Assembly (NCBI GenBank): GCA_903856085.1
Contig: CAIOAT010000038.1
Location: forward strand, 26,777-90,776
Length of the DNA stretch: 64,000 bases
Source: Candidatus Omnitrophota bacterium
Lineage (GTDB): Bacteria > Omnitrophota > Omnitrophia > Omnitrophales > Aquincolibacteriaceae
Direction of reading: 5' to 3'
Every line of letters begins with the position of its first letter. Within the stretch, counting starts at the first letter, position 1. Of the stretch, positions 1-64,000 are shown piece after piece. The notes below the pieces were generated by a model. That model saw only the letters and a list, made by a program, of their open reading frames with translations. It was not told where the DNA came from and searched no databases. The position numbers and the translations under genes are program-made.

Positions 1-3000
1 ATCGTAGAGGAGAAAAGGCCTCCTATGACCGTGATGGCGAGGGGCGACAGAAGGGAGGAACCTCCTCCGAGACCTATGGCCACCGGCAACATGCCCATAA
101 TGTTCGCGGTTGAAGACATAAGCACGGGACGCGTCCGGATTCTCGTCGCTTCCCAGACTGCGGAAACCATTTCCTTGCCGTCCGCACGGAGCTGATTGAT
201 ATACTCCATGAGCACAATCCCATTCCCCACGACCACGCCCTCCAGAAGCACGAGACCCAACAACGAGATCACGTTAAAAGAGGTCCCAGTTACTTTCAAA
301 GCAATAAGCGCACCCCCGAAAGAAAGCGGCACGGTCACCATGATGATCAAAGGCTGAAGGAAGGATTCGAACTGCGCAGCCATGATCATGTAAATAAGCA
401 TGACGGAAAGCACGAAGGCAAAAATAACCCCGCCGAAGTTTTCTTTGATCTCCTTGGCCTTTCCGGAAAGTTTGACCTGAAAATCCTGGGGGATATCCTC
501 CGGCACCTTCAGCCCGGCAAGAAGCCCTTGAACATCGGCCAGCACATCCTTGTCCTGACGGGTCTTATCGATCTCCGCAGAAATGGTCACCGTACGTTCC
601 TGGTCCATGCGTTTGATCTCGCTCGGCCCTTGGCCACGATCGATGGAGGCAATCTCTTTTAAAGGAACGTGAATATCCAGGACCTTCGAATAAAGCAGCA
701 GATTCCCGAGATTGGTGATGTTCTCTTTGTCTTTATCGCTCAACCTTACCCGCACATCGACCTCGCGCCCGGTCTCGCGGTACTGCGTCGCGACCACGCC
801 TTCGATGGCCGCTTTCGCTGTAAGCGAAATATCCATCGCGGAAACCCCATAAAGAGCCGCTCGTTTTTTGTTAATCTCAAGTTTAGTTTCGGGCGATTTT
901 TCTCCGATATCGTCCTGCAAATTGATCACACCGGGAATCTCACCAAGACGCGTTTTGAGTCGGCTTACCAGGCCTTCCATCTTGGCAAAATCGTATCCTT
1001 TGACCTCAATCAGAACCGGTTTAAGTCCCTTCCCCCCCACTGCAAATTCGCTTTCCTGAAGCACGAATTCGACCGAGGCGCTCTCTTTCTCCATGTTCAT
1101 CGCTTCGAGTTTCTTGGTCAGTGACGCCACAACTTTGGCGGAAGAAACCTTGCGATCTTTTTTTAGCGTCACGAGAATAAGACTTTGTGACGGCCGCAAG
1201 GTTTCGACCTTAATTTCACCACGGTTTGTTTTTTCACTCCCGATTGCGACCGAAATGTCCTGGACCGTCTCTTCGGAACGAAGCATTTCTTCCAACCGTT
1301 TGCAGATCCCGTCGGTCACGTTCAACCGGGTTCCGAGCGGCATATCGACCTTCACGTAGAACTGGCCCTGATCCACCTTGGGCAAAACCTCGCGATCGAT
1401 CGTCGGAATGAGGAAAAAAGTCAACGCTAAAACGGCGAAAACAAGAACCAAGATCCTGGTCATGAAGCGGTTCTGAGCATCCTTGCTCGGCAGATTCAGG
1501 ATCCTTTTATCCAGGTCTCCCGTAAGACTGAACGGCTTGTATTCTTGCCGTTTGACTTTCACGTAGGTTGAAAACAAAGCCGTCTGGCAAAGTGGAACGA
1601 AAGTCGAAATGGTATGCGAAAAAATAATGCTCCAAGAAAGGTCCTTGAAGATCTGCCCCGCAACGCCCGGCACGAATACAATGAGGGGAAAGAACACGGC
1701 AACCGAGGTGAGGTTTGAAGCAAAGACCGGCCAAAAAACTTCCGTGGCGCCCTCGATGGCTCCGCGTTCCGGGGAAAGACCTTCTTGGCGTTTCCGGAAA
1801 ATATTCTCCAGGACTACGATACTGGCATCCGTGATCAGCCCAACCGCGAGGGCAAGACCTCCGAGGGACATAATATTCACCGTAATGTGCATCATGGCCA
1901 TCATAAAAAAAACGCCGAGAATGGTCAGCGGCAGAGACACGAGCACAAGGGCGGAAACCGTGAACGCGCGCAAGAACAGGAAAAGCGTGATCAGCGAGAG
2001 ACCTCCGCCTTGCAGGGCCTCATGGGTCAAATCGTTAATGGTCTGGCGAATAAAAATGGAGTGGTCGTAAATGATCTTGACCTGGAGTCCCCGGGATGCC
2101 AAATCTTCTTCGAGAAACTTCAGTCCCTTGCGAAGCCTGTCCACAACTTGGATGGTGTTCGCATTCGATTGTTTTTGGATGGACACAGATATGTTCTGAG
2201 CGCCATTGTAACGGGAAATGCTGGTCTGTTCCGCCAGCCCATCCACAACATTCCCAATATCTTTGACGGTCACAAGGCGCTTCTCGAGCATCTGCTTCTC
2301 ATCCTCTCCCCGCAATCTCTCGATCGTCTGACGGGGGCCCTCACTTGTATCGCGCTCGACAAAACTTTTATCTTCTCGGCGAAGCTTTTCCACGTTATCA
2401 ACCCCGACCACTGCATACTCTATCTCGGCCGGTGAACGGAAATCTCCGACCGTCCGGATCAGATATTCATACAGACCTTTTTTGATGCTTCCGGCCGGAT
2501 AGGACACGTTCGCTTCATCAAGGGAGTTGACAACCTCCAGGAGTGAAAGATGGTTGGCCTGAAGACGCGGCTGGTCGATCTCCACCAAAATTTCGCGATT
2601 CACGCCGCCCGAAAGACTGACCGAAGCAACCCCTTCTACCTTTTCCAGGCGATCTTTGATCATTTTTTCGGTCAGGAGTTTCATGCGCACGGGAGAAAGG
2701 TCGGGAGCCGTGACAGAAAGCAAAAGGATCGGACGGGCAAGCGGATCGAATTTCAGAACCACCGGATCCCCGGCCTCCTTGGGAAGCCTTTCCTTGATAA
2801 GATCGACTTTTTCTCGGATGGCTAAGGCTGCGAAGTCAATATCCTGACCCCAGTTAAATGAAGCGGTGATGGTGCTACGGCCTTCGCGAGAAACCGACTC
2901 GATACGTTTCAAACCCGAAACGGATCCGATGCCTTCCTCAATGACACGGGTAATGAGCGTTTCAATTTCCTCCGGTGCGGCGTTGGTATAATCCGTAACG

Positions 3001-3140
3001 ATGGTAATCTGCGGGAAAGTAATCGGCGGGAAAAGATCCTGAGGAAGACGCTTAAAAGAGAGAACGCCCAGGAGGATCAGCCCAAGCGTGAGCATATAAA
3101 CCGTGACTTTTTTACTGATCGAGAATTCAGTTAAATTCAT
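1..3140 (-). CDS. RND efflux transporter permease subunit (AcrB/HAE1 family). It is partial because its C-terminus lies beyond the window start.
   Basis: The gene is not in the ORF track because it has no in-window stop. Minus-strand translation from the ATG at 3140 gives MNLTEFSISKKVTVYMLTLGLILLGVLSFKRLPQDLFPPI..., continuous for about 1046 aa. It has AcrB-like TM1, porter-domain motifs and late TM helices (..GLVLLGGVVVGNGIVL..). It lies directly downstream of the MFP gene. Confidence 0.85.
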   Translation of the reverse strand, partial: MNLTEFSISKKVTVYMLTLGLILLGVLSFKRLPQDLFPPITFPQITIVTDYTNAAPEEIETLITRVIEEGIGSVSGLKRIESVSREGRSTITASFNWGQDIDFAALAIREKVDLIKERLPKEAGDPVVLKFDPLARPILLLSVTAPDLSPVRMKLLTEKMIKDRLEKVEGVASVSLSGGVNREILVEIDQPRLQANHLSLLEVVNSLDEANVSYPAGSIKKGLYEYLIRTVGDFRSPAEIEYAVVGVDNVEKLRREDKSFVERDTSEGPRQTIERLRGEDEKQMLEKRLVTVKDIGNVVDGLAEQTSISRYNGAQNISVSIQKQSNANTIQVVDRLRKGLKFLEEDLASRGLQVKIIYDHSIFIRQTINDLTHEALQGGGLSLITLFLFLRAFTVSALVLVSLPLTILGVFFMMAMMHITVNIMSLGGLALAVGLITDASIVVLENIFRKRQEGLSPERGAIEGATEVFWPVFASNLTSVAVFFPLIVFVPGVAGQIFKDLSWSIIFSHTISTFVPLCQTALFSTYVKVKRQEYKPFSLTGDLDKRILNLPSKDAQNRFMTRILVLVFAVLALTFFLIPTIDREVLPKVDQGQFYVKVDMPLGTRLNVTDGICKRLEEMLRSEETVQDISVAIGSEKTNRGEIKVETLRPSQSLILVTLKKDRKVSSAKVVASLTKKLEAMNMEKESASVEFVLQESEFAVGGKGLKPVLIEVKGYDFAKMEGLVSRLKTRLGEIPGVINLQDDIGEKSPETKLEINKKRAALYGVSAMDISLTAKAAIEGVVATQYRETGREVDVRVRLSDKDKENITNLGNLLLYSKVLDIHVPLKEIASIDRGQGPSEIKRMDQERTVTISAEIDKTRQDKDVLADVQGLLAGLKVPEDIPQDFQVKLSGKAKEIKENFGGVIFAFVLSVMLIYMIMAAQFESFLQPLIIMVTVPLSFGGALIALKVTGTSFNVISLLGLVLLEGVVVGNGIVLMEYINQLRADGKEMVSAVWEATRIRTRPVLMSSTANIMGMLPVAIGLGGGSSLLSPLAITVIGGLFSST

Positions 3141-3185
3141 AGGATAGAGACTACTCTGCGGAAATCATCTCTCGTCCGCATGGCG

Positions 3186-4628
3186 CTAAAGTTCAGCTTC
3201 TTGGGTTTCGATTAAACGGACCTTCTTGGCATCCTCCAATCTCTCGAACCCAGTCATGGCTATAACCTCTCCTTCCGTAAGGCCCGCGTCGATCTGAGAA
3301 TAGTCGGTGCGGGTGTACCCCACGGTGACGGGACGCTTCTCAACGGTACCCTCCTCGATCTTTGTGGCATCTTTTTCGCCTGTCACTTTACCGGCTTCTT
3401 CTCCGCTCTTCTTTTCGGTCTTTTCCTGGGTGTTAGCTCCAGCGCTCAATGCAGCAATGACACCCATTCCGCCCCCCATAGCTCCCGCGACCTTGGGTTC
3501 TACGGGCTTGGAAACAGCACCTTCGGGCCGCTTAATCACATAAACGAACTTCTCGCCTTCACCGCCCTGAATGGCATCCGTCGGCACCACCAAAGCGTCC
3601 TTCTTACTGTAAAGCATAATGCGAACGCGAGCGAACATGCCCGGCATCAGAAGCCCTTCGGGATTCTCAATACGCACCTTGGCCGTCGAAGTGCGGCTTG
3701 TCCCCGAAATCTGCGGCGCAATATTTTCAATCACACCTTCAAAGGTCTTATCCGCATAAGCGTCCACAAAAACTTTGGCCTTCTGCCCTAGCGTAATTTT
3801 CTGAACATCGCGCTCGACGATCCCGAACTCCGCATAAACATATTCAATGTTGATATGGGTCCCGATCAGCGTACTCTGGCTGATATTTTCCCCTTCCTCA
3901 ATATTCAGATCTCCAAGCATCCCGGAAGAGGGCGCATAAAGGTTGGATTTCTCGAGCATAGCCTCATTCGCCTTCATTTCAAGGCGTTGGGCCTCAGCTT
4001 CATATTTGGCGGCATCCATTTCCAATTTCTTTTTTTCCACCGTCGACGGAGATATCGCCCCCATTTTCAGAAGCTTCTCATTTTCCGCGACCTCGTTCTC
4101 CGTCACTTTGGCTTGGGACTCTGCTTTGTTGAAAGCCGCTTGCGCCCGCTTCAACCGCAAAAGGATGTCGTCCTGCTTCATGGAAACGAGCAGGGCACCT
4201 TCCTCATAACGCTCCCCTTCTTTATAATTGATCGAGCTGATCACGCCCGGAATCTCGAAACTGAGTTTCAGTTCCATCGCCCCTTTGATAGTCCCAAGTA
4301 CGTTCATGGAATCTTCATAATTGAACCGGCCCACCTTGAATCCCTTGACCGCCACCGGCGCATCCTTGGCCGCCTGTTGTTGCTGTTTCATCGTATCGCT
4401 CAAAGAAGGCTTAGCAGCCTTGAAATGGCCCATCACCATTTTAGCGGCAAAAGCTAGCCCTATCACGACAACCACGATAATGATCAAGCGGACTCTATTT
4501 TGAAAAAGCCAAGAGCTTCGCATCGCCTCCGGGATCGGGAACGGCATCTTGACCGGCCCCTCCGACGGGGATTTAATTCTGAATGGAAGTTTCTCGTTTC
4601 CGTGATTTTCGTCGTTTTTTATATCCAT
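3186..4628 (-). CDS. RND efflux periplasmic adaptor (membrane fusion protein, HlyD/AcrA family)
   Basis: 480-aa ORF with an N-terminal TM anchor (LIIIVVVVIGLAFAA), a coiled-coil hairpin region (LLRLKRAQAAFNKAESQAK...KYEAEAQRLEMKANEA), and beta-barrel/lipoyl-like segments (VPTDAIQGGEGEKFVYVI). It sits between the OMF and RND genes. Confidence 0.8.
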   Translation of the reverse strand: MDIKNDENHGNEKLPFRIKSPSEGPVKMPFPIPEAMRSSWLFQNRVRLIIIVVVVIGLAFAAKMVMGHFKAAKPSLSDTMKQQQQAAKDAPVAVKGFKVGRFNYEDSMNVLGTIKGAMELKLSFEIPGVISSINYKEGERYEEGALLVSMKQDDILLRLKRAQAAFNKAESQAKVTENEVAENEKLLKMGAISPSTVEKKKLEMDAAKYEAEAQRLEMKANEAMLEKSNLYAPSSGMLGDLNIEEGENISQSTLIGTHINIEYVYAEFGIVERDVQKITLGQKAKVFVDAYADKTFEGVIENIAPQISGTSRTSTAKVRIENPEGLLMPGMFARVRIMLYSKKDALVVPTDAIQGGEGEKFVYVIKRPEGAVSKPVEPKVAGAMGGGMGVIAALSAGANTQEKTEKKSGEEAGKVTGEKDATKIEEGTVEKRPVTVGYTRTDYSQIDAGLTEGEVIAMTGFERLEDAKKVRLIETQEAEL

Positions 4629-4689
4629 TTTTGGCTCCGTTATAATTCTTGTTATTTATAAGAGGACTTTACGGGTCGTTGGGAACGCT

Positions 4690-6783
4690 CTATTTCTTCT
4701 GAGAGGTCTCCAGGCTGAAAAAATTCCGAATGCCCACCGCGTGATTAAGCGCTGCCTTGGCCGTAAAATATTCTTTGAGCGCCTTGTGAAGCTCCGCCTT
4801 TTCGCGCACAAGATCGGATTCGGCCTGAAGATACTCGGAAAGCTCGATCTCTTTTTTACTCAATCGGTGCTCGGAAAAATCGCGTAATCGTTTGCGATAT
4901 TCGAGGCGCTTGACCGTAGAATTCACTTGGATCACAGACTTTTGATAATCGTAATAGGCTTGCTTGACATCCTGAAGCACCTGCTTCTCGGCTTTTTCCA
5001 ATTCCACGACCTGGTTAAGCTTATCAACCTCGGCTTGCTTCACGTTCACAAAAGCATCTAATCCGTCTAAGATCCCAATATCCCAAACATTTTTTCTAGT
5101 AAAAGAGTTGGTTCCGCCCGCAAAGGCCGAGAGGCTTGGCGCTTTATAGTCCCTGTCATAAGTGTAGTTGACCTTGTTTCCCCCGAGATTCCAATTCATT
5201 TCCAGCATCAGACGCCACTGTTTTTTAAGATTGGGGTCATCTCCGATAGTCGTATCCAGCGAAGGTCTATAGGCCTCGCCGAGAGCTCCAAAATCATACG
5301 TCAAAAAAGCTTTGGGCAAGAATTCCCCCCACCGGACTCTTTCTCCAAGCCGCGCGGCCTGGAGCTTCGCGGCCTCGACCTGAAGTTCCGGACGATGTCC
5401 GTACGAAAGATCGATCAATCTAGAAAGTTCCGGCGCTTTACCTACGCCTTTAAAAACATCGGCCACGGGCTTGGCCCCGGCCACGCCCCCCGCGGGAATC
5501 TCCTGTCCTTGCACCACTTCATCAAGGTCATAGATCTTGGCGATCTTGATCTGGTCATTGACGGAAAGATCGAGATATTTCTGCATATCCAGCTTCGCGA
5601 TCTCCAGCTCCTGATTTGCGGACTCAAGATCGAATTGCATCTGACTATAAAGCGACTGCACGTTCAGACGTTCGATCTCGGAAATGATCTTTGCATTAAA
5701 CTTCTCTTCAGACATATCCGCAAAGCGCTTCATCTTTTCCACCGCAGCGCGATGTTCTTCGGCGGTCTGCAAAGTCCTCTGATATTCAAAATAGGCGCGA
5801 GAAAGATCGTACACAAGCTCCCCAAGGGTCTTATCATATTGTTTATTCGCGGCTTCCAGACTCGCCTTTTCCTGGAGAAAGGTATTCCAAAGAACGCCCC
5901 CGCTAAAAATCGGTTGTTTTAGCGAAATCTTCCAGTCCTTGCCATGGAAAGGACTTGGGCCGTCCACGCCAAAGGTTCCCGCGTCCTGTGCTCCCACACG
6001 ATCATTTAAAGCGAGCGAAGCTTCGGGAAAAAGTTTGCGGAAAGCCACCAGCATGCGCCGGTTATAGAGCGCGATATTCTCATGCGCAGCCTTGGCCTGG
6101 GTGTGTACCGATATGGCCCGCGAGATGAGCTCTTGAAGATCCTTGGTCCCGCCGCTTAAGAATTCCTCTTTCTGCTGAATCTTGAGGGGTGTGATGTTCG
6201 TCCGGATATAGACCCGATCCAGATAAGGCATCTCCCGGATGCGTTCCGCACGCATCTCGTCAACCTGCTGTGAAAAAACTTGGTCTAACGCTTCGTTGCG
6301 AGCACTCTGCTCAGCCTTTTCCCGCTTGCCAAGATTTTTATTTTCTTTTTGCTCCGGAATCTCGATGATAGCGCCGGAGGCGTCCGTGGACACAGCCCCA
6401 GGCCCTTCGGTTATAGGAACTTCATAGACGCGTTGATCCGGATCAGAAAAGACCTCTTCAAAAAGAGACTGATTAATACTTGGAAGAACCATGCCGCCAC
6501 TCGTTCCGGTTTTCGAAATAGCGGTAGGCCCTTTGCTTAGAGGAACCTCATAGGGAAGTTGGTCCGGATCCGGAGAAACCGCCTGAGGAAGTGACTGAGT
6601 ATCACTTTGGAGAACAACTCCACCACTCGTCCCAGATCTTGGGATAGCGCTGGATTCGGAAACCGGGGTAACGCCTGAAGCGGAAGCAGCTGCCTCAGAC
6701 GCGTGCGCCCAAGAGAAGGATAAACACACGACAACCATGACTGTAAGGCCACAAGTAGAGAAGTATGTTTTTTTCATAAGCAT
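4690..6783 (-). CDS. TolC-like outer membrane efflux factor with an N-terminal repeat-containing extension
   Basis: 697-aa ORF with a signal peptide (MLMKKTYFSTCGLTVMVVVCLSFSWAHA). It carries two OEP-type repeats (..LSRAYFEYQRTLQTAEEHRAAVEK.., ..VKQAYYDYQKSVIQVNSTVKRLEY..). It is the first gene of the OMF-MFP-RND operon. Confidence 0.75.
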   Translation of the reverse strand: MLMKKTYFSTCGLTVMVVVCLSFSWAHASEAAASASGVTPVSESSAIPRSGTSGGVVLQSDTQSLPQAVSPDPDQLPYEVPLSKGPTAISKTGTSGGMVLPSINQSLFEEVFSDPDQRVYEVPITEGPGAVSTDASGAIIEIPEQKENKNLGKREKAEQSARNEALDQVFSQQVDEMRAERIREMPYLDRVYIRTNITPLKIQQKEEFLSGGTKDLQELISRAISVHTQAKAAHENIALYNRRMLVAFRKLFPEASLALNDRVGAQDAGTFGVDGPSPFHGKDWKISLKQPIFSGGVLWNTFLQEKASLEAANKQYDKTLGELVYDLSRAYFEYQRTLQTAEEHRAAVEKMKRFADMSEEKFNAKIISEIERLNVQSLYSQMQFDLESANQELEIAKLDMQKYLDLSVNDQIKIAKIYDLDEVVQGQEIPAGGVAGAKPVADVFKGVGKAPELSRLIDLSYGHRPELQVEAAKLQAARLGERVRWGEFLPKAFLTYDFGALGEAYRPSLDTTIGDDPNLKKQWRLMLEMNWNLGGNKVNYTYDRDYKAPSLSAFAGGTNSFTRKNVWDIGILDGLDAFVNVKQAEVDKLNQVVELEKAEKQVLQDVKQAYYDYQKSVIQVNSTVKRLEYRKRLRDFSEHRLSKKEIELSEYLQAESDLVREKAELHKALKEYFTAKAALNHAVGIRNFFSLETSQKK
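6416..6667 (-). repeat. In-frame tandem duplication (2 x 126 nt, 42 aa) inside the 5' end of the OMF gene
   Basis: The DNA copies ggaacttcatagacgcgttgatccggatcag... (6416-) and ggaacctcatagggaagttggtccggatccgg... (6542-) are about 75% identical. They encode ..GTSGGVVLQSDTQSLPQAVSPDPDQLPYEVPL / ..GTSGGMVLPSINQSLFEEVFSDPDQRVYEVPI. Confidence 0.6.
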
Positions 6784-7042
6784 TGTATTGGCGACATTTT
6801 ACCACGGTTAAGGGCAAAATCCACAGCCCTTGTCTTGTATTTTATTTCTCAAAAGCTGGAAAAAACCACCTGGTTTCCTTTAGAAAAATCACCAAAAATC
6901 AGCATCCCCCCGATATCAACTTCGCTTTGCTTATCGGTATTGGGACAGCTCTTCATTTATCGGCAGAAAATCACCTAAGTTAATTCCGAAAATCCGTTTC
7001 CGCGACGGCGATCCAATCCCAGGTCCCTTTTTAAAAAAGAAG

Positions 7043-7076
7043 GAAAAAAACACGCCCCTAGCAGTCATCCTAGGGA
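7043..7076 (-). terminator. Putative intrinsic terminator overlapping the stop codon of the XRE/cupin regulator gene
   Basis: The minus-strand sequence CCCTAG-gatgactg-CTAGGG forms a hairpin followed by GCGTGTTTTTTTCC. Confidence 0.35.
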
Positions 7077-7723
7077 TGAGACTCCTGGCTCCGAAAGGCC
7101 CCCTGCGTCTTTAGACAGGACGGTGCTGCGACCAGGAGCAGCGCTGAATTGCGTTGAAGAACATTCGTAAGGTGAAATTTCATACCTCCGAAAAAATAGA
7201 GGTTATCGCCTTCCTTCAGGACCACTTTGCGCCCCTCGATCTCCCCGTCGAATTGGCCGCTCAAGGTCATGACAAAAAAGGCTCCGGCTCCGTCCCGGCC
7301 AAACAGTTTTTCATCAAATCGCTTTTGCCCTTCAAGAATCATCTTGCCGCAAAAAAGATCCTCCATGAGCGGCGTAAAGGAGATCAGCTGAATACCCTGG
7401 GACGGCAGGTCGATCTTGTAGAGGCCTTTGGGGGAACCTAGAGAAAAATAGTCCCGCTGCTCAAGTTCTGCCTGACGAAATAGATCGCTTACAGTCATCC
7501 CAAAGCCCTTCGCCAGCGCCTCGAGCGTGGCAATTGATGGATTCCGGATCCTTCCCTTCTCAAGCGCCGTAAGCGTTTTGGGGTCGATCCCCTTGCCACG
7601 GCGGCAAAGCTCCGCGCCACTCAATCCTTTTCCTTCGCGCAGGCGCCGCACCACGGAGCCTATCTCGAGCGGACGTACGGATGTTTTTCTTTTTTCAAGT
7701 TTTTCTTTTCGGGGCATCGGCAT
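7070..7723 (-). CDS. XRE-family HTH transcriptional regulator with a C-terminal cupin domain
   Basis: The N-terminus has a helix-turn-helix (VRRLREGKGLSGAELCRRGKGIDPKTLTALEKGRIRNPSIATLEALAKGFGMTVSDLF). The C-terminus has a cupin-like beta region (FFVMTLSGQFDGEIEGRKVVLKEGDNLYF). Confidence 0.7.
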   Translation of the reverse strand: MPMPRKEKLEKRKTSVRPLEIGSVVRRLREGKGLSGAELCRRGKGIDPKTLTALEKGRIRNPSIATLEALAKGFGMTVSDLFRQAELEQRDYFSLGSPKGLYKIDLPSQGIQLISFTPLMEDLFCGKMILEGQKRFDEKLFGRDGAGAFFVMTLSGQFDGEIEGRKVVLKEGDNLYFFGGMKFHLTNVLQRNSALLLVAAPSCLKTQGAFRSQESHP

Positions 7724-9680
7724 TCCGGATCTCCTTTTCTTGAACTAAGATAAGCTTCCCCAGAACAAAACGCTGGTATTTTTCTTCATTGCGAAAAAAC
7801 CAAACAAGTTTTCCGTCCACGCCTTTACGGTCAATCTCATGCACGGCCGGGCTGAGCCGGATCTCCTTGCCCGGTCCCGGCGTCACTCCCAAATATTCCC
7901 AACCGATGGCACCTTCAATAATGTAACCTTTTTCATCGGCATAACTCTTCGCCAGAACCCTCTTTTTCTCCAACGGATCCTCCCCGCCCTGAAACCAGGA
8001 CCAGGCGGCAAGCTCCTTGTCATCACGCCCCGGCCTAAAACCCAGCTGATAATCCTGCGGATCGTTCCAAAAAAGCCCATCTCCCGCCGGGTCTATATAG
8101 ATTTCAAAAAGATCGTCGCGCCAGATATGCTTCCCTGTCCTTTTTACCACGATATCGTCATCGGTCACTTTCGCGACAAAATAAAGATACTCGCTATCCC
8201 ACGCAAAACGAACCTCCGCCCCAAGATCCTTCGGCCCGTTAAAATCCCCGAAATCTTTGTGCTCTTCTGAATTCATAACAATAGCCCCGCCAGGAGGCCA
8301 ATCCTTGAGAAATCCGTCCACCCGAATGCCTCCTGAGACATAGGGCGCTCGATAGACCGGCGGCTCCGGCCACGGGAGCGGCAAAGCCCCCTTCCGGAAT
8401 CCTATTTTTGAAAGCGCTTTTTGAACGGGTGCGCTTTGTGCCATGAACTTCCATATCAGTCCGGTGCGGTGATTCTCGATCATGAGGAGAAGCGGTCCCT
8501 GGTCGATCGCCAGAACCTTGTCGCTGAACCAACTCTTACCCACATTCATCGCGTCGGAAAAACCATAAGGCCCCCACATCGCATCGCTGTAATAGGTTCG
8601 AATGTTCTCAAGACAGGCGATAGATTCCTCAGGAGTGAACACAATCGAACTCCCGCAGGCCGTAGGCGCGATCGTCCCATCGTGAAAGACTGTCCATCCC
8701 GGCGGCGCACCATAAGCGCGATACCCTGCGGGGCCCTCGGAAGCCGAAAGTCCCCAGAGGTTCGGACCGTAACCAGCAAATTTCGAGGCCTGATCGATAC
8801 AAAAAGCGCGGTTCGCGCGCGAAGCGTTGACAGAATTCTCGAAATAATCCGCGAGCCCATCATTTTGGCCTCGAAGATCAAGCCAGACATGGGGGTATTG
8901 ATGCGTAAAAAGTGGTGGCATTTGGATCAAGCGAAAGTCGCGGTAGCTGCCCACAGGACGGAGGATCGCGCGCCAACTTTCTTCGGAGATCGGATGGCCC
9001 GGCGAACCGATCGCCAGAACATAAAGAAGCAGCGATTCATCGAAATGATCCCAACGCGCCTTACTAAACCCCGTCTCAGGACTCCAGGCAAGCGCGAAGG
9101 CCTTCCCCTTATTCAGCATCCAAGGGAAATCAACCCGTTCATAGATCTTTTGAACAAGGTCCCGGATCTTCGCGTCATCGTAATATTCAGCTGCAAAAAG
9201 AGCCCCGGCAAGAAAAAGCGCCGTGTCGATCGGCGAAAGCTCGCAGTGGTTCACCCTTTCACCGGTCTCAAAGTTCAGAAAATGATAAAAGAATCCCTGA
9301 TGCTGGGGCGCTTGCTGAAGAAAAAACTCCAGCGTTCGCACGGTAAGCTCGTAAGCTGCTGCACGACTCATCCATCCCCGTTCCACCGCTACAGGATAAA
9401 CCGTAAGCGCGAATCCCGTCGCAGCGATACTGGCCGGAGCATTCGTTGCAACCCCGGACCTGTTCGGTGCGCTATCCCGCACAAGACCATTGTAGGGATT
9501 GTGCTGCTCCTCAAAATAACGGAACGCTTTTTCCTGAACCTCATTCAGGAGTTCTTCGTGAGAAGCGGAAGGTTCTTGAGCGGCTACGGAACACGAGAAA
9601 AGAAAAAACAGCAGGTAGCAAGTCGTAGGCAGAAGGCAGGAAAATGCAGGTCGCAAAAAAGATGCGGAGGGTTGTTTCAT
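7695..9680 (-). CDS. Secreted glycoside hydrolase, glucoamylase-like/DUF3131 (GH144-like beta-glucanase family), with a C-terminal CBM9-like carbohydrate-binding domain
   Basis: The start is reassigned to the ATG at 9680 (MKQPSASFLRPAFSCLLPTTCYLLFFLFSCSVAAQEP, a signal peptide). The ORF-track start at 9869 adds a Cys-rich 63-aa extension that overlaps the neighbouring gene. The central (alpha/alpha)6-like region reads ..DTALFLAGALFAAEYY..LLLYVLAIGSPGHPISEESW... The C-terminal region (GFLKDWPPGGAIV..FAWDSEYLYFVAKVTDDDIV..DLFEIYIDPAGDG) resembles CBM9/DOMON-like modules. Confidence 0.55.
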   Translation of the reverse strand: MKQPSASFLRPAFSCLLPTTCYLLFFLFSCSVAAQEPSASHEELLNEVQEKAFRYFEEQHNPYNGLVRDSAPNRSGVATNAPASIAATGFALTVYPVAVERGWMSRAAAYELTVRTLEFFLQQAPQHQGFFYHFLNFETGERVNHCELSPIDTALFLAGALFAAEYYDDAKIRDLVQKIYERVDFPWMLNKGKAFALAWSPETGFSKARWDHFDESLLLYVLAIGSPGHPISEESWRAILRPVGSYRDFRLIQMPPLFTHQYPHVWLDLRGQNDGLADYFENSVNASRANRAFCIDQASKFAGYGPNLWGLSASEGPAGYRAYGAPPGWTVFHDGTIAPTACGSSIVFTPEESIACLENIRTYYSDAMWGPYGFSDAMNVGKSWFSDKVLAIDQGPLLLMIENHRTGLIWKFMAQSAPVQKALSKIGFRKGALPLPWPEPPVYRAPYVSGGIRVDGFLKDWPPGGAIVMNSEEHKDFGDFNGPKDLGAEVRFAWDSEYLYFVAKVTDDDIVVKRTGKHIWRDDLFEIYIDPAGDGLFWNDPQDYQLGFRPGRDDKELAAWSWFQGGEDPLEKKRVLAKSYADEKGYIIEGAIGWEYLGVTPGPGKEIRLSPAVHEIDRKGVDGKLVWFFRNEEKYQRFVLGKLILVQEKEIRNADAPKRKT

Positions 9681-9964
9681 TTTATTTTTTTCAGAAATAC
9701 CGCAATCAGCCCCAACCTCTGAGCAACAGTCAACTCCAGCTCCGCGAGCAACCCCCTGGCACTGTGGAGATATTGTTTGTGTTCCGTCGGAGCATACCGC
9801 TGGAATCCCTCCGCAATGTTCGCAGAGGCTGAAACGGCAGCACGGTGAGGCAGCGAAGTCAAGCCACATACTTCCTCGCGAAGAAAATCAAGGATTGGCA
9901 CATCAACATCCGTCGTGATTTCGGTCCCAAGATTCCAAGTCCTCAAATCTTTAAAGCTCTGCAT
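9677..9964 (-). CDS. Four-helix-bundle protein (23S rRNA intervening-sequence protein family, TIGR02436-like)
   Basis: It carries the hallmark motif ..GLTSLPHRAAVSASANIAEGFQRY..HSARGLLAELELTVAQRLGLI. The likely start is the ATG at 9964 (MQSFKDLRTWNL); the ORF-track start at 10018 is probably upstream of the true start. Confidence 0.55.
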   Translation of the reverse strand: MQSFKDLRTWNLGTEITTDVDVPILDFLREEVCGLTSLPHRAAVSASANIAEGFQRYAPTEHKQYLHSARGLLAELELTVAQRLGLIAVFLKKIK

Positions 9965-10018
9965 CTTTTCCATACGCATTCCTAACGAGATTCGCTTCAC
10001 CGACATACGACATGCCAT

Positions 10019-10762
10019 TTACTTCGCCCTGAAATAGACCAGTTTTTTAACCAAAAGCATCATCGCTGAGAGAGAACTCCCCTTATAACCTTTTTCGATG
10101 ACCGCCGGATCGCCGAAACGGCGCATTTCGGAAAGCTCTTCGCCGGAAATGGAATCGAAGAAAACGATCACGGGGATCTCGAGCTTCATCGCCTTGAATT
10201 TTTCATAAAATTCGCGGCCGTCCATGACCGGCATTTTAATGTCGAGAAGGATCGCGTCCGGCCGCTCACGCGCAATCGCTTCGAGTGCTTTCTCGCCATT
10301 TGCGGCGCATGTTACCTCGAACGCGGGAGATTTTCGCCCGTCCAAATAATCCCGAACCATTATTCCGATCTCCTCTTCATCATCCACCACCAACAGCCGC
10401 AGCAGTTCAGGCATCGGAAGAATCTCTACGAAACGCTTGTTGAGATCGACGGGGGACGGCATAGCGGGAAAAACGGCGTCGAAGAGAGCTCCTTTATCGG
10501 CCGCCGGAGCTTCCCCAAGAAGACAAAACCGGAACGTCGGATCCGTACTCTTACGAACCTTGATCTTTTGGAGAAAAGCCTTGCTTAAAAAGCACGGCTC
10601 GGCAAAAAGAACGCCGGGAAGGGATTTGTCAAAAACGATGGAGGCTTTTGAAGATTCTTCGATGATCGATACGATCGCGGGCGTGTCACTTAAATAATTC
10701 CGTAGAAAAGGCCCCCAAAGCCCTCCGCTTTTCTCGAGAACGAGGGCAGAAGGTACGAACAT
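10019..10762 (-). CDS. Response regulator with a C-terminal receiver (REC) domain and an N-terminal domain of unknown function of about 115 aa
   Basis: The REC signatures are LLVVDDEEEIGIMVRDYL..DAILLDIKMPVMDGREFYEKFKA..IPVIVFF. This is the phospho-accepting Asp pocket, DD..D..K. The N-terminal 115 aa have no recognisable motif. Confidence 0.7.
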   Translation of the reverse strand: MFVPSALVLEKSGGLWGPFLRNYLSDTPAIVSIIEESSKASIVFDKSLPGVLFAEPCFLSKAFLQKIKVRKSTDPTFRFCLLGEAPAADKGALFDAVFPAMPSPVDLNKRFVEILPMPELLRLLVVDDEEEIGIMVRDYLDGRKSPAFEVTCAANGEKALEAIARERPDAILLDIKMPVMDGREFYEKFKAMKLEIPVIVFFDSISGEELSEMRRFGDPAVIEKGYKGSSLSAMMLLVKKLVYFRAK

Positions 10763-10774
10763 GATCTTTTAAGG

Positions 10775-11224
10775 CTATGAAAACGAGCCGCACACGTTGG
10801 CGGAATTATACGTCGGCCCGTAAAGATGGGTTCCGGCAAAAACACCCCCATTCGTCAAAGTGACCGTCCCGGCACAATCATTCGTTGCACCTGCCTTATG
10901 CAACCGCGTCGCCGTCGCGATGAAGTTCGAACCGCTAGTCAAATCAACCTTGTAGGAAAATTGAGCATTGTTCGGATCATCGATCCCTAACTTATTCCAC
11001 TCCGTGGAACCACTCGAAGAAGTAAGCGATAGGTAAGCGCTATTTTCGAGTTTATAGGCCTCCTCACCTTGTCGAATGGCGGAGAGAATCACGACCGATT
11101 CGGCAACAACCCCACGTTCCTCCTGACCAAAAAAACGCGGGATCATCAGCGCCGCCAATAATCCAATGGCAACCAACACGATCAAAATCTCAATCATCGT
11201 AAAACCTTTATTCATTCTCATCAT
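10775..11224 (-). CDS. Type IV pilin/pseudopilin-like protein with a prepilin-type N-terminal cleavage/methylation domain
   Basis: MMRMNKG|FTMIEILIVLVAIGLLAALMIP is the class III signal. The start is reassigned to the ATG at 11224, with a GAGGGGGG Shine-Dalgarno upstream. Confidence 0.7.
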   Translation of the reverse strand: MMRMNKGFTMIEILIVLVAIGLLAALMIPRFFGQEERGVVAESVVILSAIRQGEEAYKLENSAYLSLTSSSGSTEWNKLGIDDPNNAQFSYKVDLTSGSNFIATATRLHKAGATNDCAGTVTLTNGGVFAGTHLYGPTYNSANVCGSFS

Positions 11225-11413
11225 GTTAGAAGCCCCCCTCTTTTTCCAAAATTCCCTTAACATCAAGCTACTCACCGGTGCAAGGATTACAAACATGAAA
11301 CCGAAACTCGATCAAGAACACACACCTTCATCTTTCCTTCCCTCATGGAAAAGAGCCGAGGGTTCATTTTCTTCGATACCTATCGGACAGATTCAGTCAG
11401 CAATCTAAAGTGT

Positions 11414-11887
11414 CTAGGATGCCTGACATGCAACCGTCACGAGCTTGCCGTCAAAACCTTCCGTCGTCACAGGCTTATACGACCCCAAACAAACATAGGC
11501 CCCGGTTGCGATATCTATCCGGATACCATTTCCCCCCGGACCTATCCTGCCCGTCTCAGTCGCCTGGCAAGCTCCCTCTGCCGGCAAACATTCATAATCA
11601 AACCCGGTACTGGCTTCCACATTCGGAAGTTTCATCTCGTTCCACCCTGGTGTATAGATTCTCTTCTCGCCAATTTTTCTTGCGGAAAGAGGCTTGTAAG
11701 CCTGGGTGGATTGCTGGTAAGCCGTCTCTGCGCGGCGGAGCGTCACAAGCATTTTCTGCGCTTCCGTCAAATTTGCGCGAAATTTCTGCTCTGGCTCCGG
11801 TCTAGGACGAAATAAAAAAAACATAAATGAAAAAAGCGATGCGAGTAAAACCAGATAAAGAATCTTCTTCAAACAGATACCTCGCAT
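11414..11887 (-). CDS. Hypothetical pilin-fold-like protein lacking a canonical G-F-T-L-I-E prepilin site
   Basis: It has an N-terminal hydrophobic helix (ILYLVLLASLFSFMFFLF), a pilin-like amphipathic segment (LTEAQKMLVTLRRAETAYQQSTQAY), and C-terminal Cys pairs (ECLPAEGAC, CLGSY...VAC). It sits inside the pilin array. Confidence 0.35.
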   Translation of the reverse strand: MRGICLKKILYLVLLASLFSFMFFLFRPRPEPEQKFRANLTEAQKMLVTLRRAETAYQQSTQAYKPLSARKIGEKRIYTPGWNEMKLPNVEASTGFDYECLPAEGACQATETGRIGPGGNGIRIDIATGAYVCLGSYKPVTTEGFDGKLVTVACQAS

Positions 11888-11931
11888 CGCTTTCTGCTCT
11901 GCCGGATCAAAAAACAACCGGCATCATTGCA

Positions 11932-12369
11932 CTAGAGCAGAGTGCATCCCCCATTCGTCATGGTCGTATAATCCGAACCGCAGCTCCAAACTCCGGCACT
12001 GGTTATAGTTGCACGTTTATTGGTAGCTCCAGTCCTTTCAGCCGCACACTGCGAACTTGAACATGTGTAAGTGAACTTGGCGCCAACACCACTTGACACG
12101 GCAGCTCCGGGAGTTCTCATCCCCAGCCTGGCCCACTCCGACGAAGAGGTATTCGCGGTGATCGTGGCAAAAACGCCTCCCGTATCGATGTTTGCCTGCT
12201 GCGCGCGAATCATGGTACCAAGCATCATATTGGCCTCCGCAGCCAAGGCTTTCTCCGGCGCAGATAGCATTCGCGGCATGAGTAGAGACGCCAAAATACC
12301 GATAACCACTACTACGATTAAAATCTCTATGAGTGTAAACCCCTTATTTCCACCCATTGTAGTCTTCAT
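11932..12369 (-). CDS. Type IV pilin (major pilin-like), paralog 1
   Basis: MKTTMGGNKG|FTLIEILIVVVVIGILASLLMP, a C-terminal disulfide (TYTCSS..C..WSCGSDYTTMTNGGCTLL). It is about 85% identical to paralog 2. The start is reassigned to the ATG at 12369. Confidence 0.8.
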   Translation of the reverse strand: MKTTMGGNKGFTLIEILIVVVVIGILASLLMPRMLSAPEKALAAEANMMLGTMIRAQQANIDTGGVFATITANTSSSEWARLGMRTPGAAVSSGVGAKFTYTCSSSQCAAERTGATNKRATITSAGVWSCGSDYTTMTNGGCTLL

Positions 12370-12378
12370 TTTACCCAA

Positions 12379-12393
12379 CCCCCCCCCCCCCCC
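12379..12393 (-). promoter_or_regulatory. Homopolymeric C15 tract on the plus strand, G15 on the coding strand. It lies 9 nt upstream of the pilin paralog-1 start codon, in the RBS/promoter-proximal position.
   Basis: Read directly: ...ttacccaa ccccccccccccccc ttgtaccc. On the coding strand this is CAGGGTACAA-G15-TTGGGTAAA-ATG. Confidence 0.6.
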
Positions 12394-12463
12394 TTGTACC
12401 CTGGTTTCCCGGGACAGGCCGGCCGATAGGCCAAGCCTGCCCCGAGAGCAGAGAGTAGTTAGA

Positions 12464-12901
12464 CTACAATAGCGTACAGCCACCATTCGTCATGGTCGTA
12501 TAATCGGAACCGCAGCTCCAAGCTCCTGCACTGGTTAAAGTTGCAGTTTTTGCGGCAACGCCAGTCCTTACCGCACCACACTGCCCACTTGAACATGTGT
12601 AGGTGAACTTGGCGCCAGCGCCGGCTGTTAATGCAAGTCCGGGAGTATTCATGCCTAAACGGGCCCACTCCGAAGAAGAGGTATTCGCGGTGATCGTCGC
12701 AAAAACGCCTCCTGAATCGGTGTTCGCCTGTTGGGCACGAATCATGGTGCCAAGCATCTGATTGGCTTCAGCGGCTATAGCTTTCTCCGGCGCAGACAAC
12801 ATGCGCGGCAGAATTAAAGACGCCAAAATCCCGATGACAACAACTACGATCAAAATTTCTATAAGGGTAAAACCCTTACTTGAACCCTTCTTGTTTTTCA
12901 T
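12464..12901 (-). CDS. Type IV pilin, paralog 2
   Basis: MKNKKGSSKG|FTLIEILIVVVVIGILASLILPRMLSAPEKAIAAEANQMLGTMIRAQQAN... It is near-identical to paralog 1 through the N-terminal helix and the C-terminal disulfide loop. Confidence 0.8.
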   Translation of the reverse strand: MKNKKGSSKGFTLIEILIVVVVIGILASLILPRMLSAPEKAIAAEANQMLGTMIRAQQANTDSGGVFATITANTSSSEWARLGMNTPGLALTAGAGAKFTYTCSSGQCGAVRTGVAAKTATLTSAGAWSCGSDYTTMTNGGCTLL

Positions 12902-12998
12902 ACTTTCCTCCTTTGATTAACTGCCTATTTATTAATCGACACATCCACTTTTTCCTTCACTTTTTCCTTCACTTCTTCCCAACAACACCCTCACACTT

Positions 12999-13433
12999 CT
13001 AAAGCAAGCGACATCCACCATTAAGCATGGGCGTATACTCCGGACCACAGGTCCAAGTTCCACCCGCACTCAGCTTTGCCCATTTATTAGGCTGATCAAG
13101 CCTGTAACCAATACACTCCTGCGTAGCGGAGTTGCATGTATAAGAAAACTTTGCACCATTGCCAGAGGCTGTGGCAGATCCGGGTTGGATCATGCCTAAT
13201 ATTTGCCAGGGCGCGGGAGTCACATTATCGCTGACTGCGAGAAAACCGGATCCCTTATCAACGTTCACCCTCTGCGCTCGCATTATGGCGCCAAGGGTCG
13301 TATTGGCCTCCGCCACAAAAGCTTTTTCTGGCACACTCACCAACTTCGGAATGATGATAGCTGCCAAAACCCCGATGACCACGACCACCAACAACACTTC
13401 AACGAGCGTGAAGCCTTTCTTATGTCTCATCAT
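12999..13433 (-). CDS. Type IV pilin, paralog 3
   Basis: MMRHKKG|FTLVEVLLVVVVIGVLAAIIIPKLVSVPEKAFVAEANTTLGAIMRAQ..C..C..WTCGPEYTPMLNGGCRLL. The start is reassigned to the ATG at 13433. Confidence 0.8.
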   Translation of the reverse strand: MMRHKKGFTLVEVLLVVVVIGVLAAIIIPKLVSVPEKAFVAEANTTLGAIMRAQRVNVDKGSGFLAVSDNVTPAPWQILGMIQPGSATASGNGAKFSYTCNSATQECIGYRLDQPNKWAKLSAGGTWTCGPEYTPMLNGGCRLL

Positions 13434-13582
13434 AGCCTCCCTACCATCTATTCTAGCACCGATACCGCAAAAAGGGAATACCACTAAGAAAATGCCCTTT
13501 ACTTCATGAACCGCCCTCTTCCGTATAGAGCTGATACCTTTGATAAAACACCGTGCCATTGGGGCTGCTTAAAAACACTCGC

Positions 13583-14920
13583 CTAATTTGTCCCTGCCCG
13601 GGTCGACAGTTCAATGATGGGCATAAACATGGCAATCACGATCGTACCGATCACACCCCCCATGAACACCAAAAGGAATGGCTCCAAAAGCGTCGTCAGA
13701 CGTGCAAGAAACGTGTCGACCTGATCTTCATAATAGTTAGCCAAAAGGTCCAAAAAACGATCGAGTTGACCGCTTTCCTCGCCAACTGTAATAAGCTGGG
13801 TCATAAAGACCGGAAATATCTTCCGGGCTTCAAGCTGAGCACCGAGTCTTTGCCCGTTGCGAACCTGCTGCGCTACCCGTTTGATACCCCCCTCAATGAA
13901 CGGATTCTCCACAAGCCGTCCGGCGATCTCAAGCGCCTGAAGGATTTGCACGCCGGCACGCAGAAGAGTTCCGAGCGATCTTGTGAAACGGATCACGGCC
14001 ACTTGCATCAGGATCGTCCCAAAAATAGGCGCTCCTAAAGCTATTCTGGAGTAAAACATCTGCACCGAGAGCATCTTTCCACTCCAAACAAAAGCAATCA
14101 CCGCGGCAGCCACGCACCCAGCCGCCCAGAGAAAGTGCATTCTCAAGACATTGCTTATGGCCACGACGATCTGGGTCAAGACCGGAAGCTCTAATTTTTG
14201 AGACGCAAAAATTTCAGAGAACTTCGGAACGATAAATAGCAAAAGAAATGTGAGAGCGCAAATCACCGCCACCGTCAGAACCCCTGGATAAAAAAATGCG
14301 GTAACCACCTTGCTTTTGATCCGCGCTGCTGATTCCTGATAGTGAGCGATCTCTTCAAGACACTCCGGCAGTTTTCCTGTTGTTTCTCCGACCCCCACAA
14401 GATTCACCCAGATCCACGGAAAAACATGCGGGAAGCTCCGAAGCGCGTTACTGAACGTACCGCCTCCCGTGATCTTCTTACACATGGACTGGAGAACCTT
14501 CCGAAAAAAAAGATTCGTAATACCCCTTTCAATGATCTCCAGCGCTCGAAGAAGCGGAATACCCGCCTTGAGAAGGGTCGAGAGTTGCACAGCGAAAAAA
14601 ATGGCCTCGCGAGGCGAAACGTGATTGGAGAATGAGAACAAAGCTCCTCCAGACTTCTTATCGGAATCGGCGGGCAACGAAGGTTTCGAAAAGATATTTT
14701 TAAACCCGCTTTTCTTCTTTCCTTGCTCCCAGACTTTAATCACGACATACCCTTGACCAAGAAGCTTTTGAATGGCGGCATCCTTTGTCGGAGCTTCCAC
14801 GGTCAAAGTCTTAGCCTCCCCCGGACGGTCGCGCAAGCGGACCTGAGCATCAAAGCGCAGATCCGGCTCTTTAGACATGTTCGCTTGTTGGAATCCCATG
14901 ATGGGTTCATTCATAAGCAA
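13583..14920 (-). CDS. pilC: Type IV pilus assembly platform protein PilC (GspF family)
   Basis: Two GspF repeats (..LLKAGIPLLRALEII.., ..LLRAGVQILQALEIA..), three TM helices, and an N-terminal F.Y.A.D..G pattern (RFDAQVRLRDRPGEAKTLTVEAPTKDAAIQKLLGQGYVVI). The true start may be an internal Met, 14878 or 14899. Confidence 0.85.
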   Translation of the reverse strand: MLMNEPIMGFQQANMSKEPDLRFDAQVRLRDRPGEAKTLTVEAPTKDAAIQKLLGQGYVVIKVWEQGKKKSGFKNIFSKPSLPADSDKKSGGALFSFSNHVSPREAIFFAVQLSTLLKAGIPLLRALEIIERGITNLFFRKVLQSMCKKITGGGTFSNALRSFPHVFPWIWVNLVGVGETTGKLPECLEEIAHYQESAARIKSKVVTAFFYPGVLTVAVICALTFLLLFIVPKFSEIFASQKLELPVLTQIVVAISNVLRMHFLWAAGCVAAAVIAFVWSGKMLSVQMFYSRIALGAPIFGTILMQVAVIRFTRSLGTLLRAGVQILQALEIAGRLVENPFIEGGIKRVAQQVRNGQRLGAQLEARKIFPVFMTQLITVGEESGQLDRFLDLLANYYEDQVDTFLARLTTLLEPFLLVFMGGVIGTIVIAMFMPIIELSTRAGTN

Positions 14921-16601
14921 CGCTCAAAATCTCGTCTAAAGAGGTTAACCCTCGCTCCACCTTCTTGATCCCGTTCTGAAGGAGCGTCTCATATTTTTTT
15001 TCTTTTTGAAGATCCCTCAACTTGGAAATATCCGCGTCCTTTGTGATAAGACGCCGGATATCTTCACCGATCGGCAGAACCTCATAAATGGCCATACGCC
15101 CCCAATAACCAATATCCCGGCACTTGGGACAACCTTTGGCCCTGTAAAGAGTCTCCGTCCGGATCCGATAATCCGCCTGGGTCTTAGGATCCACTTTGAA
15201 CGGTTCTTTACAGTGCGGACAAAGAATACGGATCAGGCGCTGGGCCGCTACAAGCCCGAGACTTCCCGCGACCAAATAGGCCTGAATCCCGATGTCGATA
15301 AGGCGGGTCATGGCCGTCACGGCATCGTTGGTGTGTAATGTGGAGAGCACCAAATGGCCGGTGAGGGACGCGCGAATGCAGATCTCGGCCGTCTCAAGAT
15401 CGCGCACTTCTCCCACCAAGATCACATCCGGATCCTGACGCAAAAAAGCGCGTAGAGCCGCAGAAAAAGTCAGTCCGATCTCCGGCTTCACCTGGACTTG
15501 GTTCATGCCCGAAATTTGATACTCGACTGGATCTTCAATGGTCAAAATATTGATCTCTGGAGAAAGACGTTTGTTCAGAGCCGCGTAAAGCGTTGTGCTC
15601 TTACCGCTTCCCGTCGGTCCGGTCACAAAGATAAGCCCATAAGGCCGCATCAGTGCCGTCTCAAACTGCGCGAGCTGTTCGGGTTCAAAACCAAGCGAAT
15701 TCATATCCAAAAGATCCACGCGCTTCTCCAGAATACGCATCACAACCTTTTCTCCGAAAACAATCGGGATGGTTGATACGCGCATATCAACCTTGTTTCC
15801 TTTGTACTGCAGCGCGAACGAACCATCCTGAGGAATCCGCTTTTCAGCAATATCCATTTTGGAAAGGATCTTGATGCGCGAGACCAGCGCGTTATGCAGT
15901 TCCCGGGGAGGCGGAGGAAGTTCGTAGAGAACGCCGTCAATGCGATAGCGAATATTAATCTTGTCGTGGAACGGTTCGATGTGGATATCGCTTGCTCGGT
16001 CCTCAAGAGCTTTACGGATCAGGACATCCACGAGCTTGACCACGGGGGCCTTTTCAGCTTCTAAAATGGTCGCTTCAAGATCGATCTTATGATCGCCCTC
16101 TTCCTTGACAAAATCCTGCGTAACATCATCGACCTCCGAGGACGAAACGACTTCCTGAAGATCGGAACTGCCATAATACGTCTCGATGGCCCGCCGAAGT
16201 TCACCCTCGGTCGAAAGAACCGTCGTAATGTCAAACCCGGTAAGTTTGCGAAGATTATCCATGAAAATAAGATCGGGCATTTTCGCCACGGCTACTTTGA
16301 GCACCTGTCCGGAACGCTCCAGGGGAAGAACGAGATTGGCAAACGCAAACTCAGCTGAAATGCACTCCTTGAGGCGCTGGTCCATGCGGGGTTTTAATTG
16401 CGCGGGGGCAAGGAAAGAAACGCCGAGCTGCTCGGCCAAAACTACCTTGAGCTGAGCATCCTGCAGGAAACCCAAGTGGATCAAGATCTGACCCAGCGGT
16501 TCTCTGGATTCTTTTTGTTTGGCAAGAGCCTGGGCGAGCTGCTCCCGGGTGATGAGCCGCCGTTCGACAAGAATGTCGCCCAACAAAGCGTTAGTACCCA
16601 T
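14907..16601 (-). CDS. pilB: Type IV pilus assembly ATPase PilB (GspE family)
   Basis: The N-terminal T2SSE_N-like domain is LITREQLAQALAKQKESREPLGQILIHLGFL. Walker A is GPTGSGKSTT, with Asp/His boxes. The zinc-binding tetracysteine motif is CPHCKEP..CPKCRDIGYWGR. Confidence 0.9.
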   Translation of the reverse strand: MGTNALLGDILVERRLITREQLAQALAKQKESREPLGQILIHLGFLQDAQLKVVLAEQLGVSFLAPAQLKPRMDQRLKECISAEFAFANLVLPLERSGQVLKVAVAKMPDLIFMDNLRKLTGFDITTVLSTEGELRRAIETYYGSSDLQEVVSSSEVDDVTQDFVKEEGDHKIDLEATILEAEKAPVVKLVDVLIRKALEDRASDIHIEPFHDKINIRYRIDGVLYELPPPPRELHNALVSRIKILSKMDIAEKRIPQDGSFALQYKGNKVDMRVSTIPIVFGEKVVMRILEKRVDLLDMNSLGFEPEQLAQFETALMRPYGLIFVTGPTGSGKSTTLYAALNKRLSPEINILTIEDPVEYQISGMNQVQVKPEIGLTFSAALRAFLRQDPDVILVGEVRDLETAEICIRASLTGHLVLSTLHTNDAVTAMTRLIDIGIQAYLVAGSLGLVAAQRLIRILCPHCKEPFKVDPKTQADYRIRTETLYRAKGCPKCRDIGYWGRMAIYEVLPIGEDIRRLITKDADISKLRDLQKEKKYETLLQNGIKKVERGLTSLDEILSVAYE

Positions 16602-16624
16602 GCTTTTTTGTATTATTCCCTATC

Positions 16625-18388
16625 TTAGGATTGACTCGAAGCAGGCGCCTTCGGACCCTGATCCAGATTGCTCAGAGTGTTATCGATCAACCGCTTCCGA
16701 AGATCGAAATAACCGTCAAAATCCGTTTTTTCCTCCGGCCCGTTCTTAAGCTCCTTGTACCACTGCTTGTCCTTCACCTTCCAGAAGGGCGCCTTCTCCT
16801 CATTGAAAGACAGTTTCTTTTCGGGGGGATTGGGAGTGTGAAGCATGGCAGGATCCGTGATGATGTAAGGTGTCACAAAAAGGATCAATTCCCGATCCTT
16901 GATCGATTTCTTGTTGCTTGTAAAAAGCGCCTTGCCGATCACGGGGATATTTCCAAAAAAGGGCACTTTCTGGTCATCGTTGGACTGAGAGCTGAAAAGC
17001 AACCCTCCCAGCGCGATCGTCTGTCCGTCATTGACCATCAGGGTGGTCCGAGCAGTCCGGGTCGTGGGATCTCCCGTCTGCCCTGCGGTGGGACCGCTAC
17101 CGTTCACCTTGATCGCAGAATCTTCTACCGTTGCAAATGTCGGTTCCACCGTCAATGTGATACGTCCCCCGGTATTAATGAGCGGTGTCACACGCAAGAT
17201 GGTTCCGACCTCATAACGTTCGGTATCTGAGGAAGTGGTTCCCGACCCGCCCCCCGTCGTACTCGTCGACGTGCCAATCGCCGCGTCGGTCGAAATCTTG
17301 ATTAGAGCGGCCTGATTATCTAAAGCGAGAATCTTGGGTTTGGCCAGAATCTTGAGCTTGTTGGTATCCTCCAACGCTTTGATCGTAACCGCAAAGCTCG
17401 AAAAATCCCGAATCCCCGGAGTCACCGCGCCCGTATTGTGCGTGGGATTGAATTGTTTGGCGGTATCCTTGAGAGTATCCCCGATATCGTTAAAAAAACC
17501 TTTGGAGGAGCCTGTTCTTAACGGCCAATTGGTGTCGGTTGTAGAACCTGAGATGGTCCCAAAAACACCATCGGTCCCCCAATCGATGCCGAGGCTCCGG
17601 TCAAGATCCTCAAACGTCTCAACCAGAATCACATTGATAAGCACCTGGTCCAGAGGGCGATCGAGCTGGGTAATTGCAGACTCGATCATCTTGAGCCGAT
17701 CCTCTGAATCGGTCACGATCAAGCTATTGGAACGGTCATCGACCGAAACTTTGCCTCGTTCGGAGAGGATCTTTTCAACTGCCGTGACGATCGCCGCACC
17801 TTTAGTATCCTCTTTGGGGGCATGAAGGGTCGTAAGCGAGCCTGATCCACTCGCCGATCCACCGGATTCGATCTCTTTAATGGCGGTCACTTTCAGATAA
17901 TAAAGTTTAAAAACACGCGTCAGCAAAGACGGTCTTTCAGGAGCATCGGACGAAGCCCTGAAAAGATAGATGTTCCTTCCCGGGAGAAAATCATAGCTGA
18001 CATTACATCCGTAAGCGATTGCCTGCAAAACATCCTCAAGGACGACATTGTCGAGCGTCATGCTGACTTTCCGGTCCGACACTTCGGTCCCCGCGATGAA
18101 ATTGATCCCGCTTAGATTCGAAAGCACGTTCAGCACATTGATAAGCGACGCAGATTTAAAATCCAGGTAATATCTTCCGTCGGCCGTCTTCTCGACCTTA
18201 GGGACCGGCACTGCGGCAGTCGATGCTCCCAAAGCTGGTTGTTGCATGTCCGAAGAGCCAGGAGCCGGAGAAGCCGGTGTATCCAAAGGAACGCCCGCGT
18301 CTTCCGCAAAGCCGGGATGAGAGAGACAGAGACACAACAAAAAAGCAGCGGGGAAACTTCTGATAAAAAAACGGCCTGCTTTTCTCAT
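16625..18388 (-). CDS. pilQ: Type IV pilus secretin PilQ (secretin with an N-terminal STN/secretin-N domain)
   Basis: Signal peptide MRKAGRFFIRSFPAAFLLCLCLSHPGFA. Secretin-N domains (LNVLSNLSGINFIAGTEV..). The C-terminal secretin core is GQTIALGGLLFSSQSNDDQKVPFFGNIPVIGKALF..ELILFVTPYII. A C-terminal tail of about 90 aa rich in charged residues follows it. Confidence 0.85.
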   Translation of the reverse strand: MRKAGRFFIRSFPAAFLLCLCLSHPGFAEDAGVPLDTPASPAPGSSDMQQPALGASTAAVPVPKVEKTADGRYYLDFKSASLINVLNVLSNLSGINFIAGTEVSDRKVSMTLDNVVLEDVLQAIAYGCNVSYDFLPGRNIYLFRASSDAPERPSLLTRVFKLYYLKVTAIKEIESGGSASGSGSLTTLHAPKEDTKGAAIVTAVEKILSERGKVSVDDRSNSLIVTDSEDRLKMIESAITQLDRPLDQVLINVILVETFEDLDRSLGIDWGTDGVFGTISGSTTDTNWPLRTGSSKGFFNDIGDTLKDTAKQFNPTHNTGAVTPGIRDFSSFAVTIKALEDTNKLKILAKPKILALDNQAALIKISTDAAIGTSTSTTGGGSGTTSSDTERYEVGTILRVTPLINTGGRITLTVEPTFATVEDSAIKVNGSGPTAGQTGDPTTRTARTTLMVNDGQTIALGGLLFSSQSNDDQKVPFFGNIPVIGKALFTSNKKSIKDRELILFVTPYIITDPAMLHTPNPPEKKLSFNEEKAPFWKVKDKQWYKELKNGPEEKTDFDGYFDLRKRLIDNTLSNLDQGPKAPASSQS

Positions 18389-18921
18389 AATGACGCTTGC
18401 TCCCTTCCCGATACAGATGACGATGTTTGCGGCGGATGAGCCACCGAAGCGCTTTCTATTGCGCCCTTTTCTTTTGCCCGATCCCTGGCCTTTTGAAGGT
18501 CCTGACCTGGAAATAAGGAAACCGTACGCTCTCCACCGTTCACTAGAATATCGACCTCTTGCCTTCGGACCTCAACCAATTTTATTCCATTCTTCGTATC
18601 ACCCTTATAGAAAACATCCCCCCCAATGATAGCATAGGCGCCCTTGCTTCCCAATCCAATCCCCTCCAAATCTACCTTGACCTGAGGAACATCCTCCTTG
18701 GCGACTTCGACAGGAGGGGGAGGAGGCTCCGCTTCAAGCACCTTACCCATTCCAAAAGGATCACGAACTTCTTCCTGAGACATCTCGTCATCGCTAGCGG
18801 TGGACGCTGAGGAAGCCGAAGAAGGACCTCCCGGCGAGGGCTCTGCGGCATAAAGCATCAGAACCGAAGGCCACATCATTGCCAGGAAAAATCCAAGAAA
18901 CCACCGGTTTATTTTAGACAT
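18385..18921 (-). CDS. pilP: PilP-like pilus assembly lipoprotein
   Basis: Signal anchor (MSKINRWFLGFFLAMMWPSVLMLYA), a Ser/Pro-rich linker, then the conserved RDPF motif (EEVRDPFGM) and a beta domain. The gene lies between pilO and pilQ. The start is reassigned to the ATG at 18921. Confidence 0.5.
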   Translation of the reverse strand: MSKINRWFLGFFLAMMWPSVLMLYAAEPSPGGPSSASSASTASDDEMSQEEVRDPFGMGKVLEAEPPPPPVEVAKEDVPQVKVDLEGIGLGSKGAYAIIGGDVFYKGDTKNGIKLVEVRRQEVDILVNGGERTVSLFPGQDLQKARDRAKEKGAIESASVAHPPQTSSSVSGREQASL

Positions 18922-19462
18922 TATTTTTTTTTGCAGCCTGCTGTAATAAAAGCGTTTCGAACACGATTTTGACCAGCAAAGGATCCCTATCTTCCTGAGG
19001 ACCAACAGAGGGCTTCCACATAATGGAAACAGCCGCAACTTGGATTTCGTCCCCGATTTTTTCGACCGCTTGCAGGAATTTTATCACCGCGAAAAAATCA
19101 CCTCTCCCCTCCATTTGCATCCTCAACTTGACATAGGCCCCATCCGGTTCGGTCCGGGGAGTCAGTGTCTCAACAGAGATTCCGTTCCCACCGGCAATAT
19201 CCGAGATCTTAGCAAGAAGCTGGGATCTCTCCGTGAGCGTCGCCAAAACTCTCTCACTCCCGCTAAGGCTGTCTGTCAGATTCTGGACTTCTCGATAAAG
19301 TTCGCGGCGTTTTTGAGAATCTATAATGTTTTGACGCAAGGTCACCATGCCCGGAAAAATCGGGTGGATCATGACCGCATAGCACAACACACAAGCTGCG
19401 ACCCCTACCGCACCCTTGATAGCCCATTCTTTTTGCTGCTCATAGATTTTCGTCATTGGCAT
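18914..19462 (-). CDS. pilO: PilO-like pilus assembly protein
   Basis: The N-terminal TM (AIKGAVGVAACVLCYAVMI) is followed by a coiled coil (QKRRELYREVQNLTDSLSGSERVLATLTERSQLLAKI) and a ferredoxin-like C-terminal region. The gene lies between pilMN and pilP. Confidence 0.6.
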   Translation of the reverse strand: MPMTKIYEQQKEWAIKGAVGVAACVLCYAVMIHPIFPGMVTLRQNIIDSQKRRELYREVQNLTDSLSGSERVLATLTERSQLLAKISDIAGGNGISVETLTPRTEPDGAYVKLRMQMEGRGDFFAVIKFLQAVEKIGDEIQVAAVSIMWKPSVGPQEDRDPLLVKIVFETLLLQQAAKKNNV

Positions 19463-19475
19463 ATTCTAATACCCC

Positions 19476-21005
19476 TCACTCCCCCAAGATCCGGAAACGC
19501 GTAACATTCCGGTAATGAAACTTTTCCCGCTTGATCTCGTCAAGCTTGACCTCTGTGAAAGAACGCGCCATGATTTTTCGCTCGCCAAGCGCTTTCACCC
19601 AAGCGCTGATAGTCGCCGTCTCGTTTTCGGCACCTCCCAGATAACAGATTCCACTCACTAGCAAACGCCTTCCCCCTTTTTTGTCATCCGATGTTTCCTG
19701 TCCAACCACTTCCTCTAACGAGATGAGATCGAGCAAAACCGATTGGGGGAGCCCTTGTCCCAAAGACCTGACCAGAGACGCCGCTGAAACCTTGCCACTA
19801 AAAAATTTCTTCAGTTGCCCCACGCGCTCGCCCATACTTTCTTTCTCTTTGATCAGGTCTCCTGTAGAACGGGAAGCAAGCGTGGGAAATTCCTGATCGG
19901 CGGGACCGAGAACCGCTTTATTCTGCCCCTCCAGATGCATCCGATACGGGAGAAAAACTCCATAGCGAACCGCAGCAAAAAGCATGAGGACCAACAAGCA
20001 TTCAAGCCCCAGGAATGTCAGAAGCTGCGGGAGATTCGACCTGCGCTCCATTTTAGGTAACAGCTGAATATCCCCCATGGCGTAGCGGTACCCCATAGAC
20101 CGAAGCGCCAATCCGAAAGCCACCAACACCGCGTGAAGCATCTCCGGTGGCAGATTCTTCGCCGTGGATAAATTCGCGACATCGAAACGGATCGCATAAT
20201 TGAACGCTTGTTCCAAATACTCGACCCAGATCTTGAGATCTCCGGCCCCGGCTAAAAAGATCTGCCCGATCGCCTCGCCTCCGGTCAACGTATAAAAATA
20301 ATCCATCGAGGCTTTAAGCTCGCTATGGAACCGCAATTTATCCTCTTCCAATTTTCCGCTCAAAAGAAAATCGCGCGAAAGGTAGACGATCCCCTTGGAA
20401 GCAAACGTCACGTTCACATTTCCGTCAGATTGAAGAACCACAAAACCATGGGTCTTGGTCTTGCCGACCATGTTGAGAGCCGAGAACGCACGGCCAACGG
20501 CATTGTAGACCGGCTCCACCGAAAGAACTTTAGCGGATGCCGAGCGCAGGTCTTCCAAGTACGTATCGAGGACCTCGCCTCGGATCGCAGTCACTGTGAC
20601 CGAGAGAACATTCTTGTGGGTCAGATGCGCTTGATAATCCAGCGCCGAATCGGAGATCTTGAATGGAACGTAGCGGCTAGCTTCATTACGAACCGCACTC
20701 GGCTCATCTTTTTTGGGAACCACCGGCATGATGAAGTGCCGCGTCACAACCTGCAAAGGACTGACGGCAACATTCACGAAAGCCCCGGGTCTCTTGATAT
20801 GTTCAAGAGCCTTAAGAATGGCACGCCCTTCAGGACTTATTTTTTTGGCCTTATGAGCTTCTTGGCCAAAGACGGGTTCGTCTGGATCTTCGGGGCTGAT
20901 GGGTTGTATTGCATAAGATTCGACTTGTGGCCCCGTCGCCGTGCGGATCGCAGAAACCGCAATCACTTCGTTGCGACCGATATAGACGCCAACGCCTTTT
21001 GACAT
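19476..21005 (-). CDS. pilM: PilM-PilN fusion protein. The N-terminus is an actin-like ATPase-fold PilM and the C-terminus is a PilN TM/coiled-coil domain.
   Basis: The actin-like PilM region covers about residues 1-330 (..GVYIGRNEVIAVSAIRT..). A TM segment follows (LLTFLGLECLLVLMLFAAVRYGVFL), then a PilN-like periplasmic region. No separate pilN ORF is present. Confidence 0.7.
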   Translation of the reverse strand: MSKGVGVYIGRNEVIAVSAIRTATGPQVESYAIQPISPEDPDEPVFGQEAHKAKKISPEGRAILKALEHIKRPGAFVNVAVSPLQVVTRHFIMPVVPKKDEPSAVRNEASRYVPFKISDSALDYQAHLTHKNVLSVTVTAIRGEVLDTYLEDLRSASAKVLSVEPVYNAVGRAFSALNMVGKTKTHGFVVLQSDGNVNVTFASKGIVYLSRDFLLSGKLEEDKLRFHSELKASMDYFYTLTGGEAIGQIFLAGAGDLKIWVEYLEQAFNYAIRFDVANLSTAKNLPPEMLHAVLVAFGLALRSMGYRYAMGDIQLLPKMERRSNLPQLLTFLGLECLLVLMLFAAVRYGVFLPYRMHLEGQNKAVLGPADQEFPTLASRSTGDLIKEKESMGERVGQLKKFFSGKVSAASLVRSLGQGLPQSVLLDLISLEEVVGQETSDDKKGGRRLLVSGICYLGGAENETATISAWVKALGERKIMARSFTEVKLDEIKREKFHYRNVTRFRILGE

Positions 21006-21029
21006 GATTCCCCTGGGATCAAGGTTCCG

Positions 21030-22562
21030 TTAAGAGAAAGAAACGCTATCGCCTTGTCGAATCATCTGCAACATGCTCGCGTTGCGAAGCACAGCGACGG
21101 ACATGGTAGGATAAATCCGGTCTATGGACCCTTCCGCTATTCCAACACCGGCCCTGAAAATCTTGATCAAGCGTCCGGAGCTGACTCCCTGGGTAGCGCC
21201 CATATTAATCACAACAAGCGCGCCATTGACCGAGGCGACCTTCCCCTGGAGCGTGGAAGTTTCTGCCGATGAAAAGGGTTCTTGTGAAAGTCCGGCAGCA
21301 GCCCCTGAAAGAGCCGATTTTCCAGCCTGCTCGATGATCCTTTCGAAAGCATGGCTCTGAGCTTTGAGCGCATTGACAATAGCATCCTTGGTTCGAATAG
21401 TCCCGCGCAAAACATCGATCTGGGTTTCATATTCGGCGGTGATCCGCATAAGCTCTGCGCGGTATTTTTTTTCAAGACTTCGGCCATATTCGGCTTTATT
21501 CTCCTGGAGCGTTCTCAAGTCTCCCTCCAGACCCCGAAGCTGGCTATTCAGCCCCTTTATTTTCGCGCTCTGAGTCACCGAAGCGTTCTGAAGCTCAACA
21601 TAAGACTGCTTGAGCTGATCTCTTTCGCTTTGAAGCTGTGTCAGCCGTTTCAAAGCCTCGCGATTTGATAAGGCCCCCTGAAGATACATCAGGATGAGAG
21701 CCCCTGCCACAAGCCACCCGCATACCAACAAAAATTCCGCGAGGCCCGAGAAAGCTTTTTTTGAACTACGCGGGGGGTCTTTGAATTTGGGGATACTCGG
21801 AGACAACGGCACTGCGGTCTGAGTGGTAAAAGTTTCAAATGCCGGCAAAGGTTGTTTCGCCGGGATTCTCGGTGACTGTTTCACGGGAATTTTCGACACA
21901 GGAATAACGTTCTTGAACTGAGCCGTTTTTTGCTCTCTGTAATCGTGAATGATCTTTTCTTCCAACGCTACCCACTTCGTCACTGCTGCGACATTCGCTC
22001 GTGGGACATTCAGCGGAGGGCTTTTGAGAACAGACCCCCTTAGAACGGGGGCAGTATTTTTCAAGCGAGCTTCCTCCCTCGAAGAATTAAAAAAACTGAA
22101 AAGGGTGAATCCCTTCTTGGCAGCCAACGGCACCGATATCTTTTTTTCTGGGTTGTTGAGATTTGAAGGCACGGACAAGAACTGCTTCGTAGAAGTTTTT
22201 GGCAAAGGAAGAGCTGCCTTCAACTGAGCCGTTTTTTGCTCTTTGTAATCGTGCACGATCTTTTCTTCGAGAGCAACCCAGCTCTTGACTGCAATCAGAT
22301 TGGCGCGCGGCACACTCGGAGGAGAGCTTCTGAGAGCAGGCTCTTTAAAAACGGTGGTGGTGGCTTTGCCATGGGATTCAACCCTGGGAGAAGTAAAAAG
22401 ACCGAAAAAAGTCATCTCTTTCTTAGGAGCCAACGGTCTAGATGCATTCTGCCCCCTTCTAGGGGTGATCTCGATCTTTTTGTCGATGAGTTTTTGCATG
22501 GCGCCAGTCTCTCGCGATAAAAGGTCCCGTATTTGCCCTCCTTTAATTATTGGGGAAGACAA
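21030..22562 (-). CDS. Hypothetical membrane-anchored protein with two 102-aa tandem repeats, one TM helix, a long coiled coil and a C-terminal beta-rich domain. It is the first gene of the pilus operon.
   Basis: Repeats: ..VPRANLIAVKSWVALEEKIVHDYKEQKTAQLK.. and ..VPRANVAAVTKWVALEEKIIHDYREQKTAQFK... TM: LAEFLLVCGWLVAGALILMYL. Coiled coil: about residues 300-400. C-terminal domain: ..VVINMGATQGVSSGRLIKIFRAGVGIAEGSIDRIYPTMSVAV... I recognise no family. Confidence 0.45.
   Translation of the reverse strand: MSSPIIKGGQIRDLLSRETGAMQKLIDKKIEITPRRGQNASRPLAPKKEMTFFGLFTSPRVESHGKATTTVFKEPALRSSPPSVPRANLIAVKSWVALEEKIVHDYKEQKTAQLKAALPLPKTSTKQFLSVPSNLNNPEKKISVPLAAKKGFTLFSFFNSSREEARLKNTAPVLRGSVLKSPPLNVPRANVAAVTKWVALEEKIIHDYREQKTAQFKNVIPVSKIPVKQSPRIPAKQPLPAFETFTTQTAVPLSPSIPKFKDPPRSSKKAFSGLAEFLLVCGWLVAGALILMYLQGALSNREALKRLTQLQSERDQLKQSYVELQNASVTQSAKIKGLNSQLRGLEGDLRTLQENKAEYGRSLEKKYRAELMRITAEYETQIDVLRGTIRTKDAIVNALKAQSHAFERIIEQAGKSALSGAAAGLSQEPFSSAETSTLQGKVASVNGALVVINMGATQGVSSGRLIKIFRAGVGIAEGSIDRIYPTMSVAVLRNASMLQMIRQGDSVSFS
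21915..22330 (-). repeat. Tandem direct repeat of about 306 nt within the 5' half of the 21030-22562 gene
   Basis: gagccgttttttgctctctgtaatcgtgaatgatcttttcttc... at 21920 and gagccgttttttgctctttgtaatcgtgcacgatcttttcttc... at 22226. Confidence 0.6.
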
Positions 22563-22739
22563 GCACAGGACTGGATTTCAACTATAGAAACCAATAAGAT
22601 CCATGCGCACACTCAGACAAAACCCGCATGAGATCTAGTCCAGTACATTATGTTTTCGGCTTACCCGGGGTTTTTCTTGATACAAAGCTTTTAAAATCAC
22701 AGGGTTGACCACAAGCCTAGAAAAGGGCTACCGGACCGT

Positions 22740-23714
22740 TCATTTCAGGCACTCGCCCGGATGTTCCACAAACCAGCGAACCGTCCGCCTGAGCCCCTCT
22801 CGATAGGGAACAAGGTCGCCATACCCCAAAGATTTCCGTGCTTTATCGATACACGCATAGGCTCTTCGAAAGTCACCGGCCCGTTTCGGCCGGCGGATCA
22901 TCTTCACTTTTTTAACCCCCAAAAGACCCTGAACCTGCGCGATCATCCCCAAGAGCGTCGTTTCTTCATTCCCGCCGATGTTAAAAATCTCTCCCGCGAC
23001 ATTTTCCGCCTTCATAGCAAGCAGATTAGCCTTAACAACATTTTCGATAAAACAAAAATCGCGGGATTGCTTTCCATCCCAGTGGACTTCGAGGCTCTCC
23101 CCTTTGAAGAGCTTCGCTATGAATAAGGGGATCGCGTTGGCATATTTCGAATGAGGATCCTGCCGCGGGCCAAAAACATTGAAATAACGCAACGAGACAG
23201 TTTCAAGTCCATAAAGTTTCCAAAAAATCCGGCAATAATATTCCCCCAGCGCCTTCGTCGCCGCATAGGGAGATTCTGGAGACAAAGGATCGCTTTCACG
23301 CATAGGAAAATGCTTTGTGCCTCCATAGACAGAAGACGAGGAAGAAAAGATGAAACGTTTGACCTTCGCTTTCCGGCAGGCCATCAAAAGTCTCAGCGTC
23401 CCGGAAGCGTTCACGTCATGGACCTCGACGGGGCTCTCAACGGATCGCAGAATGGATCGCATCGCCGCGACATGAAATACATAATCCACGCCACGAACCG
23501 ACCTGTTGACGTCTGAATCAATCCTAAGATCGCCGCGAACGATTTCGATCTTAGAATAAACTTTTTTTAAATTACTCATCTTCCCTGTCGAAAAATTATC
23601 CAAAACACGAACTTGATATCCTTCGTCAAGAAGCTTCTCCACAAGATGAGAACCAATAAATCCAGCCCCGCCGGTCACAAGACAATTGGGTTTGCAAAAT
23701 ATTTTTGTCATCAT
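22740..23714 (-). CDS. NAD-dependent nucleotide-sugar epimerase/dehydratase (GalE/WbpP-like SDR)
   Basis: Rossmann motif VTGGAGFIGSHLVEKLL. The catalytic YxxxK is PYAATKALGEYY. Length 324 aa. Confidence 0.8.
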   Translation of the reverse strand: MMTKIFCKPNCLVTGGAGFIGSHLVEKLLDEGYQVRVLDNFSTGKMSNLKKVYSKIEIVRGDLRIDSDVNRSVRGVDYVFHVAAMRSILRSVESPVEVHDVNASGTLRLLMACRKAKVKRFIFSSSSSVYGGTKHFPMRESDPLSPESPYAATKALGEYYCRIFWKLYGLETVSLRYFNVFGPRQDPHSKYANAIPLFIAKLFKGESLEVHWDGKQSRDFCFIENVVKANLLAMKAENVAGEIFNIGGNEETTLLGMIAQVQGLLGVKKVKMIRRPKRAGDFRRAYACIDKARKSLGYGDLVPYREGLRRTVRWFVEHPGECLK

Positions 23715-23735
23715 AGATTTGACAGCTCCTGTTTT

Positions 23736-25982
23736 TTAAGCGAGTCGCTTCCATCCTTTTGAAAAATTATTGATCTTTATCTCAAAAAGCGGGATGTGTT
23801 TTTTTTGGCACGAATCCCTTAACCCTGTCTCCGTCCGTTCATCTTCTTCACTGTAGAATTTGGGATCCGCCCCAACAAGCCATATCCCATTTCCTTGAAC
23901 AATTCTCCCCTGTCTAAGAACAAAATCGATCAACGTATACGCTTCGGACATTGAAATGAATTTCATTCCTTTTTTGACTGAAAAACCTTTCGGCCTATTC
24001 ATAGGTTGAGCGAGTTGGCGCGGAACAAAAAATACCAAAACGCCTTTAACCCTTAAGGGATCCGTCTTGGGCTCCTGCATTTTAGAACCCAACTCTTTCA
24101 AAAACTGTTCGGGAAGCTCTTCTCCCGTCCGTTGAACTTCGTGTATATCTTCCCAAGCTTTCGCATATTCGTTTTTATGAAAATAACAAACTGCCCGGTT
24201 AAAATATGGCCCTTTTATTTGGGGATCTAGTTTCACAGCTTGATTAAAATCATCCAAGGCTTCGTCAAACCGCTCTTGAGACAGATAAAGCGTCCCGCGG
24301 TCAAAATAAGGCAAACCCCGGGATGGGGCTAATCGAATGGCCATTGAATAATCCAAAAGCGCTCCTTTGAGATCTTGCATACTAGCTTTAACGCTACCTC
24401 GTCCTGAGTAGGACTCCGAACGATTAGGGTTTAATGCAATCGCCTTGGAAAAATCGACGATGGCATCAGCATGATTTCCGAGTTCTTCGCGAATCGCACC
24501 TCTTTCACAATACGCCGCAGGAAGATCAGGCGCCAATTCGATAGCCTTCGTTAGGTCTGCGATTGCCCCGGGATAATCCTGCAGCTTTCTCCGAAACACG
24601 GCTCTTTGAAAATAAAACTCGGCAGCACGAAAAGCAAGTTCAGGCCGATCAGACGCCAGTTGAATGCTCTTCTCATAATCTTCCGCCGCTCCTTTGTTGT
24701 CACCGTACCATTCTTTTTCAGTCGCTCTAAAGGTATAGGCCGAGCTCCAGTTAGGATTTTTCTCAATAACCTCATTTAAAAACAATAAGGAGTTTTTCCA
24801 CACCTTACACCTCTGCACCGTTGCCAAAGAAAAAAAGGCCACATACCCCACCAAAAGGAAACAGAGCAAAACCTTGATTTTGCGAACTCCCGCCCTCGGA
24901 TTTTCCATGAATTTCACAAATAAATGGCTCGCGAGAAAAAATAATCCCAAATAAGCCATATAAGCGTATCTTTCCGCGACCACCACGACTCCGCCTATAG
25001 GCATTAAATGCAACACCAGCCCGATAGAGCATAAAAAAAACAAGAACCCAAAAACTATCTTTTTTCGATCCTCCTGCGATCCCTTAATTAAACGATCCAT
25101 TCCCCACAAGAAGCAAAGAACGAAGATCGGGGAAAAATAATAAATCAAAGGGAGCCCGGACATGTTTTTCACATCAGGGTAGATGTAACAAAGAGAAAAA
25201 TTATAAGGAACAAAAGAGCCGAGGACATAGTATGAAAAAGCATAAAATCCCATAAAGATGCGGCTCGTAAGGTCCAAGCCCGATTCCCCATAGACGATTT
25301 GGGACGTTGCAAATGAAACCATGCGGTGGATCCATAAAAAAATGGCCACAATGAAAAAAAATGGGGCTTTTTCAAAAAAAGCCTGAAAAGTCATTTTTCG
25401 ATTTTCCACATAATCGATTAAAAAAAGAACGAACGGAAAGACGAGGGCGGCAGTCTTGGACATTAATGAGAGTGAGAAAAAAAACAATGCGAGGATCAGA
25501 AAATGTATTTTGAATTTTTTCCTAACATAGAAGATATAACTTATCAAGCCGAGAAGATAAAAAAAAGCGTAAAGCATATCTTTTCGCTCAGTGATCCAAG
25601 CCACGGACTCGACGCGATAGGGATGGATCCCGAAAAACAAAGCGGTTAGTAATGCTACTTCGTATCTTTGAAACAATAAATAAATTAAAAAAAAGACGAG
25701 GAGAACGTTTAGCAGGTGAAATGCAATGTTTTCTACGTGATAAGGCCCGGGGTCAAGACCCCACAATTTATAATCGATCGCGAACGACGCAAGAGTGGCG
25801 GGAAGTTCTTCGTGAAAAAAAGAAAGGGCGATTTTTTGGATGCCCTCACTCGAAAAATCCCTAATATCGGGGTTATCCACCACATAGCTTTTATCATCCA
25901 CAAGTATAAAATCGCACTGAGGCAGATAAGCATAAATGCTTGCCGTTAATGTCAAAACCGCCAACAGAAGAATCACTTTCAT
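23736..25982 (-). CDS. TMTC-like GT-C fold membrane glycosyltransferase with C-terminal TPR repeats and an extra C-terminal domain of about 130 aa
   Basis: The N-terminal motif DFILVDDKSYVVDNPDI matches the FxFDDxxxIxxN motif. About 11 TM helices follow, then at least six TPRs (..AIELAPDLPAAYCERGAIREELGNHADAIVDFSKAIALNPN..). The start is reassigned to the ATG at 25982 (MKVILLLAV..). Confidence 0.7.
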   Translation of the reverse strand: MKVILLLAVLTLTASIYAYLPQCDFILVDDKSYVVDNPDIRDFSSEGIQKIALSFFHEELPATLASFAIDYKLWGLDPGPYHVENIAFHLLNVLLVFFLIYLLFQRYEVALLTALFFGIHPYRVESVAWITERKDMLYAFFYLLGLISYIFYVRKKFKIHFLILALFFFSLSLMSKTAALVFPFVLFLIDYVENRKMTFQAFFEKAPFFFIVAIFLWIHRMVSFATSQIVYGESGLDLTSRIFMGFYAFSYYVLGSFVPYNFSLCYIYPDVKNMSGLPLIYYFSPIFVLCFLWGMDRLIKGSQEDRKKIVFGFLFFLCSIGLVLHLMPIGGVVVVAERYAYMAYLGLFFLASHLFVKFMENPRAGVRKIKVLLCFLLVGYVAFFSLATVQRCKVWKNSLLFLNEVIEKNPNWSSAYTFRATEKEWYGDNKGAAEDYEKSIQLASDRPELAFRAAEFYFQRAVFRRKLQDYPGAIADLTKAIELAPDLPAAYCERGAIREELGNHADAIVDFSKAIALNPNRSESYSGRGSVKASMQDLKGALLDYSMAIRLAPSRGLPYFDRGTLYLSQERFDEALDDFNQAVKLDPQIKGPYFNRAVCYFHKNEYAKAWEDIHEVQRTGEELPEQFLKELGSKMQEPKTDPLRVKGVLVFFVPRQLAQPMNRPKGFSVKKGMKFISMSEAYTLIDFVLRQGRIVQGNGIWLVGADPKFYSEEDERTETGLRDSCQKKHIPLFEIKINNFSKGWKRLA

Positions 25983-25998
25983 GTGCCCGCTGCTGATA

Positions 25999-27516
25999 TT
26001 ATGCATCGAAATAACTTTCATATCCCAAAGCATAGCGAGTCCCCGCAAGCTTGTTAAAAATCCTTAAAAGAAACAAAAACAAAATTGCCTCGACTGGAAA
26101 TTGGAACCGCTTAAATTTAAATCTTAAATAGACTAGCGGATACAGCAATTTATTGATAATAAAAACAGCCCACCGCTGTTTTTCAGGGATAAGTTTATAA
26201 AAATCCGGATTGGCAAGCGGTAAGTAAAAATTGGCAAAGATCTCAAGCGCCCACCGGTAATCTTTTTTAAACCACGGCGCATGGAACTTCCTGAGCGTGT
26301 ACGTGGCCCAGTCGGCCAACCGCTCAGGAGCCTTCAGACCATGCTGCAAAGCCTTTGCATAAAGTTCGGTCCCCGGATAGGGCGTATAAAAAAAGATCCG
26401 GGCTCGCAGCGATGGGTCGGTCAACTTCGCCTGACGGATCATATCGAGCGTGAGACGAATGTCTTTATCGGGATTATCCGGAAACCCCACCATCGTTGAA
26501 AAAAGCGGCGTGATCCGGTGCCGTTTCAACAACGCAGCAAACCGAAGATTATCTTCAACCTTGGCTTCCTTGGCGATCAGATCCAGAACTTCCTGATCTC
26601 CGGACTCGGCCCCGATGTAAACCTGCCGGCACCCGGACCTATAAAGAAGCTCCAGATCTTCCTCCTTGAAGATCTTCAAAAAAAGACCGGCATGAGCGCT
26701 CGTATCCCACAAAAGATCCAATTTCTGGTCGATGAGTTCCTTTGCCAATTCCAGAGCAAAGGCTTTATTGACAAAAAAGTTGTCGTCGTCAAAGGTAACG
26801 CTGTCGATCCGCGCCTGTTTCTTAAAAAACCTCAGGTCCGTGATCACATCTGCCACTTTTTTCCGGTACCATTTCCGGCCATAGATCTTTGCAACGCAGC
26901 AGAACTTACAATTGTAAGGACAGCCATGACTGCAAAAATAACCGATACATCGATTGGAGTAAGCGCTTTTAAAAACATACGGGTTGAAATCTAGCAACCG
27001 ATAATCCACTTCCGGAAATTGGTTGATATCCTGGAAACTGGCGGGAGGATTGACGAGGATCTTGTCTTTCTTTTTAGAGCCCACGCCCGGAACACCGGAA
27101 GGGTCACGTGATGCCATCAATTCTTCCACAAGCTTTTGAAAAGGCATCTCCCCTTGGCCGCAAATCACGTAATCCACATAAGGCTCGATCAACACCTGTT
27201 CGGGCAAAAGTGTCGCGTGCCACCCGCCCCAAACAACGGGAACATCGATGAGCTTTTTGACCGCTTGGGAGAACCGGATACCGCCCAAGATCTGATGACC
27301 GGTCATCGCGCTTACACCGGCCAAAAGCAATCGGTCTTTGACCGATTCAAGGATCGGGAGATAATCCCGAGAAGTCTGTTCATTAATGAAAATAACTTCC
27401 AGACCTTTTCCGCGGATCATGCGCTCGAGATACAGCAGCGCATAAGGAATTCGTCCCCGCTGTTCACCCTGCCAAGGCGAAGGATAGAACAAAACGATCA
27501 CATTCTTCTCAGACAT
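25999..27516 (-). CDS. B12-binding domain-containing radical SAM enzyme (class B radical SAM)
   Basis: The N-terminal B12-binding Rossmann region (IVLFYPSPWQG..) precedes the radical SAM cluster CSHGCPYNCKFC. The start is reassigned to the ATG at 27516. Confidence 0.8.
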   Translation of the reverse strand: MSEKNVIVLFYPSPWQGEQRGRIPYALLYLERMIRGKGLEVIFINEQTSRDYLPILESVKDRLLLAGVSAMTGHQILGGIRFSQAVKKLIDVPVVWGGWHATLLPEQVLIEPYVDYVICGQGEMPFQKLVEELMASRDPSGVPGVGSKKKDKILVNPPASFQDINQFPEVDYRLLDFNPYVFKSAYSNRCIGYFCSHGCPYNCKFCCVAKIYGRKWYRKKVADVITDLRFFKKQARIDSVTFDDDNFFVNKAFALELAKELIDQKLDLLWDTSAHAGLFLKIFKEEDLELLYRSGCRQVYIGAESGDQEVLDLIAKEAKVEDNLRFAALLKRHRITPLFSTMVGFPDNPDKDIRLTLDMIRQAKLTDPSLRARIFFYTPYPGTELYAKALQHGLKAPERLADWATYTLRKFHAPWFKKDYRWALEIFANFYLPLANPDFYKLIPEKQRWAVFIINKLLYPLVYLRFKFKRFQFPVEAILFLFLLRIFNKLAGTRYALGYESYFDA

Positions 27517-27580
27517 GGGACTCCTTGAACTCCTTGATGAAAATATGTGACAGTCCCGTATTGGCCACGCGGAACTGCGG

Positions 27581-28495
27581 TCAACGCTTTCGAGCAACCA
27601 CAATCATTCTCCCCGCCCCCCACGGACAAAGCAAATAGCCCGCGAGCTGACAGATCATAAATTTCAACCCATGGGGTAGTGAGTTGAAACATTGCGCTAA
27701 TATTTTTTGAATGCCGGGAGCAGCATGCAAAGCATGATAGCGAATACTCCGTATCATATCCTCCGCGACCACCTCCCCCTGGATGGAAATCTCGCAAAAT
27801 CCAATGCCCTTTAAGATCCTGGACAATCCCCCCTTCGTAAAATGCACCCTGTGGCGAGGCAAATCAAACCCATGCCAAAACTTCCCGAATTTTTTCGCTT
27901 CCCAGGAGTCCATCCGGGGAAGCTTTAAAAATAGAATCCCTCCCCGTGCAAGCCCCTTCTGATAAATCTTCTCAAGACATTCGCGGAATCCATCGAGATG
28001 CTCCAACACATGCCTTGCAACAATGACATCCCACGGCCTTTCAAACCGCATCTCCGAAGCGAACACCTGATTGAGATGAATGTCATATTGGCTCGCCGCG
28101 AATCTTACTCCTTGCCCCCCCGGCTCAATCCCAGACACCTCAAACCCGCGATCTTTTGCCGCGCGAAGGAATTCCCCTCGTCCAGCGCCCACCTCAAAAA
28201 GAAACTTCTGCCCCGGATCTAAATACGCAGAGATCTTTTTCAGATCACTTCCGTATTTAATCTTTTGCAAAAACCCCCAAAATGTTTTTTTGGGAACATA
28301 CGCTTCAAAATCGTCGGGATAATAGATCGAAAATTCATCCGGGGGCAATGCCGGAAAACTGTACCCAATCTCACAGATGCTACAATAGCTGACACCAAAA
28401 GCCGGCGATCGACCGTCCAGCAAAAAAAAATCGGCTCCGTCGTTGAACAAAACCTTCGTCATGCCACCACAGATCCGGCATTCTTTTATGTCCAT
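27581..28495 (-). CDS. Class I SAM-dependent methyltransferase with an N-terminal zinc-ribbon
   Basis: CRICGG...CSICE is a zinc ribbon. Motif I is LFEVGAGRGEF. The acidic motif is DVIVARHVLEHL. Confidence 0.7.
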   Translation of the reverse strand: MDIKECRICGGMTKVLFNDGADFFLLDGRSPAFGVSYCSICEIGYSFPALPPDEFSIYYPDDFEAYVPKKTFWGFLQKIKYGSDLKKISAYLDPGQKFLFEVGAGRGEFLRAAKDRGFEVSGIEPGGQGVRFAASQYDIHLNQVFASEMRFERPWDVIVARHVLEHLDGFRECLEKIYQKGLARGGILFLKLPRMDSWEAKKFGKFWHGFDLPRHRVHFTKGGLSRILKGIGFCEISIQGEVVAEDMIRSIRYHALHAAPGIQKILAQCFNSLPHGLKFMICQLAGYLLCPWGAGRMIVVARKR

Positions 28496-28528
28496 AAAAA
28501 CTTCAACACCCTTCCCTTCAAATCATCT

Positions 28529-29695
28529 TTAAAGCTGTTGGTACACTTCGTGGATCCTTTGGCCGACCGCGTTCCAGGACAGATGCTCAACGGCTCTTTG
28601 ACGGGCTTTTTCTCCGAGATTCTTACAGGAAGCCGGATTTTGTATCGCCCATAGGATCTTCGCAGCCAGAGATTGAGCATCCTCCCTCTCAGCAAAAATA
28701 CCGCATTCCGCCAAGATCTCACGCGAGACAGAACGGTCAAAAGCAACCGTCGCCATTCCCATCGCCATATAGTTATAGATCTTTCCATCCCCTTCCGTGA
28801 CCGCGATCTTGGGGGCCACGGCAATATCCGATAAAGCCAGATACTCCGGTAGCAAGGCATAATCCACGCGCCCCAAAAACTTCACATGGTCTGCAATGCC
28901 GTACTGGTCACAGAGTGTCTTATAAGTCTCAATATTGGGATAACCGATCACGATGAACTGCGTCTGGAGAATCTCAAGGGCAACTGTCCGAAACGCTTGG
29001 AACATAAGATCCACCCCCTGATAAGACTCCAAAAGCCCCATGTAAAGAACCCTCGGCTTCGATCGATCGATGCCCACGCGCTCGGCTAATGCCAAAGGGA
29101 ATGGCCGGGGATAAAAAACATCCGTGTCCACTCCATCGCGCACATTCCTCTTCCGTTGCGGGGAGACCCCGAAAGATCCCAGTTCTTTCATCATGCTTTC
29201 CGATTGAGTGATCACAAAAAACCATCCGGCGATCCGCCGTTCCAAAAAAGAAAAGAATTGATGACGAAGTCCGCGTTTCCGGATGAAACGATGCTGCAAC
29301 AATTCCCCGGTCAAGGAACCTTGCATATCAAAAAGATATTTTGTTTTTCTGAAAAAAATGCGGCAGAAACGGGCAATGAGCGCTCCTTCATGGAGGTGGG
29401 CATGGATCACATCCGGCTTGAACTTAAGGATCGTTCGAATGACCGTAGCCGTTAAAAAAGGCAGAAGCAATATTTTGCTAAAACTCGGACCCGCCGAAAG
29501 CTTGTGGTACCAAGGCAGGCAAAAACACCTTACGATGGAAATGCCGGGGACGTCCCGACCGATCCCGTAGGTGCAAAGAACAACCTCGACATTTTCTTTT
29601 TGAAGCGCTTTGATCTCTTCATAGATCTGAACATGGCAGCCGCGGTCCGCGAAGAAAGGAGTGGGGGCGATCATGAGAACTTTCATTGCAGGCAA
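28529..29695 (-). CDS. Glycosyltransferase family 4 (GT-B, Glycos_transf_1)
   Basis: 388 aa. The N-terminal GT4 fold is MKVLMIAPTPFFADRGCHV. The C-terminal E-x7-E-like region is LGLLESYQGVDLM..EGDGKIYNYMAMGMATVAFD. Confidence 0.8.
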   Translation of the reverse strand: MPAMKVLMIAPTPFFADRGCHVQIYEEIKALQKENVEVVLCTYGIGRDVPGISIVRCFCLPWYHKLSAGPSFSKILLLPFLTATVIRTILKFKPDVIHAHLHEGALIARFCRIFFRKTKYLFDMQGSLTGELLQHRFIRKRGLRHQFFSFLERRIAGWFFVITQSESMMKELGSFGVSPQRKRNVRDGVDTDVFYPRPFPLALAERVGIDRSKPRVLYMGLLESYQGVDLMFQAFRTVALEILQTQFIVIGYPNIETYKTLCDQYGIADHVKFLGRVDYALLPEYLALSDIAVAPKIAVTEGDGKIYNYMAMGMATVAFDRSVSREILAECGIFAEREDAQSLAAKILWAIQNPASCKNLGEKARQRAVEHLSWNAVGQRIHEVYQQL

Positions 29696-29711
29696 ACAAG
29701 ATCCTTGCGGA

Positions 29712-30857
29712 TCACCTTAGAAATTCCAGGATTTTTTCAGAGACATAAGCCACTTCCTCATCCTTCAGCCTCAAGTGGAGCGGAAGGCTCACGGCTTCGC
29801 GCGAAGCCTTTTCAGCATTCGGACATGTTCCCAAAGCATACCGGTACATGGGATATTCCGAATTAATCCGGTAATGGACTCCCGGAAAGATATCGTGCTT
29901 ATTCAAAAAAAGGATCAATTCATTACGGGAATTTTCAGAAACGCGGATCTGGAATAAATGACGGGAGGACAGACAATCCGGAAGATATTCGGAAAAATGG
30001 ATCTGTTTGTGTTTGCCCAGCCGGCGTTCGTAAATTCCGCATAGCTCCCGCCGCCGTTTATTACCCTCTTCCAAATACTTTAGCTGCACCAGACAGATCG
30101 CGGCCATCACGGAATTGCCGTGGGCTTTCAGCCCGACATGAGGAACATCGTATTCCCATTTATAATTCCCCCTCTCCGAACCTGTGCCTGACCTCAAAAA
30201 AGTGTCCTTGTCGATCCCAAGCCACCCTTCCATGCGAACGCGAACATCCAACGCCCCGTCACAAAAACAGATCATCCCCGAATCCGCCGACGGAAGATTT
30301 TTCACGGCCTGAAAAGAAAAAACCGTGCAGTCGATACCATGCCCCACATGCTTTTCCTGATAATAAGTACCGGCCATATGCGCCGCATCAAGGATCAGCT
30401 TTAAATTTCTTTTTTTGCAGAGATCCCTCACATCCTTTAATCTGCCGGCATTCCCGGCCATCCCGACGAACATCACAGCTCTTGTTCTGGGCGTGATCCT
30501 TTGCTCAATCGAATGGGGATCAAGGCATAACGTCTCATCCACATCCGCAAAAACCGGACGCAACCGCTCATAGAGGATCGCATGGTTGGTGGACACAAAG
30601 GTCAGGGGCGTGGTGATCACTTCGTCTCCATCCTTCCAACCCAACTCGTCCTTAAAGATCTTTAAAGCCAGATGCAACCCGACTGTATTCGAGTTAAGAA
30701 AATAAGCAAAGGGCAGTCCTGTGTGCTTTTTCCAAGCGTCCTCAAATTGGTTTGTTTTAAAGCCAATGCCCGTCCACCCGACCTCAAGACATTCCCGGAT
30801 CTCCGCGAGACATTCTTCCACATGGAATTGAGGCGCGAACAGTTGTATCTTGCTCAT
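29712..30857 (-). CDS. DegT/DnrJ/EryC1/StrS-family PLP-dependent sugar aminotransferase
   Basis: 381-aa fold-type I aminotransferase. The PLP lysine context is FSFQAVKNLPSADSG. The gene overlaps the upstream GT2 gene by 4 nt. Confidence 0.8.
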   Translation of the reverse strand: MSKIQLFAPQFHVEECLAEIRECLEVGWTGIGFKTNQFEDAWKKHTGLPFAYFLNSNTVGLHLALKIFKDELGWKDGDEVITTPLTFVSTNHAILYERLRPVFADVDETLCLDPHSIEQRITPRTRAVMFVGMAGNAGRLKDVRDLCKKRNLKLILDAAHMAGTYYQEKHVGHGIDCTVFSFQAVKNLPSADSGMICFCDGALDVRVRMEGWLGIDKDTFLRSGTGSERGNYKWEYDVPHVGLKAHGNSVMAAICLVQLKYLEEGNKRRRELCGIYERRLGKHKQIHFSEYLPDCLSSRHLFQIRVSENSRNELILFLNKHDIFPGVHYRINSEYPMYRYALGTCPNAEKASREAVSLPLHLRLKDEEVAYVSEKILEFLR

Positions 30858-31810
30858 TGGCCGCTGTCCGTTCTCTCAAAAACTTCCTGGACATTGTAGG
30901 GTCTATCTTTGGTATTGGCGTAATAACTCTTGGAAAGCATATCCGCGATCAATCCTAGGACAAAAAGCAGCACGCCGGTCAGAACGAGAAAGGCAGACAG
31001 GATCGGCCATGCGGTGTGGCCTATTTTCCCCAATAAAAGATAAAGATAGAGAGCGTAAAGGAAAGTCACAAATCCGAGCGCTATGGATACCAATCCCATG
31101 CCTCCCAGAAGATGCAGCGGGCGCACCGCATATTTGTTCCAGAACCATACCGAGATCATATCGACAAACCCCTTCAGGGCTCGCCGCCAATCATACTTGG
31201 TTTTCCCGTATTTTCTCGGCCGGTGATTCACGACGATCTCTCCGACCCGGAAGCCTTTGATCTTTAAAATCGCCGGGATAAAGCGGTGCATTTCTCCATA
31301 GAGATCGATCTGTCGGAAGCATTCCTTTTTATAGACCTTAAGGGAGCAACCGCTATCATGAATGCCGTCCTGAATGAGAAACCCTTTGAGAAAATTAGCG
31401 GTCCTTGAGACGAACCGTTTAAGAAAGGGATCCATTCTTTTCTTCCGCCATCCGGAGACAACATCAAGGCCATTCTCTTGGAGATACTGGATCAATTTGG
31501 GGATATCATGCGGATCATTTTGTCCATCTCCGTCCATGGTAATCACGAGAGGATGTCGGGCTTGCTTGATCCCGGCATCGAGCGCAGCGGTCTGTCCAAA
31601 ATTACGCCGGAAACGGATCACCTTGACAGGGGCCAATGATTGGGCGACTTCGAAAGTCTTATCCGTCGAGCCATCATCCGCTAAAATAATTTCGTAGATA
31701 TAGCGGTTCTCCTCACAAACAGATTTTATCTCGCGAAAAATCTCCGGGATATTCTCTGCTTCGTTAAAAACCGGGATGACGATCGAGACAGAATCTATAG
31801 CATCTTTCAA
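30854..31810 (-). CDS. GT2 polyprenol-phosphate sugar synthase (GtrB/ArnC-like) with two C-terminal TM helices
   Basis: VSIVIPVFNEAENI..ILADDGSTDKT..MDGDGQNDPHDIP is the DXD region. The C-terminal helices are LHLLGGMGLVSIALGFVTFLYALYLYLLL and ILSAFLVLTGVLLFVLGLIADML. Confidence 0.75.
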   Translation of the reverse strand: MKDAIDSVSIVIPVFNEAENIPEIFREIKSVCEENRYIYEIILADDGSTDKTFEVAQSLAPVKVIRFRRNFGQTAALDAGIKQARHPLVITMDGDGQNDPHDIPKLIQYLQENGLDVVSGWRKKRMDPFLKRFVSRTANFLKGFLIQDGIHDSGCSLKVYKKECFRQIDLYGEMHRFIPAILKIKGFRVGEIVVNHRPRKYGKTKYDWRRALKGFVDMISVWFWNKYAVRPLHLLGGMGLVSIALGFVTFLYALYLYLLLGKIGHTAWPILSAFLVLTGVLLFVLGLIADMLSKSYYANTKDRPYNVQEVFERTDSGQ

Positions 31811-31834
31811 AGTCAGACCTCCTTTGAGATCCTG

Positions 31835-32491
31835 CTAGGATTTGAAACCCGCGAGAAAAAACTGCGCGTTGTGTGTCGCTTCGAACTCACGAATGGCTTT
31901 TTCTTCCTTGAGGGTAATCCCGATATCATCGAGCCCGAGAAGGAACCGCTCTTTGACCGACGGATCGATCTCGAAGCGGAAAATTTCATCGCCCGTAGCG
32001 GTGTGCACCATGATGGTTTGATCCATCAAATGGATGGTCGCCTCAAGACCCGGATCGCGTTGAACCAATTGGAAGATCTTCTCGACTTCGGCCTCGGAAA
32101 GCTCAATGGTTAAAAGACCGTTCTTGAAACTATTATTCCTGAAGATATCCGCAAACCCCGGGAGACGATCTTTCCCTTCCCCGGACCATGGGGCAATGAC
32201 CACCCGAAAACCATACTGACAGATCGCCCAAACCGCATGTTCACGACTGGAACCGCATCCAAAGTTGTTTCGAGCGACCAGGATCGTCGCATTTTGATAC
32301 TCTTCCCGGTTCAGAATAAATTCCGGATTGTTTTTTCCTCCGGGAAGATACCGCCAATCATAAAAAAGCGATTCTCCGAATCCCGTGCGAGCAATAGATT
32401 TCAAAAATTGTTTGGGAATGATCGCGTCCGTATCGACATTCGCACGATCCAGCGGCAGGATCACACCTCTAAAATTCTCGAACGCCTTCAT
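31835..32491 (-). CDS. leuD: 3-isopropylmalate dehydratase small subunit
   Basis: 218 aa, [31 protein letters not shown]... It is the typical LeuD/aconitase swivel domain and directly follows leuC. Confidence 0.9.
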
Positions 32492-33906
32492 GCTCCCACC
32501 TTCAGCTTTCTAATATCCACAAAATGCCCTGCCACGGCAGCCGCAGCCGCCATTTCAGCACCCACAAGATGCGTGCGGCCATCCTTGCCCTGGCGCCCCT
32601 CAAAATTACGGTTCGAGGTTGAAGCGCAACGCTCCTCGGGTTTCAGCTGGTCTGGATTCATGGCAAGGCACATGCTGCATCCGGATTCGCGCCATTCACA
32701 CCCCGCCGCCAAAAAGACCTTATCAAGCCCCTCGGCCTCGGCTTGCTTTTTCACCTGTTGGGAACCCGGCACCACAAGCACGCGAACATTCTTGGCGACT
32801 TGATGCCCTCTAAGATATTTTGCGGCAGCACGCAAATCTTCGATGCGACCGTTCGTACAACTTCCGATAAAAACCGTGTCGATCTTGATGTCCGTGATCA
32901 GCATCCCGGATTTCAGCCCCATGTACCTCAAGGATTGCTCAACATCCGCCTTGCTGTAGCCCGGAACTTTATCCGGTTCGGGTACACACCCGTCCACATC
33001 TACGACCATGCCGGGGCTTGTCCCCCAAGTCACTTGCGGTGCAATCTTGGACGCATCGATCGTAAGCTCTTTGTCGAATTTCGCTCCTGGATCGGTGAAA
33101 AGGGTTTTCCAATAAGCCAGGGCTTTTTCAAAATCTTTCCCCTTCGGCGCAAAGGGCCGATTCCCTGCGCCAATATACCGAAATGCCACATCATCCGGCG
33201 CGATCATGCCCGCGCGAGCACCAGCCTCGATCGTCATATTGCAAACGGTCATACGCGCTTCCATGGAAAGAGCGCGTATCGCCTCGCCGCAATATTCGAT
33301 CGCACAACCCGTTGCACCTGCGGTCCCGATCATCCCGATCAGTTTAAGAACCATATCTTTCGCGGAGACAGGTTCTTTCACCCGCCCTGTGAATTCAACT
33401 TTAAAAGTCTTGGGTTTTTTCTGCAACAAACACTGGGTCGCGAGCACGTGCTCCACCTCGGAAGTCCCGATCCCGAACGCAAGCGCGCCAAAAGCACCGT
33501 GCGTCGCAGTATGGGAATCACCGCAGACAATGGTCGTTCCGGGAAGTGTGATTCCGAGCTCCGGACCAACGATATGCACCACCCCCTGCTTGTCGCTATG
33601 AAGATCAAAAAGTGTCACGCCGAATTCTTTGCAATTTTTGGCCAGCGCTTCGATCTGGGCCTTGGCAATGAGGTCTTTGATATTGAAACGATCGACGGTA
33701 GGAACATTGTGGTCCATCGTGGCAAAGGTAAGCTCCGGATGACGAACCTTACGACCCGAAAGCCGCAGCCCTTCGAACGCCTGCGCGCTTGTCACTTCGT
33801 GAACCAATTGCCGGTCAATGTAGAGAAGCGCCGTTCCGTCCGGGAACGTTTTCACTACGTGCGAGTTCCATATTTTTTCGAAGAGTGTTTTTGGCATAAG
33901 CCTCAT
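32488..33906 (-). CDS. leuC: 3-isopropylmalate dehydratase large subunit
   Basis: 472 aa with aconitase-family motifs (..VCGDSHT.., ..[11 protein letters not shown].., ..SMCLAMNPD..). Confidence 0.9.
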
Positions 33907-34104
33907 AATTATATGAATTTACGATTAATGCGCAAGGATTGTAAATCGGTACGGTGTGCGGCGTAGGGCATCCCACACCTTTATCGTTATCCCCAGCACA
34001 CCTTGCGCCATACTTAGATTTCGGAACCAATCTCGGGACAAAGAACTTGTGCGTCATTCTCTTATCGAACATAATACGTCACGACCAGTGAACATTGAGG
34101 CATT

Positions 34105-35907
34105 ATGAATCTAAAGCCCCTATCCACGCGAACCTGTTTGCTCCTGATCCTGTTCTTCGGGATCGCGGCCTATTCCAATACCCTCACCAGCTCCTTTCAG
34201 TTTGACGATGTCCCGACCATCTTAGAAAATCATTCCCTCCAACCTCTCAATCTCGCGAAAATCTGGAGTTACCACCCTCCTCGTTTCATCACAGATCTCA
34301 GCTTCGCCTTCAATCTCTATCTGGCGGGTTTCCAAACATGGAGCTTTCACATTTTCAATCTCCTCATACATCTTTTCACTTCGCTGATCGTCTTCCAACT
34401 CACACTATGGATCCTCAGAACCCCTTCCATGGAAAATAAGATCCCATCTTCCCAACAGCATCTTTTCGCCTTGATCACTGCGCTTTTATTTACAGCACAT
34501 CCCCTGCAGACCGAAGCGGTGACCTATATCTCGCAGCGCGCGACTTCGTTGGCGACCCTTTTTTATTTAGCGGCGCTCTGGATGTATCTCAGGGCACGTC
34601 TTGAGAACGCTCGTCACTACGGGGCTGTTTTCATTTTCATGTTGGCAGCCATGTTTACCAAAGAGATCAGCTTCACCCTTCCCTTCGCCATTCTACTTTT
34701 GGAGTTATTCTTTTTCCCAATATCTGAAAAAGAACCCCTGAGCAAAAAACTCCTCCGCTGGACTCCTTTCGCGGCATTTCTGGTGATCATCCCGCTGCTC
34801 TATCTAACGAACGCCTACATTCTCGTGCGCGATGGGGGATCCATCAACATCATCCCCCCCTCCACCGCAAACACCATCTCCAGGTGGGATTACCTCCTAA
34901 CCCAGTTCCGCGTCATGAGAACCTATCTGCGACTTCTTGTTTTTCCGGTCAACCAATGCATCGACTATGACTATCGCCTTTCATCGGGCTGGGAAGATCC
35001 CGATGTATGGGCTGCTTTTTCATTACTCCTTAGCATCTTCCTCCTGAGCTTTGCTTTTGTTAAAAAAAATCGGCTCATTTCCTTTGGTATTTTATGGTTC
35101 TTCCTGACCCTCAGCGTCGAGTCGACGATTATCCCCCTTCCCGATTTTATACTAGAACACCGCCTTTACCTTCCCATGTTCGGCTTTGCTCTCTTCTCGA
35201 CATCTCTTTTATGGATGCTCTCAAAATCTATCAAACTTTTTACGGCTATCTCACTGTCCGTCGTTGTTATCTTTTCAAGCATGACTTATTTCCGTAATGA
35301 GGTATGGAAAAATCCTTTAACCTTGTGGCAGGATGCGGTAAAAAATTCTCCTAACAAATGGCGCCCTTATGCCAATCTCGGCACCGCTTACGCCGAAGAA
35401 TTGAGCGATGTAAAAACCGCGCTCCTGTATTACCACAAGGCACTCAAGCCAGGATCTTACCCCATTAATCTTCTGTCCAACATGGCTACTGCTTATTCCC
35501 GATTGGGGGATTCTAAAGCAAGCGCCTCTTATCAAGCCTTGGCGCTTTCTCTTACGAATTCGGGAGACCGTGCTTTGCGAGGCATTCTTTATTTTAATCA
35601 GGTCGATGCTTTGAGAAATAAAGGGGAAATGGCCGGAGCCATCAACGTATTGAAAAAAGCCATCGAAAACACCCCTCAAAACCATCTTTTTCATGTCAAG
35701 CTTGGGGAACTCTACCGTGAATCGGGACAGGAGGATGCAGCGATCGCTGCTTTCCGTAGAGCGATTGAGTTGGCGCCCTTATCCGAGGACGGCTACGATG
35801 CCCTCGCTCTTTTTTATAAAGAAAAAGGGGACAAACAGAAGGCTCTTGCTGTACTAGTGGAATATCTGACTTATAAAAAGAAACACAAGCCTTTGTTTGG
35901 AAATTAA
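34105..35907 (+). CDS. TMTC-like GT-C membrane glycosyltransferase with C-terminal TPR repeats (paralog A)
   Basis: SFQFDDVPTILENHSLQPLN is the FxFDD motif. About 10-11 TM helices are followed by TPRs and a conserved tail ..GDKQKALAVLVEYLTYKKKHKPLFGN. Confidence 0.75.
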   Translation: MNLKPLSTRTCLLLILFFGIAAYSNTLTSSFQFDDVPTILENHSLQPLNLAKIWSYHPPRFITDLSFAFNLYLAGFQTWSFHIFNLLIHLFTSLIVFQLTLWILRTPSMENKIPSSQQHLFALITALLFTAHPLQTEAVTYISQRATSLATLFYLAALWMYLRARLENARHYGAVFIFMLAAMFTKEISFTLPFAILLLELFFFPISEKEPLSKKLLRWTPFAAFLVIIPLLYLTNAYILVRDGGSINIIPPSTANTISRWDYLLTQFRVMRTYLRLLVFPVNQCIDYDYRLSSGWEDPDVWAAFSLLLSIFLLSFAFVKKNRLISFGILWFFLTLSVESTIIPLPDFILEHRLYLPMFGFALFSTSLLWMLSKSIKLFTAISLSVVVIFSSMTYFRNEVWKNPLTLWQDAVKNSPNKWRPYANLGTAYAEELSDVKTALLYYHKALKPGSYPINLLSNMATAYSRLGDSKASASYQALALSLTNSGDRALRGILYFNQVDALRNKGEMAGAINVLKKAIENTPQNHLFHVKLGELYRESGQEDAAIAAFRRAIELAPLSEDGYDALALFYKEKGDKQKALAVLVEYLTYKKKHKPLFGN

Positions 35908-35936
35908 AACATCCCAACAGTGAACATTGAGGCATT

Positions 35937-37727
35937 ATGAATCTAAAATCCCTGTCCACGCGAACCTGTTTGCTCCTGATCCTGTTCTTCGGGATCGCAG
36001 CCTATTCCAACACCCTCACCAGCTCGTTCCAGTTTGACGATGTCCCGACCATCTTAGAAAATCATTCCCTTCAGCCTCTAAATTTCGGAAAACTTTGGCA
36101 TTTCCATCCCGTTCGATTCATCACAAATCTCAGCTTTGCCTTCAACCTCTATCTGGCGGGTTTCCAAACATGGAGCTTTCACATTTCCAATCTCCTCATA
36201 CATCTCTTCACTTCGATGATCGTCTTCCAACTCACACTATGGATCCTCAGAACCCCTTCCGTGGAAAATGAGATCCCATCTTCACGACAGCATCTTTTCG
36301 CTTTGATCACGGCTCTTTTATTTACAGCACATCCCTTGCAGACCGAAGCAGTGACCTATATTGTGCAACGCGCGACTTCGCTGGCAGCCCTTTTTTATTT
36401 AGCGGCGCTCTGGATGTATCTCAAGGCGCGTCTTGAAAGCCCGCGTCATTATCTTCTCGCCCTCTGTTTCACGGCAGCGGCCATGTTTACCAAGGAGATC
36501 AGTTTCACACTCCCTTTCGCCATTCTACTTTCGGAATTGTTCTTTTTTCCAATATCTGAAAAAGAACCCCTCAGTAAAAAACTCCTCTGCTGGACTCCTT
36601 TCGCAGCATTTTTGTTTATCATCCCGTTGCTTTATCTGACGAATGCTTACCTGCTTGTGGACGGAGGTGGATCCATTAACATCCTCCCAACCACTGCTAA
36701 CAACATCTCCAGGTGGGATTACCTCCTGACCCAGTTCCGCGTCATGAGAACCTATCTGCGACTTCTTGCTTTCCCGGTGAACCAATGCCTTATTTATGAT
36801 TATCGCTCTTCATCGGGCTGGGGAGATCCCGATGTATGGGCTGCGTTTTCATTACTCCTTAGCATCTTCCTCCTGAGCCTCACTTTTTTAAGAAAAAATC
36901 GGCTCATTTCCTTTGGTATTTTATGGTTCTTTTTGACCCTCAGCGTCGAGTCGACGATTATCCCCCTTCCCGATTTTATATTCGAACACCGCCTTTACCT
37001 TCCCATGTTCGGCTTTGCTCTCTTTTTGACATCTCTTTTATGGATGATCTCAAAATCTATCAAACTTTTTACGGCCATTTCACTGTCCGTCGTTGTTGTC
37101 TTTTCAAGCATGACTTATTTCCGTAATGAGGTATGGAAAAGCAAGGTTTCGTTAGCGCTAGATACCGTGAAAAAATCACCTCTCCTGGGCATCTCTTACG
37201 CCGGGCTAGCCGATGCCTATAGCAGAGAAACGGGAGATGATAAAACCGCGGCCACCTGTTATCAAAAAGCATTGGAATTGGGCTTTGCCACTCCTTGGGT
37301 TTATGCAAACTTGGCCGCCGTTTATTCCCGCCTTGGCGAATACGAAAAAAGCCTTCATTTTCAAAAAATAATCTCGTCATCTTCGGTTTTAAAAAAGAAC
37401 CTTTCCTTTTATGACAATCATGCCCTTGCTCTGATGAATGCCGGCAAGAACTCAGAAGCCATCGAGATGCTTAAGGATGACATGCGAATGAGTCCTGAGA
37501 ATCCTTTGCTATACATCCAGCTTGGAGAAGCTTATCGCCGAATACAACGAGGGGATGATGCCGTTTTTTCTTTCCGAAAAGCGATTGAGTTGGCACCGCT
37601 ATCCAAGGAAGGGTATCAGTCTCTCGCTCTATTCTATGAATCAAAAGGAGATAAACAAAAAGCTGTGGCTGTGTTGGTGGAATACTTGAAGTGCAAAAAG
37701 AAACACACACCTTTGTTTGGCGATTAA
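35937..37727 (+). CDS. TMTC-like GT-C membrane glycosyltransferase with C-terminal TPR repeats (paralog B, tandem duplicate of A)
   Basis: The first ~390 aa are about 90% identical to paralog A, including the 20 nt upstream (cagtgaacattgaggcattATG). The TPR region is diverged. The conserved tail is ..GDKQKAVAVLVEYLKCKKKHTPLFGD. Confidence 0.75.
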   Translation: MNLKSLSTRTCLLLILFFGIAAYSNTLTSSFQFDDVPTILENHSLQPLNFGKLWHFHPVRFITNLSFAFNLYLAGFQTWSFHISNLLIHLFTSMIVFQLTLWILRTPSVENEIPSSRQHLFALITALLFTAHPLQTEAVTYIVQRATSLAALFYLAALWMYLKARLESPRHYLLALCFTAAAMFTKEISFTLPFAILLSELFFFPISEKEPLSKKLLCWTPFAAFLFIIPLLYLTNAYLLVDGGGSINILPTTANNISRWDYLLTQFRVMRTYLRLLAFPVNQCLIYDYRSSSGWGDPDVWAAFSLLLSIFLLSLTFLRKNRLISFGILWFFLTLSVESTIIPLPDFIFEHRLYLPMFGFALFLTSLLWMISKSIKLFTAISLSVVVVFSSMTYFRNEVWKSKVSLALDTVKKSPLLGISYAGLADAYSRETGDDKTAATCYQKALELGFATPWVYANLAAVYSRLGEYEKSLHFQKIISSSSVLKKNLSFYDNHALALMNAGKNSEAIEMLKDDMRMSPENPLLYIQLGEAYRRIQRGDDAVFSFRKAIELAPLSKEGYQSLALFYESKGDKQKAVAVLVEYLKCKKKHTPLFGD

Positions 37728-38084
37728 GGCACAACGATTCCATCCCCTAGGAACCAGACAAGCAACGCTCTGATTTGGAATCGGAATTCATTTCTTCTTT
37801 ATTATATTGCCTCGTTATTGGAACGCTCCTTACTCACACCCCGACTCTTCTCAAACGTAATCCGTTTTTGAAACCCTCGGCTCAGCTTATGCTTATGGGT
37901 TTATATTCGGCCCGATTTTGGATTGTGCCCAGAAAAGTCTCCAGACAGACAACTCGAGATGCGGAAAAAAGAAAGATTTTTGAGCGCCTTGAAATGTATT
38001 ACAATTCCTAGAGAGGTCCATCTGGTTTTTTCAAAGAACTCCAGGAAGCCTTGCATAGCACAGATAACCAACTGGGGAGAACCA

Positions 38085-39503
38085 GTGCCGAAAGTTTTTT
38101 TTGCCACACCGCCTATCAGCATGGAAGAACGCTACGGTTCGCTAGCCGGGGCCGGAAGTTGCCTTCCCTCGCTTGGCATTCTTTTTCTTGCCGCGATAAC
38201 CCGAAAAGAAGGCTTCCCAACCGCGTTGGCCGATGCCTCGGCGCTCAGTCTCACAGGGAAGGAGTTACTGCAACGTGTTGAGTCTGAGCAACCCGATGTT
38301 CTCGGACTTTCAGCCACGACCTTTTCCATTTTTCATGCCGCCAAATTTGCGGCCCTGGTAAAAGAACGGTTCCCCGCCATGACCATCATCATCGGAGGCC
38401 CCCACGTTTCAGCAGCACCTCATGAAACGATGGAACGCTTTCCTGTTTTTGAAGTTGCGGTTCTGGGAGAAGGCGAGGAAACGATCATCGACCTTCTGGA
38501 GACTATGGATACCCATGCCCCCTTGGCGAATATACCGGGAACCATCCTGCGTAGCGACGGAAAATTGGTAACGACCCAACGCCGAGAGTTTCTAAAGAAT
38601 CTCGATTCACTGCCCTATCCAGCTTGGGATCTATTGGAAGGATTTCCAGAGCGTTATCGACCCGCTCCCTTCAAAGTACGCCGGTTCCCGGCCGCCTCAC
38701 TTGTAACCTCGCGTGGTTGTCCCAACCAATGCATTTTCTGCGACCGATCCGTATTTGGAACAAGTTGTCATGCCTTTTCGGCCGAGTATGTGACAGGGAT
38801 GATTCGTCATCTTGTCGAGCACTTCGGGATCCGGGAATTCAGTTTTGAGGACGACACCTTCATTACTTTTAAAAAACGTCTTGTGGCCATTTGTCAGGGC
38901 ATTATCGACCTTGGAATTGATATTTCCTGGACCTGCCTGGGACGGGTGAACGGTGTAGACAAAGAGACCCTGGAGTTGATGCGGCGGGCTGGTTGCTGGC
39001 AGATCAGTTTCGGTATCGAGAGCGGTTGCCAGGAGATCCTTACCACCATTCACAAGAACATCACCCTTGAACAGATTCAAAATGCCGTGGCCCTTTGCCG
39101 GAATGCAGGAATTCTCAGCAAAGGCTTTTTTATCGTCGGCCATCCGGGAGAAACACGGGAGACTCTGTCACGAACTATGGACTTTGCCTTAAAGCTTCCC
39201 CTCGATGATATCAGTGTTACCATGCTGACCCCTTTCCCCGGCACCGAGATATACGAACGGGCTGCGGAATTCGGAAAGTTTGACAGTGACTGGTCCAAGA
39301 TGAATCTGCTCAATGTCGTATTCATCCCACATGGACTCACCCGTGAGGATTTGGAAGAGTACCAGCACAAGATATTACGAAAGTTTTATTTGCGTCCGAG
39401 GATTATCTTGGGTTACCTTCGACGCCTTATTGCAAATCCTTCTATGTCAAAAGGGATACTGCTTGGAGCAAAGGCGTTTTTCCGCAGCGTCAATAAAAAA
39501 TAG
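38085..39503 (+). CDS. B12-binding domain-containing radical SAM enzyme
   Basis: A GTG start at 38085 is proposed (GGGGAGA Shine-Dalgarno, then VPKVFFATPPI...). The ORF-track ATG at 37923 adds an unlikely 54-aa extension. The cluster motif is CPNQCIFCDRSVFG. Confidence 0.7.
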   Translation: MPKVFFATPPISMEERYGSLAGAGSCLPSLGILFLAAITRKEGFPTALADASALSLTGKELLQRVESEQPDVLGLSATTFSIFHAAKFAALVKERFPAMTIIIGGPHVSAAPHETMERFPVFEVAVLGEGEETIIDLLETMDTHAPLANIPGTILRSDGKLVTTQRREFLKNLDSLPYPAWDLLEGFPERYRPAPFKVRRFPAASLVTSRGCPNQCIFCDRSVFGTSCHAFSAEYVTGMIRHLVEHFGIREFSFEDDTFITFKKRLVAICQGIIDLGIDISWTCLGRVNGVDKETLELMRRAGCWQISFGIESGCQEILTTIHKNITLEQIQNAVALCRNAGILSKGFFIVGHPGETRETLSRTMDFALKLPLDDISVTMLTPFPGTEIYERAAEFGKFDSDWSKMNLLNVVFIPHGLTREDLEEYQHKILRKFYLRPRIILGYLRRLIANPSMSKGILLGAKAFFRSVNKK

Positions 39504-39536
39504 CAATTCATAAATAGCGATGAGGAGGTTACCCGT

Positions 39537-40919
39537 ATGCATTTTGTCTTTGTTCAACCGCCCATAGGTAAGAGAGTAGTCAGTATAATACCCGCTTTAA
39601 GCATCCCTTACCTTGCTGCTATTGTGGAAGGAAAGCAAATTCAGGTATCGGTGGTTGCATCTGACGCTGAAGGTTTAAGCGTAGAAGAAACAGCGGAGAG
39701 AGTGATTGAGTTACGTCCGGATGTTGTCGGATTTTCAATTGGAACACTCGCTGCTCTTAATTCATACGAAATCGCCGGGCTGGTGAAAAAGAAAATTAGC
39801 GATGTGATAACTATTGCCGGGGGACATCATGCTACGATATTCCCGGAGGAGGTATTAACCAGCGGGATTGATTTTGTCGCAATTGGAGAGGGGGAAAAAA
39901 CGATTGGTGAATTTTCTGACTACCTCTTGAAAAATAAAAAGCTAGAAGAGGTTCGCGGAATTGCATATCGTCAGGGAGAGAGGATTAAATACAATGACAC
40001 CCAAACAGTCATTAAAAACTTGGACGATTTACCGCTGCCAGCATGGCATTTAATGCCAATCGACAAGTACAAAAGTGTCTTTCAAAAGACGCTGCGAAAC
40101 TTACCTATTGTGACATCACGTGGGTGTCACGGACAATGCATTTTTTGTTACAAAGGACTATTTGGAGATACGTTCCGAATGAGGTCGCCCAAAAACATTG
40201 TTAGTGAAATAAGATACTTGAAGGATAATTTCGGCATAAGTTCGTTCGATTTCATTGATGATCATTTCGCGACTATTCCTAAACGAGCAATAGAAATATG
40301 CGCATTGATAAAAAAGGAGGGGATCAATTTAGCCTGGGGACTCCCATCAGGGATACGCGTTGATGTGGTTACTGAGGAATTGTTAAACGCATTGAAAGAA
40401 GCGGGGTGCTATCGTATTGGATTTGGCGTTGAATCAGGAAATGACCGAGTGTTAAAAAACATCAAGAAAAATACTACGAAAGATCAAATTCGCAAAGCCG
40501 TACAATTGGCGCGAAGTATGAATTTTACAGTATATTGTTTTTTTATTATTGGCAATCTCGGCGAAACAGAGCGGTCGATTAATGACACCATTGAATTTGC
40601 TAGGGAACTTGACCCCGATATTGCACAATTCTCAGTAGCGGTGCCATATCCTGGGACTGAGATGTTTCGGATGTTAAAACAACAGGACAGAATTATCAGT
40701 TTTGATTGGAACGATTACGATTATTTTTCATCCGGTCGTCAAATTTTTAAACATGAGCATCTTGATTATCATGTCATCCAAAAAAAATACGCTGAAGCAT
40801 ACAGAAGTTTCTATTTAAGGCCAACGTACATCATAAAACAATTAAAGGCTTTAAAAAATTTAAACGAGATGAAGAAATTAATACAATCGTTTTTCCGATT
40901 ATTCGGTCTATTAAAATAA
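39537..40919 (+). CDS. B12-binding domain-containing radical SAM enzyme, AT-rich composition
   Basis: MHFVFVQPPIGK.., cluster motif CHGQCIFCYKGLFG. Composition and codon usage are visibly AT-richer than the flanking genes. Confidence 0.8.
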   Translation: MHFVFVQPPIGKRVVSIIPALSIPYLAAIVEGKQIQVSVVASDAEGLSVEETAERVIELRPDVVGFSIGTLAALNSYEIAGLVKKKISDVITIAGGHHATIFPEEVLTSGIDFVAIGEGEKTIGEFSDYLLKNKKLEEVRGIAYRQGERIKYNDTQTVIKNLDDLPLPAWHLMPIDKYKSVFQKTLRNLPIVTSRGCHGQCIFCYKGLFGDTFRMRSPKNIVSEIRYLKDNFGISSFDFIDDHFATIPKRAIEICALIKKEGINLAWGLPSGIRVDVVTEELLNALKEAGCYRIGFGVESGNDRVLKNIKKNTTKDQIRKAVQLARSMNFTVYCFFIIGNLGETERSINDTIEFARELDPDIAQFSVAVPYPGTEMFRMLKQQDRIISFDWNDYDYFSSGRQIFKHEHLDYHVIQKKYAEAYRSFYLRPTYIIKQLKALKNLNEMKKLIQSFFRLFGLLK

Positions 40920-41105
40920 TGCGTTGCAATGTTGTACTATTCTACGAGACGTCGATACATAGACATTTTTAAAGAAGTTTGTATAGCGCAAGAAGTCGGT
41001 AAAACGTCTTCTTTCGGCCCATAAAAGCATCGTTGCTGGACTTGAGCGTAAAGTTTTAGCGTACACAATGGATTAAATTATAATTAGCTCTATGAATCAC
41101 ATAAC

Positions 41106-42122
41106 ATGAAAACTTCGATTATCATCGTAAACTGGAATGGTAAAGAGTTTCTCCCTGAGTGCTTGGACAGTCTGCACACTCAGACGTATGACGACTTTGA
41201 AACCATCGTGGTCGACAATGGTTCGCGTGACGGCTCCGTGGAGCTGCTCCGTGGATCCTACCCTTGGGTCCGTCTGGTTCAACTGGATTCAAATACCGGG
41301 TTCGCAAGCGGCAACAATGCGGGGCTCTCTGCCGCTCGAGGCAGTAGGTACATTGTGACCCTCAACAACGACACCCGTGTGGATCGTCACTGGCTGGCCG
41401 AACTGACTGCAGCCGCCGAGAGTTCCCCTCAGATGGGAATGGTCGCTAGCCGCATCTGCGACTGGGACAACCCGGACCAGATCGACTCCCTTGGAATTGC
41501 CATTTGCCGCGACGGTATGTCCCGTGGCAGCAAACGGCATGCTTGTTTTTCTGCGCTTTCAATTGCCAAAAACGAGGCTATCCTCCTGCCCAGTGCCTGC
41601 GCCGCTTTGTACCGAAGAGAAATGATTAATGAAATTGGTTTTTTCGACGATGATTTCTTTGCTTATTGCGAGGATATTGATCTGGGACTGAGGGGCCGAC
41701 TGGCGGGCTGGCAGGCGGTGCTTGCACGCGACGCCATCGTGTATCATCGCTACTCACGCAGCGGCGGAGTATTTTCTCCCATGAAGCTGTACCTGGTAGA
41801 ACGAAATCATTTCTGGGTTGCGCTGAAATGTTTTCCGATTAATATGCTACTCACTCTGCCGTTCTGGACCATGATTCGCTATCTGGTGCAGGCACGACTG
41901 GTGTTGGAGGCAAGAGGCGCAGGAGCCCAGTTTCGCAACGCATCATCGGGCGATTTGATCAAGGCTGTCCTGCGGGGAATCATGGATGTAGCACGCGGAC
42001 TGCCGTCCCTCCTCCGCAAACGCCATGCAACACTAACGAAACAACGCCTTTCACCCAAAGAGATGCGTCAGCTTTTAAAAAAATATAAACTTACGTTCAG
42101 GGAGCTCCTCGATGCCGGTTGA
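41106..42122 (+). CDS. Glycosyltransferase family 2 (GT-A)
   Basis: SIIIVNWNGKEFLPECLDSL..TIVVDNGSRDGS..DDDFFAYCEDIDL is the DXD region. Confidence 0.8.
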   Translation: MKTSIIIVNWNGKEFLPECLDSLHTQTYDDFETIVVDNGSRDGSVELLRGSYPWVRLVQLDSNTGFASGNNAGLSAARGSRYIVTLNNDTRVDRHWLAELTAAAESSPQMGMVASRICDWDNPDQIDSLGIAICRDGMSRGSKRHACFSALSIAKNEAILLPSACAALYRREMINEIGFFDDDFFAYCEDIDLGLRGRLAGWQAVLARDAIVYHRYSRSGGVFSPMKLYLVERNHFWVALKCFPINMLLTLPFWTMIRYLVQARLVLEARGAGAQFRNASSGDLIKAVLRGIMDVARGLPSLLRKRHATLTKQRLSPKEMRQLLKKYKLTFRELLDAG

Positions 42123-42744
42123 CACGGGTTTGAACAAGGAAGGAATGATCTTTCAGCGGGATCAATACGCCAAGGGGGGCCTTGGAGTACGCTACTGGGA
42201 CTATCGCGATCGCAGCGCGCTTCAGCATGTCATCGGCAACGATATCCTGGATGCCGGTTGCGGCGAAGGGATTACCCTGGAAAAACTGGTGAAACTCTTC
42301 CCCAAGGCCCATGTGGTCGGCATTGATACTGAACCGGAAAATCTTGAGATCTGCCGCAAACATGGTTTACCCGCACAAGAGGGATCACTCTATGCTCTCC
42401 CTTTTGCCGATGCATCGTTTGATACGGTTCTCTTCTCCGAGGTAATCGAACACCTGGATACGCCGGAGAAGGCTCTGTCTGAAATTTTCCGGGTGCTACG
42501 CCCCGGCGGAAGGGTCATCATCATTTTCCCAAATGACCGCACTTTCTTGCTGGCACGTCTGGCAATAGGCATGATTCGCGAGGCATTCTATAATCCCGGG
42601 CATGTCCGGCAGTGGACGCCCCGTCAGATCCGTAAATCACTAAACGCCATTGGGTTTGTGCCGATTGCCGGAAGCAGCATTCCTTTTTTATTTTGGTCCA
42701 TAAGCTTACATCATATTGCGGTGGCCGAAAAAACCCATGATTAA
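42112..42744 (+). CDS. Class I SAM-dependent methyltransferase (Methyltransf_11-like)
   Basis: Motif I is ILDAGCGEGITL. Motif II is FDTVLFSEVIEHL. Motif III is LRPGGRVII. Confidence 0.75.
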   Translation: MPVDTGLNKEGMIFQRDQYAKGGLGVRYWDYRDRSALQHVIGNDILDAGCGEGITLEKLVKLFPKAHVVGIDTEPENLEICRKHGLPAQEGSLYALPFADASFDTVLFSEVIEHLDTPEKALSEIFRVLRPGGRVIIIFPNDRTFLLARLAIGMIREAFYNPGHVRQWTPRQIRKSLNAIGFVPIAGSSIPFLFWSISLHHIAVAEKTHD

Positions 42745-44110
42745 GTTTCTCTGGATCAATGCTATAGATTCCGCTTCGGAGGTTGAAACCCGATATCCTC
42801 ATTTGGGGATTGGCTACCTGGTTGCGTCACTCAAGAGATCCTTCGGAGATGATGCCTTTCTTTTCCAGGTTGTCAGTTCTGATATCGAAACGGCTCTAGA
42901 CAAATTCCAGCCTGACATCGTAGGGATTTCTGCTGTAAGTCAGAACTACGGACGTGCCATCCTCTATGCGGCCGAGGCACGACGACGGGAAATCCCAGTC
43001 CTTGTCGGCGGAGTTCACATCTCGTTTCTGCCCGAAACGCTTTCTCCCGATATGACAGTAGGCTGCATGGGTGAGAGCGAAGAAACTATCATCGAACTAA
43101 TGCGAATTTATCGTGAAACGCAATGTTTTGAACCAAAAAAACTGGCCTCCGTTGCGGGTATTATCTACCATGCTGAGGATGGCAGCCTCGTTACCACAAA
43201 ATCTCGCCCCCCAAAAATGGATCTCGATTCTCTCGCTATCCCGGACCGGAGTCTTTTCAAAGAATCATCGCATACGTATCTTTTTACTTCCCGGGGATGT
43301 CCGTACCGCTGCTCTTTTTGCGCATCTTCCCGCTTTTGGGATACGGTAAGATTTTTTTCCGCCGAACGGGTTATCCATGAGATCGAGGAACTCATGAAAA
43401 ACTCGGGCGTTACTTTTATCAGCTTTTTTGATGATCTTTTTGTTGCAGACAAAAAGCGTTTTCACAGGATCGTCGAGCTACTTGAACAGAAAAAGATTAT
43501 TGGAAAGGTCAAATTCTCCTGTTCTCTTCGGACCAATACCATCACAGAAGATGTCGTGGCCGGTTTAAAGCGCATGGGCATTGTGTCCGTCGGCATGGGG
43601 CTTGAATCGGGAAATCAAAGGGTGCTAACCTGGTTGAAGGGTGCCGGAATTACAGTAGAACATAACCGGCGCGCAGTGACATTGCTCCGGGCAAACGGGA
43701 TCATGGCAAACGCATCGTTTGTCATCGGCACTCCGGATGAAACGAAAAAGGAAATCCTGGATACTCTGCATTTTATAAAATCAGTTGGCTTGGGTCTTTT
43801 TGATGTCTATGTCCTGACGCCCTTTCCAGGAACCCCAGTATGGGAATCAGCAAAAAGCCGGGGGCTTGTCTCCGAGGGACCGGAAATGGACTGGAGCCGC
43901 TTGAATGTCAATTTTGAGGTTTCTCCTGACAAAGCCATTATCCTTTCGGAAGTCCTATCCCGCGATGAGATCGTGGAACTTTACGAAAAGTTTCGCCGGT
44001 ACCGTTTTCTTCACAATGTCGCCACGATCTGGCGGCATCCGATGCTCACGGACCTGCCCCGCTATGCCTTTAAATTGTTACGCGAAAAAATCCTGAGGGC
44101 CATACGATGA
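42737..44110 (+). CDS. B12-binding domain-containing radical SAM enzyme
   Basis: The start is reassigned to the ATG at 42737 (MIKFLWINAID..), which overlaps the methyltransferase stop by 8 nt. The cluster motif is CPYRCSFCASSRFWD. Confidence 0.8.
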   Translation: MIKFLWINAIDSASEVETRYPHLGIGYLVASLKRSFGDDAFLFQVVSSDIETALDKFQPDIVGISAVSQNYGRAILYAAEARRREIPVLVGGVHISFLPETLSPDMTVGCMGESEETIIELMRIYRETQCFEPKKLASVAGIIYHAEDGSLVTTKSRPPKMDLDSLAIPDRSLFKESSHTYLFTSRGCPYRCSFCASSRFWDTVRFFSAERVIHEIEELMKNSGVTFISFFDDLFVADKKRFHRIVELLEQKKIIGKVKFSCSLRTNTITEDVVAGLKRMGIVSVGMGLESGNQRVLTWLKGAGITVEHNRRAVTLLRANGIMANASFVIGTPDETKKEILDTLHFIKSVGLGLFDVYVLTPFPGTPVWESAKSRGLVSEGPEMDWSRLNVNFEVSPDKAIILSEVLSRDEIVELYEKFRRYRFLHNVATIWRHPMLTDLPRYAFKLLREKILRAIR

Positions 44111-44829
44111 ACAGCACAAACAACACGCGCTCCCTTGTACTGGTTCCGGCCTATAATGAGGCCGCGCGAATAGGCAGTGTTGTTGAAGGCATCAAGCATA
44201 TCGTCCCTGGAATGCCTGTGCTGGTGATCAATGATGGTTCCAAAGATGCCACTTCAAGCGTCGCCCGCACGTCCGGTGCGATCGTCATAACCCACCCCTT
44301 TAATATGGGATACGGTGTTGCCATCCAGACTGGATACAAGTACGCTCTTGCCAATAACTATGACTACCTTATCCAGCTAGATGCCGACGGCCAGCACGAT
44401 CCGTCCTGCATCCCGGCTTTGTTGGCTCCGGTGGTCAAAGGAGAGGTCGACGTTGCTATCGGCTCGCGTTTTCTTGGGAACAGCTATCGACCGCCTTTTG
44501 CGCGCAGGATGGGTATGGCACTCTTCCGCAGGATCGTATTTCTGGTAACGGGCAAATTCGTCACGGATACGACCTCGGGGTATCAAGCATTTAATCGCAA
44601 CGTGATACGTTTTTTTTCTACGGATATCTTTCCGGTCGATTATCCGGACGCCGACATGTTGATCACGCTTCACCGGGCAGGCTTTCGCATGACCGAAGTA
44701 CCGGTTCGCATGTTTGAAAACAGCGAGGGAAAGTCAATGCACGGCGGGTTTAAGCCGATCTATTATATGTTCAAGATGTTGCTGTCCATTAGTGTGACAT
44801 TCATGAGAGATAAGAGAAAAAACCAGTAA
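44107..44829 (+). CDS. GT2 polyprenol-monophosphate sugar synthase-like (DPM1/Ppm1-like, soluble)
   Basis: LVLVPAYNEAARI..VINDGSKDAT..QLDADGQHDP is the DXD motif. It has no TM helices. It overlaps the upstream gene by 4 nt. Confidence 0.75.
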   Translation: MNSTNNTRSLVLVPAYNEAARIGSVVEGIKHIVPGMPVLVINDGSKDATSSVARTSGAIVITHPFNMGYGVAIQTGYKYALANNYDYLIQLDADGQHDPSCIPALLAPVVKGEVDVAIGSRFLGNSYRPPFARRMGMALFRRIVFLVTGKFVTDTTSGYQAFNRNVIRFFSTDIFPVDYPDADMLITLHRAGFRMTEVPVRMFENSEGKSMHGGFKPIYYMFKMLLSISVTFMRDKRKNQ

Positions 44830-44880
44830 GACCCCCTGCGTTTGCGCCGCGGTGCAACCCTAGGGAGAAATGAGGAAACC

Positions 44881-45270
44881 ATGCTTGCAAGCCAAAGAAT
44901 CTTCGCTCTATTCATTTGCTGTTTTGTCTTTGCCTACACCCTGAATCTAGTGAGAAGGCGTAAACTTCGTGAAGAGTATTCCGTTCTCTGGCTTGCGACC
45001 AGCCTGTTGATGTTTATTCTTGTGATACGCTATGAATGGCTCGTAGCCCTCACAAGTTTGATCGGTGCGGGTTTACCGACCACCACTTTGTTCATCTGCT
45101 CGATCATCTTTCTTATGCTTGTAGCGGTTCAAATTTCCATCAAGATATCACACCTGACGGACCAGGTTAAAAATCTGGCCCAAGAAAATGCCCTACTTCG
45201 AACTAAAATGGATGCAACGTCAGCGGGCATGGGACACGGAGAAGTGAAAAACAAGCCTGTCTCTTTTTGA
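44881..45270 (+). CDS. DUF2304-like small membrane protein (usual partner of DPM1-like GT2)
   Basis: Two TM helices (IFALFICCFVFAYTLNLV, LVALTSLIGAGLPTTTLFICSIIFLMLVAV) precede a C-terminal amphipathic helix. The start at 44881 has a GAGGAAACC Shine-Dalgarno. Confidence 0.5.
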   Translation: MLASQRIFALFICCFVFAYTLNLVRRRKLREEYSVLWLATSLLMFILVIRYEWLVALTSLIGAGLPTTTLFICSIIFLMLVAVQISIKISHLTDQVKNLAQENALLRTKMDATSAGMGHGEVKNKPVSF

Positions 45271-45304
45271 TAAAAATAACATGCCCCGCGAAGGTTGAAG
45301 CCCC

Positions 45305-47404
45305 ATGAATCCAAGACCGCTATCCACGCGAACTTTTTTTCTCTTGATCCTGTTCTTCGGGATCGCGGCCTATTCCAATACCCTGCACGCCCCCTTCTAT
45401 TTTGATGACTATCCAAGCATACTTAACAATTCAAGCATTCTGAATCCTTGGGACTGGATCGGCCTACTGGACAAAGCCCCCACACGCTTTCTTGTTTTTT
45501 TTAGTTTTGCGATCAACTACAAAATAGGCGGGGCTTCTCCTTTTGGATACCATGTCGTCAATTTGATCATCCATCTTCTAAACGGCATTTTAGTCTTCGG
45601 AATAGCCCTGCTCTTATCGACACCCCATGAGCTCCAGGGGAAAACCCTCCCCCCTGCACAAAAAAATCTTATTGCCTTCGCCTCGGCGATTATTTTTGTC
45701 TGTCATCCCGTCCAAACCCAAGCTGTCACCTATATCGTCCAGCGAATGACCTCGATGGCTTCTTTTTTCTATCTAGCGACAATCTTACTCTATCTTCATT
45801 TTCGGATCAGCAAAGTGCGGGCATTTTACCTTTTAGGATTATTCACAGCTCTTCTCAGCATGCTCTCTAAAGAAATCGCGTTTACTCTCCCCGTAACCTT
45901 ATTGCTCTGCGAAATCTTGTTTTTCAATCAAAACGCAAAATCGATTCCGTCCCTTGTAAAACGCCTCCTCCCCTTCGTCCTCGTTTCTCTTTTGATTCCG
46001 GGAATGTATTTTTTGAATCATGAGCAACTCGTTCGACATGGCGGACAAATGGGCCTCGTGCCCACGGGCGCAAAGAATCTTTCCCGCAGCATGTATTTCA
46101 TCACCCAACTGGATGTTATCCGGACCTACCTTAGGCTTCTTGTTTTTCCGATCCGTCAAACCTTTGACTATGACTTCCCGCTTTCGACCGGATTCTTCAG
46201 CCCCGCAACCTTCGGTTCTTTTATGCTTCTTGTGGCCATTCTTGCTACCGGTTATCGCCTGATCCGGAAGCAACCGCTCGCAGTTTTCGGGATCTTATTT
46301 TTTTTCCTAACTTTGAGCATTGAGTCGACCATCATCCCCCTCCCCGACCTAATCTTTGAACACCGGCTTTATCTCCCCATGGCAGGTTTTGCTTTTTTAA
46401 CAGCTTCATTCCTCGCCAAATTCTTAAAATCGCCCCGTCTTTTTACAATCATCTCGATCGCCCTCGCACTCATCTTAGGAACGCTCACCTATCAGCGCAA
46501 TACCGTATGGACAAACGAGATCGTTTTTTGGAAAGACCAGATCAAAAAAGCTCCCTTTAAAGGCCGCGGTTATTTTCAGCTCGGCATGGCCTACAACAAA
46601 ATTCATCAATACCCGTTAGCGGCTGATAGTTTTTTAGAGGCGCTGCGCTGGACGCCGGAGGACAAGAAAAATGATATTGAGTTTAATAATGTGGGCGCGG
46701 CCTATGATCATTCAGGGCAAACCACAAAAGCGGAACATTGGTTTCGCAAGGGGCTAGAATCACATCCGAAGTCTGGAACCCTTCACACGAATTTGGCCGT
46801 CTTGGAAGCAAGAAAAGGGAATTCTGAGGATGCTATCTTATTGTTAAAAAAATCGATCGCGTTAGAGCCCGGAACTGCGATTGCGTATTATGAACTTGCC
46901 CATATTTATTCACTGAGAAATGAATACTCGAAAGCCATCCCGTTGCTCGAAAAAGCTATCGATTTAGACCCCTTCTTGAGCCCCGCGCATGAGCTTCTCG
47001 AAAGAATGTATGAACAGCAAGCAAACCAAGCAAAGAACCTTTCAACTCGTCAAGCCTCAGAAGGCAACTCCCCGAAAGACACTATTTCCCGAGATCGAAT
47101 TACCGGTTCAAAAAAAGAAAGTGCCACGCCGAGTGCCATCGTTGCGCTAGAAGAAGCCCTCCGGATCAGTCCTGCGGATCCGTCATTGCATGTTCAGCTT
47201 GGAGAACTTTATCGGAAATCGGGACAGGAAGACTCCGCGGTTAAATCGTTTCAAAAAGCCATCAAAGTCGCACCGCTGCGCAAAGAAGGCTATGAAGCCT
47301 TGGCCCTTTTTTATAATGGGCAAGGGGACAAACAAAAAGCCCTGGCTGTCCTGATGGAATACCTGAAGTTAAAAAAGAAACACGGCTCGTTATCGCGAAA
47401 TTGA
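45305..47404 (+). CDS. TMTC-like GT-C membrane glycosyltransferase with an extended C-terminal TPR array (paralog C)
   Basis: PFYFDDYPSILNNSSILNP. About 11 TM helices are followed by at least 8 TPRs. The conserved tail is ..GDKQKALAVLMEYLKLKKKHGSLSRN. Confidence 0.75.
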   Translation: MNPRPLSTRTFFLLILFFGIAAYSNTLHAPFYFDDYPSILNNSSILNPWDWIGLLDKAPTRFLVFFSFAINYKIGGASPFGYHVVNLIIHLLNGILVFGIALLLSTPHELQGKTLPPAQKNLIAFASAIIFVCHPVQTQAVTYIVQRMTSMASFFYLATILLYLHFRISKVRAFYLLGLFTALLSMLSKEIAFTLPVTLLLCEILFFNQNAKSIPSLVKRLLPFVLVSLLIPGMYFLNHEQLVRHGGQMGLVPTGAKNLSRSMYFITQLDVIRTYLRLLVFPIRQTFDYDFPLSTGFFSPATFGSFMLLVAILATGYRLIRKQPLAVFGILFFFLTLSIESTIIPLPDLIFEHRLYLPMAGFAFLTASFLAKFLKSPRLFTIISIALALILGTLTYQRNTVWTNEIVFWKDQIKKAPFKGRGYFQLGMAYNKIHQYPLAADSFLEALRWTPEDKKNDIEFNNVGAAYDHSGQTTKAEHWFRKGLESHPKSGTLHTNLAVLEARKGNSEDAILLLKKSIALEPGTAIAYYELAHIYSLRNEYSKAIPLLEKAIDLDPFLSPAHELLERMYEQQANQAKNLSTRQASEGNSPKDTISRDRITGSKKESATPSAIVALEEALRISPADPSLHVQLGELYRKSGQEDSAVKSFQKAIKVAPLRKEGYEALALFYNGQGDKQKALAVLMEYLKLKKKHGSLSRN

Positions 47405-48973
47405 AGTGTTGAGAAGCGCTGCCTTCAGAACCGGTCTATAGATCACATACTTCTTATTTTCATAGACTTTCTCAAGATCACGCGCTCGCTTGTCTTCCAT
47501 CACGATATAATCGATTTTATATTTGTTCGCAATCCGGATCAGATCATTTTCACTCAAACTTCCGTAATACCGGCGCATACTTGCAGGACAATTGCGCCCG
47601 GGCTCATTCAGGGAAATCCCGGCGGTATCCTGCAATCGCTCATACATTGAAAAAGCGAACTCCCTGTTCATGCAGTTGTACGTCCAATCCTTCCAGGAAC
47701 CAAGAGTGGATCTTTCTGAATAAATCCGGAACTCCGACGGGGGAAAAGGCGGAGTCAACAATAACGCTTGAGGTTCTGTATGCTCCTTCAGCCATAACTG
47801 CGCAGCGATATTTTCATTCATCGCGGGTTTGAACGGATTATCGATCTGCCTGCCATGATAATGCTGAGCCATTGGAATCAAAACAGCTCCGAATATGAAG
47901 AGGAGCCCCCCGATCACATAAAAGGTTCTGCCGCATTTCCGAACGGTCTCATAAAAAAGGTAGGCCCAAACCATCGGGGATAAGATGACAAACATATAGG
48001 ACGCCCTGAAAAACAAACATTGCAACCCTATCAGAATCGGACACTGGGTGACAAAGACAAGACCCAACGTAAATCCAAAAACCATGGTCAAGACAGAAGC
48101 TCCGTACAAGATCAATCCCATGCGACCGTTCCCCTCCGCAGCTCTCTGAAAGAAAAAAAGCAATGGCAATCCCGCCACAGCCTGCGAGAGAAAAGAAAAA
48201 AATTCCGCGTAAGGCGGGGAAAAATGCCCCGAGCTTCTCACGAGGATCATCCGCAGCCAAACCGGATCAACGATGGCAAGCGGATCCCTGGGGAGCGATC
48301 CCAAAGTACTTCTGAGAACGATCGGCAGAATGCCCGCAAAGAGTAGGAGACAAAAAGGGAGCGTTGCTTTCACTAAACGAACCTTGTCTCGTTCTAAAAA
48401 TAATTTTATCGAGAAAGCAACCGCCACAAACAAACCCAGATTCAGGAATGAGATGGAATGAATGTTCGCTGCCAGTGCCAACAGACCGCTTGCCCAAAGG
48501 CGCCTATTCGAAATTAAAAAATAGATCCCTAAAAGCAATAACACCGCCGCCAAGGTCCGTTCCTCAACGATCGGATCAAATGTCGCGATGCCTCCCAGGA
48601 CCTTTTTGGGGAACCATAACAATACTACAGACATTAGTCCGATGGTTTTTTCTCTAAAGATCGCGGTCGCCAACAAATAGACCGAAAGGAAAAACAATAT
48701 TTGCGTGATACAAAAAATGATAAAAAACACCACCTCGAAACCGAATATTTTTACAATGGGCCGTATGAGCACACCCAAATAGCTCGCATAATAATGCCGC
48801 ATGCTGACCGTGATATCTTGAGCATATAATCCGGAATGGTATTCGGCTTTCAAAAAAGGAATCTTGTAAGTATGGTCGGAAACGGCGAAGTGATACGGAT
48901 TAAGGAACAGACCGCAGGCTATCAAGAACAGAAGCGCGATCTCGAATTTGAATTTTTTAATATAATCGAACAT
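47390..48973 (-). CDS. Hypothetical polytopic membrane protein of at least 10 TM helices with a C-terminal soluble domain. It is a candidate GT-C/oligosaccharide polymerase-like protein.
   Basis: The hydrophobic helices run throughout the first ~400 aa. The C-terminal ~130 aa are hydrophilic (..NCMNREFAFSMYERLQD..YKIDYIVMEDKRARD..). It converges on TMTC paralog C with a 15-nt overlap. Confidence 0.45.
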   Translation of the reverse strand: MFDYIKKFKFEIALLFLIACGLFLNPYHFAVSDHTYKIPFLKAEYHSGLYAQDITVSMRHYYASYLGVLIRPIVKIFGFEVVFFIIFCITQILFFLSVYLLATAIFREKTIGLMSVVLLWFPKKVLGGIATFDPIVEERTLAAVLLLLGIYFLISNRRLWASGLLALAANIHSISFLNLGLFVAVAFSIKLFLERDKVRLVKATLPFCLLLFAGILPIVLRSTLGSLPRDPLAIVDPVWLRMILVRSSGHFSPPYAEFFSFLSQAVAGLPLLFFFQRAAEGNGRMGLILYGASVLTMVFGFTLGLVFVTQCPILIGLQCLFFRASYMFVILSPMVWAYLFYETVRKCGRTFYVIGGLLFIFGAVLIPMAQHYHGRQIDNPFKPAMNENIAAQLWLKEHTEPQALLLTPPFPPSEFRIYSERSTLGSWKDWTYNCMNREFAFSMYERLQDTAGISLNEPGRNCPASMRRYYGSLSENDLIRIANKYKIDYIVMEDKRARDLEKVYENKKYVIYRPVLKAALLNTSISR

Positions 48974-49154
48974 GAAACAAACGGCTCCTCTCAATAGCTA
49001 TAGCCATGGATTCCGCAGAACTAAATCCCATACGACCCCGGAACAAAGAGCGTCATCCAAAAATCGACCCGCCTTCCGAACGGAAGTATAAAAAGGGGCT
49101 CAAAAACCTCAAACAAACCATCTTGTGCGACCACGAACTTAAATCCGGCAAATA

Positions 49155-50240
49155 TCAAAAAAGTTCTCGTTGCAAAGGCTGTCGAGATATCACTTTCTTG
49201 TTCAGATTCAACCCACTGACACCGACCCCGAGGAGCCGAACAGCTTTTTTCCCGGCCAGCGTCTTCCTGAAAAGAAGGTCGATGACCGTCTCATAGATTG
49301 TCCGCCACTCCTGCGGCTCTCCGGCCAAGGTCTTGGATCGTGTGATCTGTTCGAAATCGTGGTATTTTACTTTAAGCACGATGGTCCGGCCCGTCCGGCC
49401 TTCCTGCTTCAGATCATAAAAAACATGCTCCGCAAGTTCGGCCAGTTTCCGCTTTAGCCACGACATGTCCATGATATCCTTAGCAAACGTCTCCTCGGCA
49501 CTTAATTGCGTCCGCTCCCAGTGAGGATTCACTTCCCGGTCTTCTTCTCCCCGCGCCTTATGGAACAGCTCAACCCCCCACTTCCCCAATAGGGCCGCAA
49601 GATCCTGCGGCTTCACGCCCCAGAGGTCCCCGCAAGTGTTGAGCATCATGCCGTGAAGAATCTCTTCGGCACGCGGACCAACGCCAGAAATTTTCCGGAC
49701 CGGAAGATCCTTGAGAAATTCCAGCACCTTATCTGGAGCGACCACTGTCAAACCGTCCGGTTTTTTCATATCGGAGGCGATCTTCGCGAGGAACATGGCG
49801 GGCGCCACGCCGGCCGAAGCGGTAAGTTTTGTCACCGCAAATATGTGTTGTTTGATGAGCGCCGCGAGCTTCACGGGGTCTTCCAACTTGAGCTTGTTCT
49901 CGGTCACATCGAGATACGCTTCATCAAGCGATACCTGTTCCACTAAAGGCGTATAGGTGTGAAAGATCGACATGATGGATTTTGAGGCCTCGCCGTATTT
50001 CTCAAAATCAGGAGTGAGGAAAACTGCGTGCGGACAAAGACGCTTGGCTTGTGCTGTTGGCATGCCGGAGTGAATTCCAAATTTCCGGGCTTCATAAGAA
50101 CAGGTGCTCACGACGCTGCGGCTATTCGGATTCCCGCCAACGATTACCGGCTTGCCTTTCAGCTCCGGACGATCGCGTTGTTCCACCGCCGCGAAAAATG
50201 CGTCCATGTCGATGTGGATGAATTTCCTGAGCCAATTCAT
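49155..50240 (-). CDS. dinB: DNA polymerase IV
   Basis: MNWLRKFIHIDMDAFFAAVEQRDRPELKGKPVIVGG.., Y-family polymerase palm motifs, 361 aa. Confidence 0.85.
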   Translation of the reverse strand: MNWLRKFIHIDMDAFFAAVEQRDRPELKGKPVIVGGNPNSRSVVSTCSYEARKFGIHSGMPTAQAKRLCPHAVFLTPDFEKYGEASKSIMSIFHTYTPLVEQVSLDEAYLDVTENKLKLEDPVKLAALIKQHIFAVTKLTASAGVAPAMFLAKIASDMKKPDGLTVVAPDKVLEFLKDLPVRKISGVGPRAEEILHGMMLNTCGDLWGVKPQDLAALLGKWGVELFHKARGEEDREVNPHWERTQLSAEETFAKDIMDMSWLKRKLAELAEHVFYDLKQEGRTGRTIVLKVKYHDFEQITRSKTLAGEPQEWRTIYETVIDLLFRKTLAGKKAVRLLGVGVSGLNLNKKVISRQPLQRELF

Positions 50241-50304
50241 AGATCAAGCACCGCGTATGGGGTGCGACGTATTGCAAAAAGAGGCTCGATGCTCCGCGCC
50301 CAGA

Positions 50305-51990
50305 TTAAGCGAGAGAAGCAATAATGGAATGCAGATCCACCAGCTTCGTCTCACCGGTCTGGCGATTTTTGAGCTCGACCTTGCCCTCTTTCAAGCTGCG
50401 ATCACCAATGATGATTTGCGTGGGAATGCCGACCAGATCGGCGTCATTAAATTTTACGCCGGCACGTTCATCGCGGTCGTCAAAAAGAACATCTTTGCCG
50501 GCCTGGGTGAGCTCTTCGTAGATCTTGTCAGCAGCAGCACGGACTTTCTCATCGGAATGATTCACAGTAATGATCTCGACCGCGAATGGCGCAATGGCCT
50601 CAGGCCACTGGATCCCCTTCAGATCGTGATGCTGCTCGATCGTAGCCGCAAGGATGCGATTCACGCCAATCCCGTAGCAGCCCATGATGGCAGGTTTGCG
50701 TTCGCCTTTTTCGTCCAGGAAATGAGCGCCGATGGATTCTGAATACCGGGTTCCGAGTTTGAAGATATGACCGATCTCCATGCTGGTCGTAAGAGCGAGT
50801 TTGCTTTTTCCGTCCGGCGCGAAATCGCCGTCTTTCACGAAACGAATGTCTCCTGTAGCCGTGGCTGTAAAGTCGCGACCGATCGTCACTCCTTTCAGAT
50901 GCTTATCCTTTTGATTGGCACCCGTCACCGCATCCGCGATCCCGAGAATATCCCAATCCACATAAACCGGGATCTTAAGGCCCACAGGACCCGCAAATCC
51001 GACCGGTGCGCCGGTGGCCTCCAGGATCTCGTGCCCATCCGCCTGACGAAGGTCTTTGGCCCCGATCAGTTTCCGCAATTTGCTCTCATTGACTTCACTA
51101 TCCCCCGTCACAAGCGCCGCAACCGGTTTCCCGTCCGCCATATAAATAAGCGTCTTAATCATATGTGAAGCTTGAATTTTATAACGATGCGAGATCTCTT
51201 CGATGGTCCTTAAATTGGGCGTATCAAAAGCCTCCGGTTTTTCTGATTGGGAGTTCGGAGTCTGGATCTTGGGATTAGCTCTTTCAGCAATGTCCTGGCT
51301 TGCGAGATAACCGTCCTCGGAACTGGCGACGCGGTCTTCTCCATACGGACAGATCACCATGAACTCCTGACTCATCTTGCCGCCCATCATTCCGGTATCC
51401 GCGTTCACAACCTGGAACTTGAGGCCACACCGCGTGAAGATCCGGTGATAAGCCTCAAACATTTTCTGATAGTTCACATCCAGGCCCTTCTCATCGGTAT
51501 CAAAACTGTAGGCGTCTTTCATAATGAATTCCTTGGTGCGGATGATGCCGAAACGCGGGCGAGCCTCATCGCGGAATTTTGTCTGGATCTGAAAAAGATT
51601 GAGCGGCAGATCGCGAAAAGATTTGATGTTGGCCCCGACGAGGTCCGTGATGATCTCTTCATGCGTAGGTCCCAGCACAAACTCATGTCCCGCGCGGTTC
51701 TTGAAAGCGATCTTGTCATCCCCCAACGTGTCGTAGCGTCCTGATTTTTTCCAAATCTCGGCCGGATGGAGGGCAGGCATCAGCACTTCTGAGGCCCCAG
51801 CACGATTCATCTCCTCGCGAATGATCCCGATGATCTTCAGAAGCACCCGAAACCCGATCGGCAAATAGCTATAAACCCCGGAGGAAAGTTGCCGGATCAA
51901 TCCGGCCCGGAGCGCAAGCTGATGGCTGATGGCTTCGGCATCTTTGGGAACATTTCGAAGACTGGGGATCAGGGTTTGGGTCCAACGCAT
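50305..51990 (-). CDS. proS: Proline--tRNA ligase
   Basis: 561 aa, class II aaRS motifs, N-terminal MRWTQTLIPSLRNVPKDAE.. Confidence 0.9.
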   Translation of the reverse strand: MRWTQTLIPSLRNVPKDAEAISHQLALRAGLIRQLSSGVYSYLPIGFRVLLKIIGIIREEMNRAGASEVLMPALHPAEIWKKSGRYDTLGDDKIAFKNRAGHEFVLGPTHEEIITDLVGANIKSFRDLPLNLFQIQTKFRDEARPRFGIIRTKEFIMKDAYSFDTDEKGLDVNYQKMFEAYHRIFTRCGLKFQVVNADTGMMGGKMSQEFMVICPYGEDRVASSEDGYLASQDIAERANPKIQTPNSQSEKPEAFDTPNLRTIEEISHRYKIQASHMIKTLIYMADGKPVAALVTGDSEVNESKLRKLIGAKDLRQADGHEILEATGAPVGFAGPVGLKIPVYVDWDILGIADAVTGANQKDKHLKGVTIGRDFTATATGDIRFVKDGDFAPDGKSKLALTTSMEIGHIFKLGTRYSESIGAHFLDEKGERKPAIMGCYGIGVNRILAATIEQHHDLKGIQWPEAIAPFAVEIITVNHSDEKVRAAADKIYEELTQAGKDVLFDDRDERAGVKFNDADLVGIPTQIIIGDRSLKEGKVELKNRQTGETKLVDLHSIIASLA

Positions 51991-52005
51991 GGCTTTATCC
52001 TAGGT

Positions 52006-53151
52006 TCAAGTTTTTGTGAAATGGAACAGATTTTTCAGTTTGTCGAGGATCGAAAGATTCACAACGTCATTATAAAGCACGAACACCATAAGTGCCATGA
52101 GCAGGAAAAACCCGCCGGTCGTGATCCGTTCCTGCCATACCGGACTGATGCGCTTGCGCGTCACAAGTTCGATCAGAAGAAATACCAGATGTCCCCCATC
52201 CAGCGCCGGTAACGGAAAAAGATTGATCACCGCAAGCGAAACGCTCAAGATCGCCAGCAGTTGCAGAAGCGCCGCGATCCCCGCCTTAGCGGCTTGCCCG
52301 CTGATCTGGATGATCCCAAGCGGCCCCATCAAATTCTTGGGCGATATTTGTCCTGTCATCAGATAAAAAAGGGCCTTGTGCGTCAACACCGTGTGAAAAA
52401 CCTCGAGCTCCCAAGCCTTCGCAAGTGCCGGCAAAGCGCCGTAGCGCTCCACCACGAAGGATAAGGGATCCGGCGTGATCCCCACGCGTTTCATTCGGAC
52501 GGTCTTGCCGAAAAGATCCCTCACATCTTCAACCTTGGGCTTGATCTGGACGATTAAAAGTTCCGGCTGCGCGTTCGCATGCGGCCGCTGAACGTTCAAT
52601 TTGATCATGGCCCCTGGCGCTGCATCGAACCGGTCAAGAATGTCTTTCCAATTCGTAACGACCTTATCATCTACTTTAAGGATCTTATCATTCACTTTGA
52701 GAAGACTGGCCTCGGCGGGATAGCCCTTCACGAAACCGCCGACCCCGGTTCCCGGCATGGGGCGGCCGATCATGAAAACAGCCCAGAACACCATAAACGC
52801 CAGAACGTAATTCATCGCAACTCCGGAAACAACAATGAAGATCCGTGAAAGAACGGGCGCAGCGAGAAAATCTCCAGGCTTCGGTCCTTCCGGCCCGACC
52901 TTTGATGCCTCTTCGCCGGCAGGACTCACAAAACCGCCTAGCGGAAAAAGAGAGATTGAAAAACGCGTCTCTCCGGACTGCCAATGCAGAAGCTCCGGCC
53001 CGAATCCGATCGAGAATTTCTCAACTCGAACCTTCGAAAACCGGCACGCAATAAAATGTCCAAATTCGTGAACAATAATGAGTACACCAAAAACGATCAG
53101 AGCCGGCAGGATCGATGGTAACGAATGCAAGAATGGGGGTAAATGGGTCAT
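52006..53151 (-). CDS. rseP: RIP site-2 zinc metalloprotease
   Basis: HEFGHFIACR is the HExxH motif in TM1. A PDZ domain and the C-terminal LDG motif (ALDGGHLVFLLIE) follow. Confidence 0.85.
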   Translation of the reverse strand: MTHLPPFLHSLPSILPALIVFGVLIIVHEFGHFIACRFSKVRVEKFSIGFGPELLHWQSGETRFSISLFPLGGFVSPAGEEASKVGPEGPKPGDFLAAPVLSRIFIVVSGVAMNYVLAFMVFWAVFMIGRPMPGTGVGGFVKGYPAEASLLKVNDKILKVDDKVVTNWKDILDRFDAAPGAMIKLNVQRPHANAQPELLIVQIKPKVEDVRDLFGKTVRMKRVGITPDPLSFVVERYGALPALAKAWELEVFHTVLTHKALFYLMTGQISPKNLMGPLGIIQISGQAAKAGIAALLQLLAILSVSLAVINLFPLPALDGGHLVFLLIELVTRKRISPVWQERITTGGFFLLMALMVFVLYNDVVNLSILDKLKNLFHFTKT

Positions 53152-54290
53152 GAAAGCTCCTCAGCAGTTTCCCGGGCCCAAGCATCGGCCGCGAAGATAT
53201 CGGCCAGGACCGGTTTATAGACCAGACTGTGCGAACGCATGGTCTTTTCGATGATCTTCGGAATCCCGAGAAATCCGATACGATGGCCGAGGAACGCTTC
53301 CACGGCGACCTCATTGGCTGCATTCAAAACGGCCGGCATCGTTCCACCAATCTTGCTCGCAGTATAGCCAAGATCCAGACATGGGAAACGCATCCGGTCC
53401 GGTTTTTCAAAATGGAGCGCCGTAAGATGCGCCAGATCAAGATGCGGCAAATGGTCCTCAAGGCGCTCGGGATAGCTCAAGGCGTACTGGATCGGAAGTC
53501 TCATATCGGTCACTCCCAGATGCGCAAAATGCGAACCGTCCACGAACTCCACAAGTGCGTGCACAATTGCCTCTGGATGAACCAGGACGTCGATCTTCTG
53601 AGCCGGCACGCGGAAAAGGTTTGCGGCCTCGATCACCTCAAGTCCTTTATTCATCATCGTCGCGGAATCGATTGTGATCTTCGGCCCCATTTTCCATTTA
53701 GGATGATTGAGCGCCTGCGCCGGTGTGATCTTCGCAAGCGATCCCTTTCGGTTCCGAAAAGGTCCTCCGGAAGAAGTGATAATCAGTTTTTTGACAAAAA
53801 CAGGATCCTGTTTTTCAAGGCACTGCCACAACGCGGAGTGTTCGCTGTCGATCGGAAGCACCCGAACCCCAGACTTCTCGGCCGCCGCCAAAAGAAGTTT
53901 CCCCGCCATCACAAGGGGCTCTTTATTCGCGATCGCAACGGTCTTTTTTGCTCGCACGGCAGCGAAGATGGGCTTAAGCCCCACGGCACCCACCATGGCG
54001 CAGATCACTTCCTGGACCCCCACAAGCGTCGCAACTTCTTCGAGCCCTTCGTCCCCCATCACAACGCGGATCCCGAGACGTTTGAACTTGGGCGCGGCCT
54101 CTTGGGCCCTGGGGGCATCATAGATACAAACTACTTTGGGACGGAATTCCACGGCCTGTTCGTAAAGCTTCTCGATATTCTTTTTCACAGCAAGAGCCTT
54201 AACCGAAAATCGCTCAGGATGGATGCGAACCACGCGGAGGGTGTTCTCGCCCACCGAACCCGTGGAACCAAGGATCGAAAGATGCTTCAT
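53148..54290 (-). CDS. dxr: 1-deoxy-D-xylulose 5-phosphate reductoisomerase
   Basis: MKHLSILGSTGSVGENTLRVV.. with the NADPH-binding GSTGSIG-like motif, 380 aa. Confidence 0.9.
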   Translation of the reverse strand: MKHLSILGSTGSVGENTLRVVRIHPERFSVKALAVKKNIEKLYEQAVEFRPKVVCIYDAPRAQEAAPKFKRLGIRVVMGDEGLEEVATLVGVQEVICAMVGAVGLKPIFAAVRAKKTVAIANKEPLVMAGKLLLAAAEKSGVRVLPIDSEHSALWQCLEKQDPVFVKKLIITSSGGPFRNRKGSLAKITPAQALNHPKWKMGPKITIDSATMMNKGLEVIEAANLFRVPAQKIDVLVHPEAIVHALVEFVDGSHFAHLGVTDMRLPIQYALSYPERLEDHLPHLDLAHLTALHFEKPDRMRFPCLDLGYTASKIGGTMPAVLNAANEVAVEAFLGHRIGFLGIPKIIEKTMRSHSLVYKPVLADIFAADAWARETAEELS

Positions 54291-55084
54291 AATCTTTCAA
54301 GGCCCAGGACCATGGTCAGATAAAAATAAACAATGGGGATGGTAAAAAGCAGACTGTCCATCACATCCAGCATGCCGCCCAAGCCCGGGATCGTCCCCGA
54401 ATCTTTGACGCCCGCGTCACGTTTGATCAGGCTTTCCGCAAGATCGCCCAAAAGCGCTAACGCTCCCACTGCAATCCCAAGGATAAGAAGATGTACCGGT
54501 GGAACATGCAGATAAAAAACGGAACCGACCGAGAGGGCGATCGTCGCGAACATCTGGCCGATGGCACCCTCGATGGATTTCTTGGGGCTGACGTGCTCGA
54601 GAAGTTTTGTCTTTCCAAATTTTTTACCGACGAAATACGCGGCCATGTCTCCGCCCTTCACGATCAGGATCGTATACGCCACCCAATCCGCCCCATTGGG
54701 TAAAAGCTTGATCTTGATAAGATAAGAAAAGAACCACGCCACATAGATGATCCCAAAGACGCTTACCGAAACGCTTGTAATGGTCTTGTCCGGCGACTTG
54801 CGGTTGAACAGGAATATGAAAAGCGCCACGATGACCATAAGAAGATTCGTGGGCTGCAGCGAAAAATAAGCGGAGATCGGCAAAAGCGCGCCGAACACGA
54901 GGCCAAACCCCCGGTGAACAAGCAAGCCTTTTTGCTCTGCGAGGGAAAAAAACTCATAAAGCCCCACAAGAATGAACGCCTCCACCATCAGAAAAAAGCA
55001 CCAATGCGGCAGAAAAAAGATCACCGCTACCGCCGCTAAAATAAAGACCGATGAAGTCAAAAACCGTTTCACAAGCTGGTTCAT
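54287..55084 (-). CDS. cdsA: Phosphatidate cytidylyltransferase
   Basis: CTP_transf_1 signature region (..KRDAGVKDSGTIPGLGGMLDVMDSLLF..). The start is probably the ATG at 55084, giving an ATGA overlap with uppS. Confidence 0.8.
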   Translation of the reverse strand: MNQLVKRFLTSSVFILAAVAVIFFLPHWCFFLMVEAFILVGLYEFFSLAEQKGLLVHRGFGLVFGALLPISAYFSLQPTNLLMVIVALFIFLFNRKSPDKTITSVSVSVFGIIYVAWFFSYLIKIKLLPNGADWVAYTILIVKGGDMAAYFVGKKFGKTKLLEHVSPKKSIEGAIGQMFATIALSVGSVFYLHVPPVHLLILGIAVGALALLGDLAESLIKRDAGVKDSGTIPGLGGMLDVMDSLLFTIPIVYFYLTMVLGLERL

Positions 55085-55809
55085 GTCTTTCCTCCGTTCG
55101 CGGCGCACGTATCCCCAAAGCGTCTTTCACGTCCTCTATAATCCTCGAGCGCCTTTTCAAATTCATCCCGTGTAAATTCCGGCCAAAATTTTTGAGTGAT
55201 ATAAAGCTCGGCATAAGAGATTTGCCACAAAAGAAAATTGCTGATCCTCATCTCCCCGCTCGTGCGGATCAAAAGTTCCGGGTCCGGCATATTCGCGGTA
55301 TAAAGACTCCGGGAGAAAATCTCCTCGGTGATCTCGGAAGGCTTGATCGCTCCCTGAGTTGCCTGTTCCGCGATCTTTTGACAAGCCCGTAAGATCTCAC
55401 GGCGGCTGGAGTAACTCAAAGCGAAAGTCACGACCAGACCTGTATTATTTTTGGAGGTTTCCATAGCTTGCGTGAGTTTTTTTTGCAATATCGCGGCAAG
55501 GTCTCCCATCTCACCGATCACATTAAAAACGCAGTTGTTCTTGATCATCGCGTCGATCTTTTTATCCAGATAAGAAGATAAAAGCCCCATTAAAAATGCC
55601 ACTTCTTCTTTGGGACGACGCCAATTCTCTTTGGAAAAAGCGTAGAAGGTCAGAAAGCGAATTCCCTTGTCCTGCGCGGCTTTGATGATCTCTTCGACGC
55701 GCTGAACACCGACTTCATGTCCCTGAACGCGCAGAAGGCCTTGCTTCTTTGCCCAGCGTCCGTTGCCATCCATGATGATCGCAACATGCTGAGGGATCGC
55801 GTTGGGCAT
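55081..55809 (-). CDS. uppS: Isoprenyl transferase (undecaprenyl-diphosphate synthase)
   Basis: HVAIIMDGNGRWAKKQG.. and the cis-IPPS fold, 242 aa. Confidence 0.9.
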   Translation of the reverse strand: MPNAIPQHVAIIMDGNGRWAKKQGLLRVQGHEVGVQRVEEIIKAAQDKGIRFLTFYAFSKENWRRPKEEVAFLMGLLSSYLDKKIDAMIKNNCVFNVIGEMGDLAAILQKKLTQAMETSKNNTGLVVTFALSYSSRREILRACQKIAEQATQGAIKPSEITEEIFSRSLYTANMPDPELLIRTSGEMRISNFLLWQISYAELYITQKFWPEFTRDEFEKALEDYRGRERRFGDTCAANGGKT

Positions 55810-55817
55810 GAAAGGTC

Positions 55818-58690
<2,873 letters not shown>

Positions 58691-58741
58691 CTTTAAATCT
58701 CCTCTTTTGAAATGATGGCTCGAAAAGTTCGCATCCTTCTG

Positions 58742-59860
58742 TTATTTACAACAGCAGCAGGAAGAACCGGAGGAGGCCTTCATCTCTTTGAGAGTTTGTT
58801 CGAGCACTTTGAGCCCCTTCTCAATATCTTGCTTCGTGATCGCGCCCATATGACAAATGCGGACGACTTTTCCCTTCATCTGATCGCCTTGCCCGCCCGC
58901 GATCGCGATCCCCTTCTCATCACGCATCACCTCGCAAAGTTTTTCACCGTCAACACCCTCAGGCAACCAAGCCGCCGTCACAGTCGACGAAGCCGCTTTG
59001 GAAAAAAGCTTCAAACCTATTTTTTGAAGGGATTCACGCGTAAAAGTGGCGTTCGCAGCACAGCGTTTAAAAACGTTTTCGATCCCTTCCCGTTCGATCA
59101 GATCAAGCGACTTCTGAAGCCCGATCACCAGCGTCAAGGCCGGGGTCCACGGTGTGTCGCTATCCTTCAGAGATTTTTCATAATGTTTGAGATCGTAATA
59201 AAAACGCGGCAACTTAGCCGTTGCCATGCGCGCTTTTGCCTTTTCGCTTACGCTCAAAAATGCGAGCCCCGGAGGGAGCATCAGCGCCTTCTGAGAGCCA
59301 GCGATCACAAGATCCACGTTCCAGTTATCCGTTTCGATCCGATCAGCCCCGAGACCCGAAATAGCGTCTACGATGAGAAGGGCGTTCGTTTTTGCAACGA
59401 TCGCACCGATCGATTTGATATCACTTAAAACCGCGGTCGAAGTTTCACAAAGCTGGACACAAACGGCCTTGATGTCAGGCTCTTTTTGAAGCGCTTCTTC
59501 GATCTTCTTCGGATCGGGCGCTTCCCCGTAAGGAACCTTAAGGCTAATCGGAACGAGCCCGAAAGCCTTGGCGATCGCCGTGAAACGTTCGGCAAACTTA
59601 CCATTTTCCACGACGAGGATCTTATCTCCTGCGGAGTGACAGTTGACCAAGGCTGCTTCCATGGCCAAGCTTCCGGAACCGGCAAAGGTGTAAACAGGGT
59701 TTTTCGTCAGGAACACTTTTTTGAGGCGCTCGGAAACATCCCCGAAGATCTTGCGGTAACGAGGCGTGCGATGGTGAAAGATCGGCTCCGCCATCAACTT
59801 GCGTGTGACTTCAGGGACAGGAGTCGGACCAGGTGTTAAAAGAATCGTGGGTTTGCTCAT
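58742..59860 (-). CDS. Class V pyridoxal-phosphate aminotransferase (serine-pyruvate/phosphoserine aminotransferase family)
   Basis: [20 protein letters not shown].. with an AGXT/SerC-class-V-like fold. It is adjacent to serA. It has an odd C-terminal ..SGSSCCCCK. Confidence 0.7.
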
Positions 59861-60459
59861 GATTTGGGAACCTCCATGCGAGTTGTGATGACCTGGTCGA
59901 CAATACCGTAATTCTTGGCTTCTTCAGCAGACATGAAATAATCGCGATCCGTATCTTTTTCGATGCGATCGAGCGTTTGCCCGGTGTGATGGACAAGGAT
60001 CTGATTCAGTTGTTCTTTGAGTTTTAGGATTTCTTTCGCCTGGATATGGATGTCGGAGGCCGTCCCTTGCGTACCGCCCCAAGGCTGATGGATCATCACG
60101 CGGGCATTCGGCAAAGAATATCGCTTCCCCTTGGTACCGGCCGCAAGAAGCAGGGAGCCCATACTGGCAGCCTGACCCAAACAATAGGTCGCAACGTCGC
60201 ACTTCACGAAGCGCATCGTGTCATAGATCGCGAGCCCCGCGGTGACAGACCCACCGGGAGAATTGACGTAGATGTTGATGTCCTTGCCGGGCTCTTCCAT
60301 ATTGAGGAAAAGGATCTGGGCAATAATGAGGTTTGCGATCACGTCGTCGATCGGCGTTCCGATGAAAACGATACGTTCTTTGAGAAGGCGAGAGTAAATG
60401 TCATACGCTCGCTCCCCTTTTCCGGTTGTCTCAATCACCATCGGGACCAAGTAGCTCAT
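59857..60459 (-). CDS. clpP: ATP-dependent Clp protease proteolytic subunit
   Basis: The catalytic Ser context is [11 protein letters not shown], followed by His/Asp. 200 aa. Confidence 0.9.
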
Positions 60460-60477
60460 AGAACCCCCTTCAGTCTG

Positions 60478-61824
60478 TTATTTGGATTTCGCGTGCTGCT
60501 TCAAAAATTCAATGACCTTCTCGTTCCGGACCTGATCGAGCAACGTTTCCCGGGCTTCTTTATGTTCCTTGTAATATTTCTCGATCGTTTCCTTCGGCTG
60601 ACGATACTGTTGGCTCAAAGCCTCGTATTTTTTCCCGAGGTCCGCCTCTTCCGATTTGATGCCCTGCGTCTCCGCGATCTCATCCAGAAGAAAAGCGATG
60701 TGGATCTGACGGCGCGCCTCGGATTCAAACTCCTTTTGCATCTTTTCTTTTTCCTTATCAAAAAGCTCATCCGTACCGCCCTGCTGAAGGAAGCGCTGAC
60801 GCGCCTGGTCCATCAGGTATTCCGCCCGCCGCTGCAAAAGCCCGTTCGGCAATTCTATCTTATTATGTTTGACCAGCTCGTTTAAGAGCTCCCGTTCAAA
60901 AGCGGCCTCTTTCTCATCGGCATCCCGCTTTGCGAGATCGTCCGTGAGTTTTGTCTTGAGATCGGCGAGGTCTTTGTACTCCCCGGCTTGCTTCGCGAGA
61001 TCATCATTGAGCTCCGGAAGTGTTTTTTCCTTGATCTCCTTAACCTTCATTTTGAAGACGGCAGTTTTTCCGGCTGCTCTTTTATCCGCCATATCCTGCG
61101 GGAAAGTGATCTGAACGTCCTTTTCGTCTCCGATATTGACACCCACAAGCTGCGCGGAAAACCCCTTCAGGTATTCTTCCTCTTTGAGCTCGATCCAATC
61201 GTCATTGCGTTTTTCCATTTCCTTACCATCAACTGTGCAGACATAATCCGTAATGACGAAATCCCCCAACTTGGCCGCGCGGCCTTCGACTGCTTTATAT
61301 TGAGCATGCATCTCCTGGGTCTGTTTGAGCGCTTTTTCAATATCCTCGGACTTCACCCCGCTCTTTTCCTTCTTGGCGCTTAATCCAGTCACACGGGAGA
61401 GCTTGACCTTGGGACGGATCTCAATATGCGCTTTATAGGTGAGTTTTTCCTTGGAGAACTGGATATCCTTGATCTCAGGCGTCGTAAGAGGATTCAAATC
61501 TTTTTCCCGAAGCGCCTTAGGCAGAGATTCTGAAAGCAGCGCTTCCAGCACTGAGTCATTGGCATTCTTCTCATAATGCATGACCAACACATCGCGGGGA
61601 ACTTTTCCGGGACGGAATCCCGGCACTTTGGCGCGCGGGGCGATCGAATGATAAAAGGATTCAAACTCTTCGCTGATACGCTCCTGGGCCACTTCAACGG
61701 TCAGAATTTTTTCGCAGGCCTTACCGTCCTGCAATTTGATCTTGAGCAAAGAACCTTGGGGCTGCGAGGTTTCAAGGCTGGAAAGGTCTTCCGATGTTTC
61801 TTCTTTCTTCTTTTTCAGCAACAC
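60478..61824 (-). CDS. tig: Trigger factor
   Basis: The ribosome-binding N-domain is ..GFRPGKVPRDVL... A PPIase-like middle domain and a C-terminal chaperone domain follow. The ORF-track start (61893) runs into tRNA-Gly, so a GTG start at 61824 with an AAGG Shine-Dalgarno is proposed. The start remains uncertain. Confidence 0.75.
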   Translation of the reverse strand: MLLKKKKEETSEDLSSLETSQPQGSLLKIKLQDGKACEKILTVEVAQERISEEFESFYHSIAPRAKVPGFRPGKVPRDVLVMHYEKNANDSVLEALLSESLPKALREKDLNPLTTPEIKDIQFSKEKLTYKAHIEIRPKVKLSRVTGLSAKKEKSGVKSEDIEKALKQTQEMHAQYKAVEGRAAKLGDFVITDYVCTVDGKEMEKRNDDWIELKEEEYLKGFSAQLVGVNIGDEKDVQITFPQDMADKRAAGKTAVFKMKVKEIKEKTLPELNDDLAKQAGEYKDLADLKTKLTDDLAKRDADEKEAAFERELLNELVKHNKIELPNGLLQRRAEYLMDQARQRFLQQGGTDELFDKEKEKMQKEFESEARRQIHIAFLLDEIAETQGIKSEEADLGKKYEALSQQYRQPKETIEKYYKEHKEARETLLDQVRNEKVIEFLKQHAKSK

Positions 61825-61849
61825 AATAACCGCCTTATTTGTTGAGATA

Positions 61850-61923
61850 TGGAGCGAGTGGAGGGAATCGAACCCTCGTAGCTGCCTTGGCAAGGCAGAG
61901 CATTACCACTATGCTACACTCGC
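61850..61923 (-). tRNA. tRNA-Gly (anticodon GCC), CCA encoded
   Basis: Reverse complement of the plus strand: GCGAGTG TA GCAT AGTGGTA ATGC T CTGCC TTGCCAA GGCAG CTAC GAGGG TTCGATT CCCTC CACTCGC T CCA. All stems are Watson-Crick. Confidence 0.85.
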
Positions 61924-61933
61924 TTGTTAGATG

Positions 61934-62004
61934 AAACACTGCGGTCATCGTAGACGGCTGTCATTGAGCCGTCATGACGCCACATTTGTTCACTGAGAAC
62001 AAAG
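61934..62004 (-). ncRNA. Twin-hairpin conserved element, copy A. It lies between the predicted promoters and tRNA-Gly.
   Basis: Hairpins GACGGCT-n7-AGCCGTC (61953-61973) and TTTGTTC-n5-GAACAAA (61985-62003). It is about 75% identical to copy B, with compensatory substitutions in both stems. Confidence 0.45.
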
Positions 62005-62023
62005 CGACTTCCGGGGAGGCCGT

Positions 62024-62136
62024 ATTCTAGTCCCAATACTTATCAATTTCAACAAAGTTGAAATTGGGGCAATCCTTGTCAACCATTCGAAAGACAAACA
62101 ATGGACAAGGATAGAAGCGCGTCTTAACTTTGTCAA
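62024..62136 (-). promoter_or_regulatory. Two tandem sigma70-like promoters directed toward tRNA-Gly/tig
   Basis: Minus strand P1: TTGACA (62136-62131), 17 nt, TATCCT (62113-62108). P2: TTGAAA (62052-62047), 17 nt, TAGAAT (62029-62024). Confidence 0.35.
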
Positions 62137-62161
62137 ATAAACCGCTGTCATTCATTTAAAG

Positions 62162-62243
62162 TGCGGCCGGAGGGACTTGAACCCCCACACCTTACGGTAC
62201 AGGATCCTAAGTCCTGCGCGTCTGCCAGTTCCGCCACGACCGC
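62162..62243 (-). tRNA. tRNA-Leu (anticodon TAG), type II with a long variable arm, CCA not encoded
   Basis: GCGGTCG TG GCG GAACTGGCAGA CGC G CAGGA CTTAGGA TCCTG TACCGTAAGGTGT GGGGG TTCAAGT CCCTC CGGCCGC A. Confidence 0.85.
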
Positions 62244-62256
62244 AAACCTAGTCACA

Positions 62257-62282
62257 AGAAAAAGTGCGCCCTGAAGGAGTCG
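62257..62282 (-). repeat. 26-nt direct repeat of the tRNA-Lys 3' end plus 8 nt of trailer. The original is at 62433-62458.
   Basis: agaaaaagtgcgccctgaaggagtcg occurs at both sites on the same strand. Confidence 0.6.
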
Positions 62283-62370
62283 GCGCCTCCGCTTCGCTAC
62301 GGTCGGCCACCCGCGCTACAACCATGACTTTTGTCTGGTTGTAAGCAGCGCTCCCTTCGATTCCTGCAGC

Positions 62371-62440
62371 ACACAGTGCGGTTGTCGTAGAGGGCTTTCT
62401 TTGAGCCCTCACGGCACCGTACTTTTTCATTGAGAAAAAG
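62371..62440 (-). ncRNA. Twin-hairpin conserved element, copy B, immediately 3' of tRNA-Lys
   Basis: Hairpins GAGGGCT-n7-AGCCCTC and CTTTTTC-n5-GAAAAAG. Compensatory changes relative to copy A keep both stems paired. Confidence 0.45.
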
Positions 62441-62513
62441 TGCGCCCTGAAGGAGTCGAACCTTCGACCCAGTGATTAAGAGTCACTTGCTCTACCAACT
62501 GAGCTAAGGGCGC
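62441..62513 (-). tRNA. tRNA-Lys (anticodon CTT), CCA not encoded
   Basis: GCGCCCT TA GCTC AGTTGGTA GAGC A AGTGA CTCTTAA TCACT GGGTC GAAGG TTCGACT CCTTC AGGGCGC A. Confidence 0.85.
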
Positions 62514-62701
62514 AAAAACTCACAGCTTAAACCATCGATAAAGGGTATTGGCATCCTCTAAAAAGCCACCAAAGAGCGGGTATTCTACTCAAGAAAGTCT
62601 TTTTTTACAAGAAAGGGATTATCGATTTTTTTGAAAACCAGGGGACGATTCGAAGGTTGCTTTTTCGAATCGAAACCTCATAATACGCTCGAGGATATCT
62701 A

Positions 62702-63553
62702 ATGAAGAAAAGACGCCTTTTTTTATTCATCTCGCTCACATTTCTTTGGGCGATCCTGGGGCTCGCCCTCTGGGGCCTCCCCCGCCTTCCCGGGCTGGAA
62801 CGGGATCTTCTCCAGAGGCTAGCGAACCGTTCCGCTAAAGAATATTTCGCGGATTCCATACGGATCGAAAAAGTCTTTTTGGACTCTCACCTGAAGATCC
62901 ATCTTACGGGAATTACCGGGAAACTGAAAAACCGTAAAAGTCCCATCCCTTTGGAAATAGGATCCTTGGAATCCCAAGACTCCCTTTTACTTCTTATCGC
63001 AACAAAACCTGTCCGCTTCATCTTTACGGGAGTGCGACCCCAAGGATCTTCGCGCCCTGGATTTTCAGGAATGGTCATGATCCGAACGGGGACCGCTTTG
63101 CGCTTTGAATGTTCTGCCGATTTTGGAAAAACAGATTTGGAAGACTGGCAATGGCTTGACCCACAGAACCTTGCGGGAGCGACCGGTGCCATGAAAGGCA
63201 CTTTGACTTTCCGCCAGACTTTCGGCCAAGAGCCCGAATTCGGCATGGACCTCGAAGCCCCCGAACCCGGCGGCAATATCCAGGCACGGTTTTTTGATCT
63301 CTTCCTGCCTTATCTCCCCGCTTCCGTCCATAAGGAAAAGGTCCAAAAGATCTCCGAAAGCCGCGAAATGGTCCGCTATGAACGGGCCACTTTGAAGATC
63401 AACCTGCCCCAAAACGACAGCATGAAAGTTCTCCTCCAGATCTTCATTCCGGCTTATAATCTCAAATTGACATTGAACGCAACTTTGAAGGCCGACCAAA
63501 AAAACGCTTTCTCACAGATCACCCGACTCATGGGACTTTTTGAGGTAAAATAA
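62702..63553 (+). CDS. Hypothetical exported/membrane-anchored protein, upstream partner of the YnbE-like gene
   Basis: Signal anchor MKKRRLFLFISLTFLWAILGLALWGL. 283 aa with no recognisable motifs. Its stop lies 1 nt before the YnbE-like start. Confidence 0.45.
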   Translation: MKKRRLFLFISLTFLWAILGLALWGLPRLPGLERDLLQRLANRSAKEYFADSIRIEKVFLDSHLKIHLTGITGKLKNRKSPIPLEIGSLESQDSLLLLIATKPVRFIFTGVRPQGSSRPGFSGMVMIRTGTALRFECSADFGKTDLEDWQWLDPQNLAGATGAMKGTLTFRQTFGQEPEFGMDLEAPEPGGNIQARFFDLFLPYLPASVHKEKVQKISESREMVRYERATLKINLPQNDSMKVLLQIFIPAYNLKLTLNATLKADQKNAFSQITRLMGLFEVK

Positions 63554-63554
63554 T

Positions 63555-63779
63555 ATGAAATCCATCACAAGAGTAACCGTCCTGACTCGTTTAAAATTAA
63601 TCGGTATGGGGACCGCAATGCTCCTGACTGCGTTCACGATCGCCGGCTGCACCGTCAAGGCCGTAGGAGATCCCAACCGCCCCATCACGATTAACGCGAA
63701 CGTTGTCGTGGATATCCGGGGCCTCAAACAGACCGCCACGAATATCGAGGACATAGTCGCTGAAGGAGCCGCAAAATGA
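63555..63779 (+). CDS. YnbE-family small lipoprotein
   Basis: Lipobox FTIAGC, then PITINANVVVDI, cf. E. coli YnbE PITINMNVKIEH. 74 aa. Confidence 0.6.
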   Translation: MKSITRVTVLTRLKLIGMGTAMLLTAFTIAGCTVKAVGDPNRPITINANVVVDIRGLKQTATNIEDIVAEGAAK

Positions 63780-63817
63780 AAAACCATGACATCTTAAGTT
63801 CAAGGGAGGGTTTTACG

Positions 63818-64000
63818 ATGAGACATGCTTCCGCTTCTTTGCTTTCCATTTTTTTAGCAATGATGATCGCAATGCCCCTTTGTTTCGCAGGCACTTATGA
63901 TTTCAAAGAGATGACGCCCGCAATCGAGCAGGCCTTGAAGAACCGGCAAACAAGGTACCAGCTGCTCCAGAGCCTCAAGCAGGAAGGCGCTGTCGGAGAA
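63818..64000 (+). CDS. DUF1318/YdbL-like periplasmic protein. It is partial because its 3' end lies beyond the window.
   Basis: Signal peptide MRHASASLLSIFLAMMIAMPLCFA. Then ..EQALKNRQTRYQLLQSLKQEGAVGE.., a DUF1318-like pattern. GGGAGGG Shine-Dalgarno upstream. Confidence 0.4.
   Translation, partial: MRHASASLLSIFLAMMIAMPLCFAGTYDFKEMTPAIEQALKNRQTRYQLLQSLKQEGAVGE

What the first reader, a model, noticed from the sequence alone, without database searches (positions are those of the whole stretch)
44107..47404. Minimal module: DPM1-like GT2, DUF2304 membrane partner and a TMTC-like transferase in one operon
A soluble DPM1/Ppm1-like GT2 (44107-44829, DXD motif QLDADGQHDP) overlaps the upstream gene by 4 nt. 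It is followed 52 nt later by a two-TM DUF2304-type protein, then 35 nt later by TMTC paralog C.

This arrangement places the donor synthase, its membrane anchor and the transferase together. It is the bacterial counterpart of Dpm1 plus PMT/TMTC, and it is the most compact testable unit in the island.
Basis: inference. Interest (0 to 1): 0.55.

Follow-up and report, generated by a model that had tools for sequence, protein, structure and literature searches.

The report
Lipid-sugar synthase pair beside TMTC-like transferase
Three adjacent genes in an uncultured Omnitrophota bacterium most likely load a sugar onto a membrane lipid (an enzyme plus a small helper protein) and then transfer it outside the cytoplasm, using a bacterial relative of the animal TMTC protein-glycosylating enzymes; the first two genes are a known pair, and their link to a TMTC-type enzyme appears undescribed.

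Summary
It comprises a 240-aa GT2 (44107-44829), a 129-aa DUF2304 protein (44881-45270) and a 699-aa membrane-plus-TPR protein (45305-47404). All lie on the + strand, with a 4-nt overlap upstream and gaps of 51 and 34 nt.

The GT2 is closest to polyprenyl-phosphate sugar synthases (PpgS, archaeal DPMS, ArnC). GT2 plus DUF2304 is the experimentally known GacI/GacJ (PpgS/Rv3632) pair. There, the small protein is a three-helix activator, not an anchor.

The 699-aa protein is a true TMTC-superfamily GT-C (hhalign against animal TMTC N-domains: probability 100%, E 2e-38). It keeps the DD, KE..T and E.R.Y motifs. It lacks the mannose-contacting SHKSY motif and gives no Pfam DUF1736 hit.

- **GT2 with DUF2304:** in 64 related genome loci the GT2 sits directly upstream of DUF2304 in 53 of 59.
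- **TMTC-like after DUF2304:** a TMTC-like gene follows directly in 18 of 59.
- **Reverse association:** only 2-3 of 80 TMTC-like loci carry the pair.

The trio is the tail of a 10-gene operon with four TMTC paralogs in the window. No flippase is recognisable. I read it as a new variant of the known four-component glycosylation system. The donor-to-transferase coupling, the sugar and the acceptor are all inferred.

The parts
44107..44829 (+). GT2 glycosyltransferase, 240 aa. PpgS/GacI-type polyprenyl-phosphate sugar synthase candidate, with DAD at residues 92-94 and no predicted TM segment.
   Evidence: PF00535 at 4.8e-23. Best NCBIfam match is PpgS NF058614 at 107.7 bits (cut-off 370), followed by AglJ and dolichyl-P hexose transferase. 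Best PDB matches are Pyrococcus DPMS 5mlz at 1.5e-11 and ArnC, sharing DADxQH, IGSR and D..SG motifs. No hydrophobic segment found.
44881..45270 (+). DUF2304 protein, 129 aa. GacJ/Rv3632-type small membrane activator candidate: three hydrophobic segments followed by a conserved C-terminal amphipathic helix.
   Evidence: PF10066 at 2.6e-25. Hydrophobic segments at 6-24, 38-56 and 65-83. 55 invariant positions among 20 homologues. A GT2 lies directly upstream in 53 of 59 loci.
45305..46534 (+). N-terminal polytopic catalytic domain (residues 1-410) of TMTC-like GT-C paralog C. Motif residues: D34-D35, H134-P135, R147, K189-E190...T194, D288-Y289, E352-H-R354-L-Y356.
   Evidence: hhalign against animal TMTC N-domains: probability 99.95-100%, E 2.3e-38, 374 columns. 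BLASTP 24-31% identity, up to 83 bits. AF2 model pLDDT 82.8, pTM 0.88. Top 20 Foldseek PDB hits are all GT-C enzymes: AglB, ArnT, PglB, EmbB, STT3. Invariant residues.
46535..47404 (+). C-terminal TPR domain of paralog C. Two TPR blocks (about residues 405-586 and 608-692) joined by a low-confidence linker (589-605). Predicted to be periplasmic.
   Evidence: Multiple TPR Pfam families, e.g. TPR_1 at 3.9e-27. AF2 full-length model pLDDT 89.1. TPR structures dominate the Foldseek and PDB hits. Topology is inferred from 11 helices and the TMTC model.
42716..44110 (+). B12-binding radical SAM protein whose stop overlaps the GT2 start by 4 nt (start called at 42737 on metagenome contigs). Probably co-translated with the trio.
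   Evidence: PF04055 and PF02310. NCBIfam gives only sub-threshold hits, to BchE, PhpK and HpnJ. A B12-rSAM lies directly upstream of the GT2 in 6 of 54 loci and within 6 kb in 16 of 54.
34105..37727 (+). TMTC-like paralogs A (34105-35907) and B (35937-37727) at the head of the same + strand cluster.
   Evidence: TPR Pfam hits. N-domains are 88% identical to each other and 47% identical to C. Weak PMT_2 hit for B at 1.2e-4.
37923..42744 (+). Middle of the cluster: two B12-radical SAM proteins, a second GT2 (41106-42122, 338 aa) and a SAM methyltransferase (42112-42744).
   Evidence: Pfam and NCBIfam. Gene calls on contig L001.
47390..48994 (-). Convergent 534-aa polytopic protein (DUF6798, weak EpsG) overlapping the GT-C stop by 15 nt. 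It is an alternative user of the lipid-linked sugar, or a polymerase-like protein.
   Evidence: PF20604 at 3.6e-9, EpsG at 0.0018. 11 hydrophobic segments. No PDB sequence match.
22740..31810 (-). Second glycosylation module: ArnC/GtrB-like GT2 with two C-terminal TM segments (30854-31810), ArnB-like aminotransferase, GT4, methyltransferase, B12-rSAM, TMTC-like paralog D (23736-26048) and an NAD-dependent epimerase.
   Evidence: Pfam. NCBIfam: ArnC at 6.9e-46, ArnB at 2.8e-60. TM segments. D is 28% identical to C.

Best explanation
The three genes encode the core of a periplasmic glycosylation pathway of the GacI/GacJ/GacL type.

1. **Donor synthesis.** The 240-aa GT2 sits on the cytoplasmic face of the inner membrane. 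It transfers a sugar from a nucleotide sugar to polyprenyl (undecaprenyl) phosphate. The sugar is probably a HexNAc.
2. **Activation.** The three-helix DUF2304 protein binds the GT2 and raises its efficiency for the lipid acceptor, as GacJ does for GacI and Rv3632 does for PpgS.
3. **Flipping.** The lipid-linked sugar is flipped by a flippase encoded elsewhere.
4. **Transfer.** A TMTC-family GT-C uses it as donor. The enzyme has 11 helices, a DD catalytic motif in the first periplasmic loop, and Lys/Glu and Glu/Arg/Tyr phosphate- and metal-binding motifs. Its periplasmic TPR domain selects the acceptor, most plausibly a protein, as in animal TMTCs.

The same donor probably also serves the paralogous TMTC-like enzymes A and B at the head of the operon.

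**Shown here:** the family assignment of each protein, the fold, the motif conservation and the gene-order conservation.
**Inferred:** the enzymatic activities, the coupling of donor to this transferase, the sugar identity, the acceptor and the topology.
For: **GT2.**
- All top curated and structural relatives are polyprenyl-phosphate glycosyltransferases: PpgS, AglJ, Dol-P hexose transferase, Pyrococcus DPMS and ArnC.
- It shares the DADxQH, IGSR and D..SG motifs with them.

**DUF2304.**
- It scores above the Pfam threshold.
- Family members GacJ and Rv3632 are experimentally shown to complex with and stimulate the adjacent GT2. The downstream step there is a GT-C enzyme.
- The GT2-DUF2304 adjacency holds in 53 of 59 loci.

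**GT-C.**
- Profile-profile match to animal TMTCs gives E 2.3e-38 over 374 columns.
- Foldseek returns only GT-C enzymes at the top, with ArnT 5f15 at TMq 0.51.
- Invariant D34, K189, E352, R354 and Y356 correspond to TMTC motifs M1, M4 and M7.

**Linkage.**
- The genes share a strand, with a 4-nt overlap and 51- and 34-nt gaps.
- A TMTC-like gene lies directly after DUF2304 in 18 of 59 loci, and within 6 kb in 19 of 42, across several phyla.
- In an Omnitrophota relative, six tandem TMTC-like genes abut a GT2-DUF2304 pair.

**HexNAc.**
- PpgS is the best curated match.
- Characterised DUF2304-partnered synthases make GlcNAc- or GalNAc-P-lipid.
- The mannose-contacting TMTC motif SHKSY is replaced here by (D/x)xxPTR.
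Against: - Nothing here was assayed.
- No flippase (GtrA, Wzx or EamA-like) is recognisable in the island or the window. Some related loci do carry one: Wzx in L018, GtrA in L038, and weak EamA-like hits in L014 and L026.
- In about two thirds of loci DUF2304 is not followed by a TMTC-like gene. Other polytopic proteins or nothing take that place.
- Only 2-3 of 80 TMTC-like loci have the pair nearby.
- The GT-Cs found after DUF2304 are not a distinct clade. Within-group identity is 0.382 against 0.371 for random sets, and 17% of 2000 random sets of GT-Cs drawn from DUF2304-containing loci reached the observed value.
- The GT2 is far below the PpgS equivalog cut-off (107.7 against 370 bits), so the sugar is unknown.
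- The operon also carries a second GT2, methyltransferases and three B12-radical SAM enzymes. These suggest a more elaborate product than a single sugar.
Confidence: 0.6

Rival explanations
1. Wps-like primer model. The GT2-DUF2304 pair makes polyprenyl-P-HexNAc as a primer, not as a single-sugar donor. The primer is elongated and modified in the cytoplasm by the other operon enzymes (the 338-aa GT2, the SAM methyltransferase and the B12-radical SAM enzymes). The product is then flipped, and a TMTC-like GT-C transfers it en bloc onto its acceptor.
For: - In L. lactis the GacI/GacJ homologues WpsA/WpsB initiate an oligosaccharide on C55-P-GlcNAc. Other GTs extend it, and a GT-C then transfers it.
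- The trio is the tail of a same-strand cluster containing a second GT2, a methyltransferase and three B12-rSAM genes, one overlapping the GT2 start by 4 nt.
- B12-rSAM genes lie within 6 kb of the pair in 16 of 54 loci.
- Homologues of the 338-aa GT2 co-occur in several loci, and follow DUF2304 directly in L055 and L056.
Against: - No Wzx-type flippase or polymerase was identified in the window.
- The rSAM and methyltransferase genes have no assignable substrate; all NCBIfam hits are far below cut-off.
- Many loci with the GT2-DUF2304-GT-C order lack these extra genes, for example L023, L025, L036 and L040.
Confidence: 0.2
2. Neighbourhood without direct coupling. The GT2-DUF2304 pair supplies a donor to a different enzyme, such as the convergent DUF6798/EpsG-like polytopic protein or an unlinked GT-C. 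TMTC-like paralog C draws on another lipid-linked sugar, for example the product of the ArnC-like GT2 at 30854-31810. The genes are neighbours only because envelope-glycan genes cluster.
For: - About 77 of 80 TMTC-like loci lack the pair, so TMTC-like enzymes generally obtain donors from unlinked genes.
- In roughly two thirds of loci DUF2304 is followed by something else.
- The GT-Cs after DUF2304 are not a dedicated clade.
- A second Pren-P GT2 and a polytopic DUF6798 protein are present in the window. Homologues of that second GT2 sit next to the pair in L006, L008, L011, L033-35 and L037.
Against: - Direct same-strand adjacency in 18 of 59 loci from several phyla is far above chance.
- Intergenic gaps are short, 34 nt in the window.
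- Every characterised GT2-DUF2304 pair feeds a GT-C enzyme encoded in the same cluster.
Confidence: 0.15
3. One reading: a Dpm1-type polyprenol-phosphate-mannose synthase anchored by DUF2304, feeding a true protein O-mannosyltransferase. This would be bacterial Dpm1 plus TMTC/PMT.
For: - The GT2 catalytic domain is homologous to Pyrococcus Dol-P-Man synthase (1.5e-11).
- The GT-C is homologous to animal TMTC O-mannosyltransferases.
- IMG labels several homologues 'protein O-mannosyl-transferase'. These are automatic names.
Against: - The best curated match is PpgS, a GalNAc enzyme, not a mannose synthase.
- Characterised DUF2304 partners are HexNAc-P-lipid synthases, and DUF2304 acts there as an activator rather than an anchor.
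- The TMTC motif M2 (SHKSYRP), modelled as the mannose contact, is not conserved. Only the Arg is kept.
- There is no Pfam DUF1736 hit.
Confidence: 0.05

Closest known systems
GacI / GacJ / GacK / GacL four-component glycosylation system of Streptococcus pyogenes (also EpaI/EpaJ of E. faecalis and WpsA/WpsB...WpsJ of L. lactis)
   Same: - A ~230-240-aa GT2 without TM helices is followed immediately by a ~110-130-aa three-helix DUF2304 protein.
- A polytopic GT-C transferase is encoded in the same cluster.
- The lipid-monophosphate sugar logic is the same.
   Different: - The host is an Omnitrophota bacterium, and its relatives are Desulfuromonadales. It is not a Gram-positive coccus.
- The GT-C is of the TMTC type and has a large TPR domain. 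GacL and WpsJ are not described as having one.
- No Wzx or GtrA flippase is present in the locus.
- The acceptor is unknown; no rhamnan genes are present.
- The cluster includes B12-radical SAM enzymes.
PpgS (Rv3631) / Rv3632 / Rv3779 of Mycobacterium tuberculosis (polyprenyl-P-GalNAc synthase, its DUF2304 stimulator, and a GT-C that decorates arabinogalactan)
   Same: - PpgS is the best NCBIfam match of the window GT2 (5.5e-31).
- A co-transcribed DUF2304 partner stimulates the synthase.
- That the downstream user there is the GT-C Rv3779 is my own knowledge of Skovierova et al. 2010, not re-read here.
   Different: - The score is far below the equivalog cut-off (107.7 against 370 bits), so it is not an orthologue.
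- In M. tuberculosis the GT-C gene is not adjacent to the pair and is not TPR-bearing, to my knowledge.
Animal TMTC1-4 (CAZy GT105), ER O-mannosyltransferases of cadherins using Dol-P-Man
   Same: - Both have an N-terminal 11-helix GT-C domain followed by a TPR domain on the non-cytoplasmic side.
- Homology runs over the full catalytic domain (hhalign E 2.3e-38).
- Shared elements are the DD, HP..T..V....R, KE...T, D-aromatic and E..LY.P..GF motifs, with the same spacings as human TMTC3.
   Different: - The SHKSY part of motif M2 is absent.
- The Arg of M7 is shifted by one position.
- EL5 is shorter.
- There is no Pfam DUF1736 hit.
- The donor synthase is encoded next door and is of the GacI/PpgS type with a DUF2304 partner, rather than DPM1-3.
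- The sugar and acceptor are unknown.
Gtr-type / ArnC-ArnT three-component periplasmic glycosylation (GT2 with C-terminal TM helices, small flippase, GT-C)
   Same: The overall logic is the same: a Pren-P sugar is made inside and used outside by a GT-C. ArnC is a detectable homologue of the GT2, and ArnT is the best compact structural match of the GT-C domain.
   Different: - The window GT2 lacks the two C-terminal TM helices of GtrB and ArnC and has DUF2304 instead.
- A separate, genuinely ArnC-like GT2 (318 aa, 2 TM) lies elsewhere in the window at 30854-31810.

Membership tests
GacI/PpgS-type polyprenyl-phosphate HexNAc synthase (GT2, GT-A fold) | GT2 catalytic domain with DXD motif | tested here: met
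   PF00535 at 4.8e-23. D92-A-D94 lies within QLDADGQHDP and aligns to the DADLQH of Pyrococcus DPMS.
GacI/PpgS-type polyprenyl-phosphate HexNAc synthase (GT2, GT-A fold) | Closest relatives are polyprenyl-phosphate (not sugar-acceptor) glycosyltransferases | tested here: met
   The NCBIfam top three are PpgS, AglJ and Dol-P hexose transferase. The PDB top matches are DPMS 5mlz and ArnC.
GacI/PpgS-type polyprenyl-phosphate HexNAc synthase (GT2, GT-A fold) | Reaches the curated equivalog score for PpgS | tested here: not met
   107.7 bits against a cut-off of 370. It is a relative, not an orthologue, so sugar specificity is not fixed.
GacI/PpgS-type polyprenyl-phosphate HexNAc synthase (GT2, GT-A fold) | No C-terminal TM helices; DUF2304 gene immediately downstream | tested here: met
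   No hydrophobic segment found. DUF2304 lies 51 nt downstream. The adjacency holds in 53 of 59 loci.
GacI/PpgS-type polyprenyl-phosphate HexNAc synthase (GT2, GT-A fold) | Forms Und-P-HexNAc from UDP-HexNAc | not testable with these tools
   Needs a membrane enzyme assay.
DUF2304 / GacJ / Rv3632 activator | Matches Pfam PF10066 above the gathering score | tested here: met
   89.2 bits against 25.5, covering 2-104 of 106 model positions.
DUF2304 / GacJ / Rv3632 activator | Small (~110-130 aa) protein with three transmembrane helices | tested here: met
   129 aa, with hydrophobic segments at 6-24, 38-56 and 65-83. GacJ is described as 113 aa with three TM helices.
DUF2304 / GacJ / Rv3632 activator | Forms a complex with the GT2 and lowers its Km for Und-P | not testable with these tools
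   No multimer prediction or assay was available. No GT2-DUF2304 fusion was found among the 64 loci. Fusions are reported in the literature.
TMTC family (GT105, GT-C/PMT clan) | N-terminal polytopic domain followed by C-terminal TPR repeats | tested here: met
   About 11 membrane helices are followed by TPRs from residue ~405.
TMTC family (GT105, GT-C/PMT clan) | Sequence homology to animal TMTC N-domains over the full length | tested here: met
   hhalign probability 99.95-100%, E 2.3e-38, 374 columns. BLASTP up to 83 bits. The same profile against ArnT alone gives probability 0.3%.
TMTC family (GT105, GT-C/PMT clan) | GT-C fold | tested here: met
   The top 20 Foldseek hits are AglB, ArnT, PglB, EmbB/C, STT3 and Pmt, at probability 1.00 and TMq 0.39-0.51. 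E-values are modest (5e-4 to 0.06).
TMTC family (GT105, GT-C/PMT clan) | Motifs M1 (DD in EL1) and M4 (KE(T/Q)xxT in EL3) | tested here: met
   D34 is invariant and D35 is at least 90% conserved. K189 is invariant; E190 aligns to the conserved Glu of the TMTC KE motif, and T194 is at least 90% conserved. The spacing matches TMTC3 K188/E189/T193.
TMTC family (GT105, GT-C/PMT clan) | Motifs M2 (SHKSYRP), M3 (RxD), M5 (DW), M6 (PxxP) and M7 (ERxxY) | tested here: inconclusive
   - M2: only the Arg is kept (PTRF, R61).
- M3: R147 is invariant, but Asp is replaced by Thr or Ser.
- M5: D288-Y289, an aromatic conservative change.
- M6: not identifiable.
- M7: E352 and Y356 are in register, with the Arg shifted by one (EHRLY).

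Based.
TMTC family (GT105, GT-C/PMT clan) | Pfam DUF1736 (PF08409) hit in the TM7-TM8 loop | tested here: not met
   No Pfam family was reported for the N-domain even at E<=10. None of 120 listed homologues carries PF08409. The loop still aligns to the TMTC loop in hhalign.
TMTC family (GT105, GT-C/PMT clan) | Protein O-mannosyltransferase activity with a polyprenol-P-mannose donor | not testable with these tools
   Needs biochemistry or glycoproteomics.
Four-component periplasmic glycosylation system (GT-A + activator + flippase + GT-C) | Dedicated flippase (Wzx or GtrA family) in the locus | tested here: not met
   No such Pfam hit among the window ORFs scanned. No small multi-TM ORF is present in the island other than DUF2304. 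Related loci have Wzx (L018), GtrA (L038) or weak EamA-like 4-TM proteins.
Eukaryotic DPM1/DPM2/DPM3 Dol-P-Man synthase | DPM1-type catalytic subunit with DPM2/DPM3-type anchoring subunits | tested here: inconclusive
   The catalytic domain is homologous to an archaeal DPMS. The partner is DUF2304, a family with a different documented role. No DPM2 or DPM3 comparison was possible.

The most novel reading that the evidence does not exclude
Bacterial TMTC-type enzymes may be periplasmic protein O-glycosyltransferases. On this reading, the locus reveals their donor supply: a GacI/GacJ-type polyprenyl-P-HexNAc synthase complex. Tandemly expanding TMTC paralogs with different TPR domains (4 in this window, 6 in a relative) would then form a multi-substrate protein-glycosylation system in Omnitrophota and Desulfuromonadales. 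That system would be a prokaryotic forerunner of the animal TMTC pathway, possibly delivering C-methylated sugars made by the linked B12-radical SAM enzymes.
Probability: 0.25. Interest if true: 0.75.

Novelty: new variant of a known kind. Interest (0 to 1): 0.45.

Why it matters
Animal TMTCs were recognised only recently as O-mannosyltransferases, and the 2021 sequence study read here describes their transferase activity as not yet demonstrated. Their many prokaryotic full-length homologues are noted in the literature but are uncharacterised.

This operon physically links a bacterial TMTC-type enzyme to a well-understood donor-synthase pair. That gives a concrete, clonable route to determine which sugar and which acceptors bacterial TMTC relatives use, and hence how the family's chemistry evolved.

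It also extends the GacI/GacJ 'four-component' scheme beyond Gram-positive cell-wall polysaccharides. The new hosts are Omnitrophota, Desulfuromonadales, Nitrospiraceae and Chloroflexota.

The individual components are ordinary. The interest lies in the pairing and in the paralog expansion.

Tried and rejected
- **Full-length Foldseek against PDB.** The results were swamped by TPR proteins. I re-modelled the N-domain alone.
- **Sequence and profile search of the N-domain against PDB.** Zero hits. Pfam on the N-domains gave nothing, except a sub-threshold PMT_2 hit for paralog B.
- **PDB profile search for DUF2304, and sequence search for the DUF6798 protein.** No solved relatives.
- **Promoter and terminator scan of 33.8-49.3 kb.** Counts were at or below shuffled expectation, so it says nothing about operon structure.
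- **Test for GT2-DUF2304 gene fusions in 64 loci.** None found. Apparent long ORFs were start-codon extensions.
- **Test for a dedicated clade of GT-Cs positioned after DUF2304.** Not significant: 0.382 against 0.371, with 17% of 2000 random sets of GT-Cs drawn from DUF2304-containing loci reaching the observed value.
- **Small 4-TM ORFs next to the pair in related loci.** They were expected to be GtrA flippases. Only one is GtrA, two are weakly EamA-like, and the rest have no hit.
- **NCBIfam on the radical SAM and methyltransferase genes.** Only far-sub-threshold generic hits.
- **Ideas rejected.** I considered DUF2304 as a mere anchor (contradicted by published GacI data) and the third protein as a non-catalytic TPR scaffold (contradicted by the conserved catalytic motifs and the GT-C fold).

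Full report
**1. Observation**

The three ORFs are present as described.
- The GT2 spans 44107-44829 (240 aa).
- DUF2304 is an in-frame ORF whose ATG is at 44881 and which ends at 45270 (129 aa).
- The third ORF spans 45305-47404 (699 aa). All three are on the + strand.

The GT2 start codon overlaps the stop of the upstream B12-binding radical SAM gene in an ATGA. QLDADGQHDP lies at residues 90-99 of the GT2.

Pfam confirms Glycos_transf_2 (4.8e-23), DUF2304 (2.6e-25, 89 bits against a gathering score of 25.5), and many TPR families in residues ~410-692 of the third protein. The first ~400 residues of that protein have no Pfam match. The identical locus is found on independent metagenome contigs with the same gene calls.

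The window's PurA falls in a 90%-identity cluster with Candidatus Omnitrophota MAG proteins. The organism is therefore most probably an uncultured Omnitrophota bacterium.

**2. Context**

The trio is not isolated. It is the 3' end of a same-strand cluster running from 34105 to 47404:
- TMTC-like A and TMTC-like B
- two B12-radical SAM genes
- a 338-aa GT2
- a SAM methyltransferase
- a third B12-radical SAM gene
- the 240-aa GT2, DUF2304 and TMTC-like C

A convergent 534-aa polytopic DUF6798/EpsG-like gene overlaps the end of gene C by 15 nt.

Upstream lie leuCD. Beyond them, on the - strand, is a second module (22740-31810):
- an ArnC-like GT2 with two C-terminal TM segments
- an ArnB-like aminotransferase
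- a GT4
- a methyltransferase
- another B12-rSAM
- a fourth TMTC-like protein (D)
- an epimerase

Housekeeping genes flank the island (dinB, proS, rseP, dxr, cdsA, uppS). The promoter and terminator scan gave no signal above shuffled expectation. Operon structure is therefore inferred only from strand and spacing.

**3. The GT2**

Its best curated family is PpgS, the mycobacterial polyprenyl-phospho-N-acetylgalactosaminyl synthase (5.5e-31, 107.7 bits). This is far below the 370-bit equivalog cut-off. Next come AglJ and haloarchaeal dolichyl-phosphate hexose transferase.

Its best solved relatives are Pyrococcus Dol-P-Man synthase (1.5e-11) and ArnC. The alignments share DADxQH, IGSR and D..SG. 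No hydrophobic segment is predicted.

It therefore belongs to the polyprenyl-phosphate glycosyltransferase branch of GT2. However, the nearest characterised relatives make HexNAc-P-lipid.

**4. DUF2304**

This is the family of GacJ and Rv3632. In S. pyogenes:
- GacI (GT2) makes GlcNAc-P-undecaprenol.
- GacJ, encoded immediately downstream (113 aa, three TM helices, Pfam DUF2304), co-purifies with GacI.
- GacJ lowers GacI's apparent Km for Und-P from 18.7 to 1.1 uM.
- GacI is active and membrane-bound without GacJ.
- GacK (Wzx) is the proposed flippase, and the GT-C enzyme GacL transfers GlcNAc to polyrhamnose.

The paper states that Rv3632 likewise stimulates PpgS (bioRxiv 10.1101/180810). Reviews call this a 'four-component glycosylation system'. 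They also describe the WpsA/WpsB variant, in which the lipid-linked GlcNAc is a primer for further cytoplasmic elongation before GT-C transfer (PMC8327497; PMC9574508).

The window protein has three hydrophobic segments (6-24, 38-56, 65-83), not two. By the positive-inside rule (inference), two conserved elements face the cytoplasm, where the GT2 is. They are the strongly basic loop RRRKLREEY and the conserved C-terminal helix KISxLTDQVKNLAQENALL.

The subfamily is unusually conserved, at 70-89% identity among the 120 best database hits.

**5. The 699-aa protein**

*Structure.* AlphaFold2 gives a confident model for the full length (pLDDT 89.1) and for the N-domain alone (pLDDT 82.8, pTM 0.88).

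Foldseek with the full model returned only TPR proteins. With the N-domain alone, the top 20 PDB matches are all GT-C enzymes: AglB, ArnT (5f15, TMq 0.51), PglB, EmbB/C, STT3 and Pmt1/2. This is the same set that HHpred finds for human TMTCs (PMC7801869).

*Sequence.* Sequence-only searches against PDB found nothing.

I rebuilt ten animal TMTC N-domain sequences from the published alignment.
- BLASTP of the window N-domain gave 24-31% identity and up to 83 bits.
- hhalign of a 20-sequence bacterial profile against the TMTC alignment gave probability 99.95-100% and E 2.3e-38. It aligned 374 columns, covering residues 12-400 of the window protein and 6-423 of TMTC3.
- The same profile against ArnT alone gave no match.

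*Motifs.* Motif comparison with the published M1-M7:

| Motif | TMTC | Window protein | Status |
|---|---|---|---|
| M1 | DD | D34-D35 | kept |
| HP..T..V....R | H130/R143 in TMTC3 | H134...R147, same 13-residue spacing | kept |
| M4 | KE(T/Q)xxT | K189-E190...T194 | kept |
| M5 | DW | D288-Y289, same spacing from the preceding Pro | conservative change |
| M7 | ERxxY | E352-H-R354-L-Y356, Arg displaced by one | partly kept |
| M2 | SHKSYRP | only the Arg (PTRF) | largely lost |
| M3 | RxD | Asp replaced by Thr/Ser | partly lost |
| M6 | PxxP | not identifiable | unclear |

Pfam DUF1736 does not hit.

*Conclusion.* The protein is a member of the TMTC superfamily's catalytic-domain lineage. It is a divergent one and need not be a mannosyltransferase. 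The TMTC paper itself notes full-length prokaryotic homologues, for example a Deltaproteobacteria protein with E 3e-47 to TMTC3. Bacterial TMTC-like proteins are therefore known to exist but are uncharacterised. Searches of the held literature found no functional study or link to GacI/GacJ.

**6. Conservation of the arrangement**

*Genome loci.* A scan of one genome per species with a DUF2304 alignment returned 64 loci.
- A GT2_240-like gene ends within 700 nt upstream on the same strand in 53 of 59 evaluable loci. One lies within 6 kb in 58 of 59.
- A TMTC-like N-domain starts within 800 nt downstream on the same strand in 18 of 59. One lies within 6 kb on either side in 19 of 42.
- The exact GT2-DUF2304-GT-C order occurs in Desulfuromonadales/Geobacter, Desulfoarculaceae (L028), Nitrospiraceae (L040) and Chloroflexota (L051).

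Variants exist:
- GT2-GTC-GTC-DUF2304-GTC (L005, L008, L011)
- GT-C upstream of the pair (L030, L033-35, L037, L053)
- an Omnitrophota relative with six tandem TMTC-like genes convergent on an rSAM-MT-amine oxidase-rSAM-GT2-DUF2304 operon (L146)

Where no TMTC-like gene follows, the neighbours include a Wzx flippase (L018), a 1151-aa PMT_2+TPR protein (L049) and unannotated polytopic proteins.

*The reverse association is weak.* Among 80 metagenomic loci found with the TMTC-like N-domain, only L088, L138 and L145 carry DUF2304 and/or the GT2 within the flanks. 56 of the 80 have at least 1.5 kb upstream.

*Not a separate clade.* GT-Cs located after DUF2304 have mean identity 0.382, against 0.371 for random sets. 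17% of 2000 random sets of GT-Cs drawn from DUF2304-containing loci reached the observed value.

*Unequal conservation.* The GT2 and DUF2304 are 73-81% and 70-85% identical between the window and Geobacter-type loci. The adjacent GT-C N-domains are only 33-39% identical.

This fits a conserved donor-making complex serving rapidly diversifying transferases. Horizontal transfer of the pair would also explain it.

**7. Mechanism proposed**

- Cytoplasmic face: the GT2, activated by DUF2304, loads a sugar (probably HexNAc) onto undecaprenyl phosphate.
- A flippase encoded elsewhere moves it to the periplasmic face. No GtrA-, Wzx- or EamA-like gene is recognisable in the window. Some related loci have candidates.
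- Periplasmic face: TMTC-like C transfers the sugar to an acceptor chosen by its TPR domain. Paralogs A and B, which are 88% identical to each other and 47% identical to C, probably do the same.

Family assignments, fold, motifs and synteny are shown here. Activities, coupling, sugar, acceptor and topology are inferred.

The main alternatives are:
- a Wps-like primer pathway involving the second GT2, the methyltransferase and the radical SAM enzymes
- clustering without direct donor-transferase coupling

**8. Verdict**

- the closest analogue is GacI/GacJ/GacL and PpgS/Rv3632, not Dpm1+PMT
- DUF2304 is an activator rather than an anchor
- it has three helices rather than two
- the sugar is unlikely to be fixed as mannose
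- the trio is not a minimal autonomous module

This is a new variant of a known kind of system. A GacI/GacJ-type donor pair is linked to a TMTC-type, TPR-bearing GT-C in Omnitrophota and Desulfuromonadales. It is of moderate interest, mainly because it offers an experimental handle on the uncharacterised bacterial TMTC relatives.

Noticed in passing
window 37923-39503, 39537-40919, 42716-44110 (+) and 25999-27603 (-); loci L011, L016, L020, L026, L042, L044: Four B12-binding radical SAM genes sit in the glycosylation island, one overlapping the GT2 start by 4 nt. A B12-rSAM lies directly upstream of the GT2 in 6 of 54 related loci and within 6 kb in 16 of 54. NCBIfam gives only far-sub-threshold hits to HpnJ, BchE and PhpK. 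Their substrate is unexplained; it could be a C-methylated sugar, the lipid or the acceptor.
   Followed up: partly
window 34105-35907 and 35937-37727 (+): TMTC-like paralogs A and B are 88% identical in their N-domains, which indicates a recent tandem duplication. C is 47% identical to them, and D (23736-26048, - strand) only 28%.
   Followed up: yes
L146 (GCA_043821445.1, contig JBDRCT010000031.1) 4016-15833: An Omnitrophota relative has six tandem TMTC-like genes (582-641 aa) directly after leuCD. They converge on an operon of rSAM, methyltransferase, amine oxidase, rSAM, GT2 (236 aa) and DUF2304 (127 aa). That DUF2304 is too divergent to be found by tblastn with the window protein. The same contig also holds a close copy of the pair (L003).
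   Followed up: partly
window 22740-31810 (-): A second, Arn-like module is present. It comprises an ArnC/GtrB-like GT2 with two C-terminal TM segments, an ArnB-like aminotransferase, a GT4, a methyltransferase, a B12-rSAM, TMTC-like D and an NAD-dependent epimerase. Homologues of this GT2 (41-42% identity) lie right next to the GT2-DUF2304 pair or its GT-C in L006, L008, L011, L033-35 and L037.
   Followed up: partly
window 47390-48994 (-): A 534-aa protein with 11 hydrophobic segments (DUF6798, weak EpsG similarity) overlaps the stop of the TMTC-like gene by 15 nt in convergent orientation. It has no solved relative by sequence. It could be a polymerase, ligase or GT-C-like user of lipid-linked sugars.
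   Followed up: partly
window ~10000-21000 (-): A type IV pilus / type II secretion-like cluster lies next to the glycosylation island. It includes a pseudopilin with an N-methylation motif, T2SS F and E proteins, a secretin and a PilM-like protein. Pilins are common targets of bacterial O-glycosylation, but no link was tested.
   Followed up: no
loci L002-L044 compared with the window: The GT2 and DUF2304 are 73-81% and 70-85% identical between this Omnitrophota window and Geobacter/Desulfuromonadales genomes. That is unusually high for different phyla. The adjacent GT-C N-domains are only 33-39% identical. This suggests either strong constraint on the pair or its horizontal transfer.
   Followed up: partly
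window 22000-48000: The glycosylation island has lower GC (0.43-0.49, minimum 0.426 at 24-26 kb over TMTC-like D) than the flanking housekeeping regions (0.51-0.53).
   Followed up: no
L014 6771-7136, L026 5498-5869, L038 9566-9955, L018 8433-9734: Related loci carry candidate flippases next to the pair: half-size 4-TM proteins with weak EamA hits (similar in size to ArnE/F, from my own knowledge), a GtrA-family protein and a Wzx-type protein. The window has none.
   Followed up: yes
window 7695-9869 (-): A 724-aa protein combines a putative glucoamylase domain (PF10091) with a CBM9 carbohydrate-binding domain. It is unrelated to the finding.
   Followed up: no

What the first reader, a model, noticed from the sequence alone, without database searches (positions are those of the whole stretch)
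61934..62440. A ~70-nt twin-hairpin element present twice beside tRNA genes, with compensatory base changes in both stems
Copy A (61934-62004, between the predicted promoters and tRNA-Gly) and copy B (62371-62440, immediately 3' of tRNA-Lys) align over about 70 nt at ~75% identity.

On the transcribed minus strand both contain an AT-rich hairpin followed by a GC hairpin. Copy A has TTTGTTC-n5-GAACAAA and GACGGCT-n7-AGCCGTC. Copy B has CTTTTTC-n5-GAAAAAG and GAGGGCT-n7-AGCCCTC. The differences between copies are paired substitutions that preserve base-pairing in both stems. This covariation is the signature of a structured RNA under selection, not a drifting duplicate.

The element is not a tRNA and does not resemble an intrinsic terminator, since no U-tract follows it. 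Candidates are a tRNA-processing or stability element, a small regulatory RNA, or a protein-binding site that travels with tRNA genes.
Basis: seen in the sequence. Interest (0 to 1): 0.6.

Follow-up and report, generated by a model that had tools for sequence, protein, structure and literature searches.

The report
Structured repeat unit trailing tRNA genes
The two 70-nt twin hairpins are real, and they are the front module of a larger ~180-nt structured repeat that sits directly behind tRNA genes in Omnitrophota bacteria, ends in a copy of that tRNA's last 18+ bases and carries a matching antisense segment; the only other place I know this design from is the poorly understood rtT repeats of the E. 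coli tyrT operon.

Summary
Both copies exist, only on the minus strand: 62374-62443 (90.8 bits) and 61937-62005 (61.6 bits). There is no third copy in 64 kb.

Across 41 homologous modules from related Candidatus Omnitrophota genomes, 21 of 24 base pairs show compensatory changes.

The 70-nt element is not the whole unit. Copy B is the 5' module (H1+H2) of a 176-nt unit that starts at the 3' end of tRNA-Lys. The rest of the unit is:
- a 12-nt 'guide';
- a conserved three-way junction (GAAGGGAG / GCGGGTGGCCGACC / GGAGGCGCC);
- a 'tail' that exactly copies the tRNA from C56 to its 3' end plus 8 trailer bases.

Copy A is a solo module, inserted in the tRNA-Gly leader only in this genome.

The 3' domain has 42 members. 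They follow tRNA-Lys, Leu, Gly, Phe, Asp, Ser, Met, Trp and Ala. Tail and guide match the local tRNA each time.

Nothing in Rfam 15 matches. The closest known kind is RtT RNA (the tyrT distal repeats), which shares the architecture but shows no detectable homology.

The most likely reading is a co-transcribed trailer RNA. It is amplified and lost by recombination at the duplicated tRNA end. Its guide can strand-swap with the tRNA's own 3' third. A DNA-level mobile element remains a serious rival.

The parts
62441..62513 (-). tRNA-Lys(CTT), the host gene of the full unit; no CCA is encoded
   Evidence: ARAGORN; Rfam tRNA 73.6 bits
62421..62441 (-). Copy B, hairpin H1 (ACTTTTTC-tcaat-GAAAAAGT); its first pair uses the tRNA discriminator A
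   Evidence: H1 pairs: 7 of 8 with compensatory changes in 41 modules
62379..62419 (-). Copy B, hairpin H2 (outer stem, one bulged U, inner stem GAGGGCT/AGCCCTC, 7-nt loop)
   Evidence: CM R2 hit 62374-62443 at 90.8 bits
62358..62369 (-). 'Guide' CTGCAGGAATCG, the 5' strand of P1; complementary to the tail and to nt 56-67 of tRNA-Lys (two mismatches in this copy)
   Evidence: P1 covaries with tRNA type
62283..62357 (-). Three-way-junction core: J1/2 AAGGGA (62352-62357), P2 long hairpin (62313-62351), J2/3 GGGTG (62308-62312), P3 with GC-GAA-GC mini-hairpin (62283-62307)
   Evidence: RNAalifold; pair counts; CM R1 hit 62265-62371 at 107.5 bits
62257..62282 (-). 'Tail': an exact 26-nt copy of tRNA-Lys C56 to A73 plus 8 trailer nt. 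It is a direct repeat of 62433-62458
   Evidence: family D3 (100%); (18/18)
62161..62243 (-). tRNA-Leu(TAG), 13 nt after the tail. The flank CTTTTTCTTGTGACTAGGTTT equals the empty Lys-Leu spacer of L002, L010 and L014
62137..62160 (-). Decayed remnant of an H1-H2 module directly behind tRNA-Leu (AATGACAGCGGTTTA against copy A's AATGACAGCCGTCTA)
   Evidence: family D5 (87% of 15 nt); reading; weak
62024..62052 (-). Promoter-like site TTGAAA-17-TAGAAT; it puts copy A in the transcribed leader of tRNA-Gly/tig
   Evidence: consensus match only; conserved TAGAATACGG block in 20 loci
61937..62005 (-). Copy A: a solo H1-H2 module (H1 61985-62003, H2 61943-61981) with no 3' domain, inserted after ...GGAAGTCGC in the tRNA-Gly leader
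   Evidence: CM R2 61.6 bits; absent at this site in all 22 related loci
61850..61923 (-). tRNA-Gly(GCC), CCA encoded. No unit follows it here; full units follow it in 9 related loci (L002, L003, L005, L007, L009, L013, L018, L019, L047)
62582..62610 (-). Promoter-like site TTGTAA-17-TAGAAT upstream of tRNA-Lys; copy B and its unit would be co-transcribed
   Evidence: consensus match only

Best explanation
The twin hairpin is the 5' module (H1+H2) of a modular repeat family that lives in the trailers of tRNA genes of Candidatus Omnitrophota.

A full unit is about 176-200 nt. The window's unit runs 62440..62257 on the minus strand. It begins at the discriminator base of a tRNA gene and reads H1, H2, short linker, 10-12-nt guide, conserved three-way junction (P2, P3), then tail. 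The tail copies the host tRNA from C56 to its 3' end plus a few trailer bases. The guide is the reverse complement of the first 10-12 tail bases, so it is also complementary to the T-loop and T-stem 3' strand of the real tRNA.

Shown:
- the anatomy;
- strand-specific covariation in every helix;
- tail and guide matching whichever tRNA lies upstream;
- tandem arrays;
- presence/absence among close relatives.

Inferred:
- The unit is co-transcribed with the tRNA and cut off by the tRNA-processing enzymes. This would give a ~180-nt trailer RNA whose 3' end is a tRNA 3' end, as the E. coli annotation shows for rtT.
- Arrays grow, shrink and are lost by recombination between the tRNA's 3' end and its copy.
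- The guide can strand-swap. It would take the tRNA's own 3' third while the tail completes the tRNA body. That would make the unit a cis-acting modulator or competitor of maturation of its host tRNA.

Copy A is a solo module that was copied into the tRNA-Gly leader. There RNase P would discard it.
For: Family and position:
- nhmmer finds 23 full units in 17 loci plus the window. Each lies on the tRNA's strand, 0-3 nt after a tRNA or after another unit, also where the Lys-Leu pair is inverted.

Structure:
- 3' domain: 92% of cells paired against 36-42% when slid; 21 of 35 pairs compensatory (28 of 35 with 42 members); 0 of 500 shuffles.
- H1-H2: 93.4% paired, 21 of 24 pairs compensatory.

Strand:
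- The H1-H2 model scores 90.8 and 61.6 bits on the minus strand against 15.4 and 9.2 bits on the plus strand.
- G.U versus A.C is 16:2 in P2+P3 and 29:13 in H2.

Tail:
- The tail is 17-18/18 identical to the upstream same-strand tRNA in 30 of the 35 units that have a tRNA on the contig, across Lys, Leu, Gly, Asp, Trp, Ala, Ser and Met (sequences).
- It tracks an acceptor-stem change in tRNA-Leu of L007.

Not coding:
- The ORF from the H1 loop stops after 6-11 codons in most copies.

Transcription context:
- Promoter-like sites lie upstream and no terminator lies between.
- Neighbours of distant members are housekeeping operons.

Empty sites:
- The Lys-Leu spacer of L002, L010 and L014 equals the window's right flank.

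Known analogue:
- In E. coli tyrT/tyrV, 178-nt units pair GGGGAAGGAU with the tail AUCCUUCCCC. The annotated 171-nt rttR ends exactly at the tail's CCA.

Strand swap:
- The minimum-free-energy fold of tRNA+unit is the swapped fold in all three cases tried.
- The conserved GAA after the guide pairs with the universal U54-U55-C56 of the real tRNA but not with the GC that precedes the tail. That gives 14 bp against 12 bp (reading).
Against: - There are no expression data, so transcription and processing are inferred from position and from E. coli.
- H1-H2 modules show DNA-level relocation that RNA function does not explain. Copy A sits in a leader in this genome only. One subtype sits behind the antisense of a tRNA-Arg 5' end in L002 but behind a different GGGCGCA-ending site in L003 and L005.
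- Patchy presence, truncated copies and copy-number variation look like a selfish repeat rather than a needed host RNA.
- The 8 tail bases outside P1 stay identical to the tRNA although nothing in the unit pairs with them. This needs either gene conversion or the unproven strand swap.
- Nearest-neighbour folding ignores tRNA tertiary structure, modifications and co-transcriptional order. The predicted swapped fold may therefore never form.
- The function of the E. coli analogue is itself unknown (PMC7542023; bioRxiv 10.1101/2024.07.17.603846).
Confidence: 0.55

Rival explanations
1. It is a non-autonomous mobile DNA element (MITE-like, possibly acting as folded single-stranded DNA). It targets the sequence or structure at acceptor 3' ends (...GCGCA, ...CCGCA). 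An enzyme encoded elsewhere moves it. The hairpins and the guide:tail inverted repeat are recognition sites on DNA, and the RNA is a by-product.
For: - Copy A is an insertion unique to this genome.
- The same module subtype occupies different GGGCGCA-ending sites in L002 against L003 and L005. One of these sites is the antisense of a tRNA-Arg 5' end, where no tRNA 3' end is transcribed.
- Each module ends in CCGCAC, mimicking its own target, so modules chain.
- Solo modules, truncated units, tandem arrays and filled/empty sites are scattered among close relatives.
- P3 variants are shared between units behind different tRNAs while P2 follows the tRNA type, which shows exchange among copies.
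- Tails include trailer bases and lack CCA where the gene lacks it, so they were copied from DNA or the primary transcript, not from mature tRNA.
Against: - No transposase, integrase or reverse transcriptase lies next to any member; the neighbours are housekeeping genes.
- No IS200-type TnpA is found in the window or in 160 loci. The query was written from memory, so this is a weak test.
- There are no terminal inverted repeats and no regular target duplication.
- Units behind different tRNAs in one genome are only ~75% alike, so there is no sign of recent jumps of full units.
- The G.U over A.C bias and the large strand difference in model score fit RNA, although same-sense ssDNA is not excluded.
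- No copies occur on plasmids, phages or viral contigs.
Confidence: 0.25
2. The three-way junction is a small ribozyme or intron-like device. The strand P3-3'/tail is held by two helices around a junction with conserved purines, which is the hammerhead topology. It could cut or join at the invariant ...GGAGGCGC|C56 junction. That would make each unit a self-processing, retrozyme-like or T-loop-intron-like RNA that uses the guide to pick its tRNA.
For: - The junction nucleotides are conserved in 42 members while the helices covary (GAAGgGAG, GCGGGTGGCCgACC, AGGcGCC).
- The boundary between core and tail is always just before C56.
- Units form tandem arrays (L066, L118, L029, L002).
- In the swapped fold the whole unit sits as an insertion in the T-loop of an otherwise complete tRNA.
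Against: - Nothing in the sequence matches the hammerhead core (CUGANGA/GAAA).
- No ribozyme family in Rfam 15 reaches E = 10 on the unit.
- The upstream tRNA is already intact, so no splicing is needed.
- Catalysis cannot be inferred from conservation alone.
Confidence: 0.1
3. The units are scars of integrase-mediated integration into the T-loop region of tRNA genes. The tail is the displaced attR copy, and the rest is what is left of attP arms after the element's interior was deleted.
For: - The direct repeat starts in the T-loop and runs to or past the 3' end, as at tRNA-borne att sites (established knowledge on tRNA integration sites, from memory).
- In L066 the copy on the tRNA carries CCA plus element sequence, while the last tail is followed by different, apparently native flank.
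Against: - Only 150 nt lie between the repeats.
- No integrase is nearby, and the units sit inside housekeeping operons.
- The same core sequence, with covarying helices, sits behind at least 9 tRNA species.
- The inverted partner of the core (the guide) is ~90 nt away, not adjacent as core-type recombinase sites would be.
- Units persist across genomes with Tig identity of 53-92%.
Confidence: 0.05
4. The hairpins are terminators, attenuators or stabilisers for the tRNA/tig transcripts, with no link to the tRNA sequence.
For: They are stable hairpins in transcribed spacers.
Against: - No U-tract follows them, and the terminator scan is negative at both copies.
- tRNA-Leu follows 13 nt after the unit.
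- This reading does not explain the tail and guide matching each tRNA.
Confidence: 0.03

Closest known systems
RtT RNA (Rfam RF00391; rttR, the 178-bp distal repeats of the E. coli tyrT-tyrV operon; Bosl & Kersten 1991, cited in PMC3318445 and PMC7542023)
   Same: - It lies directly behind a tRNA gene on the same strand.
- The unit length is ~178 nt and units are tandemly repeated.
- Each unit ends in a copy of the tRNA's 3' end (19 nt in E. coli, 18-26 nt here).
- An upstream segment pairs with the copied T-stem 3' strand and closes a multi-helix domain (GGGGAAGGAU:AUCCUUCCCC in E. coli).
- A GAA after that segment can pair with the tRNA's UUC.
- It is non-coding, or at best has an unconserved small ORF.
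- Copy number varies between strains (PMC7542023).
- Its function is unknown.
   Different: - There is no detectable homology. The window gives no RtT hit at E <= 10. The best family member reaches 18.9 bits against a gathering score of 45. My model R1 finds nothing in the tyrT locus at E <= 1.
- The inner topology differs: a long inner helix holding two hairpins in RtT, against P2 and P3 directly on the junction here.
- The copy starts at A58 in RtT and at C56 here.
- RtT has no H1-H2 module.
- I examined RtT only at tRNA-Tyr in E. coli, whereas this family serves at least 9 tRNA species.
sX4 sRNA of Xanthomonas (Rfam RF02223; PMC3300014)
   Same: By its Rfam consensus the model is a tRNA-Ser plus ~70 nt of trailer. 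Its end (GGGGGG) pairs back onto the tRNA's T-stem/acceptor 3' strand. It was detected by Northern blot.
   Different: Only a sub-threshold match (30.9 bits against a gathering score of 70), carried mostly by the tRNA part. It has no conserved junction core and no tail copy that I could see.
REP / BIME / REPIN and IS200/IS605-derived hairpin repeats
   Same: They are short, structured, multi-copy intergenic repeats with covarying palindromes and a conserved flanking tetranucleotide. H2 is followed by an invariant CTAC, which reads GTAG on the other strand. They show insertion polymorphism.
   Different: - This element is tied to tRNA 3' ends rather than dispersed: 2 copies in 64 kb, both in the tRNA cluster.
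- No RAYT or TnpA was found (weak test).
- It is strongly strand-specific.
- The full unit has a tRNA-matched guide and tail, which REPs lack.
attL/attR repeats of elements integrated in tRNA genes
   Same: A direct repeat of the tRNA 3' part that starts in the T-loop.
   Different: No integrase and no cargo. A conserved folded core is shared across different tRNA targets.
tRNA-like processing signals (plant mitochondrial t-elements, mascRNA) - from memory
   Same: A partial tRNA mimic in a longer transcript that borrows the tRNA end-processing enzymes.
   Different: Here only the 3' 18-21 nt are tRNA sequence. They pair with a dedicated antisense segment, not with a 5' acceptor strand.

Membership tests
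RtT RNA (RF00391) | Lies immediately downstream of a tRNA gene on the same strand, within the tRNA operon | tested here: met
   The unit starts at the tRNA-Lys discriminator base
RtT RNA (RF00391) | ~178-nt repeat unit ending in a copy of the tRNA's 3' terminal ~19 nt | tested here: met
   176-nt period and a 26-nt exact copy in the window (D3); 17-18/18 identity in 30 of 35 units
RtT RNA (RF00391) | Outer helix between an upstream segment and the copied T-stem 3' strand | tested here: met
   P1 is supported by covariation; the same helix is in the Rfam consensus
RtT RNA (RF00391) | Matches the Rfam covariance model at its gathering score (45 bits) | tested here: not met
   No hit on the window at E <= 10; the best member, L118, reaches 18.9 bits; the reciprocal search with R1 on tyrT finds nothing at E <= 1
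RtT RNA (RF00391) | Released as a stable ~171-nt RNA from the tRNA precursor | not testable with these tools
   No expression data for this organism; the E. coli annotation is
tRNA | Cloverleaf with anticodon arm | tested here: not met
   ARAGORN and the Rfam tRNA model find only Lys, Leu and Gly
Intrinsic terminator | G+C-rich hairpin followed by a U-tract | tested here: not met
   The scan finds none at either copy; the sequences after H2 are CACTGTG and CAGTGTT
REP/RAYT or IS200/IS605-derived repeat | Many dispersed copies, plus a Y1 (HUH) transposase gene in the genome | tested here: inconclusive
   Only 2 copies in 64 kb, both at tRNAs. tblastn with an IS200 TnpA sequence written from memory finds nothing in the window or 160 loci. 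The whole genome was not available
Integrated element att sites | Direct repeat of the tRNA 3' part bounding an element that encodes, or once encoded, an integrase | tested here: not met
   The repeat is present, but only 150 nt lie between the copies. No integrase lies near any member, and the contexts are housekeeping operons
Hammerhead ribozyme | Three helices around the core CUGANGA ... GAAA, with cleavage after H17 | tested here: not met
   The topology is the same, but the junction strands read GAAGGGA and GGGUG. There is no Rfam hit

The most novel reading that the evidence does not exclude
Omnitrophota carry a phylum-wide class of 'programmable' tRNA-trailer RNAs, of which E. coli rtT would be a distant analogue. 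A conserved three-way-junction core is joined to a guide that is retargeted to each host tRNA's T-loop and T-stem. It either acts as a strand-exchange switch that controls how much mature tRNA a precursor yields, or as a ribozyme-like or ssDNA device with which the unit copies itself onto tRNA genes. Either way it would be a new mechanism linking a structured non-coding element to tRNA identity.
Probability: 0.2. Interest if true: 0.85.

Novelty: new variant of a known kind. Interest (0 to 1): 0.65.

Why it matters
The rtT repeats of E. coli have stood as an unexplained oddity since 1991.

This finding shows the same design in a distant, uncultivated phylum:
- a unit that begins at a tRNA's 3' end;
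- that ends in a copy of that end;
- that carries an antisense guide to it.

Here it is a large family with a different, well-conserved core, and it is adapted to at least nine tRNA species. That turns a single-locus curiosity into a comparative problem with many independent 'experiments'. Every tRNA type gives a new guide/tail pair. It also suggests concrete tests: strand swap, processing and self-cleavage.

The family also gives Rfam-type annotation a new motif, with 42 members of the 3' domain and 60 of the H1-H2 module already aligned. It warns that partial tRNA 3' ends next to tRNA genes are not always integration scars.

Tried and rejected
- **Coding.** The 60-aa ORF 62430..62248 starts in the H1 loop. 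In most other copies it stops after 6-11 codons, and paired indels in P2 break the frame. Rejected.
- **Known RNA family.** Rfam 15 at E <= 10 on the window region and at E <= 1 on seven other members gives only tRNAs, chance hits and sub-threshold RtT/sX4.
- **Terminator.** None found.
- **Homology to RtT.** My 3' domain model does not hit the E. coli tyrT locus. Only the architecture is shared.
- **Transposase.** tblastn with an IS200 TnpA sequence found no hit (the query was written from memory, so the test is weak).
- **Integrase or RT neighbours.** ORF contexts of ten distant members are housekeeping genes. These products were recognised by eye from conserved sequence and gene order, not by a Pfam scan.
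- **Phage or plasmid origin.** There are no BLAST hits. The 16 viral-contig pattern matches are all chance.
- **Cross-phylum spread.** I first took the GC-rich metagenome members for other phyla. Two of two tested (L066 NusG, L072 MnmA) have their named relatives in Candidatus Omnitrophica/Omnitrophota. I claim the family for that phylum only.
- **Metagenome pattern.** It was too loose. Most of the 120 returned stretches were chance matches and had to be screened with nhmmer and cmsearch.
- **Literature.** Two searches were wasted on bad terms. The original rtT paper (PMC329039) is not held. An rtT mention in an early version of the CoCoNuT preprint is gone from the held version.
- **Apparent similarity of the unit start to the tRNA-Gly 5' end** (family D1 beyond the hairpins). 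Not supported by the family alignment.
Full report
**1. The observation**

The end of the window carries three minus-strand tRNA genes ahead of tig and clpP. They are tRNA-Lys(CTT) 62513..62441, tRNA-Leu(TAG) 62243..62161 and tRNA-Gly(GCC) 61923..61850.

The two copies are exactly as described.
- They are 76% identical over 67 nt.
- A degenerate 26-nt core pattern occurs twice in the window and never in 100 shuffles.
- Each copy folds better than its shuffles (z -3.4 and -4.2).
- The two copies differ by three double substitutions that keep pairing.

A covariance model built later from 41 homologues (R2) was run over all 64 kb with filters off. It finds only these two sites. They score 90.8 and 61.6 bits on the minus strand, against 15.4 and 9.2 bits for the same places on the plus strand.

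**2.

An exact 26-nt direct repeat (62257-62282 = 62433-62458) shows that the 3' end of tRNA-Lys plus 8 trailer bases is duplicated 176 nt downstream.

The Tig protein retrieved 22 syntenic loci from Candidatus Omnitrophota MAGs with 53-92% identity. In them the Lys-Leu spacer varies from 19 to 386 nt, and the Lys-Leu pair is inverted in five genomes.

BLAST and nhmmer with the whole stretch between the repeats showed that the repeat unit is ~176-200 nt, not 70 nt. There are 23 full-length copies. Each lies on the strand of a tRNA gene and starts 0-3 nt after it, or follows another unit in tandem. This holds also where the tRNAs are inverted.

Removing the 176 nt from the window restores the 20-nt spacer seen in L002, L010 and L014.

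**3. Anatomy of a unit (transcribed strand; window coordinates checked)**

- **H1** (62441..62421). An A+T-rich 8-bp hairpin whose first pair uses the tRNA discriminator base.
- **H2** (62419..62379).
- **Linker.** 9 nt.
- **Guide** (62369..62358).
- **J1/2.** AAGGGA.
- **P2.** A long hairpin with an ATGAC-n4-GTCAT tip.
- **J2/3.** GGGUG.
- **P3.** A bulged helix capped by a GC-GAA-GC mini-hairpin.
- **Tail** (62282..62257). It follows P3 with no linker.

RNAalifold on the 23 units predicts H2, P1 (guide:tail), P2 and P3; 29 of 44 pairs show compensatory changes.

The structures were also counted explicitly.

| Set | Cells paired | Paired when partners slid | Compensatory pairs | Shuffles reaching this |
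|---|---|---|---|---|
| 3' domain, 22 sequences | 92.1% | 36-42% | 21 of 35 | 0 of 500 |
| 3' domain, 42 members aligned to model R1 | 92.3% | 37-42% | 28 of 35 | 0 of 500 |
| H1-H2, 41 modules | 93.4% | 34-51% | 21 of 24 | 0 of 500 |

The 42-member alignment was fitted to the model, so it leans toward the structure.

H1 changes wholesale while keeping the hairpin: ACTTTTTC/GAAAAAGT, ACTTGTTC/GAACAAGT, ACCAAACC/GGTTTGGT, ACTGAATT/AATTCAGT, ATCGAACC/GGTTCGAT.

G.U outnumbers A.C by 16:2 in P2+P3 and by 29:13 in H2. This places the fold on the tRNA-sense strand.

The ORF that starts in the H1 loop is not conserved.

**4. The tail and guide follow the tRNA**

A loose core pattern pulled 120 metagenome stretches. 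nhmmer and model R1 kept about 15 real ones.

In each of these where a tRNA is on the contig, the 3' domain lies just downstream on the same strand. The tRNAs are Asp, Ser(GCT), Ser(TGA), Met, Trp (twice), Ala, Gly(CCC), Leu(TAA) and Phe.

The tail is 17-18/18 identical to that tRNA from C56 onward in 30 of the 35 units with a tRNA on the contig. It includes CCA only where the gene encodes it. The junction is always ...GGAGGCGC|C56.

The guide is the reverse complement of the first 9-13 tail bases. Examples are CTGAAGGACTTG for Lys, GAGGGAATCG for Gly, GGGGCTCG for Asp and GGCAGGAGTCG for Trp.

Distant members may lack H1-H2. The L066 unit is 153 nt, made of a 15-nt linker plus the 3' domain, and occurs twice in identical tandem copies. 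So the 3' domain is the conserved heart and the twin hairpin is an accessory module.

Two distant members were placed taxonomically. The NusG of L066 and the MnmA of L072 have their named relatives in Candidatus Omnitrophica/Omnitrophota. I therefore claim the family for that phylum only.

There are no hits on phages, plasmids or viral contigs.

**5. The two window copies in this frame**

Copy B is H1-H2 of the one complete unit in the window. Model R1 finds exactly one 3' domain there, 62265-62371, at 107.5 bits.

Copy A is a solo H1-H2. Solo modules are common. Almost all start at a tRNA 3' end, at a tail, or at the CCGCAC end of another module, which mimics a tRNA end.

Copy A is exceptional. 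It lies after ...GGAAGTCGC in the leader of tRNA-Gly, downstream of a TTGAAA-17-TAGAAT site. None of the 22 related loci has an insertion there; L008 reads GGAAGTCG|TAAAGTCTCATCTAACAA. Its nearest relative is the solo module that follows the Leu-type unit in L009 (89% over 45 nt). A decayed remnant of such a module still sits behind tRNA-Leu in the window (family D5).

Another module subtype lies behind the antisense of the tRNA-Arg 5' end (...TATGGGCGCA) in L002. In L003 and L005 it lies behind a different GGGCGCA-ending mini-hairpin, and the alternative site is empty in each genome.

These are DNA-level relocations to sites that look like acceptor 3' ends.

**6. Comparison with what is known**

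Rfam 15 has nothing for the window unit. One distant member gives sub-threshold matches to RtT (18.9 bits, gathering score 45) and, together with its tRNA-Ser, to sX4 (30.9 bits, gathering score 70).

The RtT alignment was the useful lead. I fetched the E. coli K-12 tyrT-tyrV locus.
- It has one unit between the two tRNA-Tyr genes and three 178-nt units after tyrV.
- All four pass the RtT gathering score at 133-137 bits.
- Each unit pairs GGGGAAGGAU with the tail AUCCUUCCCC, followed by CACCACCA, the tRNA-Tyr 3' end.
- The annotated 171-nt rttR ends exactly at that CCA.

So the design is known, but only from this locus, and its function is still called unknown (PMC7542023; bioRxiv 10.1101/2024.07.17.603846; PMC3318445 cites the 1991 description). 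The shared design is a tRNA-trailing ~178-nt unit, a 3' copy of the tRNA end, and an antisense segment that closes a multi-helix domain.

Homology is not detectable. R1 finds nothing in the tyrT locus. The inner topology differs. The copy starts at A58 rather than C56.

I therefore file the Omnitrophota family as a new variant of the RtT kind, not as a member of RF00391.

**7. How it most likely works**

*Shown.* It is a folded, non-coding, tRNA-sense element. Its ends are defined by the host tRNA's 3' end and a copy of it. It is amplified in tandem, lost precisely, and exchanged between copies. The long P3 variant is shared by a Lys, a Leu and a Gly unit from different genomes, while P2 follows the tRNA type.

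*Inferred.*
- The unit is co-transcribed, because promoter-like sites lie upstream and no terminators lie between.
- It is cut off by the tRNA-processing enzymes, giving a ~180-nt trailer RNA as in E. coli.
- The duplicated tRNA end gives the homology for unequal recombination.

*A property I did not expect.* The guide is complementary to the real tRNA as well as to the tail. It is complementary over a longer stretch, because the conserved GAA after the guide pairs with the universal U54-U55-C56 while the tail is preceded by GC.

In all three tRNA+unit transcripts I folded, the minimum-free-energy structure is strand-swapped. The tRNA's own 54-67 pairs with the guide and encloses H1-H2. The tail pairs with the acceptor 5' strand and the T-stem 5' strand (z -5.2, -3.4, -7.4).

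This would also explain why the 8 tail bases outside P1 stay identical to the tRNA and follow its acceptor-stem changes.

Nearest-neighbour folding ignores tRNA tertiary structure and the order of transcription. The swap is a hypothesis, not a finding. If real, the unit would compete with, or regulate, maturation of its host tRNA.

**8. Rivals**

- **Mobile DNA.** The insertion polymorphisms of H1-H2, the patchy distribution and the many truncated copies argue for a selfish, mobile DNA repeat (0.25). Against this, I found no enzyme, no terminal repeats and no recent jumps of full units.
- **Ribozyme or intron-like device.** The invariant junction, the hammerhead-like topology and the tandem units allow this reading (0.1).
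- **Integration scars and terminators.** Both are poorly supported.

**9. Verdict**

The finding is real and under-described. It is the visible tip of a phylum-wide family that is not in Rfam 15 or in any paper my searches found. The family shares its logic with E. coli rtT. Its function is open, but it is now testable.

Noticed in passing
window 62030-62111 (minus strand): An 82-nt insertion, itself two hairpins (TCCTTGTC..TGACAAGGA and CCCCAATTTCAAC..GTTGAAATTG..ATTGGG), splits the ancestral TTGACA-17-TAGAAT promoter of tRNA-Gly/tig and supplies a new TTGAAA -35. It is present in the window, L002, L006, L008, L012, L013 and L014, and absent in L009, L010 and L015-L017, where GCGCTTCTAGAAT is uninterrupted. 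It looks like a second, unrelated small insertion element.
   Followed up: partly
L003, L004, L005, L011, L021 versus the window (tRNA-Lys/tRNA-Leu pair): The Lys-Leu tRNA pair, with its trailing units, is inverted relative to tRNA-Gly/tig in five related genomes. The breakpoints were not mapped.
   Followed up: no
L002 887-953; L003 2444-2513; L005 2089-2158: An H1-H2 subtype (H1 = ATTGATTT/AAATCAAT) sits behind the antisense of the tRNA-Arg 5' end in L002. In L003 and L005 it sits behind a mini-hairpin GCGCCAACACC-TGTG-GTGTGGGCGCA, which looks like a collapsed acceptor stem. Each genome has the other site empty.
   Followed up: partly
L057 540-611: Only P3 plus a tail (..GGGTGGCCGACC..GAAGGCGCCAACTCCCCCCTCCGCA) lies directly after the stop codon of a 142-aa ORF, with no tRNA on the 1.9-kb contig. 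It may be the far end of a larger element bounded by a tRNA, or a truncated unit.
   Followed up: no
window 62137-62160: A decayed remnant of an H1-H2 module lies directly behind tRNA-Leu (AATGACAGCGGTTTA against copy A's AATGACAGCCGTCTA, family D5). tRNA-Leu once had its own trailer module here.
   Followed up: partly
window 62289-62295 and most units (P3 tip): The P3 tip is GCGAAGC. From memory, as DNA this is the unusually stable d(GCGAAGC) mini-hairpin. It covaries (AC-GAA-GT in L005, GT-GTA-AC in L010). This could hint at folding as single-stranded DNA; it was not pursued.
   Followed up: no
L161 (E. coli K-12 1287066-1287622): In the tyrT units the bases after the antisense segment (GAGAA) can also pair with the tRNA-Tyr T-loop (UUC, across a tandem G.A). 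So rtT too is complementary to the real tRNA over a longer stretch than to its own tail (reading).
   Followed up: partly
L066 2181-2557: Two identical 153-nt units lie behind tRNA-Trp, between tuf and secE/nusG. The copy on the tRNA carries CCA plus unit sequence, whereas the last tail is followed by a different flank (TATAACTT). The tRNA's present 3' end may therefore have come in with the unit.
   Followed up: no
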